A stretch of DNA of 64,000 nt from Nageia nagi. Its lineage: Eukaryota > Plantae > Pinophyta. The notes under the pieces are model-generated. The model was given only the letters and a program-made list of their open reading frames with translations. It had not been told where the DNA came from and ran no database searches. Both the position numbers and the translations under genes were made by a program. Every line of letters starts with the position of its first letter. Positions within the stretch are counted from its first letter, which is position 1. Below are positions 1 to 64,000 of the stretch, in pieces. Location of the stretch: contig JBITNC010000001.1 in NCBI GenBank assembly GCA_050084985.1, positions 167,338,001 to 167,402,000 on the forward strand, read 5' to 3'.

Positions 1-229
1 GATATTCTACTTGATGGTGATCGCATATCTTATGTGCTCTATGATCCTGATATCACCACGAACTTGCTTTATGTGTATCTCTGGTACTAAGTATACTATT
101 TTATTTACAGCTCAAGGATTTGAGATTCATAATTTGTTGGAGCCACAATCATTGATTGCTTGGGTTATTATTGATCATTATTTGATACATTATTAGTTTG
201 AGGGGTTTGATGATACTACTTTAGGTACT

Positions 230-2870
230 AGGTCAATTGCTCATGCATATTCTATGAGAAGACTTTGGCATGAGAGATTTAGGCATCTCAACTACATGTA
301 TTTGGAACAACTAAACACTCATTATATGGTCACTGATTTGCCTAGGGTTTTTTATCTTGATGTATTTTTTCTTGGTTGTGCCCTCAAAAAACAACACCAA
401 GATCCATTTCCCAAAGGGAAAGCACATCATGCATCTTCATCATTAAAGCTTGTACACAATGATTTGATGGTATTTTCTCATCTATCTTTCATAGGAGCTT
501 GGTATGTACTTGCTTTCATTAATGATTTCTCAAGATGTACTTGGGTGTACTTTCTCAAGTACAAGAGTGATGTATTTTCTCACTTCAAAGTCTTTAAGGC
601 TTTGGTTAAGAATCAAGATTCTAGTTGCATCAAAAAGCTTCACACAGATAATGGGGGAAGTACTTTAATAAAGAAATTTCAGATTTTCTTGAGGCAAATG
701 GCATTATCCATCAACATTCAATCCCACATACACCACAACAGAATGGTGTAATAAAAAGGAAAAATAGAACTTTGAAGGAGATGGCTAACTACATGAGGCA
801 CTCTTGGGATTTACCTCCTTTCTTTTAGGTAAAAGCAATTAATTATGCAAACTATATCCATAATTGAACACCACATTAAGCACTTTTATATATGACTCTT
901 AAATAGGATTGGACTAGAAACAAGTTAGATGTTTCTTTTCTTAGGGTCTTTTATAGTCATGCTTAGGCTTATATTTTGAAGAAACAACATAGGGCTTTAA
1001 ATAAGAAGTAATCCATTGATATTTGTTGGTTATAGTGAAGACATGAAGGCTTATTGATTACTTGATCTTGACATATATGATATTTTATTTTGCACACATG
1101 TTTAGTTCGATGAACATCTTTTTGATCCTTCTTCTCCTTCCCCTCCTTCTTTGGTTTCTCTTGATTATTCACTTGACACCACTCTTGATGTCTTAAATAT
1201 TGAGGATACTCCTGTTGATCCTCCTAATTTTGTTTCTCCTTCTACTCCTACTGTTACCTTACCTAGGAGGGCTCAGATTACAATTAAGGAGGAAACACCT
1301 TTAATTCAAGATATTCCTTCTTCTTATTGTCATTCTACCGGTACTAGACTTGTTGGTCACATAGTTTTAGGTGATCCATAAAAATTTTTAGAGGCTCATG
1401 GGATACCAAAATGGTATGATGCTATGGAAAGAGAGTATTCTTCTTTGATGAAGAATCAACATTGGGATCTTGTTTCTCTTCCTAAGGAGAGGAAGTTGGT
1501 TAATTGTAAATGGATTTTATGAACCAAGTATGCAACAAATGGCTCTATTGAAAAGAATAAAGATCATCTTATTACTAAGAGGTCTTCATACATTGAAGGT
1601 ATTGGTTACTCCAAGACCTTTTCTCTTGTAGCTAAGATGGATTTTGTTTGCCTTATACTAGCTCTTGCTACATCATAGATATGGTCTATTTTTCATATAG
1701 ATTTGAAGAGTGCTTTCTTACACAAAGATTTATATGGTGCATCCTGATGGAATTATCTAGAATTATTCACTTGTTTGTTACATTAGTAAGTCTCTCTATG
1801 GCCTCAAACAAGCACCCAAATCATGGTATGAAAAGATAAATTATTTTCTACTCTATTGATTTTTTGCAGTATCAATATGACCCTACATTTTATATTCGGT
1901 GTGAGAGAGAAGACATCATAATTATTATTTTATATGTTGATGATATACTTCTCATTGGTAGCTCATTTTCCCACATCTAGTCTATTTAATAGTCTCTTTG
2001 TGACTGCTTTGAGATGGAATATATTGGACTTGCTTATTACTTTCTTGGATTTTAGGTCACTCAAACAAATTCAAAAATTTCATTACATCAATAGAAGTAT
2101 GCATTGGATATTTTTCAATAATTTTAGATGGTTAATTGCAAACCATCTTAGACTCCTTTTCAAATTGGAGTTACATTGACTTCTTCTTGCACTTCACCTT
2201 TGTGTGATGCTACTTTGTATCAACAATTGGTCAGAATTATTTTGTACCTTACCTATACTTGTCCTAATATTTCTTATGTAGTTGAGCTTGTTTCTCAAAT
2301 TTCACAATCCCCACATGATACTCATTGAAAGACAACCAAGAGAATACTTTGATATGTGATGAGTACTATACACTTTGGTTTGCATTATACCAAAGGTGAT
2401 CTAGTGTTGGTTGGCTACACTGATTCGAATTTGGTTGGTTCTTTTGATCACCATCATTCCACCTTTGGCTATGTGTTTTTCCTTAGTACTTATCCCATTG
2501 CTTGGTCTTGCAAGAAGCATCAAGCTATTTCATTATCATCTGCTAATGTAGAATACAATGCAGCAATCTTTGTAAGTGAGGAGACTCTTTGTCTTAGAAA
2601 GTTATTGGCAAATTTTTATTTCCCACATGATCATGCTATAGTTCTTTGGTGTGATAACCAAAGCACCATGCACATTTCTCATAATCCTATTGAGCATAAA
2701 TATACCAAGTAAATTGAGATTCATATGCATTTCATTCATCAATATATTTAGGATGGCATTCTTGGCTTGGAGTATCTTCCTACTTAGTAGCAGATTGCAA
2801 ACATCTTCATAAAGTCTTTTCCATTACCTCATTTCCTTGAGTTGTGTGGCTTTCTTGAGGTGAAAAAAGT
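230..2870 (+). pseudogene. Degenerate Ty1/copia pol (GAG-pre-integrase, integrase, RT, RNase H)
   Basis: ORF 254-751 has LWHERFRHLN, FINDFSRCTWVYFLKYKSDVF and LHTDNGG (copia integrase). RT remnants lie at 1380-2350 (CKWI, YVDD at ~1932). ORF 2356-2712 has GYTDSNLVG, PIAWSCKKHQAISLSSANVEY and WCDNQS (copia RNase H). Many stops and frameshifts. Confidence 0.93.
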
Positions 2871-3100
2871 TGTCCTTATGGGTTGTTGATGAGGACATAT
2901 TCCTCTCTAATTTCCCTCCTTTATTAGCATATATTTTTTCCAATGTGATTTATCATCATCTTTAGTAGAGTTGTTTTATCTTTTTGGATAGCTATTGTAC
3001 ATGAGTACCTTGTCAGGCCTTATTTTTAGGAATCATATTTATGGAACTTGCCACTTTTATATTTTTGGTTAGTTTTCCACACTCCTTCCTAGTGTCACTT

Positions 3101-3465
3101 AAGAGGGGGTATTAGCATATAGCTATATTAAGATTACTAGGTTTTTTAGTGTTCTCTTCTTCTTGTTAGAATTCCTAGGTTGACAATACATCATATGAGG
3201 TATTTAATTTTGTGTACATTATTATCATCCATATCCTAATTAGTTACTCATCTAGGGTTGAGATTATTTCCTTCATCCAATTGATCGTATGTTTATAATT
3301 ACTTTATACTACTTATTTAAGCAAGGCTCCTTCATTGTTATGACAATTAATCAATTCATTAGCTATTCCATTTTTTTGTAGTCTGCCTGATTTTCTTCAT
3401 CATCTTGCAATCTTGGATGGAATGATATTTTGCTTTTTCTTCTTATTCCCTTTAGGAATTTTCAA
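3101..3465 (+). repeat. Polypurine tract and probable 3' LTR of the decayed copia element
   Basis: AAGAGGGGG at 3101-3109 is followed by TATTAG (decayed TGTTAG), ~240 bp after the pol end. The sequence switches abruptly to gypsy integrase at ~3466. The partner LTR is outside the window. Confidence 0.5.
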
Positions 3466-3469
3466 ATAA

Positions 3470-5150
3470 ATAGGAACTAATGCCTCATATCCTTAGAAAG
3501 GTGATGAAGGAGTTTCTCTTATTTCTATCCTTATTTTGGTTTTATAGGCCCATAGTGCACATGATAGTTGATCATGCCAATCTCTTCCATGCTTATCAAT
3601 AATTTTAAATAAGATATTATTGATTGTATTAATTGTTCCTTCAACCTATCCATTAACTTATGAATAATAAACTAATGAGAATGTTTATTCTAAATGGAAC
3701 TTCTTACAAAACTCTCTCGTCTATTTTCTAGAAAAATTCAAACCATTATCCATGACAAGTTGGTATGGAATGGAAAATATGGTTATTATGTTTTTTTTTC
3801 AAACACTTGATAATCTTCTTTTTCTTTATGGACTTCATTAGGATGGATTCTACCTATGTTATTGTATACTTACTTATTGTTCAAATAAATTTATGACCTT
3901 CTTTTGAATTTGGGTTCATAAGACTAATGATATCAATGCCCCAAATGTAGAAAGGCCATGGTGCTAGCATTACATTAAGCTCTTTTGATGGTGTATTTTG
4001 CAAATTAGATTATTTTTGACATTATGAATTAGATATGATTAGAAAATAATCTAAGTAATACCCCTTGGAATGATCTTCTATACAATATTTTTCCAAGAAT
4101 GACATATCTGACTATTGATTTCTATAGCTTGATTTTTGTATTTCTATTGAAGCTTTGAGGGAATGTTCCATTCTTCAAATAATTAAAGATATCTGTATAT
4201 TGCATTGAACCATCATATGTTTCACTTTATACATTAAAACTAATATTAAACTCATCATATTGAGAATAATTAGTATGATAGGGCTTGCTTATGTTCTTAA
4301 TGGTTTAGATTATTTCCTTGTTTTTTTCTTTTATGGGTCCAAGTGAGGATATACTTGTCATAACATATGCATATATGTTGATATTTTTTAGAATATTTTC
4401 TATGTGATATTTATGCAAATGATCAAGAAGCACCATGACTAAATTCTTGTATGGTATCATGTTTCCATACTTTGTATTGTATATGTCATTAACTTGATTA
4501 ATAACTTGTTGTGAATTTCCATATATCTAGAATTTTTTTATTTTATTTTCAAAATCATGATTTCTTTAATACCCAAAATGATAACCTTATATACTTCTAT
4601 TTTATTAGTTTTTAGTTCAAAAACAAGCCTATATGCCATGGGGATAATATCATTATTAGGAGAAATAAGAATGATACACACCATCACTCCACGATTACAT
4701 TTAGACCAAACAAATTAGAGGCTTCACTCTTCTTCTTCTTAGTATTATATGAGATATAGATATTCATTTGTAAATTATTTAGTAATAGTGTCATTATCTT
4801 CTTATGGTGAATCAACCATAAAATATTTCATAATCTATACTTTAATTACCTTTTTCTTTACAAAAATTTGATCAAATTCTTGGAATAACATTACCCATTT
4901 TGCTACTATCCCATAAAGATATGGTTTGGATAGCAAATAACAAAGTGGATCAGCTTGAGAAATGACATATGTTATATTGTTCAACATACAATGCCTCATC
5001 TTTTTGTAGTGAACAAAGAAGAATTACAAATATTTTCAATGGGTTTGTATTTTACTTCATACTCAAGCAATGATTTGTTGATGTAATATATTACTCTTTC
5101 TTTCACTAGAACATAACAATATATATTTTTTGCACCTAATGAAATAGTTT
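3470..5150 (-). pseudogene. Degenerate Ty3/gypsy Tat-type pol fragment (RNase H, additional archaeal-type RNase H, integrase)
   Basis: Manual minus-strand reading gives VIYYINKSLLEYEVKY..DPLCYLLSKP..AKWVMLFQEFD (RH), LVFELKTNKIEVYK..SQQVINQVNDIY (aRH-like TNN.AEYEA/GDSQLVINQV) and ALWAYKTKIR..ETPSS..GYEALVP (integrase). The RH-aRH-INT order is typical of Tat/Ogre-group elements. Confidence 0.8.
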
Positions 5151-5609
5151 ATAATTATTATTTATTACTTTATATTTTTAAGACATTATTACATGGGCTA
5201 AATATACTTCTTTTCCACTTCACTAATTGTTTGCATATGTTGTTAAACAATCACAATGTATTTTTGTTGTAATTAAAAACAACAAAACACATAACATAAT
5301 TTGCAAGTATACAATCTCATATTTCTTTTAAATCAATTCATGATTTATTTAAAAATACAATCAACATGAAATTAATTCTAGTAATAGAAAATAATGAAGA
5401 TAATATTTACACACATAGTATTCTTTGCATTATAATGTTTAAATACAATATGTAGTCAAAACATAACAATAAGTTCTATTACCATTATTGTTCAAATACC
5501 ATCATAGTTTTGCAAGTCTCTATCTCAAAATAAAGATCATATATTATACATAATATCAACTATATAGAATAATATAGAACTCTCCAAAATAAAGTTCAAT
5601 ATTTTGAAG

Positions 5610-5610
<1 letters not shown>

Positions 5611-5652
<42 letters not shown>
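5611..5652. repeat. (TA)21 microsatellite
   Basis: Perfect TA run. Confidence 0.99.
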
Positions 5653-5655
<3 letters not shown>

Positions 5656-6259
5656 TTGTAGTAGTTATACACCATTCCTCCTAGTAACATTCAAACTCAA
5701 CAAAGTTCCTTTAGGTTACTTTAGGAAAATAGCCAATACATTAAACAACATTTTCAACCTATTAATAACACTAATTAATATAAAATAGTAGACATCAATA
5801 TTATCACATCTCTTTCAGATTGTTAATGTTTCACTTTCATTCTTAAATTCTACATATGAACCAACTACAAAATTTATCAGATAAGTAACTCAAATCATTT
5901 TTTTTATTAATGGTAAATTGAATTAATAAAAAAAGAGATTATCAAGCTCCCTACACCTTTACATCATATATCATCTTAAAATAAAAAATATTTTCTGTCA
6001 TTTCATATCCTAAATTACAAAGAGTGCAACACCACAAAATGGCCCAACATATCAAAGTGAAGCATACATTCACCTCTAATATATCACATATTTTCAGTAT
6101 GCCTAACCTCTGCATTTTAGATATAGCTTACCAACACACACTTGCTAACCCTTGATATAAACAATATAAAAAAAACCATCTATGGACTTGCCTATTCAAG
6201 ATGCTACCTTATATCCATTTAAGCATGAAAAGCTAAGCATATACTTAGGAAACATTATG

Positions 6260-7600
6260 CCCAAAAGATTGATACCTCAAAGCACACTATTAGCAATTTA
6301 GATGAGGATCATATCCTCATTCACTTTGAACTTGAAGGCTAGATTTGTAAATTTTTCCTTGTAGAACTCAATGTATGACTTACCCTCCATGAGGAATATG
6401 AGGGGTGCTTTTGGATGAATGGTCTCATATTGTTCAATTTACTCTCCCTATTTGGTGATTGCTTCAAACAACATCTTATTGTGCAAAGCTTTGGACTTAG
6501 GCATCAAAATTGGGATTACCTTGGCCCCTCTCTTTCTTGGAGTGGGAATGCTTACAAATTTAACTAGTTCTTTCACCTCCATTCTTTTAGTCTTGGTACT
6601 TTTCTACACCTTCTTGGGTGCTACTTCAATTAGAGCTTACATTTCTTGATTGGAGATTTTGGGTAGGCTCAAGTTACAAGAGTCATCATTCTCTTCTTAT
6701 ATCTCCTCTAGCACTATCTTTTTCTTATTTCCCTTCTTCTCTTCCATAATAGATAAACCCCTTGATACCTATTTCTCCTAGCCATTCCCTCCACATCATC
6801 TTCCATTATCTCAATTTTCTATTCAAGAACTCATGTTCTTCTCTTATCAACACCCCATCTCTCTTGAATCTCCAGCAAAATCCATGGATTTCCCCTCATA
6901 CTCATTTTCCACCTCATCACTCACTTGTATAAGGTCAAGTCACGTGCTACACTCAACTCCATCTCATTAAATCACTAAACAACCATCAAGACTTTTGATC
7001 CCTCCCTCATCAAAATTTGGATTTAAATTCATATGATATCCAACTTATTAAAGATATAACTTTCATTTTTAATTCTCATTGCATTGGTCCCTATATTTTC
7101 CTTAGCCCTCAAATAAATTAATCTCAAGACCATCTTTGGTTCACTTTCCTTTTGCTCAAAGATCCTTCTATTGTGCTTCTTCCATATTTTTCATTGGTAG
7201 TGAGACTATATCACATTCCTAATTTCTTTTTCTCCTTTGATGCTTATCATCTCTATCCAATTTGTGATCATATCTCTTATTGTGTGACATTATTTCCATC
7301 CATACCCCATCTCCTACATCATGTAACTCAAATCAAATTTAAACTATTAATCCTTTAATAGTTTTTTAATTTATTTGTATAGATTAGATGTATCTACATG
7401 ATCCATAGGGATTAATTAAATGAAACCCACCCAACCATAAGACCCAAGTACACCCTTGAGATTCCAGAGAGTACATGCCCTTTTGAGAAGGCCCTTTCAT
7501 TTGAAATGGAATTCATGCCTAAGATGTAGTCATATAATACATGCAAACCATGCAACTACATGACGATCATCACCCTTAACTTAGATAATATGAGGTCAAT
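6260..7600 (-). pseudogene. Possible highly decayed gypsy gag region, perhaps the same element as 3470-5150
   Basis: Purine-rich, K/E-coding bias on the minus strand, positioned upstream of the Tat-like pol on the same strand. Only faint motifs. Confidence 0.3.
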
Positions 7601-7811
7601 AAGATTCTTCCTTAGATAGAACTAAAAATATCTATCATTTCATATGGGAAGCATCTTTGATTATCTTACTACAAGATCAAGGATGGATCTTAGCTCAATC
7701 ACCCAATGAGATCATGTGAATGTAGGATGCAAATGATTCTCAATGAGAGTCTTAATGTGATGCAATTTAATCTTTTAATTATGAAGGTAATCAAAACAAA
7801 AGTATGAATAA

Positions 7812-9843
7812 TGTTATAGATATTGTTAGATATATGTGTTATGTAGTGTATGTGGGGTTTTAGTGGTTGTGTTTATTATAACAACTTAGTTAAGTGGTTA
7901 TTTTATTTTTATGATGTATATCCTTATTTATATGTTGTAATAAAAATGACTATTAGTATGTGCCTTATTATTTTCAATATGGTATCAAAGCATGTTTATT
8001 GATTCTAATTAGGATAAAGGAAAATTTATGGGTTGGTGAGGTTGACCTCCCACCTTGATTATGTAGAAGATAATCAGTTAAAAATTATTTGTATATAGTG
8101 TATATGGGAGAGCTATAATTTTTATATGTAGTATTAGGTATTTTTAGTTTATTTATGTGGAATATACTTAGTTGTATTATATTGTGTGTGTTGTGTTGTG
8201 TTGAAGATTAGTAGATTATGCCTTTCTTGTTACCAAATTAGATTTTTGTATTTATCAAGATGGTTGTTTTCTTGATCATGGCTATGGGGTGTGTTGAAGA
8301 TCTATAGATTATGTGTTTCTTGTTACCAAATTAGATTTTTGTATTTATCAATAAGGTTGTTTTATTGCTCATGGTTTTGGGGTGCATCATTTTATTTGGT
8401 GATGGTAATTGATATGCTAGGAAACACATCTAACTGCATATCATTTGATACTAGATCTCTCTAGCAAGACATCTATTTCATGGGTGAGTAGGTGAAGTTC
8501 AACATCCTTTATATTGAGACATGTTCTATGGTAAAAGGAGACATGATTTTGTGTCCTAAGGACTTGTTGCTAAAGACATATACTAGATTAGTGCAACCAA
8601 TCAGAATTTGTAACATAGACATGCATTGAAGGAACCCATACCTACAAGGTGTGGAAGATGTATTGTAATGTGCATATTGAAGGTGAAGAATATTTGCATG
8701 GTTGGGTTAATTTTTTTAAGGATTAGGAAAATTTAGCATTTCATATTTTAAATTTTAATTTTTTTTTTTTCAAAAACTTATCCTTCATTTGAAGGGAATT
8801 TTTTTTATAACCTTATCTGAAGGTCTTGAAGGACATTACAACATATAAATATGGAGCCTGGTTGTTACCTTCTTGATCCAATCTTGTATATGTATCTCTA
8901 GCATGTATTTTGTGATTATGTGTCCACCATTCAAGGACTCCCATATGCCATGTTCACTATCCTTCATGGGATTTCCATTCATGAAGTGCAACTCACCTTA
9001 TTTTCATACCATATTGCATCTCTTTTTGTTCAAAATTGTTGAGCATCATCCAAGAATAGAATACTTGCAATAGAAGCATGGTGAAATTTCTAAATAACAA
9101 TAAAAGTGAAAGTAAGAAACAATGTGAATGAGGTATTGTTAGTGATAGAGGCACCTAATGCTCCAAAATAGAGTAGTAGCATAGTTGAAATTTGATTGTT
9201 GGAATACAATCTTTATGGTATTTTGATTTATATTTAGTCTATTGTTATTTTTTGAGTTGGGTATTATTTATTTGTGTTTGTTATCCCAAGAGTATTATGG
9301 TTGTATGAGTTTTTTATTCCCTCTTAGTGGTGAAGATATTATCATGAAAGTTAACATTGTTTCTTAAGTGAGGATTTTTGTAGGCTATCAAAATTTTGTA
9401 AGAGTTGGTTGGACATGTTGGTAGATGCCTAAACAGTGCCACATATGATGTGATGGTAGATGCTTAGATAATACCATACAAAGAATGGAAAAATGGTAAA
9501 TACCCCAATTATTACCACATGAAGAATGAATATGGAAAATGGTAGAAGATTATCGCATGAAGTTCAACAAGTGCATTACCATTGAAGATGGTTTAAAGAT
9601 TAGTGAGCCCATCATCATTGAGAAATAATAATATTTATGTAATGATAAAATATAAATATTTATCATTAAGGGGGTGTTATAAATATTATTAGATATATGT
9701 GTCATGTAGTGTATGTGGGGTTTTAGTGGTTGTGTTTATTATAACAACTAAGTCAAGTTGTCATGATATTTTTATAATGTATCTCCTTATTTATATATTG
9801 TAATACAAAGTGACTATTAGCATGTTCTTAATTATTTTCAATA
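7812..9843 (+). mobile_element. Non-autonomous short-LTR retroelement (TRIM-like, 2032 bp)
   Basis: Direct repeats 7812-7979 and 9675-9843 (TGTTAT...TTTTCAATA), PBS TGGTATCAAAGC at 7980, PPT AAGGGGG at 9668-9674, and 5-bp TSD AATAA at 7807-7811 and 9844-9848. No recognisable gag/pol inside; ~93-bp internal tandem duplication at ~8200-8385. Confidence 0.88.
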
Positions 9844-12043
9844 AATAATGTATCATCATAATTTATCATCATATTTTAAATTCACAATGCATACAAATTA
9901 TACAATCTAATTTTTTATTCAACTTAAATAAAGATCAAACAATATTCACTTAAGTTATAAACATAACATGATCTATTATCTAAGAAAAATTAAATTGTCA
10001 CATGAATTAATATTATATAGGAAACAAAATATTACAATCAAATGAAAACATAATGCTTTTGATATTTTTTCAAGCATATCATGGATAACTCTATTGACAT
10101 TAAGTCAAAAAAGTCACAACGAGGTGCAACATCATTAAACCACCTACATAAACTCTACAACAAACATCGATTACATTAAAAAAAATACAACCATTCAAAA
10201 CCCTAGCAATAATAAAAGTAATACACTAGAAACCCATAGTAACAATCAATGGTATTAGTTCAACATATAGCCCAACAATGGAATCATCATTTTATCAAGC
10301 AATTTGTAGGAGATACCAGTTATGAAAATAAAGAATCATTATCTTTATAGTTGATACCTAAACAAATATACATAATATTGGTAACTATGGGCTACTATTG
10401 AAATGAAGTTGCAACAATGGCCCTCCACATATTTACTTAGAAGGATTTGAACCAATCCATGGCAGGTAACAATACTCTAAATACAAAAACCATATTTTAT
10501 CCTCCCACACAATTGGTAACAAAAAATAGACCAAAATTGAAACAATACCCTCATACAAATTCCCATGGACATTCCACCATAGAATAGTTTAGGGTTTAGA
10601 GTTTCCTCATGATAATGCCTCAAAATATAGTTGAATTATGGATCAATTTCAAGGTAAATAAAGAAATAACTAAGTTCACTTAAAATCTAAGATAGCCATA
10701 AAAGATTAAACATAGTAACCTTACCATAAACCTTAATGGTTCTTTCATTTTGTTTTACAAATAAATAAGATTTTGAAGCCTATCATATTGAATTCAAACC
10801 TAAAGGTGAAGCCTCAATCCCAAGTATGGTTATTGGCCTCTTCTCCTTGTCTCAATGCATGATATCCTCCTCTAGCTAACCAATAGCATAGTTTAGCTAA
10901 ACCCTAAATGTTATCCATCAAACACTTAAGGAAATCACTACAACTCCTTTGAAGAGAAAATGATCATTTTATTGATTCTTCCATACCAATTCAATCAGAT
11001 GATCATAGATTTAGTTCAAATACTTATCCAATCTAAGGAATATACATGGCTTCCTTAATGAGTATGGAATTCATGATGCAACATGCAACTAGTATAGCTT
11101 ATGTAGGGCTTCACCCTACTTCCATGGTGGTATATGAACCCTCTATGACATTCCATTAATACAAAATGATGTACTAAACAAGATTAGGTTTCATTACCTT
11201 AACAACATTAAGGGTTTGAAAACATAAGTAATGGCTTTAATAACTTAGTACTTAAGCACCTCATTGACTACCAAGAGACCTTAGGGTTTCACCTACCTCT
11301 CATTTCCTTAGTATAAAATGATAATCCTTTTCCCTCTCCATGTTTAGGATTAGATTTAGTTTTCTTATATTTTAAGGTGTTTAATTTAGGAATTAGTATA
11401 AATTTTAATAAATATAATTTATTAAAAATCAATTCTTTTCTAACCTTTATTGTTTAAACTTTGTAGGTATCAAGCATAGGTATTTAAAGAGTCATGATAT
11501 CATATTATACCTTAATATTAAGTCCAAATTAGATCACTTATTGAAAAGGTTAATATATTGATGTCATTATCCTTACCTTGAACCTACAAGATTAAACTAT
11601 CAATAACATTTGAACCATATTTAATACTAAAAACTTAAGTATTCAATATTAAATTTCAAATCCATATCACATCTATAATGATACTCATTATTTATAAAAT
11701 CAAAACATAAATCATATATAAAATTGAATTATTCAAATTATAAAGGGTTGCAGGATTAAGTGGGTTGGGCCATGACCTAATCTATCTCCCATGAACTCCA
11801 AAATTGCATCATGTGATTGGAAGCTGTATTCAAATACTAACTTTTTATTACTATCAATCCACTCATCATGATGAAAATCATTAAACAACTCAATCATATT
11901 TTCAAGTTCAAATATTTACGAAGAAATAGGTACATCTTCTTCATCTTGTTGTTTATTACCATTTCCAAGTCCTACTTTACTTATCAAATTTTTGGTATTT
12001 TAGGAAATGATGTCTTACCTTCCTTGTACTAGGTAAGACCTCC

Positions 12044-15000
12044 TTTTTTTAAAGGGTAAATTTATTAATGGTTTTTTTATATAGGGACCCAAAAACTATT
12101 TTTACAAAATATCATTAGATATTTAGTATAATAGCCATATGTGACAAAAAAGACATTCCCATACTAACCAAATCATCTTTATACAATAGAAGCATGGGTA
12201 TCAAAAAAAATACAATCACCAAGATTTCCATCTAGATCTAGTACTCTTATAGGGAAATTTAAATTTAAGTCACTATTTTTTGCTAGTTGATACTTCAAAC
12301 ATGCTTAAGTCCAAGAATAACCATAACACATCCATTTCATCTTTTGTGAATTTATCTTGCTTTTGAACCAAAAAATAAAAGGGGATATCATATTTTGAAT
12401 TAGCTATGATGATTTTCCATTTCTTGCCTCCCATCTTTTGCATAGCATACAAATAATTGAAAAGGGATCTTGTAACCTTCATAATAGTTTTAACTACCAT
12501 CCACTACTTACTTTTTTTAAAATACACTTTCTTAAAAAAAATATAATTTACCTTTTTATCTTTTGCTTTGAGGGGTAATTTATACTATGAAACCCAACCA
12601 ACTCTGATCACTCCTCAATGTACAACTTGGTAGATTCCTCATACACAAAAGAAATCTATCATCTATTACTACTTTCACCTTTGAAGATCACCTCCTCCCA
12701 TTGAGAGGTAGATAAGTGTGTGAAATTGAGCCACTCCTAGGACCAAAGGACTCATAAGAGGACATGTTGATAAAAATAGGGATGAGGATGGTGGAGGGGA
12801 GGGAGAAAGAGAAGGTGGGGATTGAATAATTGAGAGGGTGATTCTCCAAAGGAGGAGTGTTCAAAGAAATTTTCCACAAGGGAGCAACCAATTTAGCACC
12901 TCTTATTACAAAATTGATTATAATTTTAATCAAAACCTTATGGATAAGAGTACAACCCCTATTTATCTTAATGTAGATATCAAGAGAATGAAACATAAAG
13001 TAAGGCAAGTTGACTAAAATCTACCTCAAAAATGAGATAATAAGACAAAGTGATAATCATTAATTTTTTTTGTACCAACCCTACAAGATGAATAATATGA
13101 TAAGTGAATTATCCACTTCATCCTAAGGATAGGTAATTGAATCAATGAGGTAGATAAACCTCCTTTTACTCAAAACTGGCTACCTAGGGTCTAGAAAGAT
13201 GCATACATCATCTAGGGAAGAAAAAATCTCTAAATAGTATATAAGACTAACATTTTGCATCCTCATATCCACATTAATGAGCCCTAAATTTATAAGAAAA
13301 CTAGGTTCCATCTACAATCACCCTCTTCTCATCTCAAGACTCATCAACTTGATGATACCACTCTTGGTTGTGATCATCCAAGGCTTCAACAAACCCCTTA
13401 ATACTTTCATTACACATGATTCCCCAAATGATTGGATTCTCTTTGAAAACATATCCATTTTCAAGCTTGAGCCTCTTCTACCCTATAATTATGATTGAGA
13501 AAATATAAATAGCCAAATGGAATGGAAATTTTCCATCTTTGTAGTAAACTTCCTCCACCAACTTGCATTTCCAATCATGTCCATCCACATGATCTTCCAA
13601 TTGATGATTCTTAATAATTAGATCCATGCCAACATTGTGATGGATTTGTGATATATTATTCCCCATACATTGCTCCATGCAAGTGATGTATTAAGTTTTT
13701 TCCCCATATGATACCATGATCAACACATCCTCCCTACTATTAGAGCTTTGATGAGGGGGATTCTGATTGAACACATCCCAATTTTCATTAATCATTAACA
13801 AAATATTATAGACCAATCTTTATGGTGTTATAGTTTTATCTTCAAACATTTGATTGTTTATTTCCTTCCATATTCTCCAAAGAATATGTGAAAGATAAAA
13901 GGACCACCATTTCTTTTTGGATCTATCAACCATGGTTGGCTGGCATTTGATAATGACTTTAGACACCAAGATGCATAACTCATAAATTTTATCACCTAGA
14001 ATTTCATTTAAAACATCCTTGGCATAGGGGTAGTGCATACATAAGTGATCCATAATTTCTTCAACATTTATGCACAAGGAACATTGATTTGGGAAAATCA
14101 TACCTTTTCTCCTCAAGTTATCAAGTGTTAGAATCTAGTTTAAAAAAAACAACTATAAGAATTAGAATACTTTAAGAGTTACTTCTTTGATGAAAATATT
14201 CTTTACATGGAAGGTTCCATCAGATGGAAAATTAAGAGAATCATAATCAAATTTGAATGAGTAATATCATTCCTTTCTAAGCTTTCAAATTGGTACATCA
14301 CTTATTCCATCATCAAGAAGAATTGAAATAAGTTTGAGCCTATCATTTATAACATTAACCACCAATTGGAGATTTTGATTAGGGTTTGTATTTATATCTA
14401 AGATATTTTCCCATTTTGATATTGAATATAGCTACAAATCATAAGATCAATGGATTTCATACCTGAACGAGCCAAATCCTTCATTCCTCCTTCTTGGAAA
14501 AGAGGTTGATTACTGACCCATTCATCATAATAAAAATGAATCAATTTTCCATCCCACATTCTCTAAGAAGAGTTATCCCAAAGCATTGTTTTGACTTTCA
14601 AAAAACCTTTCTAAAAGGAGTATCCACCCAAAATTAGGCCAATATTAAGGAAATTAGTATCAAGTTCCATATATTTTTCTTGGAAAATTTTAACCTAATT
14701 TCTATTTTCATTATAGCTAAGCTTCCAAGCCAATTTACCTTTGAAAGATATATCAAATTGTTTAATATTTTAAAGACCCAAATTGTAATCCTTTTTTGGT
14801 TTACATCATTTTTTCCAATTGAAATATTATCATTATTTTCTTGTCCTCCATACTAATCTGAAGAAATTTATTACAAATTTGATCAATTTTATGATAAAGT
14901 CAAATAGGAATTTGAAAAACTAATGCACAATAGATCAAGACACTTTGTAAGAATATTTTCACCAAGAGGCACTTACTAGGAAGACTCAAAGTAAACCTTT

Positions 15001-15965
15001 TCCATTTGGAAATTTTCTTTTTAAATCTCTCTAATATATTTAACCATAAGAGTTTTTATGATGAACCAATGATTATTGGAATTCCAAGATAAATATTTGG
15101 GAGGTATTCAATATGACAATTAAAAATTCTATAATTCTTCTCTATCTAGTTATTAGACTATGAGTAAAAAATAACTTAATTTTTTCAAAGTTAATTTTTT
15201 TTTAAAATGCACCTTCATAATCTTTAATACTTTTTAAAAAGTTTCTAGCTTCCACCATATATGCCTTTCCCATAATAATTGTGTCATCGAAAAATTGACT
15301 ATGGGTGATTGTAGTAGGGGCTAAGGATGGGATAAGTCCCTTGATCTTTTTTATGGATTTTTAGTTTCCAAATCTTCTACCAAGCACTTTGACCATAATG
15401 ATAAATATATATGGGTAGATAGGGTCACCTTGCTCATATCTAAGTTTTAAAAGAAGCTAGATGCTTCCCCATTAATTAACAAAAAAAGGATGTTGTAGAC
15501 ACACATAGTTGGATCTAAGACCTCCAAATTGGGGAGAAGCCATATTTTATATAAAATTTATCCAATAATTCCTAGTTTACACGATCATAGGATTTTTGCA
15601 TATCCAATTTTAGGAAAGAAAACATCTTCAATACTAGTCTATAATAAGTGGAGAACCTCATGGAACTTAATAATACCATTAACAATTTTTTTCCCTTGCA
15701 TAAAACCATCTTGCTTAGAAGATATGACTTTGTGTAAAAGTATTTTGAGTCTATTAGTAAGAATTTTAGCAATAATTATGTAAACAACATTGCAAAAGCT
15801 AATTGGATGAATGTTTTGAACTCCTTCTCGTCACTAATCTTAGGGATAAACACCATAAATATAACATTTCAAGATTTAAGGATTTGGATAACATATGCAA
15901 GTCATGAACAACCAGGAACACATCCTTCCCCATCCAAGATTATAAAATTTCTTCTACAAAATTAA
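12044..15965 (-). mobile_element. 5'-truncated, degenerate L1-type LINE (RT, zf-RVT, partial RNase H, extra 3' ORF, A-tail)
   Basis: FIPK..PISFCNVVYIIIAKILTNRLK, KLDMQKSYDRVN, QGDPIYPYIFIIMV, THSQFFDDTII and CSLCINVEEIMDHL (13820-14116). RNase H start at ~13600-13750. A-run at 12044-12050 on the minus strand. Confidence 0.92.
12273..13486 (-). pseudogene. Extra ORF (ORF3-like) downstream of LINE ORF2, plant-transposon accessory-type domain
   Basis: Broken reading gives IG*KRLKLE..PIIWGIM..GFVEALDDHN..GVIVDGT..YP*DEV..YHFVLLSHF..VNLPYFMFHSL..LIHKVLIKII, then a low-complexity tail. The same motif order recurs at 36780-37354. Confidence 0.65.
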
Positions 15966-16185
15966 ATTCTTCCCCATAATGTGTCAAAACTAAGGCCTAC
16001 TCCTTAGTAACCATATTTCTAATTCATATATTTTGCAACAAATATATTCATGAGCACACTATACCAAAAAAGACCTATTATGAAAATATTTTTATGATGA
16101 TATTTTACAACTTATAATCTTCATAAAATACTATATTACAATGATTTAAAATCATCATCAAAATTTTATCAAGGTTAAAAAAGTA

Positions 16186-16313
16186 TAAAGGAACTTACAA
16201 ATATATTTAATGGTGGTCAAGTATTCATGCACTTGTAACATCAAAAGAAATCCACCAACCTCTATTGGTGCATGTGAAGAATTCAATCCCAATGACATGT
16301 GAACAAAAATTAT
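16186..16313 (+). repeat. Left arm of a dispersed inverted repeat (partner 34632-34750)
   Basis: TAAAGGAAC..ATATATTTAATGGTGGTCAAGTATTCATG..AACATCAAA..ATCCCAATGA aligns with the reverse complement of 34632-34750. Confidence 0.7.
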
Positions 16314-16429
16314 GCATTTGTAATATTACCCGAGCTTGTAAAAACCCTTGAAAATACCCTATTATAGATAAACTATGGTCACATGGGTCTAAATGAGGTT
16401 GAGCTGGTATATAATTTGAAAGGATGATG

Positions 16430-17489
16430 AGAATAGATGAATTCATTAGGTTGGATACCACTTCTATTTCATTTTATTTTGTATAGAATCATGAATTATT
16501 TATGGTTAAGGTTTATGAATTCTAAAGGCACCAAGAAAATAAGTTCATACTACAAAATTAGGCTATATTTGAATGCTATTTATAGTATTTTTCTTTATCT
16601 ATACAATAAAAATAATCAAGAAGGTCAACCATACATATATAACATTTCATTATAGGTGTAATACAATAATAACCATTCATGAATTTGAAGTATTGATAGC
16701 CCTCTATGACTAGAAATGTATGGATACATGCATTATCTTCATTGAAAAATGTAACATCATCTAGATTAATGTCCACATATTCCATTTATCTAATATTTTG
16801 ATAGCTTTGTTGCTATAACCATTCCATACATACCTTGTAATATTGCAGTGTATAAAATTATTTGCTCATAACATATCTTATCAAGTCCTTGCTATCTTAA
16901 TACCCCCATAGTTCACTAAACCTACATGGATACATGTAAATAAAATACTAATAAATGTGATATGGTGTAGACTCAAGAATGAGTATTCTATTTCTTCAAA
17001 TAATTTGATGGATTACTTTCTATAACCATTCCTTGCATATCCTAGATTCATTGTAATACATGAAATCATTTATTTATAAGACATTATGTTAAACCATTCA
17101 ATTTATAAAGAACATTTGAGTATTTGGTAATTTCCTTTCTATAAAAAGATTCTTTGCAAAATGGTGTACAAGAATTCATAAGGTTTTTTACCACTTCCAC
17201 TTCATTGTATTTTGGATTAGGGTTTATGATGCACCTTGTTAAGGTAATAAATTTTTATTTGACCATCAAATCATCCTCAAAATTTATAACAAGTAGGAGG
17301 ATAAATTTGTGATATCATGAAAATTACTTTCTATGATATCTCAAACTCATCCTCCAATTGCCTATAAAATTTGAGAATGATCTAATAGTCAAATCCAAAG
17401 TTATGGTCCCAATAAGGTGCATGAATTTATGAATTCTATAAGTATGAAGAAAACATGTCCATGCTGAAGGTTTTATTGAAATGTTATTT
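16430..17489 (-). pseudogene. PLS-class PPR gene fragments (P2-L2-S2 and E-domain-like)
   Basis: ORF 16576-16785 DDVTF..ACIHTFLVIEGYQYFKFM..YCITP..YICMVDLL. A second copy at 16920-17100 reads GYARNGY..SIKLFEE..ITFISILFTCIHVGLV. ORF 17324-17533 IKPSAWTCFLHTYRIH matches the E1 motif. Confidence 0.85.
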
Positions 17490-18675
17490 TGTGACACCTC
17501 CCTTGCATTATTGTACTTAATTCTAGAATCCAATGGATTCCACCTTTGTATTATATTTAATTATTTAATGTTGCTTTAAGTTAGTACTTGGGATAGTAGT
17601 CTTAATGGGTCATTGGACCCCATTGTGAGCCCCAAGGGGGATGTCTCCCTCCCAAATGTAGATTAGAGTGTTTTAATGTACTTGGAGATCCCAATACATG
17701 ATTGTGGGAATCCCAAGGTCTATCTAGCATTTAATGGATGGATGAGCACTTAATGGATCCAACATTAAGATTAGTAGCACTTGTACACATGCACTAGAGA
17801 TTTCTATACCCTCACATTGTCCCATGACACCCACATTTCCTCCTAGATGTCCATGCATGCCTCCTAGATCCATGCATACATTTTGGACCCCAATGGGGAA
17901 AGAGGGAGGCTTAGATACCTACATTGGGCCTACATTGGCTCCTAAGTGCTAATATTTGGATATGGGGGGATTGGATGATTATATTGAGGTGAGATCTAGA
18001 TATAGGAAATCTATATTAGCCCTTGGAATCTTATTATTAGATATACATAATTATTATGATCACTCATACTATCTAGAGGATATAAAACTTAGTGCAATGC
18101 TAAGCAAGATCCTTAGGTGTGAAATTGAGGAGGATTAGGAGGCTAAGAGATCTTATTAATCTATAGCTTTGGTGTAGCATTCTAGCCCATTTGATGGTAT
18201 TTAGAGGTTGAGCTTCTACCTTCAATGGTTTTTAGGGTTTGAGGAGGGTTCCTTCAATGGAGAGGATTCAAATTCTAAGGGAGCAAGATTATCCTGCACA
18301 TTACTAGTCTATTTAGCAATGAGAGACACACATTATGCCCTAGTTGGATCCGTGGAGGCTAACATCTAGCTCTAGGGTATTGATATTGCATCATTGATCA
18401 TTATTTATCTTCTATATAGCTATTAGGCATTTAGATCTTAGTATTTGTCTGATGTATGCTTTCATATTACAATCTTGTGATGTGTTTCCTATTTCATACA
18501 TACTGTAGCTAGATGTTGGTATTATGAGGTTATAATTACTTATATCTTGCACTCTAACCCTAATGTTGGAAAATTTAGGTATTGAGTACATGTTCATGCC
18601 CTTCTAAGCTAGGTGTGGGTGTTGGCTTGAAGGAATTTGCTTATTTTTTTGAGAAATTGCATTAGTATTTTTACA
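17490..18675 (+). repeat. 5' LTR of host gypsy element
   Basis: Colinear with 31626-32531, has TG...CA ends and is followed by the PBS. Confidence 0.88.
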
Positions 18676-19164
18676 GTGGTATAAGAGCTTGGATCTATTC
18701 AACTTGTAAATGATATTGGTCACTATTAGAAAGAAGATGGAATCCAGAAGGAAGAGCAAAAAGTCACAACATGAAGAGACCCCTTCTAGGGCTTCCCAAG
18801 AAGAGGATCATTAATCATGGATGAATGAAGTTCCAAATGAGGGTGATTATAGTGAGGAGAATGAGGTGCCAAGAGGAGAAATGTATCATCTATGAGGAGA
18901 AGCCCTATGTCAAATCAAGAATCCACACCTAATAGGTAATTCAATGAGCTCATGTTGACCATTTACAACATGATGGGAGCTATCATGACCATGCAAAAGT
19001 AGATGAACACCATACATAAATAAGCTAGAGATTAATAAGAGCCAAAGAGGCATATTAGTTCCCCCACATTCTATCCAAGATGAAGAAAAGGAGCTATGAG
19101 AGGATGATAGAAAATATCAGGAGATGAGTATGAGGAGATACCATAATTTGAGAGATTAAGAGTC

Positions 19165-21448
19165 TGTTGTTCTTCGAGTGACACTGAGAGGGGGGGGGTG
19201 AATCAGTGTATATAAAAATTATCACTATCCAATCTTCTTTAATAATGACAAATTAAAAGCTGGAGAAAATGAGCAAGCACACCAGTACATCACACAACAC
19301 CAGATGTAACGAGGTTCACCAGTTTGGCTACATCCCCGAAAATGACTGCTTGGACACCAATCCAAATCCAGCCATTAAAGAAAGCTTACAGATTCACAGC
19401 ACCAACTGTGAAGGGTAGCACCAACTACCACTTTGAGAATAGCAGCACCTACTGCTTGGAGCACCAACTCCAGCTCTCAAATCCACTCCAGCTCTCAAAT
19501 CCACAGCACCAACTGTGAAGGGTAGCACCAACTACCACTTTAGAATTAGCAGCACCAACTGCTTGGAGCACCAACTCCAGCTATCAAGCACCAACTTGAT
19601 AGAACATTCAAATGGAGAAAAGATTCTGTTCTAGAAGACCCTCAATGGTCTAGCTCTAATGCTCACTTCATACACTTCGGATATTTCACTTTACACACAG
19701 CACTTGCTTTCACTCACTTCTCTGCTCACCACATTCGTGCGATTACCTGCATTTTCATGCTTTACTTTTCGCACTTCTTTTCACACACTCTGCACACACT
19801 TCGCACACACTTCACTCCCTTCTCTTCTCATCACATACTCCACACACACTTTGCCTCAATTCACCCTTTTCATCCCACACCTTTTACACCTAGAAACCAA
19901 CTCTTATATCTGCATGTCCCACTACTTGCTTCACTTATTCCTTTAGCTGTAAACTCTCAGCTACTACACTCTCCTCGAGCTGTGTACTCATTACTCCCTG
20001 TCTCCTCGAGCTGTGCAATCTCAACTGCCGCTTTTCTCGAGCTGTGCACTCATAACTTCCTTTCTCCTCGAACTGTGCAATCATAACTTGCATTGTCCTC
20101 CAGCTGTGCAATCACAGCTACTTCTCTCCTCGAGTTGTGCACTCATTACTTCTTGCCATGTCCACACTGTTCACATTGCAGCTCTCTGCTCCTTTTCTTA
20201 CATCCGTTTTTCACATTATTCCTGTACTTAACCGTTACGCATCAATAACACTCCAGGAAACTGTTCCTACCATTATACGTTATCAACAGAATCCTTGTTT
20301 GTAACTGACGAACACTTTCATTTCTCAAACAGAGTTGTTTAGACAGGTATACTTCTTTCTCCATGGATTTCAGCTAATTCCGGACTCTTTTATTCTTCAT
20401 TATGGTATTTCTTACGATTCCGGACTCTTCTCTCCTTCATAATGGTATTTCTGATTATTCCGGACTCTTTCCTAGCTTACCGGATGTTTTCTGTATACAT
20501 CGTGATGTCATCATCCTCCGGACTCCGGAAATAGAGTATAACGCTTTTCGCATGACGTCATCATTTCTGGACTTTTATCTTCAGACGTGTATCTCCGGAT
20601 TTTTATCTCCGGACGTTTATCTCCGGATCTTGACCTCCGGACTTTTGTCTCCGGACCTTTATCTTCGGACCTTTATCTCCGGACCTTTGAACACTTGCAC
20701 CATGATGTCATCACTTCCGGACTCCGGAAACAGAGTATAACTCTTTCCTTATGATGTCATCATTTCCGGACTTTTATCTTCAGACGTGTATCTCCGGATT
20801 TTTATCTCCGGACGTTTATCTCCGGATCTTGACCTCCGGACTTTTGTCTCCGGACCTTTATCTCCGGACCTTTATCTCCGGACCTTTGAACACTTGCACC
20901 ATGATGTCATCATTTCCGGACTTTTACCTCCGGACTCTTTTATCACTCTTTGCTGACCTCATTTCTTCCGGACGCCGGTTGTATTCACAAATGTGAGCAT
21001 CGTTCTCCTGGTGACGTCATCTTTTGCTTCCGGAATGTTTTCCTCTCTGGCTCCGGCTCTTTGATCATTCCTTGCTGACCTCATCACTTCCGGATCCCGG
21101 TTCTAAGTGAAAGCCCGAAATCGCTGACGTCATCTCGGTCAATCCTCCGGAACCCGACCAATCACACTTCTCTTCCGGAACTTAGTCAAACTTCCAGAAC
21201 CCGATCACTCTTTACTTCCGGAACACAGTTAAACCTCCGGAACCCGATCAAATAGTCTCTCTTCACTTCCGGAACTTAGTCAAACTTCCAGAACCCGATC
21301 ACTCTTTACTTCCGGAACACAGTTAAACCTCCGGAACCCGATCAAATAGTCTCTCTTCACTTCCGGAACTTAGTTAATCCTCCGGAACCCGATCAATACC
21401 TTGTTGACAACAATTACAATCATACTTCTCTATCACACATACTCAACA
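19165..21448 (-). repeat. 3' LTR of intact copia (2284 bp)
   Basis: Matches 26801-29084 at constant offset 7636. Only three mismatches seen by eye. Confidence 0.99.
20380..21395. promoter_or_regulatory. U3 repeat region rich in TCCGGA and TGACGTCA palindromes (also 28016-29031)
   Basis: Dozens of TCCGGA, a ~199-bp unit duplicated (20503-20930), a 94-bp unit repeated (21172-21395), and TGACGTCA at ~20553, 21012 and 21125. A regulatory role is inferred from its position in U3. Confidence 0.7.
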
Positions 21449-21450
21449 AT

Positions 21451-21637
21451 CTCCCCCTTTGGAATTGTTGGCAACACCATTAACACCACTTGATCAGATA
21501 CCAAATTCAGGACACTTCTCCCCCTTTGTCAACAATAACAAAGGGCATTTACAGACTCCCCCTGAGTCCATACACGACATTCTCAGGAAACTAGGAGTAG
21601 ACACAGAATATAGGAAAGAAAAATAAGTACTCCCCCT
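21451..21637 (-). other. Four AGGGGGAG polypurine-tract octamers
   Basis: CTCCCCCT on the plus strand at 21451, 21518, 21556 and 21630. The proximal copy is separated from the LTR by 2 nt. Confidence 0.95.
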
Positions 21638-21660
21638 GAGAAGGCAACGTTCAGAGCTAG

Positions 21661-24600
21661 CTAATGCTTGGGCAAGATAACAACTCCTAGCTTGGTTCGA
21701 AGATATTCGAAGACGTCCTTGGACAAAGGCTTCGTAAAAATGTCGGCTACTTGCTCTGTAGTTGGGACAAAATCTAACTGTACTTCTCCTTGCGCCACTT
21801 TTTCTTTGAGAAAGTGATATCTGATTGCAATATGCTTTGTGCGTGAGTGCATAACGGGATTTTTGGAAATATTGATTGCACTTTTGTTATCACACCGAAT
21901 TATTATGGGCTCATTAATCTGTATACCAAAATCGTTGAGCATCTGCTTCATCCATAGAAGCTGTGTGCAGCAAGAAGTAGCTGCTATATACTCTGCTTCT
22001 GCTGTAGATAGGGATACAGAGTCTTGCTTTTTACTGTGCCAGCTGACAAGATTATTACCCAAATAAAATGCTCCTCCGCTGGTGCTCTTCCTATCATCCA
22101 CGCATCCTGCCCAGTCTGCATCTGAAAAAGCAGTAAGTGTAAAGTTCTTTCCTCTGGGATACCATAAGCCATATTCTACTGTTCCTTTGAGGTATCTGAA
22201 AATTCTCTTTACTGCAGTAACATGGGTCTCTTTGGGATTTTCTTGAAATCGAGCAACCATACATACAGCTTGAAGAATGTCTGGTCTAGTAGCTGTCAAA
22301 TATAACAAACTTCCTATCATAGACCTGTACTGTGTTTGATCTACTGTTGGTGCTTTGTCATTCTTGCTTAATTTGCAGCCTGTTGTCATAGGAGTGCTCA
22401 CAGGCTTACAGTCTTCCATAGTGAACTTCTTCAGCATCTCCTTAACATATTTGGTTTGAGAAATGAACATGCCATTCTTCAACTGATTGATTTGCAGGCC
22501 AAGAAAGAATGCAAGCTCACCTATCATGGACATTTCAAATTCTGTTTGCATGTTGTCAGCAAGATTTTTACACAGCTCATTCTTGCTTCCTCCAAAAATT
22601 ATATCATCCACATAGACAACAACTATTAGCTGATTTCCTTTATCTGATTTAATGTATAAATTGCTGTCTACCCTTCCTTTTCTAAAGCCCTGCTGCTGAA
22701 GGTATGCATCAAGTCTGGAGTACCATGCTCGGGGTGCCTGTTTCAAACCATACAGAGCCTTCTTTAGCTTGCATACCAGATTAGGATTCTCTCCCAATTG
22801 GAAACCATCTGGCTGTTCAACATAGACTTCTTCTTCAATTTTGCCATTTAGAAAGGCTGATTTTACATCCATTTGATACACTGTAAAGTTTTTATACACT
22901 GCAAAGGCTAAAAACATGCGAATGGCTTCTAATCTGGCCACTGGTGCAAAGGTTTCTTCAAAATCAATCCCTTCAACTTGAGCATATCCCTTGCAAACAA
23001 GTCTAGCTTTATTTCGAACCACTTTCCCTTCTTCATTTATCTTATTACGAAAGACCCACTTTGTGCCAATCACATTCTTGTTGGCTGGTCTGGGAACGAG
23101 TTCCCATGTTTCATTCTTTTCAATCTGAGTGAGTTCTTCCTCCATTGCTCTCATCCAACTTTCATCTTGGCTGGCTTCTGAGACATTCTTGGGCTCTATG
23201 CTGGACAGAAGAGAGTAGGTGTGTGAGACCCCTCTGCGAGTTTGAATGCCTGTCTGAAACTCACCGATAATTTGTTCTTGTGGATGATCCTTGTGCCATC
23301 TCTTTGGTGGAGTTTTTGAATGTTCATCTTCTTCCGCCTCATTCTCTGAATCATTATCTGGGTTACTTGGCGGATTTGAGTCTTCTGGTTTCTTTCCTTG
23401 TAATTGCTGTACGGCAGGCTTAGATTTGTTTTTCTTCGGCTGATCTTCTTCAATTGGATCTTGATAATCAGGAAGATTTTCATCATCATTTCTCTTAGGA
23501 AGATTTCTTTGCTCATCAACACGAACATCAGCACTATCAACAATTGTTTTTGTCCTTTTATTGTAGCACCTGTACGCTTTGCTCTTCGAAGAATAGCCAA
23601 GAAAGATACCTTCGTCTGATCTGTCCTCAAACTTTCCTAAGTTTTCTTCTGTTCTTTTGATGTAGCATTTACTGCCAAAGATCCTGAAATGCTTTACTGT
23701 AGCTCTTCTTCCAAACCATAATTCATATGGTGTTCTGTCCTCATGTGGTCGCATCATACATCTATTTTGAATATGTACTGCAGTATGCACTGCTTCTTTC
23801 CAAAACTTATCAGCGACCTTGCTTTCTATCAACATGGTTCGAGCCATTTCTTGTACAGTTCTATTTTTCCTTTCAACTACTCCATTTTGTTGTGGAGTTC
23901 TGGCTGCAGAGAATTGCCTTTTTATTCCATGTCGTATGCAAAACTCATTAAACTCATCAGAGGTGAACTCACCTCCCCTGTCTGAGCGAAGACACTTAAT
24001 TTTCCTTTCCATTTGATTTTCTACTTGGTTTTTAAATGCTTTGAACATTTCAAAAGCTTCAGATTTATGTTTCAAGAATTGCACCCAAGTCATTCTTGAA
24101 TAATCATCAATGAATAGAATAAAATACTTATCTCCATTGAAGCTTTGTGTTCTCATTGGTCCACATAAGTCAGTGTGAACAATCTCCAATGGTTTTCTTG
24201 TGTGATACTCTTTTACTTTGAACTTTGTCCGTGTTTGTTTTCCCTTTTGGCATGAATCACAGATATCATTTACTGGTGTGCTAATACGGGGCATATCTCT
24301 TACCGCTCTTTTGGAGCAAATATTCATCAAGTTTTTAAAACAGATGTGTCCCAATCTCTTATGCCATAACCAATCATCACTCTCTTTGCCTAATAGACAT
24401 GATCCTTCAGATACATCTGATAAGGTGTATAGATTCCCGCTGGTTCTTGTACCGACTGCTATCAGTCTACCACTGTTTGCCCTTCGGATCTCACAACCAT
24501 GGCTTTTGAAAATAACATCATGTCCTTTATCGCATATTTGACTGACGCTTAACAAGTTGTGCCTCAGTCCCACAACAAACAGTACTTCTTCAGATCTGAT

Positions 24601-26736
24601 GTTGCCGTCATTTATTTTGACAGACCCTTTGCCAATAATTTGTGCGCCATCATTATTTCCAAATCTAACTGACCCACCTTCATATTCTTGTAGTTTTTGG
24701 AATTTCTTTTTGTCACCTGTCATGTGACTTGAGCATCCGCTGTCTAATATCCACGGGGAAGGTTTGTCTTGAGCTTTCAATGCAGTTTGAACAATTAAAG
24801 ACTCTTTGTCCTTTTTGAGTTTCCCCTTTTCTTTCCAGACTTGTTTTACTTTTGTTTCAGCTCCTTGTTTCTTATTACACTTTTCTTCTTTCTGTGGAAG
24901 ACCGCGCTGAACTTGTTTATTCTGTCTTACGAAAGGAAATTGTCTTCGTGAGAAGAACCTCATGCCATAGTCAACTTTGCAGAATCTGGCAATGTGTCCA
25001 TATTTGCGACAGTTGTAACACTCAACAGGATACTCCATTAATGGACCGAATGCATTCCTAGTAACAAAGGTCCTTGGTTTAATATTATATTTACATTCAG
25101 AAATTTTGTGCCCATATGCATTGCATTTGAAACAGTATCCATTGAAGGAATGGATATAACTATTACGTTGATGAGTTCTTCTTTGTCCTGCATAGGGTCT
25201 TCTTCTGGACTGTACTTGAGTGAAGCCATCATTCTTCAGTTCTGGGCTACCTTCCCTTTTCTTGGCTTCTTTTGTGTTTTCCTCTTTTATGTTACTGGAA
25301 GATTGTCCTTGTTCATATCCCAGACCAGATTTATCCGAAAACATTCTTTGACTGTTGATGATTTCGCTAAGTTTGGTCGACCTTCCTTCTAGATATTCAA
25401 AGGAACTGATTTTCTTGGTTACTTCCTCCAGTTGTACACGTAGCCCAGTTATTTCTTCTTCGAGCTTACTACAATTCTTAACTTTCTCGAGAAGCTGTTC
25501 CTCCAAACTCTCATTTATCCTCTTGGATTCTTCGACTTCTATTTTTAGGTTTTCTACAGTAGTACTTGCATCATCACACCTTCTTGAGAGTATCTTATTT
25601 TTCTTCACTTCTTTATTCAATTCTTTCAATGCTGTCATTAGTTCTTCTTCAATATCAATCTCAATTTCACAGTCATCTTCTTCATCTGTCTCTTCCTTCT
25701 TATGTTTTTGGTCACTTTGATTATTTACATTCAGTTTTTCTTCAAATGCCATAAACAATGACTCATTATATTCCTTTTCTGATTCGTTACTAGAATCATC
25801 ATTAGTGGAGTCTTCATTTCTAGATAAGAGGCTCTGTCTATTTGACTTTCTATTTTGAGCCTGAGATTTCATCTTGCGACTTTTCTCAAAATACGATTCT
25901 TGATCATCTTTATCAGTTTTTCTATATGGACATTTTGAGATAAAGTGACCAATACCACCACAATTAAAACATTTAAAAGGCAGCTTGCCTTTATACTTAC
26001 CTTTTCCTCTTTTTAGCTTTCTAATGAAGTTTGCTTCTGCTTCATCCGATTGTTCCTCATCGTCAGAATCTTCTCTGGCGTTGTTACTGCTGCTGGTCTT
26101 AAACGCTGCTTCCTTTTCTGAATGTTTTGTTTTTCCAATCCTCATTTCATAAGCAGTTAGCGATCCATGCAATTCATCCATGCTAAAAGTTTTCAAATCT
26201 TTTGCTTCTTCAATAGCAGACACTTTTGAATCAAAACGAGAAGTGAGAGATCGCAGTACCTTTTTCACGATGATATGATCTTCAATCTCTTCTCCAAGGC
26301 CTCTGATCGCATTAGTAATTTCATTTACTCTTAGCATGTAGGCTTCAATGGTTTCATCTTCATTCATCTTTAGACCTTCGAATTGAGCTCTATGTGTTTG
26401 AAGTTTTGCTTCCTTGACTTTGTCATCTCCCTCGTGAATGCTTTTCAATTTACTCCATATTTCTTTAGCTGACTTGCATGCCATAACTTTTACCAGTTCG
26501 CTGTCCACAAGACCACACATTAGAGCGTTTCGTGCTTTGGCATCATATTCAAATGCCTTTCTTTCTGCTTCATCTGATGGACCAGTAGGAGGAGGAGTGT
26601 AACCCCTTTTAACGGCATCCCAAGTACCAAAACCCAATGCACTGAGATAAGTCTTCATCCGAATTTTCCAGAACCCATAATTGGTTCCATCAAAGAGTGG
26701 TGCCTTGTTAGATGAGAAACCTTCTCCGCTTGCCAT
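21661..26736 (-). CDS. Ty1/copia gag-pol polyprotein, 1691 aa (extended Gag with 3 CCHC knuckles and coiled coil, PR, INT, RT, RNase H)
   Basis: [15 protein letters not shown]; [28 protein letters not shown] and [14 protein letters not shown]; [13 protein letters not shown]; WHKRLGH; LRSDRGGEF; [14 protein letters not shown]; [11 protein letters not shown]; YVDDIIFG; DADWAG; ADIFTKPL. Confidence 0.99.
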
Positions 26737-26780
26737 AGTGTCACTGTCCGGATCTCCTTAGCTGTTATAGCTTACTTAGG

Positions 26781-26798
26781 AACCTGGCTCTGATACCA
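26781..26798 (-). other. Primer-binding site for initiator tRNA-Met
   Basis: Minus strand reads TGGTATCAGAGCCAGGTT, 2 nt from the 5' LTR end. Confidence 0.97.
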
Positions 26799-26800
26799 AT

Positions 26801-29084
26801 TGTTGTTCTTCGAGTGACACTGAGAGGGGGGGGGTGAATCAGTGTATATAAAAATTATCACTATCCAATCTTCTTTAATAATGACAAATTAAAAGCTGGA
26901 GAAAATGAGCAAGCACACCAGTACATCACACAACACCAGATGTAACGAGGTTCACCAGTTTGGCTACATCCCCGAAAATGACTGCTTGGACACCAATCCA
27001 AATCCAGCCATTAAAGAAAGCTTACAGATTCACAGCACCAACTGTGAAGGGTAGCACCAACTACCACTTTGAGAATAGCAGCACCTACTGCTTGGAGCAC
27101 CAACTCCAGCTCTCAAATCCACTCCAGCTCTCAAATCCACAGCACCAACTGTGAAGGGTAGCACCAACTACCACTTTAGAATTAGCAGCACCAACTGCTT
27201 GGAGCACCAACTCCAGCTATCAAGCACCAACTTGATAGAACATTCAAATGGAGAAAAGATTCTGTTCTAGAAGACCCTCAATGGTCTAGCTCTAATGCTC
27301 ACTTCATACACTTCGGATATTTCACTTTACACACAGCACTTGCTTTCACTCACTTCTCTGCTCACCACATTCGTGCGATTACCTGCATTTTCATGCTTTA
27401 CTTTTCGCACTTCTTTTCACACACTCTGCACACACTTCGCACACACTTCACTCCCTTCTCTTCTCATCACATACTCCACACACACTTTGCCTCAATTCAC
27501 CCTTTTCATCCCACACCTTTTACACCTAGAAACCAACTCTTATATCTGCATGTCCCACTACTTGCTTCACTTATTCCTTTAGCTGTAAACTCTCAGCTAC
27601 TACACTCTCCTCGAGCTGTGTACTCATTACTCCCTGTCTCCTCGAGCTGTGCAATCTCAACTGCCGCTTTTCTCGAGCTGTGCACTCATAACTTCCTTTC
27701 TCCTCGAACTGTGCAATCATAACTTGCATTGTCCTCCAGCTGTGCAATCACAGCTACTTCTCTCCTCGAGTTGTGCACTCATTACTTCTTGCCATGTCCA
27801 CACTGTTCACATTGCAGCTCTCTGCTCCTTTTCTTACATCCGTTTTTCACATTATTCCTGTACTTAACCGTTACGCATCAATAACACTCCAGGAAACTGT
27901 TCCTACCATTATACGTTATCAACAGAATCCTTGTTTGTAACTGACGAACACTTTCATTTCTCAAACAGAGTTGTTTAGACAGGTATACTTCTTTCTCCAT
28001 GGATTTCAGCTAATTCCGGACTCTTTTATTCTTCATTATGGTATTTCTTACGATTCCGGACTCTTCTCTCCTTCATAATGGTATTTCTGATTATTCCGGA
28101 CTCTTTCCTAGCTTACCGGATGTTTTCTGTATACATCGTGATGTCATCATCCTCCGGACTCCGGAAATAGAGTATAACGCTTTTCGCATGACGTCATCAT
28201 TTCTGGACTTTTATCTTCAGACGTGTATCTCCGGATTTTTATCTCCGGATGTTTATCTCCGGATCTTGACCTCCGGACTTTTGTCTCCGGACCTTTATCT
28301 CCGGACCTTTATCTCCGGACCTTTGAACACTTGCACCATGATGTCATCACTTCCGGACTCTGGAAACAGAGTATAACTCTTTCCTTATGATGTCATCATT
28401 TCCGGACTTTTATCTTCAGACGTGTATCTCCGGATTTTTATCTCCGGACGTTTATCTCCGGATCTTGACCTCCGGACTTTTGTCTCCGGACCTTTATCTC
28501 CGGACCTTTATCTCCGGACCTTTGAACACTTGCACCATGATGTCATCATTTCCGGACTTTTACCTCCGGACTCTTTTATCACTCTTTGCTGACCTCATTT
28601 CTTCCGGACGCCGGTTGTATTCACAAATGTGAGCATCGTTCTCCTGGTGACGTCATCTTTTGCTTCCGGAATGTTTTCCTCTCTGGCTCCGGCTCTTTGA
28701 TCATTCCTTGCTGACCTCATCACTTCCGGATCCCGGTTCTAAGTGAAAGCCCGAAATCGCTGACGTCATCTCGGTCAATCCTCCGGAACCCGACCAATCA
28801 CACTTCTCTTCCGGAACTTAGTCAAACTTCCAGAACCCGATCACTCTTTACTTCCGGAACACAGTTAAACCTCCGGAACCCGATCAAATAGTCTCTCTTC
28901 ACTTCCGGAACTTAGTCAAACTTCCAGAACCCGATCACTCTTTACTTCCGGAACACAGTTAAACCTCCGGAACCCGATCAAATAGTCTCTCTTCACTTCC
29001 GGAACTTAGTTAATCCTCCGGAACCCGATCAATACCTTGTTGACAACAATTACAATCATACTTCTCTATCACACATACTCAACA
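26801..29084 (-). repeat. 5' LTR of intact copia (2284 bp)
   Basis: Copy of 19165-21448, adjacent to the PBS. Confidence 0.99.
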
Positions 29085-29089
29085 GAGTC

Positions 29090-30700
29090 TACCCATTGGA
29101 TCAATGGGTCATCTAGAACCCATGTTCTTGAGATCCCATTCACAAAAATCTCTACAAGGTGCTAACCATCTCCTAGGGAGGTACCTAGATGAGGAAATCA
29201 ATATGATGGGGGAACAACCCATTATTCCTAATACATTCAAGATCATATGTTCCAAGAAGTTACTAGATGAGACAAAGAATAAGGTTTGTATCCCACTAGA
29301 GCTAAATCAATTTTTAAGGAGTATTCCATATTAGATCCAAGGTTGAAGAGAGACATTAACTTCAATGATTACCTAGATATTCTAGGGTTGAAGGGGATCA
29401 ATTCAGATGGCTCACATACTCCAAGAAGCTCATGGGGAGACAAGAGAGGCATGCAACAAAAGATCAATAAGATGCAAATACCATTATATGATGATAAGAG
29501 GATGAAAATTAGGGCTTGGCTACATAAAATATAGACCTACTTCACCTTAAGCTCAAATATGTTAGAGGAGGATGCAATCCACTTTACATCACTACACTTT
29601 GAGGGTGATGCCCTAAAATGGTGGTAACATGGAGTAATTAGCCAATATTACTCACATGTTACCTTTTTTAATGAGATTGCCAAGTGGTTGGTGAAGAGAT
29701 TTGATAGAAAGAGGGAGAATGATTACTTTCAAGACTTGAAATATATGAGACAATAGGGTGAAGTGGATGAATATAAAGTTTCAAAAGATTATAGTCATGA
29801 TTCACCACATTCTTGAGGAGTGGTTGACATTCCTCTTCATAGAGGGATTGATGGAGCCATTATAGGGGATGGTCAAGGTATCCTCATCAAGGAACTTTGA
29901 TGATGATATTTGAGCTACATATTATATAGAGATGACTAGGAAATCCCTCAAGGGAGGGCATACATACAAAGGTCCAACCACATGAAATATCCTTATTGAT
30001 ACCTTGAATGAATTAGTTGGATGCAACCACTTGAAAGAAGCTAAGGGAAGAAGGAAAGTGCTACTATTGTAAGAAGATTTGGGAGGTAGGCCACCATTTC
30101 CAATGTAAGGGACATGTGCACTACATTGAGGTATTTTTTGATGAGGATATGGAAAATTTAGATTTGGATCTTGGCATGGAAATGTTGGATTATGAGGCAC
30201 CCAAGGAAAAAGGCTCATTAAGGAGCATGATTAGTTGACTCCATGGTGTAAAGAAATATCTCACACTAAAGGTGGTGGGGCAAGTAGGTGGACAATATAT
30301 GATGATCTTGATCAATACAATAGCATTCCATAACTTTATTGATGAATGGTTTATGGACAAGAATAATTTGAAAACTAAGGGGTTTGTAGGATTCAAAATT
30401 TCCAATGCCAATGGGAAATTCACTCTAATGGGCCACATAGTCAAGAAGTTTAGGGTGAGGCTATAGAGCTACATAGTGAGGGAGAACTTATATGTTTATC
30501 CCTTAAAGGGGTATCCTCATATTTTTCTAAGAGTATAGTGGTTGTTCAAGTTGGGTGACATTTACACCAACTACTAGAAAATCACTATGAGATTCAAGAT
30601 TGATGGGAAGAACCATACATTGTAGGGGATTCGTGATTATTGTCCTTATGTTGATAACAAATGGTTGGAGGTGATTGATTGGTGTCAAAAGAAGGAGGAA
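29090..30700 (+). pseudogene. Decayed gypsy gag and aspartic protease of the host element
   Basis: KINKMQIPLYDD..IRAWLHKI and FEGDALKWW (gag); GQVGGQYMMILINTIAFHNFID (LIDSGATHNFI-like protease). Confidence 0.85.
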
Positions 30701-30774
30701 GAGGAAAATGGGTCCATGATAGACATGGAGGTGTTCAAACATGAGAAGAGGAGCATTGAGGAGCCCTCATACCC

Positions 30775-31270
30775 CATGTTGCATCTTAGAAATCTTGGAT
30801 ACTTGATGTGGAGCTTGGAAGACCTCTTACACACTATGTTAGATTGTGAGAATGCCATATCTTGCATGTTGAGTAGTGAATACCTCCTACACCTTATGTT
30901 GAGCCTTGAGAATTTTGGATACCTCATGTTGGGTATTAAGTAGGATTTTCATATAACATTGGAATTGAGGGAGCTTCTACCACTCATGTGGGACACTGAC
31001 TTGGAACTAGATGTTAGGTTTGGAGGAGCTCTTGCATCCCACATTGGAATTAGGGAGACTTCTACACCTCATGTGGGAGGTTGAGGTATTCTTGTGCATC
31101 ATTGTGAACATGGAGTAATTTGGGCACTCCATGATGGGATTGATAAGGCTTGGGCACTTAGCATTAGGTTGGAAGGTAGCTTGGCACCCCATGTTGTAGG
31201 ATGGGGAAGTTTTGGACTTCACATTTGTAGTTGGGAGACCCCCACATTGAGCTTAGGGAGATCCTGGCCT
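30775..31270 (+). repeat. Degenerate ~30-bp tandem repeat (~16-17 units)
   Basis: Units such as CATGTTGAGTAGTGAATACCTCCTACACCT, TATGTTGAGCCTTGAGAATTTTGGATACCT and CACATTGGAATTAGGGAGACTTCTACACCT. Confidence 0.8.
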
Positions 31271-31625
31271 TAGCTATGTAGAAAAGGATCCACCTATTTT
31301 TACTCACATATGATTTACTTGAGGCTTTTGTAGGTACAATGCCAAAAATTTCTATATGCATGCACTCCCATATGTTTTTGAGAAAAATAATGTGGCACTT
31401 GATGAGGAGTGATGGAAGCAACATATCAAAAAAGTTTCATGCATTGTTGACATATGATGATGTAATGTTAGCATTTCATGTAGGACCTTCATCATGAAGG
31501 GCATATATTGAAGTTGCATTTCACTCTTGTAGATTGCAATCAATAAGGCTAAAGGATTCTTGGAGGATAATATGCTATAACATTCTAACATTACTTAAGG
31601 CCAAGTAATTTGAGAGGGAAGGAAT

Positions 31626-32531
31626 TGTGACATCCCCCTTACATTATTGTACTTAATTATGGAATCCAATAGATTCCACCTTTGTATTATATTTAATTAT
31701 TTAATTATGCTTTAAATTAATACTTGGGATATACAACTTAATGGGTCATTGGACCCCACTATGATCCCCAAGTGAGATGTCTCCCTCTCAAGTGTAAATT
31801 AGAGTATTTTAATGTAATTAGAGATCCTAATACATGATTGTGGGAATTCTAAAGTCTATTTAGCACTTAATGGATTTATGAGTACTTAATGGCACCAAAA
31901 TTGAGATTTGGAGCACTTATACATATGTGCTAGCCTTGGGGAGACTTCTAGACCCCCATGTTGGCCTATGACACCCACACATACTACCTAGACCCATGCA
32001 TGCATTCCTGGATCCATGTGGGATATGAGGTAGTCTCAAATATCCATGTTGGTCCTGGACTAACACCTAGGTACCAATGTTATCATATGAGGGAATTAGG
32101 TGATGATATTGAGATGAGATCCATATCTAAGAAAGCTATATTAGCCTTTAGAGTCTTATTGTTGGATATACATAATTATTATTATCACTCATATAATCTA
32201 GAGGATAGAATACTTAGTGTAATGCTAAGCAAGACCCCTAGGTGCAACATCTAGGAGGATTAACAAGTTTGAGGGATCCTATTAGTCTATAGATTTAGTG
32301 TAGCACCCTCACCCATCAAATGGTCTTATGGGGTTTGGCTTTTACTTTCAATGGTTTCTAGAGTTTGACAAGGGCTCCTTTGATGGAGAGGATTTAGATT
32401 TTGATCATTATTTATCTTCTATATAGTCATTGGGAATTTGGATCTTAGTATTTATCTTGTGTATGCTTTCATATTGTAACATTGTGGTGTATTTCTTATT
32501 TCTTGCATGTTATGGCTAGATGTTGGCATTA
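31626..32531 (+). repeat. Truncated 3' LTR of host gypsy element
   Basis: Starts TGTGACATCC right after the PPT. Similarity to the 5' LTR stops ~150 bp before that LTR's end. Confidence 0.85.
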
Positions 32532-32599
32532 CTGCATTCTTGAGGCTTAATTTGGATGCCCTAGGTAAGACATTGGAGCATACTTGTGTATATTTGATT

Positions 32600-33680
32600 A
32601 AATTATACTAAAATTTCATTTATGTTTTTACATATTTATAAAGTCTTTTCATTCACCTATATGCTTGACATGGCCAAGAAGGACAACCATACATGTATAT
32701 TATTCTTGTGTAGGTGCAATACGTGTTCAAAATTTCAATGTAAGTGTAATATGATAAAAATTATTAGTGGAATTCAATTTATGATATCCTTATTTCACTA
32801 TTCCTACATGGATACATGCATATAATATAATAACAAATGCAAAATTGTTTGGATTAATACCCACATATATCATTTATTTAAATAGTTTGAAGGATTCCTT
32901 GCTATAACCACTTATTTCATACCTTACAATCATTACAATTGATGAAATTATTTGTTCATAAAACATATTTTCATATAAAACCCTTATCATCTTAATGCTT
33001 CCAAATTTTATGTACATGTCTATTAGGGATATTAGCACAATTGTAAAATCTAGATTAATGCCCATATATTACATTTATTCAAATAGTTTGACATCTTCCT
33101 TGCTACAACCATTCCTTGTATACCATGCAATCATTACAATCCATGCAATTATTTATTCATAACACATCTTTTCAAATAAAACCCTTTTTATCTTAATACT
33201 CCCATATTTTTCATATATGTCTATTAGGGTTATTATCATAATTACATGCAACTAAAACTACATCTAATCATCATTCAATGATTTGAAGTATTGATAACCT
33301 TTTTTCACTAGACATGCATTGCCATAAAAAGATATTACATTAATAAATGTAACATCATCTAGATTAAAGTGCATACATTCCATTTGTTTAAATAGTTTGA
33401 TGGATTCATTGCTACAATAATTCCTTGCATACCTTGCATTCATTGTAGTCCACGAAATTATTTATTCATGACGCATGTTGTCAAGAAAAACCCTTACTGT
33501 ATTAATGCTCTCACATTTTGCATACATGTCTATTAGGGTTGTTATCATAATTGTATATTAAAGAAACATACATATAATATTCATTCATGGATTTGAAGCA
33601 TTGATATCCCTCTTTCACTAGATCTATATAGATATATGTAGATAATATAATAATAAATGTAATATCATTTGGAATGATAC
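32600..33680 (-). pseudogene. Tandemly repeated PLS-PPR fragments (S-P2-L2 module)
   Basis: ORF 32874-33065 SLIDMYIKFGSIKMIRVLYENM..IISSIVMIVRYEISGYSKESFKLF. The marker TCTATTAGGG recurs at 33019, 33220 and 33529. YTCMVVLLGH at ~32670. Confidence 0.85.
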
Positions 33681-34399
33681 CTAGTACGCAAATAATATAC
33701 TAATTAATGGGAATTTATTGAATAAAGAACTAGGTACACTTTTCAAGAATATGGTATCCTTTTTACATGATTTAATGATTTTATATAATGGAATAATGAA
33801 GAATGAATGTAAAAATTTTCTAGTCCAATTTGAATATGGAAGTATTAGTGTAAAAATTAAAAGATTACCCCATGGGTAGATTTATGCTAGTACATTGGTT
33901 ATCTTACCTTTAGGAATACATATTGGTATAGCAATGGCTAACACAATATATAAAATGCTTTCTAGTGTTGTTCAAAATGGTGTCTTCTCATTAGATATCC
34001 TCAAGGTAAAATATTCCTTTCTTCCAAAACCTTAAAGTAATAATTAGCAATTTTTTACAATATCCACATTCCAAAAATAGATAAAGGTAAATTACAAGGA
34101 AATGGTAAAAAGAAATATTGATGAGGACATATTCACAATCACCATTTTGGATTAATATTTGACTTGATATTTACATTTGAGTAATTGATGGATAATTCTT
34201 CACCTAAGAAATTATTGTAATAATGAAACACAATGCAAGAAAAAAGTTACAAAAATTCAAAAATATCTAAAAGTAATTCATTTGCAATACAAGGTGCATA
34301 TATGTATACATGCACATAAACAAATTAAATAATATATATTTTTTTGTTCACAACACATATATGGTAATTGCTTTTACTTTAGTATATGAAATTGTTTGT

Positions 34400-34560
34400 T
34401 CACAACAATAAAAACCTTGTTTTCATAATGCTTCCACATATTGCATATATGTATATCAAGGTTGTTGTCACAATTGCATGCAAAATAAACCAACATCTAA
34501 AAATATTTCTCTAAATATCCATGGCCCATTTTTAAAGTTGCAAAATTTGCACATACAAAA
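34400..34560 (-). pseudogene. PPR L-S motif fragment (a second partial copy at ~35160-35230)
   Basis: VCANFATLKMG..IVTTTLIYIYAICGSI resembles ACANLAALEQG..VTSALIDMYAKCGSI. Confidence 0.7.
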
Positions 34561-34631
34561 AGAAGTAAAACATTGGAAAAGTATCAGTATCCTTCTTTCA
34601 TTGGAATGTTATTCTAAATACATGGTGTTAA

Positions 34632-34750
34632 TTCAAATTTCATTGGGATGAAATGATTCATGTGCACTAATGGAATTTGATGAAGTTGGTTTGATGTTTG
34701 TAATAACATGAATGTTTGACTACCATTAAATATATATAAATGTTCCTTTA
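34632..34750 (-). repeat. Right arm of dispersed inverted repeat (partner 16186-16313)
   Basis: Reverse complement reads TAAAGGAACATTTATATATATTTAATGGTAGTCAAACATTCATG..AACATCAAA..ATCCCAATGA. Confidence 0.7.
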
Positions 34751-35849
34751 TATATATTTTTGAGCATATGTGAATGAAAAATGATTTTAGCATTTCAAAA
34801 CATAGAAGAGAAGAAGGTTATGAAGAACATGTAGTCAAAAAAGGTATTAAGCCAAATTATCAGTATCACAAAAAGAGGGGTAGCCTTTGTGAATGTAAGG
34901 AAAAACATTCATAAAGGTTTTCCAATATTTTTAGGGTACTAATTGATCTTTAAGATTGAATAGCTTGCAAAGATAAAACCTATTTATCACTTCTAATAGC
35001 TTTTGTTATGATATTAAAGATGTCTTCCATGTAAGGTGCAAGTTTTTTCATAGTAGATTAAAGAAATTAAAATAAGGTATATAAATGTAGATTACCATAT
35101 GCAAGTATATGAAGATAATGTTATTTAATAAATAACATGCATATTTTAGCTCCTTTCAATTTCATTCTCAAAGATTTTCCATAAAATTTCATGCCCTATT
35201 TTAAAGATGCAAAAGTTGCACATACAACCTAAATGCCAAATATGCATATGAGATCATATAACCTTCCCATTGTATATTGCTTGGAAAATCACCTCAATCT
35301 ATGGAGAATCATTGGATATGCAAAGAGGCCTAGTCATTCTATAATGTAAGCATGTTGAAATGTATAATATAAGATGTAAAATATCCATATGAGTAGATGT
35401 CATGAATATAGTGTAGTGATTTTTTCAATTATGTAAATGTACCATGAATATTGATTGGTATCATCCCACATGTTGTATTACATCAAAACCATACTATTTT
35501 AAGATGATTTTAATATATTGTAGTGGTGTTGTTAAATATGTGAATGTGACCTAAATTGTTTTTGATTAATTTTAATTAGTACATTAATTTTTTAAAAGTA
35601 AGGTATGCTTTAAGTCTTACAAGGTATACATCATGAGTTTAAAACTTATTTATTTATATTCTAATTTTTATTATCTAGATTATATTTGTTGGTATTCCCA
35701 TGATAATATTCTTTGAGAACATTTATATATGATTTAGAAATATCCTCATTTGTACCAATCCTAACATAACAATGATCATAACCATTATACTTTCATGATT
35801 TACTTTAGAAATTATGTCATTAAATTTATGATTCATTATCTTATTTGAC

Positions 35850-37730
35850 CTATTTTTTGTTATTAATCATAGAGGAGTTTGGCCCTCAATAAATTAGATT
35901 GTTAGCTAATATGTATAAATAAAATTAGTAGCATATATTCCTATTATGTTTACTACTGACATAGTCCATAACAAAAATGATAACACCAAAATAAGTCTTA
36001 GAACATAAAACACTAAAACACATCCCAAAACATATATCCTAGTTATTATTTTTTCCCTTACCCTTTAGTGATTCACCTTTTTCTTCCTCATCAACTTGTA
36101 TTAAGAATTTCATAGTGGCCCTAATGTGAATAGCTAGATCATCTCCCAACATTATTCATACAAGTCATAATAGTTTTCAATTTTTGAGAAAGTTCCAGCA
36201 TCAACTTGTAGTTAATTCTAACTATGTCAACCAAAGTCTTCCACACTTTTTCTACTAACTATTCTTCTTTTCCAAAATCAGCACTTGGTGGAGTGGGAAT
36301 TTAATTTACTTCCACCTTAGCTACATCTTGGGGATTTTACAACTCTTCAAAATATGTAGATTGTAATGCCTCCTCTTCATTTTCCCCTTTAACTACCTCC
36401 TCCTCTACCTCTTGCACACATGCATCATCTTCCTCCTTTGAAATCTTTTTACTATTTTTCTTATTCTTGGAAATAGGTTCTACCTAGTCCAACTCCTCTT
36501 CATCATATTCATATGTATAGTCAACAATCTTCTTCCTATTCCCTTTATTAATTTGAGTAGATGTTTGAAATGATTTATATTATCCCTTACCTTATAGAAA
36601 GGGATATAGTCTTTCCCATCCTTTTATTCATAAGTTTATTCAATCAACATTTCTTTCCAATTTACCATTTCATTCTCTTTCTTCCCTATGCCAAGAAACA
36701 ACTATATTCAAGATACAAGAAGCCCACTCTTCTTTGGGACTCAACCTAATTTTGTACAATGTTCCTTCTCTACCATAAAATCAAATACCTTATTAATTAT
36801 TCCCTAGTGAAAAGGTAGATTTTTGTATGCCATTTTAACCCCATTGATTGAATTCTTCAAGTCATGGAATAAAAAATCCAAGAAATTACCAATTCATTAT
36901 GTTGAATCAAATTTATAATTTTGACCTAATACCTAAAAATATGTTGGTATTTCCCATCCAAGGTAATGTACTTCATTACTACTATAGCTAATATATTCCA
37001 AGGCTTGGGTCAAGACTCTTTACTAATCCTTGACTCCAACTAACAAAAGTTCTCTTCCCCTTACAAGAATTTTGCTAGCTATTTTACCAATTTCATTTTC
37101 ATTTGGTGGATAAGTTATCCCATATTCATAATTCCTCTAACTTAAGCTAAAAGGTGAGGTGAAAAGGTAAAAAATAACCCCTCCAACTCCACTTGTCCTT
37201 GTTTCTAAGAGTTACAAACCTTCCTCATTATCCATTCATCAAATGAATTAAATTTCATGAAGAATTGAAATAGCTTTGAGGGTTCAAATAGAGGGGTTAT
37301 TTCCCATTTAATTGCTAACATAGTTGGTTCAATTTGCACTAGCTCACTACCTATTCTAGCTAATTGTGAAGGAGAATTATAAGGAAGCTTATTTTTCCAA
37401 TCTATCTTACTTATCTTAAGAGGTATACTACCATTGCCTTGACCACCTAGAGTTCATCCCTCATACCTCCACTTGCAATTGGCATGAGAAATATTTCACC
37501 TCATAGTCTTCTCAACCATGCATTATAATGAATACAATGAGTTTTCCATTCATGCCATGACTTTTTATTATTAACGTTTTCTTAATCTCATTAATTGTTA
37601 TTTGAATGGGGTCTAGATCGAATTGATACTATTGGAGTCTTATTCAATATTTCACTCCTCTCATACATAGCAATAATAGCATCTTCTTTAGTTTTCTTTA
37701 TTTTCTTATTTTAAGTTGTTATTCTATAAC
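35850..37730 (-). mobile_element. 3' end of a second degenerate LINE: RNase H remnant, extra ORF, 3' tail
   Basis: IQITINEIKK..KSW (EGDS.IIINAI..W-like RNase H) at ~37550-37620. From 37354: IGSELVQIEP..FDEWIMRKVCNS*KQGQVELEG..ES*PKPWNILAIVVMKYITLDGKY..NFLDFLFHDLKNS..PFH*GIINKVF, then an E/K-rich tail. The 3' end GGGCC..TTAATAACAAAAAA resembles the tail of the first LINE. Confidence 0.65.
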
Positions 37731-40700
37731 AAGTTAACTTTAAGGGGCAAATATAGTACACACCATACTCCAAAACAGATAAAAAAGATGTAAACTAGGC
37801 ATGAGAAATTCTAGAGTTTGGTATAATTATGTGAAGATAAGATCTAGATAATTGGAATGAAATTCATTCAATAAGTAAATATTAGGCCACCATAAACACA
37901 CAAGATTTGGGTTAGGTTTAAGGATGATAGGAATCCCAATATTTAAGAAAAATATTTGTAAATTCTAAGGTTTTAGTACAAAATATTTTATTCATGAACC
38001 AAAATAAAATCTAAATTTTTTGAAAAATAAAAAAAAACATTAGGTTCACTAAAAAATTATGTAAAATAAAATGATTTTATAATATTTAATATATATAAAT
38101 AAATTATGTTATCTACTGATGATAAATAGAAATTGACAAAGAGAAATAGAATGAAAATATGATGTAAAACAATTAACTAGGGTACACATGATATCTAAGA
38201 AAAATCACAATTACTAAGAATACAAAATCTATATTTAACATGGAAAAATATGAAAAATAATATTTGTACACCTATTTCAAATGAATCTAACTATTTGATA
38301 ATTATCAACAAGCATCTCCTAAGGATAAATTTAATGATTATTTTTTTTTTTTTTTTAATCTTGGATTTTGTAGAGGTTAGGATCAACCTGTCATGGTTCT
38401 CCCCCAAATTTTCTAATCCTAAAAGTTTTATGACTTATAATATGCTTGAAATATGGACCTATTATGAACATAGACACTAACTTAATATTTTAAATTACTA
38501 TGTGATGATCTTGGTAGATGACTTGATTAATGTGGGATGATTATGTTGGATATCATGCTTGTTGTATGATGGAATTATGATCCATTATTTTACATAAGCA
38601 TATATGACTATTATGCCTTAAGAACATAGGTATTGTTGATTTCATATGATTTTGCAGGCATTCATTGGAAAGGATCATGATGGTCATTGGTTCAAAAGTA
38701 TTATCCATCATTAAGATAGTCTTCTATATCATTTCATCTTCATTCATTTTTTAGTACATATTTCGTGAGAAGTATTATTTTAGCATACATGAAATAATAT
38801 TAAGTTCATTAATAAAACTAAATTTTTATTCCACCAAATTGAAACATGGAACTCTATAAACTATCTTGTCATCACACCATTACATATTGCACAAGGAAAA
38901 GAGGCATTATGGAAATTGTTTGGTACATTATAAATTATAAGGTATTGTATTTCAATACATGTTTTAGCATAATACATGAGGGTTTAAGTGCATGACCAAA
39001 CTTAAAGCATAAGGCCAAATTTTATATCATTGGTATTACATTCATAACAACACCTTGAGACTATATGATTAAATTGCATGGGAGCATTATGGAATCTTGT
39101 ATTTGTATCCAAGATTAAAATCTTTTTATCGACATACTTGTTTTTAGCATATGATCAAATTTGATTATTAACACTCTATTTCATAATGAGCATAAATAGA
39201 TCAATAAATTACACTAACATGGGATTACATAAAGATCACAAGAATTACATGTGCATATAATCTTGTATCCTTGCACTTGCAAGAAGGGAAAAAAATATCC
39301 TTATTTTGTAAACATTGTTTACAAAATAAAATAGTTAATGACATAGTTGATTCCATGTCTACATTCATGAAGAAAAATGTAATCCCATTGCATGGTTAAA
39401 ATAAATATCACCATGGGAGATTAGGGATTTAGGAGCCCTCATACAAACCATTCTAGAGGCTTCCATGAGGTGCCAATCTATGTACATATGACAATGATGG
39501 ATGACTATGATGAATGGATGTCAAGTCTTTTCTAAAATAACATAGGGCTTTTAGGAGCGTATCAATGCAGCTCCACCTGGTGTTAATATACAACTAGGAT
39601 ATCTGAAGTTGAATCCAAATTTAATTATGGCATAGGGCATGGTAGAAATCATAAAATAAGATATATTGGGGGTTATTTAATGTATTTTTCATAATAAAAT
39701 GTTGTAGGAGAAACCCTAGACATACAATGGGGAAACAAGTTTGAGTACTAAATTATAATAAAGAATGGTGGCACAAGCAAATAGGGGTTGTAGGGATATT
39801 GCACTGTGATTCATCATGACTACATGGAACCCATTTTTAGATGATATCATTAAAAATTTAGGCCACAAACTAATCATATTCTATAATGTTTAGATGAATA
39901 TCATGGCAATTTCATTAAATGTTATTTGTAGGTTTCCTATTTGGGTGAATTCATTCACCATTGGTTTAAATTTTGATTTGATGGAGTTTGTGTTAAATAG
40001 GAATGTGTTGTGGTTCCTTAGACATATTGATGTTGTATAAGGAGCCATAGCTAACCATAACTAAATAAAAATATATTTTGACCTTATTTTAAGCTTCTTT
40101 TTAGTAATCCTTTCCTTCCTACTCCTTAGGGTTTGGTATTCTTGGCATAATGCATTGTAGAAATTTGAAATCAAGTTATTTTATAAGAGGATGAAACATT
40201 GACTTATTTTCAAATATGTTGTTTTTACTACACATTATAAATTTGTAATGCTAAAGGGTAGAATCTATTCAAATATTATGAATGTCCTAGGTAAATCCCT
40301 AGTTTGAATGTTGCAAATTTACAACTTGTTTGAATGTCTTTGGAAACAAATTATTCCTAAAGGTATAGATACAATTGTACATAAGTTAAAGAAAATTTTG
40401 TACTATGGTTTCTTTCCATAAATTGTAAAAAGTATTTTTGGTTATAACTAGTTTTAAGATAGATTCATAAGGATAAATCCTTACCCTATAAGCTATGAAT
40501 TCTCTTTTTGATGGTTTGTATGCTAAGCTTTAATATGTTATGAAAAAATTATTATTCACTTTAATAGTATTCAAAAGGATACGAAGATCAACAATTTGCT
40601 AGGAATAAAAAAAGGGACTAAAACCCTAATATAGAATGCTATATCAAGAATGAATAATTTCAAAATGGGTAAAAATCCTCTAATATTTGTATGGAAAATA

Positions 40701-43700
40701 TAATAGTTGCTAAACTAGAATAATGAAAAAACTAAATAAAAAAAACTTAAGTAGTTTATATTATCACTAATGTCAATATATGGAGGATAATATGTAGAGA
40801 CATTTTCTTATCTATTCAATCACTAACTCTTTCCATGTAGCAATTAAAATATGTTGCATGGTTATTAAGAATGGGGAATTTGTATGGATTCAATAGGCCC
40901 AAAATTTAAAACAACTTTCGGTGTAGGTATAAAGGTGATATTGATAATGGATTACATATGTTGTTATAATCAAATATAGTTAGACTAAAATAACTAACAA
41001 ATAAATTACTTCAAGGAGATTCTAGAACACAACTCAACTCAAATAAAAGTTAAAAATATGAAATCCTAGTTCATGAACATATTAAATACAATTTACTATT
41101 GGAAACATACTAGTATTTAAACTAGTAAACAAAATAAATTGTTAATATGATTGTCATGTTACACACAATGAAATGAATTTCATATTGGATGATGTGATGT
41201 GGTGATTACATTTCATTAAGGTCTTTTTAAGTAGGATTTCTATTGCATTTTGCATGAATTGAGTTTGAGGAGTAATCTTTTTTGTAATATATTCTTATTA
41301 AGGTTGATGACTATCAATGTTAAGACATGGAGATATAATGTGAATAAATTTCCTATTATTTATATAAGAAGGATTATTGTAAGCATTATATACATTTCAT
41401 ACCATATAAAATATTAAATTGATTGCATCTCATATCACTTTCCATGATTAGGGGATGAGTCATCATTTTTTTGCATACCTCCAAGTGAAGGCAGGGTGAG
41501 TTCATAAAATTGCTTTATCATGACTATGTGTGTGAAGTGTTGTTTGAGCTTTGGGGGGATAGGATACCCTAACTTGACTTGGACCTATCCCATGGTTAGG
41601 AAGGCATCACTAATGTCATTGAGAATAACACTCACTCTTTAATTCAATTCAAGCATTTATTGTATTTTTATTATCTCATATTGTGGTCAATGAATCTATT
41701 TGATCATTCTTAATCATGTATTTTTCATAGTTTATATTGTTAAATAATATGGTTAATAATTTTATATGATCATGGGTTTTTGAGATATACTTACATATTA
41801 TTTTGGAGGATGGATGTCTCCAATTGGATTCTTGTGGGATACCTCTTGTAGGCTAATGACTATTCCCATAATGATATCACTAATATGTTTTTGTATAAGA
41901 ATGGAAAGTTTCAATCAGTTGACGTTAGTCAATCAAGTAGTACATGTTGATTATATTTTTATCCTTTATATGATTATGAGTACCAATATAGTATGGAAAA
42001 CTTGAAAACTAACACTATAGATATCTAGCATGTTATGTATACTTTTTTTATTAATAGGAATGAATTTAGGGGATAGGAAGACCAGTTTGGAAAAAGTTAA
42101 ATATTTTTTGTATTCTCTTTATTGTATGATTGTATAAAAAACCTTATTCATAATCTAAAAATGACTTGGTTGATACTCTTATCATATATTCTTGTAAATC
42201 ACTTTTCAAATTGATTATCCAGATAATGAATAATGCAATGTAAAAATATGGTTAAAACTTTATGTGTATGCATATCAAGTTAATTACTGGGAAATTAAAT
42301 GCTTGAAAGTTTTTGAAGATGAATGTTGCATTTAGTCATATATATATAAGCTGTTATCTATATCATGTTAAGCTCATAATGGTAAATTTTTGTAAGAAAG
42401 GGATGTTATAATCTTTTGCATGTAATTCCTTGGTTAAATTGGTTTTGTTATATAAATTTGTATGTGTAAAAGTAAACTTAAAAAAGTATGAGTTAGTGTT
42501 TTTTTTAAGAAAAATTGATGTTGTCAATCAAAATTTGTTAGAGTAAAATTTTCATTGTATAAACAACTACATATATAGAAAAGGAGACAATTTTGGTCAA
42601 GCAAAATAATTACCTCATACTATTACAAAACATAACATGATTCACATGGTTAAAAATTACTAAAATGTATGTTATCTTAGTTTGTAGAGCTAAGAAAACA
42701 TGGTTATAAATTGTATACATGATATTGTAAATAGGATTATTGTATGAATAAAAATTGGTGTATGGGGAAAATAACTTCAAACATTACCTATATACTTACA
42801 AGGCTGCAAATTCTAGAACAAACTAATAAGTGGAAAACTTTAGAATGAAATGTTTCATTCATGTTATATTGTTTAATTTGTTGAGCTTAAATATCATATG
42901 AAAAAAATAATTCATGATCAATAATATGTTGTATAATAATAAACTTGCATACTCATAAAATATATAATGTAAGTTAAGCAAGGAGGTTAATTGCAAAAAG
43001 GATTTTCATCCAAACTCACTAATGCATGGGGAAAATATGATACAATATTTGCATACTTATAAGTGTATAAAATTAAGTCATACATCATGGTATAAAACTT
43101 GGATCATACATATAAAATTATCCTTATGTTGGACTTTGTAATAAATCACATTTCTTCAATATTAACTTATACCTGGTAAGAACATTATAAATATACCAAA
43201 TGTTTAAACATGATATCATGTTATAGTAAAGGATCCTTAGTGGTCCACTTTAGTCCTTGGGATTTTTTCAATGGATGAAAAATGAGATAAATCTTATTCC
43301 TTGGTTACAATGTAAACTAAATGTTGATTCCTTTTGAATCTTTTGTACTTTATAGATGACTTCAACATCTTAAAGTGTTATGGATTTTCTATAATAATAA
43401 AATTTTATTATCATGCTTCAAAATGTTTTTTGGTATGAATATAATGGTTTGTTAGGATAAGTATTCTCCTCATACAACATCAATAATGATTAATCTCCTC
43501 CTCATATGTAGGTTAGTATCCAAAACCAAATTTAAAATGAAATAATTTCTTAAAACATATATAAAATATTTAAAACAAGGAATCCAAGGTTACATCAAGC
43601 CTAGAAACTAAAAATCGATGCTATTTTAAATTTTTAAGTATTGAAATTCTCTAAAATTAAGATTATGAGTGGTAATGTATGGATGAAATAGGAAATTTGG

Positions 43701-45040
43701 GGTTCCTATTTTTTTGTGGATTTTTCAAATCTAAAATTATGGAGGTTGTGAGATGATTCTAGGGTTTTGGTTCTAAGGTTCACTTGGTGCATTTTATCTT
43801 AGAACTTGATTTGTTGAAATAAAATATCCTCCAATTTGACATGCAAGTATTGTAATGTATTCCTTGATAAATAATCTACAAAATGAATATCTTGGTGAGC
43901 TTATGGGGGTTTTAGAATAATAGTTATGATGCTTGAAACATTATCTCCTTAATAAAGGGTTTGCAATGTGATCATAGGAAGCTTCATCATCATGAGTGTG
44001 AAGAGATTTATTTCCATGAGTAGCTTGATCATAAAGAGAATTGATAATTTGAAATCATTTTAAGAGCTCATTTTATACATTACAAAATAAAATAAGACAA
44101 TTAAAGGATTATCTAATCTTTATTTTGAAATTAGAACATTAATATTCCATCTAATTAATTAAATAATTTTAGATACCTAAATAAATGATTTTATATAAGT
44201 AAAAAATTGAATTTATGTGTCTACAAGATATTTATAATAATAGTAAAAAAATAAATGCTTCAAGTTCTCTAAAAGAAGAATTGTATGTCTTATGTAAGAA
44301 AAAGCTAAAGAATTAGTAGATGAATGATAAAACTAGAAATAATATACAAAACCATTTGATATGAATCACATACACAACCTAACATGGTGAGAACATATCT
44401 TCTAAAATCATATAATAAGATAACTATATCATAATATCTAATAATTAGTGGGAATGAAGATTAAACATATTAAGATGATAAAATAAAGGAGGGTAAAAAA
44501 TACTAGATCTTAAGAAGAAAGGGAAATAATTATCATAAAATATTTATAAAAACATTAGATAGGTGAAAGTAAGTTTTTTCACATAGATGAAGCTAAACAT
44601 ATTTATTCTAGACTATTCCAACTTTATAGAAAATGTTTTCTATGCCTTTTAAAATTTGAGTATGTAAGGTAGAATAATAATTAGTAAACCATATGATTGC
44701 ACAATGCAAATATCTAAATGTTTAATGGAAAATTTTTTTGTCACTTTTTTAATACCAAATGGTGCTTTCAAAAATTATTGTAGTAAATATTTGAGATGCA
44801 ATAACCCCAAAATACATGTGTAGAATGAGAAATGAGATATTCTAACCCCTTAGAAAATATAGTATGAAAATAGTTCAAGAAAAGGATTAAAATCTTGGTA
44901 AACTCTTTAAGGAAAAAAAGTAAAAACCTAAATTGAATTAAAAGTAAGATGTTGTAAAAGTAAAATCCTAAAAAAAATTAAATAAAAAAATATTATGGAT
45001 CCTTCCACCAAAGAATACATTAGAAGTAAATTTGATGAAC

Positions 45041-46781
45041 TATAATAGACACATAAAATTGATTTTATATTTATTTAAAATTAATTATTTATATTATCAA
45101 TAAATAATATTGTAATTGATGTAATACGCAAATATCAAGAAAGGTATAGATCTCAAGAAAAGTATTAAAATAACTATGAAAAAAGATCATTGTGAGATAT
45201 TTGATAAGGTAGGTAAATCCAAGGTGAGCTTTAAAATATAATAGTAACTCTTAACACCACATTCATACTTGAATCTTATAATAGTTAAAGCTAAAGTTTG
45301 TAATTCACTATATTATGCATGAGGTTCGATCAAGGACACATCCAAGACTATAGTGGTAGAAGTTGGATACCTATATCCTTAAGAAAAGGATAACCATTGG
45401 TCTATTTTCCCTAAAATGAATCACTAGCAAGATTGAGGATCAATCAAGGATGCATTCAAGATCATCATGGAAAAATCTCAACACCTAGATTCTTAGGAAA
45501 AAGATCACCAATAGCTTGTTTGAGGACCAATGATAGACTAGTCTCATGTTGAATCTTGCAAAAGTATATTTTAGTTTGTAAATGCTCAATTTTGATCCAA
45601 AAAGGGTTGTATGACAAATTGTTTTCCATGTACTCAAAAAGATCTATCCAATTATGTGGATTTTATAATATTTAGAGATCATATTTGAGAGATATTTTTT
45701 AAATGAGTTAATTATTTAATTTATTTTTTTAAGTATCAACAAAATGGTAAACTTAATTATTTCCAAGGGTTTTATTCCTTGGGGAAAAATTCAAGAAGAT
45801 CTTAAAAGGACCTTATTGGGATCCTATTGAAAAATACAAAAGTGACTGCAATGGCCACTTCTCTAATAGATACCAATATTGAGGCATGTCTCATAAATCC
45901 TATAGTTATGGAGTGTAATGTGGTATTTAACAAACACATGCATAGGAGCCCTATTGATTAGAGGAGTATTTTTAAACTTGAGATAATTTATTTTATGTTG
46001 AGTATTTTAGATTTTCCACTATTTTGTAGATATCAGTGTTGACACAATTAACCACTATTCTACTATATGTACCAATGTGGATTTGGTAGGAAAGCAATAA
46101 AGAAGGAAACAATCAAAGGAGATTCATCCTTATTTTTATCTTATCTTCCCTCCATTCATAATAGATTCATGGGGTAACCAAGTCAAAAAGGGGCATGTAT
46201 GGGGCATCAAAAATGCCTCAATGAATGAATACTGTTATCTCTTGTAAAATTCAAGAATATTCTAGCTTGGATAAACCTAATCCAAGCATCAAAATTAATC
46301 CAACCTTTAGTCACAAGGTGCTAAATGGAATGTTGGGATATTATGATAGGGCTTCTTATCACATAATCCAAAATCAATAATCATCAAGTTCAAAGCATTG
46401 TCAAGTGAGGGATTTCAATAGGGGTTTTGTTTCATAATTTTATTTATAATGTATGATTTTCAAATGCTTGTATTTTCAATTAAACTTTCAAAGTGGGGTA
46501 TCTATAGACACATAAAATTGCTTTTATGTTTAATTGACATAAATTATTTATGTTATTAATATATAATATTTTAATTTATCTAATATGAAAATATCAAGAG
46601 AGAACCATGTAATATAAAAATATCAATAAAGGTGTAGATCTCAAGAAGACTATCAAAATAACTATTTTGCATGTACTTGGAAAGATCTATTCAATTATGT
46701 GGTTTTTATATCATTTAGATATCAAATATGAGAGGTGCTTATTAAGTTATATTTATTTAATTCATTTTTAAAGTATCAATA
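45041..46781 (+). mobile_element. Possible decayed small LTR element (TRIM-like)
   Basis: 45045-45178 plus 45620-45740 match 46505-46780 (ATAGACACATAAAATTG...AAGTATCAA). AAAGTGGGG (PPT-like) precedes the second copy and TGGTA follows the first. No TSD found. Confidence 0.45.
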
Positions 46782-48917
46782 AATATATAAATGAAATCTA
46801 AAGGAGGAAAAAATAGAATTCCTAAACAAAAACCAAAAAGACATTTTAATTTGGGTTAAAGCATACATAAAAAAAGCTTTAAAAAAAGTAGAGTTGTACG
46901 CATTACTCAAAAGCATCAAAGTACTAAATATAATTAACCTAAAACCACTTATAATTATTGGTGATTTAAAAAATCATAAAGAAAATTTAAAATAAATATG
47001 CTAAAAATAACATGTCTATAATACATTGAGGAGGTTATGGCTATGATAACTAGCATATATATCATAGGTCTATATCTATCTTTTTTTTTTAACCATGTAA
47101 CAAGGGCATTGAAAAATTGGGCATTCATAAACAATAATATACAATAAAATAATACTATTGGACAATCCATAAATAACCACCCATAAATTATTTAAAATAT
47201 CATAAAAAAATAATTTTCCTAGATTTCAAAAAGTAGGAACTCAACTTTACATTACATATAATATTAGGAATCTATAATAAAAATTCCAAAACCTAAAGTA
47301 AAAGTTATTATAATAAACATTCTACCTTAAGGAATGAATAATGGAATCACCTACAAGCAACACTTTATAATTCCCTTCCAAAGGCCACATGTGCATACAA
47401 CAAACATGAAGCAACTACATATTACAAACATCTAGCATGGTGATGTAATTAACATTATATGTATGCATTTATTAAGAGTATCAATTATTAAAAGAACCCT
47501 TAAGATATTGATGAAATAAAAATACAATTGGTGGCATGTAGTTATTGAATCCAAGCCATGTGGATAAGAATAATAACAAATATCAAGTACTAAAGATTGT
47601 AATAGAAAACATGGTTGACTTAATTAGACACAAAGTCCTAATTTAGAATATACCTTAAAATAATAATGATTACAATCCTCTCAAAATATGAAACCTAATA
47701 ATATAATAAATATAATGCAATATGTAATATATTGAATAAAAGAACCTATAAAATGTAATTTATTGATAAGAACATCATGTTACAACCTACACTTGAGTAA
47801 TTTTACAATGAATGAGTGTATAAAAATTAACAACATGTGATCTCTCTAATTACTATGTATTACTTAATCTTAATGGAAATTAAGATCATATTTTCTCATT
47901 TTGCTTTAATGGATAAAGGTATTTATAGAAATATGGGTAGATATATATTGAACATTTATTTCCCATAATCATGTTATGTGGAGAATATCACTAAAAGATT
48001 TAAAAATATAGTTAGTATTGGCATTAGCAATGTTCAAACCAAGCATGTTAAAAATACTTTTTAGCTTAACCAACATAAGCATGAGTGAGAACTTTGAAAA
48101 CCCCATGCATATCCATCCATCATGGATCTAAGAAGTATCCCCATAGTTATATTTCCATAATTGATCTATAAAAGTAACATATGTAAACTTAGTGTGGACT
48201 CTATGAATAATTCTCTAATGAATTGATCTATTCAAACTACACTATTCAAATCACCCACATACAAAAATAGAGAAATAATATCATGCATGAAATATCTTAT
48301 ACTATATAAAGGATATAGATGATAAAATAACTCTTTGGATAAAATATATTTCATGGAAAAGTGAGAAGAGGGATAAACATAAATAATATTGAATAATGGT
48401 AGGAATTCATGGTTTTACATTGACTTATTAAGACTAGTGAAGCATCAAAAATATGAAAAGAAAGAAAAAGAGATTATGAAGAAACTATCAAAGGAGGATC
48501 AAAGATAGAGGAACTTAATACAAAGTTAAATATTGGAAATATATCATATCCTCTCAAACTTAGTTGAGAAAATGACATAGACATATGAACCCTAATACAA
48601 TGAAGCTATATACACTATGAAGCTAAATCACCTTTATTAAAGTTTTAATCCTCCATATTATAAAATATAAGGTATGCTAAATTAAAGATGCAATCACCAT
48701 CTCCCCTTAAGTAATGGATAAAATCCACCTGACTCTTAACCAAAAGAACACCAACTAGATTTGATGATCAAAATGGAAGCTATAGGAACTATATGTTCAC
48801 ATATCTTAGGAAGAGATTATGAAGGAGAACAAATAATAATGAAAAATATAAGTAGCTCTAATATGTATGCATGGTATGATGGAAAATAGGTAAGGGTAAT
48901 AATCTCCCTTGTGTTGT

Positions 48918-51900
48918 TGATATGTAATCATAAAAAACCTATGGTTTACTTGGATCCTCAAATACAAATTTTACAAGACTTATTATCCTTTATAATATCA
49001 ATAATCCACTTATTCAATCTTAAATGTAATGATTATCCTATAATTACTCTTACAAAATAGTATTCATTTTACATTTAAGTAAATAAAATGAAGAACATAG
49101 AATTTATAACAAGTTCAAGAGCATTTTGATTTGATTCATTACATAAGAATATTACATTCAACCAAGTAGAGGTCATGTTTTACAACTCCCTAATTTGTAA
49201 TTCTTCCTATGAAACTAAAATCCACTTTCTATTATATAATCATGAAATATGGTTATTCTCTCTTTCACCTATCTTCTCTATAAATGGAAAATGCAAGAAG
49301 TTTTCTTTCAAAATTCTTTTAATCAAAACATATGCCTCTTGGACTTCTCATGCTTTATCAACTTCTTGAATTGGTTCCATAATGCCTAAAACCTATTCAA
49401 ATTCCCTTAGACATATGTCATGGTAAGTTACAATGGTTTAAGGTGAAGGTCAATGGTCATTGAACCTAAAATAATGATATCATGCATTAACTTACAATGC
49501 TAGACCAATTAACAATGTGCCACACCTTAACTAGTAATGCTAGACTAATTAATAGTGATGTTGCACCATAAATAGCAATATTAGACCAATTAACAATGAT
49601 ATAATAACTTAGCTAGCAATGTTATAATAATTAACAATGATGGCATGCCTTAACTAGTAATGCTAGACTAATAAATAATGATATCATGTCTTAACTTATA
49701 ATGTCAAACATTCAAGTCAATGATGTAAGCACCAAGGTTCCTAGATTCCAACAAGTACCTTCAACACTAAGTATCAAACCTTCAACATGCTAACATTAGC
49801 AATAAGGTTCATGAATGATATCATTGCATGAAATTAGCAACAAAGTTCTCAGACTACAATACACATGATATTAACAATAAGGTTCTTGGATATTGGTAAT
49901 GCATGATGTCAACAATAGATTTCCCAAACCACAACATGCATTACATTAGAAAAAAAGTTTTTAGATCATGAAAATGCATACAAAGAACCCAAAAAATCAT
50001 GATAATGCACATAAAGTATTCAACAATGCACATCAAGCACCCAACAAATATTCCTTAGACCTTGATAAGCAATTTTTAAATTATATTTTTCTAGACTTGA
50101 CAATTGTTTTCCTGGAATATGTTTTTTCTTGATGGTAATACATGATTTTATTCTTTATTAATCTAATTTTGGATCATGCCTCCCTAATGGGTAGGTATTT
50201 GGTCCCCAAATGTTTATAGGACATAGTAATGAGGAATAATAATTTCCCATGGAAATCCATATCATTATTGATCCCATGTTGGATGTGTTGAAATATTCCA
50301 AGCATTTAATGGAATAAATCCCTCAATAGGCATGTATAAGTGATGAGGTTATGCATTTTTTTTACTACCACTCATATTTCCCTTCATCTTGGTTTCTATT
50401 TCTTTCTATTACAAGGAATACTTCCATGGTGAGATACCTCATTTATGCTCATCTTGGTTTAGGTTTTTCTTTCAACAATATGATCATATTATGTTTGAAT
50501 TGATGGTTGTTTGTTTTCTTAATGTTTAATTATCATAAGTGTTAGTTTTATAGAAGCATTGGCAATATCCTTCATATTTATCACTATGAAAGAAAAAATT
50601 GTAATTTTTCTCACATGATACCTCACTACAATTTTACTACCTTTCTTAACAAAGTGATATTCATTCCTCTTTATATAATATATAACATCCTTATCAAACA
50701 ATTAAGGACTAACCTATACTATTCCAATAACATAAAAAGAGTATAATATCAAATTAAAAATCATAAATATAATCAATATTAATGGAAATTATAAGCTTGC
50801 ATTGGTGTGTGACTTTCATCTTTATCATTTTGCTCACCCACCCAAGTGGATAAGGATGTGAATGAGGATAATTCTTTATCTCCAACTTCTATACCAAGTT
50901 TTTTGAAATCAAACTCACTTGAGAATCCATATCAACAAGTGCATTGATATTGGTCTTCTTATATTGGATATTAATGAATAATAATTGCATTTTCTTCTCC
51001 TCTTCTTTACCTTTTGATGATGAGCCACTAAGTGCCATACAATCAAGTACTTCATCAATAATATGAAGAATATTCAACCTCATAAATATCTTGTTCCTCC
51101 AATGTTGGTACTACCTTGAGTGATAATTCTTCCTTGAGTGTATATAATTCCTTTTTCTTAGGTTTTCCTTGAACCATTTGGGTCTAAGTTATGGGTGTGT
51201 ATACCAATACTTATCTTCCTCATGCCCTATCTTCTTGTAGTTCAAGTAGTGAGTCTTATTTCCATTATTCTTCTTTGTTATTGCATTAACCTTGTCCTTA
51301 TCTAGTGACTTCTTATTATTGAAGTCTTTTTCCTAATTTTTGGTCTTTCCATAAGCCTCCAAGTGTTGTTCTTGAACATAAAATTGATCCAAATCTAAAG
51401 GATTATAATGAAAAATAGTATGGTGAATATAACTATGCAAACCCCTAATGTACTTCAATAAAGTCTTATGTCTTTTCAAGGAAATACCAATTAGTGCAAC
51501 CCTAGTTTTGAATTCAATTATGTATTCTTGGATACTTTTCCCTTTCTCTTATCTAAAATGAAACCACTCCATGGTTTGATTTTGTTTATGGCTAAGAGGA
51601 TAAAACTAGTTTTATAGAAGCTCCTTGAAAATATTCCAACTTGAAACACTAAATTCATCACCATTCTTGATGGCATCACAATATGCTTCCCACCAAACCA
51701 ACACATATTCTTCAAATTTGAGAGTAGCTACAAAAATATTATCATTATCATCCTTAATTTTTTGCACTCTAAAAAATACCTCCATTTTATTTAACCATTG
51801 ATTTAACTTTTTGACATGAATTTCACCTCCAAAAGATTTAAAGTCTAATTTTACGTCTAGTTTCAAAGGTAAATTTGGTGCTTGTTGTGATATATCTCCC

Positions 51901-52430
51901 AAATTTGATTCTTTTATTGCATTAATCATAATGGTATTTAACTCTTCCATTTTGGTGACCACATATCTAAGCATTTCTTATATGGTTCTAATCTTATTTT
52001 TTAACTCATCATTCTCCATGGCCATTTATTTCTATTGCCTCAACCAAATTCTAGAGTCAATATATAGGTATGTCTCCACCAAATCCCCTTCACTTCTTGA
52101 TATGGTCATAAATGTAAAATAACCAATACCATAACTTTGCATTAGATTGATATATGCCCAACAAAAATCTCAACCATCTCTGATACCACATGATTTGTAA
52201 TCACCATAAGCTTATGGATTACTCAAGTCCTCAAATATAAATTTTATAACACTTAATATCCTCTATATTATTAATATTACACACCTTTAATATTAAATGT
52301 AATGACTATCCTATAATTACTCTTAATAAATATTATTTAGTTTACATCAAAGTAAATACAATGAAGAATATAAAATATATAATAAGTTCAAGAGCATTTC
52401 GATTTTATGCAAGTGGAATAATGAATATGT
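48918..52430 (-). mobile_element. Non-autonomous gypsy-derived element with short LTRs and gag-protease only (TR-GAG-like)
   Basis: ~240-bp direct repeats at 48918-~49156 and 52191-~52430, PBS CTCTGATACCA at 52178-52188, gag ORF 51612-51974 (KSFGGEI..LNQWLNKMEVFF..LVWWE), knuckle remnant GHEEDKYW at ~51210, and protease ALVDMDSQVSLI. No RT/INT. Confidence 0.85.
49472..50060. repeat. ~41-bp tandem repeat (6 units, 49472-49710) followed by looser ~38-bp repeats
   Basis: Unit CAATGATGGCATGCCTTAACTAGTAATGCTAGACTAATTAA, followed by AATAAGGTTC..ATGCATGA units. Confidence 0.8.
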
Positions 52431-52599
52431 TATTTGTAATAGGCCTAATATTATTATATTTATCCAAACATTGATAAATATGGTGGGTTATCAAAACCCT
52501 TTTAATGTTTTATAAACTGCTTCCCTCTCTACCTACTTATTTAGAATGATAAACTTATATAAATAGATGAATAACTATGTGGGAATTATTCTTATAACA

Positions 52600-53335
52600 T
52601 AATTTGTAGCTTTTCTCATATGAGACATTACTACAAATTTACTACCTTAACAAAAATAAATTTATTCTTCTTTATATAATATATAATATATAACATCCCT
52701 ATCAAACAAATACAAACTACCCAACACTATTCTAGAAACATCAATAAGTAAAACATCAAATTCAACCTCATCAATATAATAAATATTAATGAAAATCCTC
52801 AACTTGCATTGGTATTTGACTTGCAACTTTGTATTTTTTCTTACCAACCCAAGTGGACAAGGATGTGAATGAGGATAATTCTTCATCCCCAACTTTTGCA
52901 CCAAGTATTTTAAAATCAAATTCACTTGAGAACTAGGAGCAATAAGTGCATCAATCATGGTCTTCTTAGATTTGACCTTGATTGAGAACAATAGCATTTT
53001 CTTCTCCTCTTCTTCACCTTTTTATGATGATCCAATAAGTACCATACAATCAAGTGCTTCATCAACATATGAAGAATATTCAATCTCATAAATATCTTAT
53101 TCCTCCAATGTTGGTGTTGTCTTGAGTGCTAATGCTTCTTTAAGCATAGATACTTCCTTTTTCATAAGTTTATCCTTAAACCATTTGGGTCTAAGTTATG
53201 GGTGTGTATATCAACACTTATCTTCATCATGCCATGTCTTGTTGTAGCTCAAGCACTAATTCTTTTTTTTTTCATCATTATTCTTTATTATTATATTAAC
53301 CTTGTCCTTATATTATGGTTTTATTGATATGTATT
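52600..53335 (-). pseudogene. Second gag-knuckle/protease fragment of the same family as 50600-51300
   Basis: ORF 52662-52997 IDALIAPSSQVNLI..YPHSHPCPLG..VLGSLYLFDRD, colinear with 50600-51300. Confidence 0.85.
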
Positions 53336-54559
53336 TTGGTACATATAGGTTTTTGGCCTAAATGAACTAAATATATATAAATATTTAAGTATGTAATATC
53401 TAAGTTAATTAACCTAAATAAAACATACATGAATAATAGGAAATAAAGAAATACTAGTATAATAGTAGAACTAGAGTTTTATTAATGTCAAGATACAAAA
53501 TGAAAGTACAAATTAAAGAGATGAAATCAAGTGTAAGATAATACATGTAATTCCTTACCTGTATCAAAATTGAATATATGCAGGATGAACTTATCAAAGA
53601 GAAATGACCTTGATGTGCAAATCCCATAGCCAAAAACATAAAGGATCTTAGCATGGGTGCTAGGTTCCAAGAGCTTAGCATGGTCATGCATCTCAACATA
53701 GGTGCTAGCATTTCAATAGTGTGAGATCTACCAACAAGGATCAATAATAGTATGTGTGTCGATAAGTTGAGCAAAGAATATGATCTTGAATATGGATGAT
53801 AGAGATTTACTTGACTGATAATAAGATTCCAATCTCAATAGATGATGTTTAGAAACACCCAAGAGTATGATACAAACTATCAAGATGTAATCTTGACATG
53901 CTTTCCCCATGTTAGATATACTTACATTTATATCATACATGATATCACCATTTCACCCCTTGTAAGAAGATTGAAGCTATCATGATGTACCTAACATAAA
54001 AAATAAGAACACAACTTAAGAAATATGTTATAATAAGTTAAAATGTGATAAAGTGTGATTTATCATGTATATAATGTTACATCTAAGCAATATATCATTA
54101 AGGGGACTACTTTTATGATTCAACATATGCCCCTCTTTTAAAGTATAATGAAATAAGGACTTTTGAAAAGAAATTATGGTTGCAAAGGAAGTAAAAGTTA
54201 AACAAAAGAAAAAATTGATACTTCCCTAGTTTAGTTCTAGAACTATCCAAATCATAAAGGAATGATGATGTATATTTCCTCCTCTTTTCCTTGGTTGTGA
54301 GATGTAATAGCTTACATGAAGTAGAATCAACCAAGAGAAAATAATAACCTAGAAATAAGAGAGATAAAAACACCAAAATCCAAGAATATATGTGATGTTT
54401 AACTCATAAAAGATATAACAATGATAATAAGAGTAAATCATCATAATATTTCTTCATAAATGTTATTGTAGTAATGAATAAAGGATGAAATTAATATAAT
54501 ATGCCTACATAGTATTGAGAAACCAAATATAGAAAATACCCAATGTTTCATTCGTAGAT

Positions 54560-55030
54560 GCATACATACCACATCATGATAATGATGTGTCCACATCATC
54601 ATGGGGTACATGCCAATTTCTAAATGAAACACATGCAATCAAAACCATATATGCCAACATCCTTACAAGGTACATGCCCCATTTATAGATGCAAGATATG
54701 AATGATAAATAACTAGCATGATGATGGTTGGTTTATATCCAACCAACAAAGGTGACTCCAATAGAAATGCCATACATCATTATGAGGTACATGCTCCATT
54801 CCTAGATGTAGATATGATATGTTGTCATCATCATGAGATATGAACCTCATTATTATATGTTATATAAAGGTGATGGTTAGTTTAGAAACAACCAAAAAAT
54901 ATGAATCAAAGAAATATTGTAGGTTAGTTTAGACCCAACAAAAAAATGTGACTCAAAGCAATGATGGAGGTTAGTTTATACACAACCAACAAAGGTGATT
55001 CAAAGATGATTGGTTTGTTTCATAATCATG
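54560..55030. repeat. Two interleaved short repeat families in the 3' region of the LTR element
   Basis: ACATCAT..GGTACATGC..ATT..TAGATG x3-4 and GGTT(A/G)GTTTA..CAACCAACAAAGGTGA x4. Confidence 0.75.
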
Positions 55031-56134
55031 CATGTGATAATAGTACTAATGATAATGCAAATTGTAGGGAAGGATAGAAATACTTCCTATATATTACCCC
55101 TTGTTCTAATTTGTTCTGAATTGGCCTGATTTATGCCTTTGTGTTCCAACATCTATGCTAGCTCCAATATTGACGCTAGCTTAGGAGTATTATATGTTGA
55201 TGTTATTACACTTACAATGTGTAGTCTACTTAATCTATCTAATAATGATATTTTGTGATAGAAGCTAATGAAGCATTGAATTTTATGATGAATGATTTTG
55301 ACCATATCATGAACATGTGGGAAATGCCCCATTCTATGACTAGATATTTGTTCTTTCCTATAAAGAATCTCATTCCCCAATATGTTTTAGTCCTATATTA
55401 GTTTTTAGGTCACATTGAGCTAGAGTTATTTTGGTGTTCAAGGTAAAGTGATAAATATAAAGTAAAGGTAATGCAAATGCTAATGATCAATAAGGATGCA
55501 AATGTAAGCATGAATGTTGGGGTTCTTAAGGAAAAAAGGTATCCAAATTTTTAGCTAATAGATTTGGTTTTTAAGAAATTAGAAAAGATCATGATTTAAG
55601 AGGTATGATGGCACAAGGTGATTAACATTTATTGGTTATATTTTAAAATGTATCCTATTTTTTATTTAAATAGGCCAAATTGGTGGTTTATTTTCATTTG
55701 CACTATGTGAATTTTGAGCTCTGGTCTAAGATAGCTAGTGTGCTTGTTTTGGTAAGATAGATGAATTCCTAGGAGGTTTGAGTGGTAAAATAAGTATTTT
55801 ATATGAGTGTATCAATATATTAGGTTGAAATGAAATAGATTGGCTAAAGTTCTAACCTAATTGGTTATGTAGTATGATGTTTATGGATCAAGATCTCTAC
55901 TCATGTGGTGAGAGCCTAAGACTCATATTTTATATGTATGCTCCTAATTTGGCAAGGGAAGGGAGAAAATTATAGAAATTGTTAGGATACCCTAGGTTAG
56001 GGTTAATGGGATAGGGATTCCATGATTTTGAGTTTAGAAGTGGATTTTGGATGTGAATTTATGTTTTTAGGCTATAGTGGGGTAAAGGTAATTTGCCCCT
56101 AAATTTTAAAAAAATTGGCCATAGGAAACCTAGC

Positions 56135-58090
56135 ATGAATGTTAGAGTTAGTGTTGGCACTAGCCTGGTAGATAGGTTATTAGGTGCATGAAGGATTGTA
56201 CAAGCTATCATGATATTAAGCTAACTGATGAGGAGCTAGGTGTGTTACAACATGTTGGTATGTGTTACCTATTGCATGGTCCCTATGTGTGTGTGGACAA
56301 GAAATTTTTCATAACCCTCATGGAGAGGTGGTTGTAAAAGACCAATACCTTCCATTTACCTAATGGAGAGATCACTATTGTCCCTGAGGATATTCATAAG
56401 ATCCTATGGATTCCTATGAAAGGGTGTCCCATATTTCTAGAGGAGAGCATGACCAATGCAAAATGTAAAGGTTTAGAGAAATGGTTGATAGGATTAGAAG
56501 AGTATCATGAAAGTAAGAAGGGTGCATACCTTCATCATGTTTTTAGAGGTAATATGAAGAGGTTTAGATGAGCACAATTGATTATGGCCTCATAAATTTA
56601 TATCATTGTATACCCAAATAGAAATCATGAGATATTCCCTCTTGGCTTAGTGCATATGGTTTGCTAGATGATGCAAGGTGTGAGGTATGCTTGGGATCCT
56701 TATATCATTGGCCATATGTATCATAACTTCATCATAGTATAAAAGAGAGAATACAAAATTACACACTCATTTGTATTGCAATGTTGAGCGTATGAGCACA
56801 TCTTAGTTATTAAACTAGGAGAACTTCTAGTTCATAGCACATTAACTAAGCACCCCTTATCGTATTCTTGGGAGAGGATAGGAAAGGTTACATGGTTCCA
56901 TAAGAGTGTGGAAGCATACCAAAAAGTGATAGATCGACTCATGGATGGTAAGTGGTTTACCAACCAAGTTTATTTGATATTGGTTAAGTGATTGAGCTAG
57001 AATCTAACACACAATTTTACTTTGTAGGAGAGTTTATCTATAGACCCTATGTTGGTTATGGCTAAATGAGCTAGGAGGTGAGTTGGATTGGTATAGGAAT
57101 CCTTATTATTTGTAAACAAGGAAGATATTTATGGAAACTTATAGGATTGAGAGGGTTCACAGATAATTTGGTATGATACAAGGAATTCCTTCAAAATGTA
57201 AGTTTGTGGTAAGGATGAGGAGGTATAGGGCACATGACCCTAACATGTTTGATACTCCACCCAAGTGGGTATAAGAGTGGAAGCCTCATTAGGATCATGG
57301 TTTAGGGAGAGAAATGGATGATGAGGATGTTGATTCACCTCATGGGACTTAATTTGACCAAGAATACCTATCATGGTGGGTTGGAGCAAGACCTAACCCC
57401 TTGGGACTATAAAGTTTAGAGAGGTTAGTAGAGGATATAGAGGGATAAGCTGAAGAAGAAGAGGAAGATGAAGAGAAGGAAGAAGGGGAAAAGTATAAGG
57501 ATGTACACATGGAAGATGTGGCCCATCATGAGGAAAAAGGTGGATGAAAGGAGGTTCCTAGTGGTATTCCCATCATTGAGACTTGACAACACCTCAAGAA
57601 TGAATTGAATAAGTGGTTTACTATTGTACCTACAAGTTAGTCCTTATAAAAGAAATATCATATAACTAACATGCATTCATTATTTTATTTTGTAGATCAA
57701 ACAAAATTGGACCTAGATTCTAAAAAGGTTGCAAGGTAACACATACTAGATTTGGAAATCTTAAAAGAGAAGGTGGCAACCAAGGATGGTGATGTAGAAG
57801 GGTTGAAGGTGAGGCTAGCAGCATTGAAAAAAGATGTGGAGATACTATAGAAGATACATGAGGATTATAAGGAAAAATAATTCCTAGGGATGATGAACCA
57901 TGTGTTGGAGCACAATAAGAAAATAGAAGACCTCACAAATGAAAAGGCTTACTTATAGACTCATCTTGTGGCATTGGAGGAGCAAATTGGGATAAGGATG
58001 CCTAGTTTGAGTAGGAAAACTTCTAGATACAAGAGTGTTAAGAGTGCTAGGAGTCACTATGGTACTACAAGTGATGTTAGAATAAGAAAA
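56135..58090 (+). pseudogene. Plant mobile domain (PMD, MAIN/MAIL1-like) gene remnant with acidic tract, putative intron and coiled-coil tail
   Basis: TLMERWL*KTNTFHLPNGEITIVPEDIHKILWIPMKG (56314-56430), YAWDPYIIGHMYH (56686), LQC*AYEHI (56776) and RVHR*FGMIQGIP (57150) match PMD motifs ERW..ET.TFH...GE.TITLEDV, YAWG...LA.LY, LQ.WAWE and RV.RQFG..Q.IP. Confidence 0.88.
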
Positions 58091-58328
58091 TAGTATTTTA
58101 GGTTGTTGGCTAGTTGTGAAGACACTATATCATCGTTTTTAATAATATTTTTGAGATATAATCTTATTTTGTTAAATATTGCATGTATAGGTGTATGATT
58201 TTAATTTTAGTTTTTATATGTTTTAAGTTGCAATAGAAAAGAATAGAATGAATGTTCAAATTTGATTATAATTTGTTATGTATGAGACAAAAGATATAAT
58301 GAACTATTAGTTACATTAATGGAGTGTG

Positions 58329-58332
<4 letters not shown>

Positions 58333-58388
<56 letters not shown>
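58333..58388. repeat. (CA)28 microsatellite
   Basis: Perfect CA run. Confidence 0.99.
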
Positions 58389-58392
<4 letters not shown>

Positions 58393-60257
58393 GGAACTAG
58401 CCTTTTTGAGGGATAAAGTCCTTAAGTTTTGGTTTAACTATTTATTATTATAGAAGGGGTTAAAATTTCATGAAATGCTTAGAGGAAACTAAAATGTTTG
58501 CAAGGTTGTACGTTTGTAAAAGTTTAGGCAAAAATGAAACTTATAGACAAAAATGAATTGATGAAAGAATGTCAAAGTGACTTCATTTAGAGCAACCTAA
58601 TGGTGTGTAGGTGATGGAAAAGTATGGACTATGCTAAAATATACCTAAGGAACTCAATGCAGATGTTGGCTTAACATATGAGAAATGGCTCTGGATATGA
58701 CCTTGTTATCTTGAATCTAGTTTCCTCCAAAAGTTTTGTACAAAAATAAGGCAAGATTTACAAAAAAATCATCAAGTATCTATGAAATAAAAGGTTTTCA
58801 AGAAGTACATGGCTTAGTTTTTCTTTGTAAAGTACATAAATACTTATCAGGGTATTAAAGGTTAACACTAAGGAGATGTGGGTGAACTCACAACACTAAT
58901 GGTTTTTGGTAATTATGAGGGAAGACTAGTGCATACACTAATATCAACATTAGCATTGGGTTACAAAGGAAGTAGGGAGTTTGTAGTTAATGACTAATGG
59001 ATGCCTTTAGTGTGGATGAAGTAATGGAAAGTGACAATGCATCCTAGCATAGATGCAAGGTTTTAAGGGATGTTTGATCACAAAAATAAAACAAAAACAC
59101 CTATGCTACTACATATGTAAGAGTAATTATAAATGATAAGAATAAGAATAATAATATTTACATTTTTGTCATATCAAGGTGATATTATCAATAAATTGTA
59201 TGCTTGTATTTGGCAATTTGGCTTTGATAAATTTGGGAAATTGATGATTGAATATTTCCATATTCATGTTATGGCCATGCTAAGGTCCTCATAATTACTT
59301 AGGCTTATCATATGATTTAGTATCTTTAGGTTCTAGAAAATATACTTTTTTATCAATAAAATCTCGGAATCCTGTTGAGTAGTGATATATAAATATATAT
59401 GATGTCATATGAAATAAAGAAATAGTAGTGCAATATAAGAACTAGATTTTTATTGATGTCAAGATACAAAACAAAAGCACACACTAAAGAGATGGAATCA
59501 AGTGTAAGATAACAAATGTATATACTTAGCTATGTCAAAGCTAAATAAATGTATCATGAACTTAATGAAGAGAAATTATCTTAATATATGAAACCCACAA
59601 CCAACATAAAAAAGGATCTTAGCATGGTGTGTTGGGTTCTAAGAGCTTAGCGTAAGCATACACCTTAGCATGGGTGCTAGCATTTAAGTAGAATGAGGTT
59701 TGTAAATAAGGATTGATAATAGCAAATATGTCAATAAGTTGAACCAATAATATGATTGAAAATATGGATGATAGATATTTGGTCAAGTGATAACAAGATT
59801 CCAATCTTAATAGGTGGTATTTAGAAACACCCAAGAGTAGGGTACCAACTATCAAGATGTAATTTTGACATGCTTTCCCTAGATTAGAGATACGTACATT
59901 TATATCAAGTGTGACATCACCATCAATGTTATGCATAGTGGAAAATATCCACCAATAGGCTAATATTAGGTTTTTTAATGTTTAAATATTTCAAAAATTC
60001 AAACCTTGGATATTGCACCATTTAGCCTAAATTTTTTCAAGATAAAATAATTATGGGTTGGCTCATCAATATTTTATAATTTTTTTATAAAGATAAGTGA
60101 AAATAGTCCCCTATATCTCCTATATTTTCATAAGCAATCACCTTGAAAATTAAAATAAAAAATATTTTTTTTGACAAAATTACCAATTATACCCTATATA
60201 TAAAGTTTATGAAATCGATTAGATATACCAATATTTCAAATTTTTAAGTTCTCTGAG

Positions 60258-60905
60258 ATGCTCATTTATGAGGGATTGTAGACACTTAGCTATGTGAGAT
60301 TGCATACATTCTTTTGTGTAATATTGTAGATGCTCATTAGTGTGATATTGCAGACACTCATCAATGTGGTATTATAGATGCTTGTTAGTGTTGTATTTTA
60401 GATGCTCATCAGTGTGGTATTGCAGATGCTCATCAATGTGGGATTGAAGATGCTCATTAGTGTGGGATTGAATATGCTCATTAGTGTGGGTTCTCATAAG
60501 TGTAGTTTTGAAGATGCTTGTTAGTGAGGGATTGTAGATGCATGTCAATGTGGGATTACAAATTCTCATCTATGCAACATTATAGATGCTCATCAGTATG
60601 GTATTACAGATGCTCATTACTATGGGCTTGAAGATGCTCATTAGTATGGGTTTGAATACAATCATTAGTGTGGGATTGAATATGCTTATTAATGTGGTTT
60701 TGAAGATGCTTGTTACTAAGGGATTGTAGATGCATGTTAGTGTGGGATTGTAGATGCTCATATGTGCAACATTGCAAATTCTCATCTATGTAATATTACA
60801 AGAGCTCTTCTATGCAACATTGTAGATACTTATCTATACAAAATTATAAATGCTCATATGTAGGGAATTTTTGATGCTTTCTCATGGGGAATTGCATACG
60901 CTCAT
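60258..60905. repeat. 24-bp minisatellite (~26 units)
   Basis: Consensus GATGCTCATTAGTGTGGGATTGTA. It produces the 8-aa repeats in ORFs 60372-60569 and 60570-60785. Confidence 0.92.
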
Positions 60906-61349
60906 CAAGTAGATTATTTCAAATTTAAGATGACCATCAATGATCACCTAAGAAATAAGAATTGTAAACACAAATAGTTATGCTATTTCAAACATTTAGA
61001 AGCTATTTTTTTTTAATTAAGGGATTACAAAATCTCATTTGTGAGGATTGCAAATGCTAATCTTTGAGGAATGGCACTTGCTAGAAAATTGAAGGGAAAG
61101 AAGCAAGACAATCTACCTACAAAAAAGAAAATTGGAAAATATTTCACATGCAAAAGTCAATTTTTTTACTATGACCTATACTATAATTTGTGAGGAACTT
61201 CTTAGATTTTTTAGTATGTGGATAGATTTGGATGTGGTTTTTTAATAATGTTACATAGAAATTGTATTTTACATTTGTTATGTTAGATTAAAATCTTGAT
61301 TGTTATTCTAATTTTTGTGATGCATGCATGCATCTTGAATCTTGATTAT

Positions 61350-61550
61350 TAACATAGATGATCATTGGTGTCTTGACACAAATGATCATCATCAATGTAT
61401 TAACACAAATGATCATTAGTGTCTTAACATAGATGATCATTTGTGTCAATACACTAAAAATTGTATATTTCAATACATTGATGATCATTTTTGTTAAGAC
61501 ACTGATGATCTTCTGTGTCAAGACATTGATGATTTTCTATGTTTGAACAC
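61350..61550. repeat. 24-bp minisatellite (~8 units)
   Basis: Consensus GATGATCATTTGTGTCAAGACACT. Confidence 0.88.
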
Positions 61551-61559
61551 TACATGCAA

Positions 61560-62045
61560 GTGCTATCATTCAAAGAAAATACTTGGCCAAACATTGAATG
61601 ATTACATTAATATTCTTTAAAAAAAATAAATTATCATTCTAATTGTTTGTTCAAATATGAAATGATTCAAAGAATCACCATTGTAAATCACCATTTCAAT
61701 AGTTATAAACTTTGAACATAGTTGCTAATGCTAAAGCTATCATTCAAAACACATACTTATGCAAACATTCAATGATTCGTAACATACTTTTTCATACTAA
61801 AAATACTTTTTTTCATGAGTCATGGGTATTACTTCTCATTTCAATTATTCAATGTATTATAATAATCATAAAAAACATACCATTTTAAATCACCATTTTA
61901 ATAGTTTGAAACTTTGAACATAGTTGCAAACACTATCATTCAAAACAAATATTTATGCAAAAATTCAATGATTCAAAACATACTTAAAATTTTTTTGCTT
62001 ATACTTACGCAAACATTCAATGTATAACAACAATTTTAATGATTC
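61560..62045. repeat. Degenerate ~175-195-bp tandem repeat (about 3 units)
   Basis: CTATCATTCAAA..TACTT..CAAACATT.AATGATT at ~61563, 61737 and 61932. Confidence 0.75.
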
Positions 62046-62177
62046 AAAAAAACCTTTCTTATATTATCAACAACACCACAACATCAAACAAGTACAACAA
62101 GTCTTTCTAAAATTAAGAACACTTTGTAAAAGTTCTTATAAAAAAAAGTTTCAAACATCTAAATTCCCACTTCATGT

Positions 62178-63790
62178 TTAAATTTGAAATACTATCTTTT
62201 GAATAATTTCTTCAACATTCTCTTGAATATCCTCACTTTTATCCTTAACATTATTATCTTTAGCAAATGTAGGTTGGGATGTTGAACTCAACTCTACTGA
62301 TGTCAATACTCCTCTTTGTGTAGTATCCAATGTTTGAACTAAGCTTCTTAACTCTTTTCCTCCATCCTCTCTCGGTATCTCCATAGCTTGAGTCTCCTTT
62401 TATTTTTTCTTCATTAGAACATGGTAGTCCATATTATGCTCCTTTATTATTAATTTCAATGTGTTATTATCCTCTAAATCTTTAAGAGCTTCTCCTTCAT
62501 TATAGATGCATTTAGCAAGCTCTTCCTTGCCTTTTAAACTTGAATAACCAAGTTGTTTACTTGTGTTTTCAAGTTATCAATGTTGGAATAAAAAATAAAG
62601 CAAAGACCATATTTATATATGAAAATAAAAATAAAATAATAAAATGAAATTACAATATTTATTATATATACTACTACATTACTTACAAAATTCTCATCTC
62701 CGCTACATCTTTTGTAGCTTCGATAATTTCCACCTTTTGCGTATTAGTATTATAAGAGTTGTAATAGGCTTGGGCCTTAACATATAAATTTTTTAACTTG
62801 GTTAAAATTTGATTGACATCAATGTATGCATACAAGGAAGCAAATTTTATCTTTCCTAAGGTGATCATTTTAAAATGTGCCACAAGCTTCTCTCGAGAAT
62901 TTTCCAACTTAGAAAATATCTTTTCCCTCTTCTCATAGTTTGCAAAATTCCTATTGATCTCTTTAAATAGTACTTTTACATGAAATTCCCACATCTTCAC
63001 ACTCAAAATATTAGGAAGAATAGAATTTCTAATTTTTGCCTCCACATTCGAGTAAATTAAACTATCAACTAAAATAGATGGATCTAAATCTTCCTATACT
63101 ACTACTTCTTCTTCTATGGCTATAGTTCTAGTCATAGTCTATTTTATTACTCGCTTTGGAGGCTTTTGGCTTGTAGTAGCTTGATGTTAACTCTCTTTCC
63201 TTTTCCTTCACCATGCATGGTGCCTTGCTTTTCTACCATTCCCTTTAGGTAATCATCATCAAGTTCTAGTGTACAAAGACCTATAGTATTACATATCATT
63301 GAATTAAAATTTGATAAAGTGAAATTTGGGATGTTGCTAATTTATGGAATATTGTACAAGCCACAAGCTTTCTATTTAATTATTCTTCTATTTCTCCCTC
63401 TTTGAGTAGATGTAGCTCTACTACCAGTTGATATATTCTACAAAATATCTAATGAAATTTGTTTTTCTCTTGGTTGCACTTGCATCTAGCCTCTCATCAA
63501 TGAAATAAGGGGGTGGAAGCATTGCTTGTAAAATAATGGGTTGCTTCTAAAAAATTGAAATATTAGGCCTCACATCTTCAAAAATTTAAATTTTTTGGAT
63601 TAACTATAACAAACTACACTACAAAAAATAAGAAATAGAAAATGATTTGAAGGTATTCATCTAAGACTACTTTGCTTACCTTCTGGTTCCAATACTTGTA
63701 TGGATTCTATGGAAATAGGTTGTGCCTATGTTACTTGCACTATTTGTTGTGGAAAAACTAAATTTGGAACCATATTTGCATCTATAATCA
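62178..63790 (-). pseudogene. Unknown multi-exon gene remnant (probably TE-borne)
   Basis: ORFs 62683-63045 and 62178-62384, donor GTAAGT at 62686, and AG|GTAAG at 63679 with a T-rich intron ending TTATAG at 63604. No recognisable domain. Confidence 0.45.
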
Positions 63791-63842
63791 ATGAATAATT
63801 CCAAAAATATTTAAAAACTAGAATAAATGATTGTCTATAATC

Positions 63843-64000
63843 TCATAGATGATCATCTGTGATAAGTCACTGATGATCATCTTTAAGATGACACTGATGA
63901 TCATCTAATTGAATTTACTAACAATCATCTATGTTATCACATAGATGATCATCAATGTCTTCTCATAGATGATCATATGTGATATTGCACATATGATCAT
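63843..64000. repeat. 24-bp minisatellite, same family as 61350-61550, runs off window end
   Basis: GATGATCATCTGTGATAAGTCACT-type units. Confidence 0.85.

What the first reader, a model, noticed from the sequence alone, without database searches (positions are those of the whole stretch)
35850..37730. Independent, diverged second copy of the same RNase H - extra ORF - tail architecture
Seen: 22 kb away, a segment with little obvious DNA identity to the first LINE encodes the same motif series in the same order: IGSELVQIEP, NS*KQGQVELEG, PKPWNILAIVVMKYITLDGKY, NFLDFLFHDL, PFH*GII. It is preceded by an RNase H-like remnant and followed by a similar GGG.CC..TTAATA..AAAAAA tail. Both begin ATA-GG(G/T) where ATG-GG would be expected. 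Inference: conservation at protein rather than DNA level in two lineages argues for an old, selected LINE ORF3 rather than a one-off 3' transduction.
Basis: partly seen in the sequence, partly recalled or inferred. Interest (0 to 1): 0.78.

Follow-up and report, generated by a model that had tools for sequence, protein, structure and literature searches.

The report
Retroposon carrying only a VANC-like gene
This stretch is a decayed copy of a real gymnosperm-type gene whose intact relatives sit alone in 1.6-1.7 kb poly(A)-tailed mobile units; its protein is predicted to fold like the transposon anti-silencing protein VANC21, so these units are likely enzyme-less retroposons that would help themselves or a partner LINE escape silencing.

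Summary
The extra ORF is real and is present twice in the window (B 37354-36139, A 13486-~12960, both minus strand). A and B do not align directly (tblastx best E 1.9), but a profile of B's relatives finds both, and each is followed by the same type of tail. The claimed RNase H was found before neither copy. B's intact relatives (Ginkgo gene models; 5 distinct metagenome loci) are not ORF3s of truncated LINEs. Four of the 5 loci are 1.61-1.72 kb units with target-site duplications: about 250-305 bp leader, one ORF (394 aa in the two unbroken copies), a conserved ~50 bp tail and poly(A). Three share the same 5' end, and genomic contigs break there into unrelated flanks. Substitutions concentrate at third codon positions. 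Two AlphaFold models match only VANC21, the DNA-binding anti-silencing protein of VANDAL transposons (Z 7.8, next 2.3). Best reading: B is an old copy of a non-autonomous poly(A) retroposon that encodes only a VANC/PMD/Transposase_32-fold protein. A lies ~290 bp behind an L1 ORF2 and may be the parental LINE with the gene in cis (unresolved). Anti-silencing function is inferred from the fold only. I found no description of this in ten literature searches; Repbase and Dfam could not be searched.

The parts
36139..37354 (-). Decayed ORF of element B (about 405 codons, many stops, at least 2 frame breaks); start codon reads ATA
   Evidence: Six-frame translation; phmmer 70 hits, best E 7e-48; C-terminal half matches L001/L003 ORFs, 0 of 40 codon shuffles each
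36770..37354 (-). N-terminal ~195-residue domain; relatives predicted to have the VANC21 (DUF1985)/PMD/Transposase_32-type fold
   Evidence: HMM 4e-38; models of relatives P0004 and P0068 vs PDB: VANC21 Z 6.6 and 7.8
37355..37699 (-).
   Evidence: No RNase H signal above noise; length fits the 251-306 bp leaders of relatives; similarity to L005 leader weak, 8 of 300 shuffles, 1 of 15 pairs tested
35853..36138 (-). 3' UTR and tail (GGGCC..TTAATAA..A-run, 35885-35853)
37700..37713 (-). Candidate target-site duplication, 5' copy (12 of 14 with 35848-35835); weak
   Evidence: Reached by 4% of 150 random windows
35835..35848 (-). Candidate target-site duplication, 3' copy; weak
12960..13486 (-). 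Copy A: decayed, distantly related domain of the same family
   Evidence: long unresolved branch outside B's clade
12044..12110 (-). Tail of copy A
   Evidence: Aligns with L003 tail, 0 of 300 shuffles; L005 5 of 300; not L001, L004, L006 or B
13780..16000 (-). Decayed L1-type ORF2 (RT piece 15818-15672, zf-RVT 14263-14015) ending about 290 bp before copy A's ORF
   Evidence: Pfam zf-RVT E 7e-9, RVT_1 E 0.038; translation

Best explanation
Element B (about 37700-35853, minus strand) is likely a decayed copy of a non-autonomous poly(A) retroposon that carries one gene and no enzyme, is likely copied by the reverse transcriptase of a partner LINE, and encodes a protein predicted to fold like VANC21, which would bind the element's or partner's DNA and counter silencing. 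Shown: the ORF and its family; in relatives, the unit of leader + ORF + conserved tail + poly(A) between target-site duplications, a shared 5' end, and selection on the ORF. Predicted: the fold. Inferred: polymerase II transcription from a promoter in or at the leader; recognition of the conserved ~50 nt tail (a predicted hairpin) by an L1 ORF2p; target-primed insertion; sequence-specific DNA binding and anti-silencing activity (about 0.4 on its own). Origin (inferred, about 0.5): a separate transcript of an accessory ORF at the 3' end of an L1, as copy A may still show, became an independent family.
For: B is sister to P0005 inside a supported clade (98/92) with the ORFs of L001, L003, L004. 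TSDs: L001 14/14, L004 14/14 (15 bp exact), L005 12/14 (each 0 of 150 null windows), L003 11/14 (7%). 5' ends lie 302, 304, 306 and 251 bp before the ATG; L001, L003, L005 leaders are homologous from the first bases (0 of 300 shuffles) and the units are 1715, 1710, 1713 bp at 68-74% identity. In two genomic runs, listed contigs that run on before L003:2998-3001 (33 in X2, 11 in X14; 18 further rows not shown) continue into long unlike AT-rich sequence, agreement 0.51-0.70; 6134 contigs of X2 lie on the unit. Differences by codon position 38/21/115 (L001/L003), B vs L001 73/47/102; none in the leader. Last 60 bp 97-100% identical among L001, L003, L005 vs ~70% inside. No RT, RNase H or integrase Pfam domain in any of 70 relatives, although gene models fuse PPR, TIR and DUF659 neighbours. 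Fold: pLDDT 83.6 and 91.2; VANC21 top in both wide searches, Z 7.8, rmsd 4.0, 185 aligned, next Z 2.3 of 48,161 chains; weak Transposase_32 hits in 2 of 70 relatives and Atlas neighbours Transposase_32/ATHILA/PMD.
Against: B's own TSD is weak (12/14 AT-rich, 4% null) and B's tail and leader do not align significantly with those of the relatives. Only 5 distinct loci, all from one close clade and probably one species, were seen; L004's leader is unlike the other three and L006 is cut inside the ORF. The partner LINE was not identified. Fold match is moderate (Z under 8, 8-10% identity, Foldseek E 0.16-0.91) and covers VANC21 residues 302-533 only; the same fold occurs in MAIN/MAIL1 and Athila proteins with other or unknown roles. 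No repeated target-like motif array was seen in four units, unlike VANDAL.
Confidence: 0.62

Rival explanations
1. The ORF is a true ORF3 of autonomous L1 elements, and B is a 5'-truncated L1 whose first 350 bp are the decayed end of ORF2/RNase H.
For: Copy A lies in the same orientation about 290 bp after the C-terminal motifs of an L1 ORF2, with no long poly(A) between and no L1 continuation found behind its tail. By eye B's upstream frames hold RNase H-like words (motifs recalled, not from a call). The tail is far deeper in genomic contigs than the interior (137,045 vs about 1,000-13,500 in X2; summed contig depth, not copy number), so other elements share it.
Against: No RNase H signal; fixed 5' ends and fixed length in B's clade; 0 of 5 loci and 0 of 70 proteins linked to ORF2; leader shows no codon periodicity.
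Confidence: 0.2
2. For copy A alone: a stand-alone unit inserted by chance at the 3' part of an older L1 in the same orientation, so that no L1 ever carried the ORF in cis.
For: Distance from ORF2 end to ATA (~290 bp) equals the leader length of stand-alone units, and 13790-12044 is ~1.75 kb.
Against: No TSD around A (null 75-100%); no remainder of the L1 behind the tail; A's leader unlike all others.
Confidence: 0.45
3. The units are passive processed retrocopies of an mRNA from a host gene or from an LTR/Mutator element's accessory gene, made by L1 enzymes, not a self-propagating family.
For: Fixed 5' end, poly(A) and TSD also fit full-length retrocopies; Transposase_32/ATHILA-type ORFs are known from Athila LTR elements (PMC11728184 passages).
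Against: Several subfamilies 26-45% apart keep length, an open ORF under selection and a near-invariant 3' tail, and are highly repeated, which points to selection on a retroposition signal.
Confidence: 0.12
4. The element is as described, but the protein is not an anti-silencer; it is an oligomeric RNA/DNA chaperone or targeting factor for the partner LINE, as ORF1p is for HAL1/HeT-A.
For: C-terminal helical hairpin after a disordered linker; VANC and Athila domains are predicted to oligomerise by coiled coils (PMC13547354 passages).
Against: The only solved match is a DNA-bound VANC21; the other characterised family member, MAIL1/MAIN, also counters silencing (bioRxiv 2024.09.27.615353 passages).
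Confidence: 0.35

Closest known systems
VANC21 / VANC (DUF1985) of VANDAL Mutator-like DNA transposons, PDB 9LNK/9LNJ
   Same: Predicted fold over 181-185 residues; accessory gene of a mobile element; conserved domain plus variable low-complexity region.
   Different: 8-10% identity; carried by a poly(A) retroposon, not a DNA transposon; intronless; no DUF287 hit and no tandem target-motif arrays seen; VANC is described as dicot-specific (PMC13547354 passage), this family is gymnosperm-type.
Transposase_32 (PF20167) / ATHILA ORF1 (PF03078) / PMD (PF10536) accessory ORFs of plant LTR retrotransposons
   Same: Sub-threshold PF20167 hits in 2 of 70 relatives (20-22 bits vs cut-off 45); Atlas feature scores 0.85-0.90 and structure TM 0.71-0.79.
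   Different: Below every family threshold; context is poly(A) plus TSD with no LTR, gag or pol inside the unit.
Protein-coding non-autonomous LINEs HAL1, HeT-A, Ag-Sponge
   Same: One ORF, no RT, poly(A) tail, dependence on a partner LINE (PMC5753468 and PMC5786205 passages).
   Different: Those encode ORF1p; here the ORF has no ORF1 domain and, if copy A is the parent, derives from the 3' side of ORF2.
Plant L1 with archaeal-type RNase H (RVT_1 + zf-RVT + RVT_3)
   Same: Copy A has RT and zf-RVT; RVT_1+RVT_3 ORF2 is common in plants (PMC5203782 passage).
   Different: No RVT_3 in A or B; a further ORF follows ORF2 in A.

Membership tests
L1 LINE (autonomous, with ORF3) - element B | RT/endonuclease ORF2 upstream in cis | tested here: not met
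   No Pfam hit in minus frames 37700-43800; no tblastx hit to A's ORF2 in 37355-45000; decay could hide it
L1 LINE (autonomous, with ORF3) - element B | RNase H domain before the extra ORF | tested here: inconclusive
   Score within noise (13 of 100 shuffles) with a working positive control; profile from viral proteins
L1 LINE - element A | L1-type RT and zf-RVT | tested here: met
   zf-RVT E 7e-9; RVT_1 piece E 0.038
L1 LINE - element A | Extra ORF part of the same element (shared TSD or recurring junction) | tested here: inconclusive
   No TSD either way; no second copy of the junction available
Non-autonomous non-LTR retroposon | Poly(A) tail and variable TSD | tested here: met
   Poly(A) in 5 of 5 related loci; TSD clear in 3, weaker in 1, not found in 1; weak in B
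Non-autonomous non-LTR retroposon | No RT or endonuclease in the unit; repeated; defined ends | tested here: met
   (relatives)
Non-autonomous non-LTR retroposon | 3' end shared with an autonomous LINE | tested here: inconclusive
   A's tail resembles L003's and the tail is over-represented in contigs; partner not retrieved
tRNA/7SL/5S SINE | Small-RNA-derived head, non-coding | tested here: not met
   No tRNA or Rfam match in 5 loci; 394-aa open ORF in L001 and L003
HAL1-type half-L1 | Encoded protein is L1 ORF1p | tested here: not met
   No ORF1-type Pfam domain in 70 relatives or the L003 ORF; fold matches VANC21
VANC (DUF1985) | DUF1985 sequence match | tested here: not met
   No DUF1985 hit at E 0.01 in 70 relatives
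VANC (DUF1985) | Fold | tested here: met
   Z 7.8 vs next 2.3; predicted model of a relative, moderate Z
VANC (DUF1985) | Sequence-specific DNA binding and demethylation of its element | not testable with these tools
   Needs DAP-seq/EMSA and methylome assays
Transposase_32 (PF20167) | Pfam gathering score 45 | tested here: not met
   Best 21.9 bits
LTR retrotransposon accessory ORF | Lies between LTRs with gag/pol | tested here: not met
   Units bounded by TSD and poly(A); L005 lies within gypsy-like sequence but with its own TSD; distant clades of the family not examined

The most novel reading that the evidence does not exclude
Gymnosperm L1s acquired a third gene, 3' of ORF2, of the VANC anti-silencing fold; its separate transcript escaped as a family of 1.7 kb enzyme-less retroposons whose only product is a sequence-specific anti-silencer acting in trans. 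This would be a helper-parasite pair in which the non-autonomous element pays for the reverse transcriptase with protection from DNA methylation, and would put VANC-type anti-silencing in non-LTR elements and far earlier than dicots.
Probability: 0.25. Interest if true: 0.88.

Novelty: new variant of a known kind. Interest (0 to 1): 0.7.

Why it matters
VANC proteins are the model case of transposon-encoded, sequence-specific anti-silencing and are described from dicot DNA transposons; related folds are known from LTR elements and host MAIN/MAIL1. A poly(A) retroposon whose only gene has this fold would extend it to non-LTR elements, give a type of coding non-autonomous LINE that does not carry ORF1, and offer a testable route by which retroelements stay active in giant, heavily methylated gymnosperm genomes. 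Intact 394-aa copies exist (L001, L003), so binding and demethylation can be assayed. Many Ginkgo 'genes' are copies of this ORF, which matters for annotation.

Tried and rejected
Direct tblastx/blastn A vs B: nothing. Pfam on A, B and upstream frames: no family for the ORF, no RVT_3. Word-based homologue search with B: 0 of 3 candidates; with A's ORF2 end: 0 of 144, so no plant L1 RNase H profile could be built; 'longer' search gave 3 proteins, none fused to RT or RNase H, weak evidence. PDB sequence search of B's upstream frame: 2 chance rows. Viral and prokaryote collections: no relative or tail. Foldseek vs viral structures: no match at E 0.001. RNA: no RNA holder listed on record; in two raw RNA runs (about 6% and 2% read) only 1 and 27 reads lay, nearly all on the shared tail, which neither shows nor excludes expression. 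Profile of the C-terminal helices did not hit A or B; A's C-terminal region matched none of 7 relatives clearly (best 1 of 40). No tandem motif arrays in four units. Earlier-finding look-ups returned nothing. No complex prediction was sent.

Full report
CONTEXT. The window is AT-rich, repeat-filled plant-like DNA with an intact copia element at 19165-29084. No whole genome is held.

OBSERVATION. B's main frame read with X at stops found 70 relatives among 1.84 billion representatives (best E 7e-48). Of 20 looked up, 8 are Ginkgo gene models, 1 is a Taxus protein and 11 are unnamed or 'hypothetical' records. A profile of 34 of them (chosen for covering the domain) hits B at 4e-38 and A in two collinear pieces (4e-4, 5e-3; reversed-window control 0.61); frameshift-aware, A scores 51.7 with 0 of 100 shuffles as high; hhalign gives 92.7%. 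So A and B are homologous but distant: in a tree of 35 rows B is sister to P0005 inside a supported clade (98/92) with the Ginkgo-type ORFs, and A is a long unresolved branch outside. The relatives start with ATG-G where A and B read ATA-GG, and B carries a G>A/C>T excess. The tail pattern occurs exactly at 35885 and 12090 (post hoc).

RNASE H. Not found. Pfam is silent. A profile of 80 archaeal-type RNase H proteins from viral contigs detects a decayed RNase H at 4705-4365 (56.0; 0 of 100 shuffles) but scores the regions before B and A at noise (13 and 18 of 100). In A only ~290 bp separate the last ORF2 motifs from the ATA, too little for a whole domain.

WHAT THE RELATIVES ARE. One metagenome scan gave 6 loci of 355 candidate stretches; L001 and L002 are the same insertion, leaving 5. 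All 5 have the ORF, ~190-230 bp of 3' UTR, a conserved tail and poly(A). Target-site duplications: L001 14/14, L004 14/14, L005 12/14 (0 of 150 null windows each), L003 11/14 (7%); none convincing for L006, which is cut inside the ORF. The 5' copies end 302, 251, 306 and 304 bp before the ATG. L001, L003 and L005 have homologous leaders from the first bases and lengths 1715, 1710, 1713 bp at 68-74% identity; L004 (1610 bp) has a different leader. Laid on L003, genomic contigs of coded organism A cover exactly the unit (bins 2985-4755 about 1,000-137,000 vs 14-131 in flanks; summed depth, not copy number), and the listed contigs that run on before 2998-3001 (33 in X2, 11 in X14; 18 rows not shown) continue into long, mutually unlike AT-rich sequence. 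Random 5' truncation of a longer L1 would give scattered ends and a shared upstream sequence; this is a fixed end. No L1 ORF2 trace was found upstream in any locus or in 7.6 kb before B, and none of 70 proteins carries RT, RNase H or integrase domains. No tRNA or Rfam head. The ORF is open for 394 codons in L001 and L003, broken in L004 and L005; change is concentrated at third positions (38/21/115), also for B vs L001 (73/47/102), but not in the leader. The last 60 bp are 97-100% identical among L001, L003 and L005 (80% for L004) and can fold into a hairpin (no shuffle control for the fold). B fits this plan: ~345 bp leader, ~405 codons, ~290 bp UTR, tail, and a weak candidate TSD (12/14, 4% null); its leader and tail are too decayed to align with the relatives.

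THE PROTEIN. No Pfam family passes; 2 of 70 relatives touch Transposase_32 below threshold, and the Atlas lists Transposase_32, ATHILA and PMD clusters as neighbours (leads only). AlphaFold models of two relatives from different clades are confident (pLDDT 83.6, 91.2). Foldseek gives no match at E 0.001, but VANC21-DNA is the only row with TM 0.40-0.45. The exhaustive aligner ranks VANC21 first for both models: Z 6.6, 181 aligned (other rows match only the C-terminal helices) and Z 7.8, rmsd 4.0, 185 aligned, next best 2.3 among 48,161 chains. Behind the domain lie a charged disordered linker and a helical hairpin. From passages read: VANC binds short DNA motifs and causes loss of methylation across its transposon (PMC5735166); VANC/DUF1985 resembles the PMD of MAIN/MAIL1, which counter Polycomb silencing, and PMD-A is retrotransposon-encoded (bioRxiv 10.1101/2024.09.27.615353); VANC is called dicot-specific, and VANC and Athila domains are predicted to oligomerise by coiled coils (PMC13547354); Transposase_32 occurs in an Athila extra ORF (PMC11728184).

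MECHANISM. Shown: family, unit structure in relatives, selection. Predicted: fold. Inferred: the unit is transcribed from its own 5' end, translated into a VANC-fold DNA-binding protein, and reverse-transcribed at its poly(A)/tail by an L1 enzyme in trans. The simplest reason for selection to keep a 394-aa ORF in an enzyme-less element is that the protein helps it be transcribed, i.e. anti-silencing of itself or its partner (about 0.4); a chaperone/targeting role is the main rival. No VANDAL-like motif arrays were seen. Copy A is the only link to an L1: same strand, ~290 bp behind ORF2, tail resembling L003's, no L1 remainder behind it. It may be an L1 with the gene in cis (about 0.55) or a unit inserted there (about 0.45); one decayed locus cannot decide.

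KNOWN OR NEW. Coding non-autonomous LINEs exist (HAL1, HeT-A, Ag-Sponge) but encode ORF1p (PMC5753468, PMC5786205 passages). A cross-eukaryote L1 survey mentions ORF0 and reverse ORFs in the passages I saw, not a 3' VANC-like ORF (PMC5203782). Ten full-text searches (listings only, apart from the seven papers named, of which I saw passages and no supplements) showed no description of such an element; the library lacks most subscription papers, the VANC21 structure paper was not found, and Repbase/Dfam could not be searched, so an entry there is possible. RNase H motif wording used for by-eye comparison is recalled, not from a call.

VERDICT. Real, old, selected gene; not behind an RNase H; in B's clade carried by a stand-alone ~1.7 kb poly(A) retroposon; VANC-like by predicted fold. 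New variant of a known kind; interest 0.70.

Noticed in passing
window 19165-29084 (-): Young intact copia element: 1698-codon gag-pol ORF (21661-26757), LTRs 2284 bp at 99.87% identity, with internal ~200 bp and ~90 bp tandem repeats in the LTRs.
   Followed up: no
window 4705-4365 (-), pol remains to ~3000: Decayed gypsy-type pol with an archaeal-type RNase H; used as positive control.
   Followed up: partly
window 350-1400 (-): Next-best score of the ORF-domain profile (23.7; 95th percentile 20.0); possibly a third, very decayed piece, probably noise.
   Followed up: no
window 12500-12100 (-): ORF-like stretch between copy A's domain/linker and its tail that matches none of 7 relatives' C-termini; may be a lineage-specific C-terminal domain.
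   Followed up: partly
L003:3000-3034 and 4650-4707: Both termini are several- to ~40-fold deeper in genomic contigs than the interior, so other families (shorter derivatives or the partner LINE) share both ends.
   Followed up: partly
L001/L002; L005: The units are inserted into other elements: an RTE-like LINE (L001/L002) and a gypsy gag/protease region (L005) (read from translations).
   Followed up: no
P0003, P0006, P0008, P0012, P0026, P0027, P0088: Gene models (P0003, P0006, P0008, P0026, P0088 named as Ginkgo) fuse this ORF to PPR, TIR, DUF659 or other coding sequence, or hold two copies; probably annotation artefacts, possibly exaptation.
   Followed up: no
window 16641-18524 and 31625-33668: Two related ~78% blocks in permuted order around the copia insertion, with tandem subrepeats; likely LTRs of an older element.
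   Followed up: no
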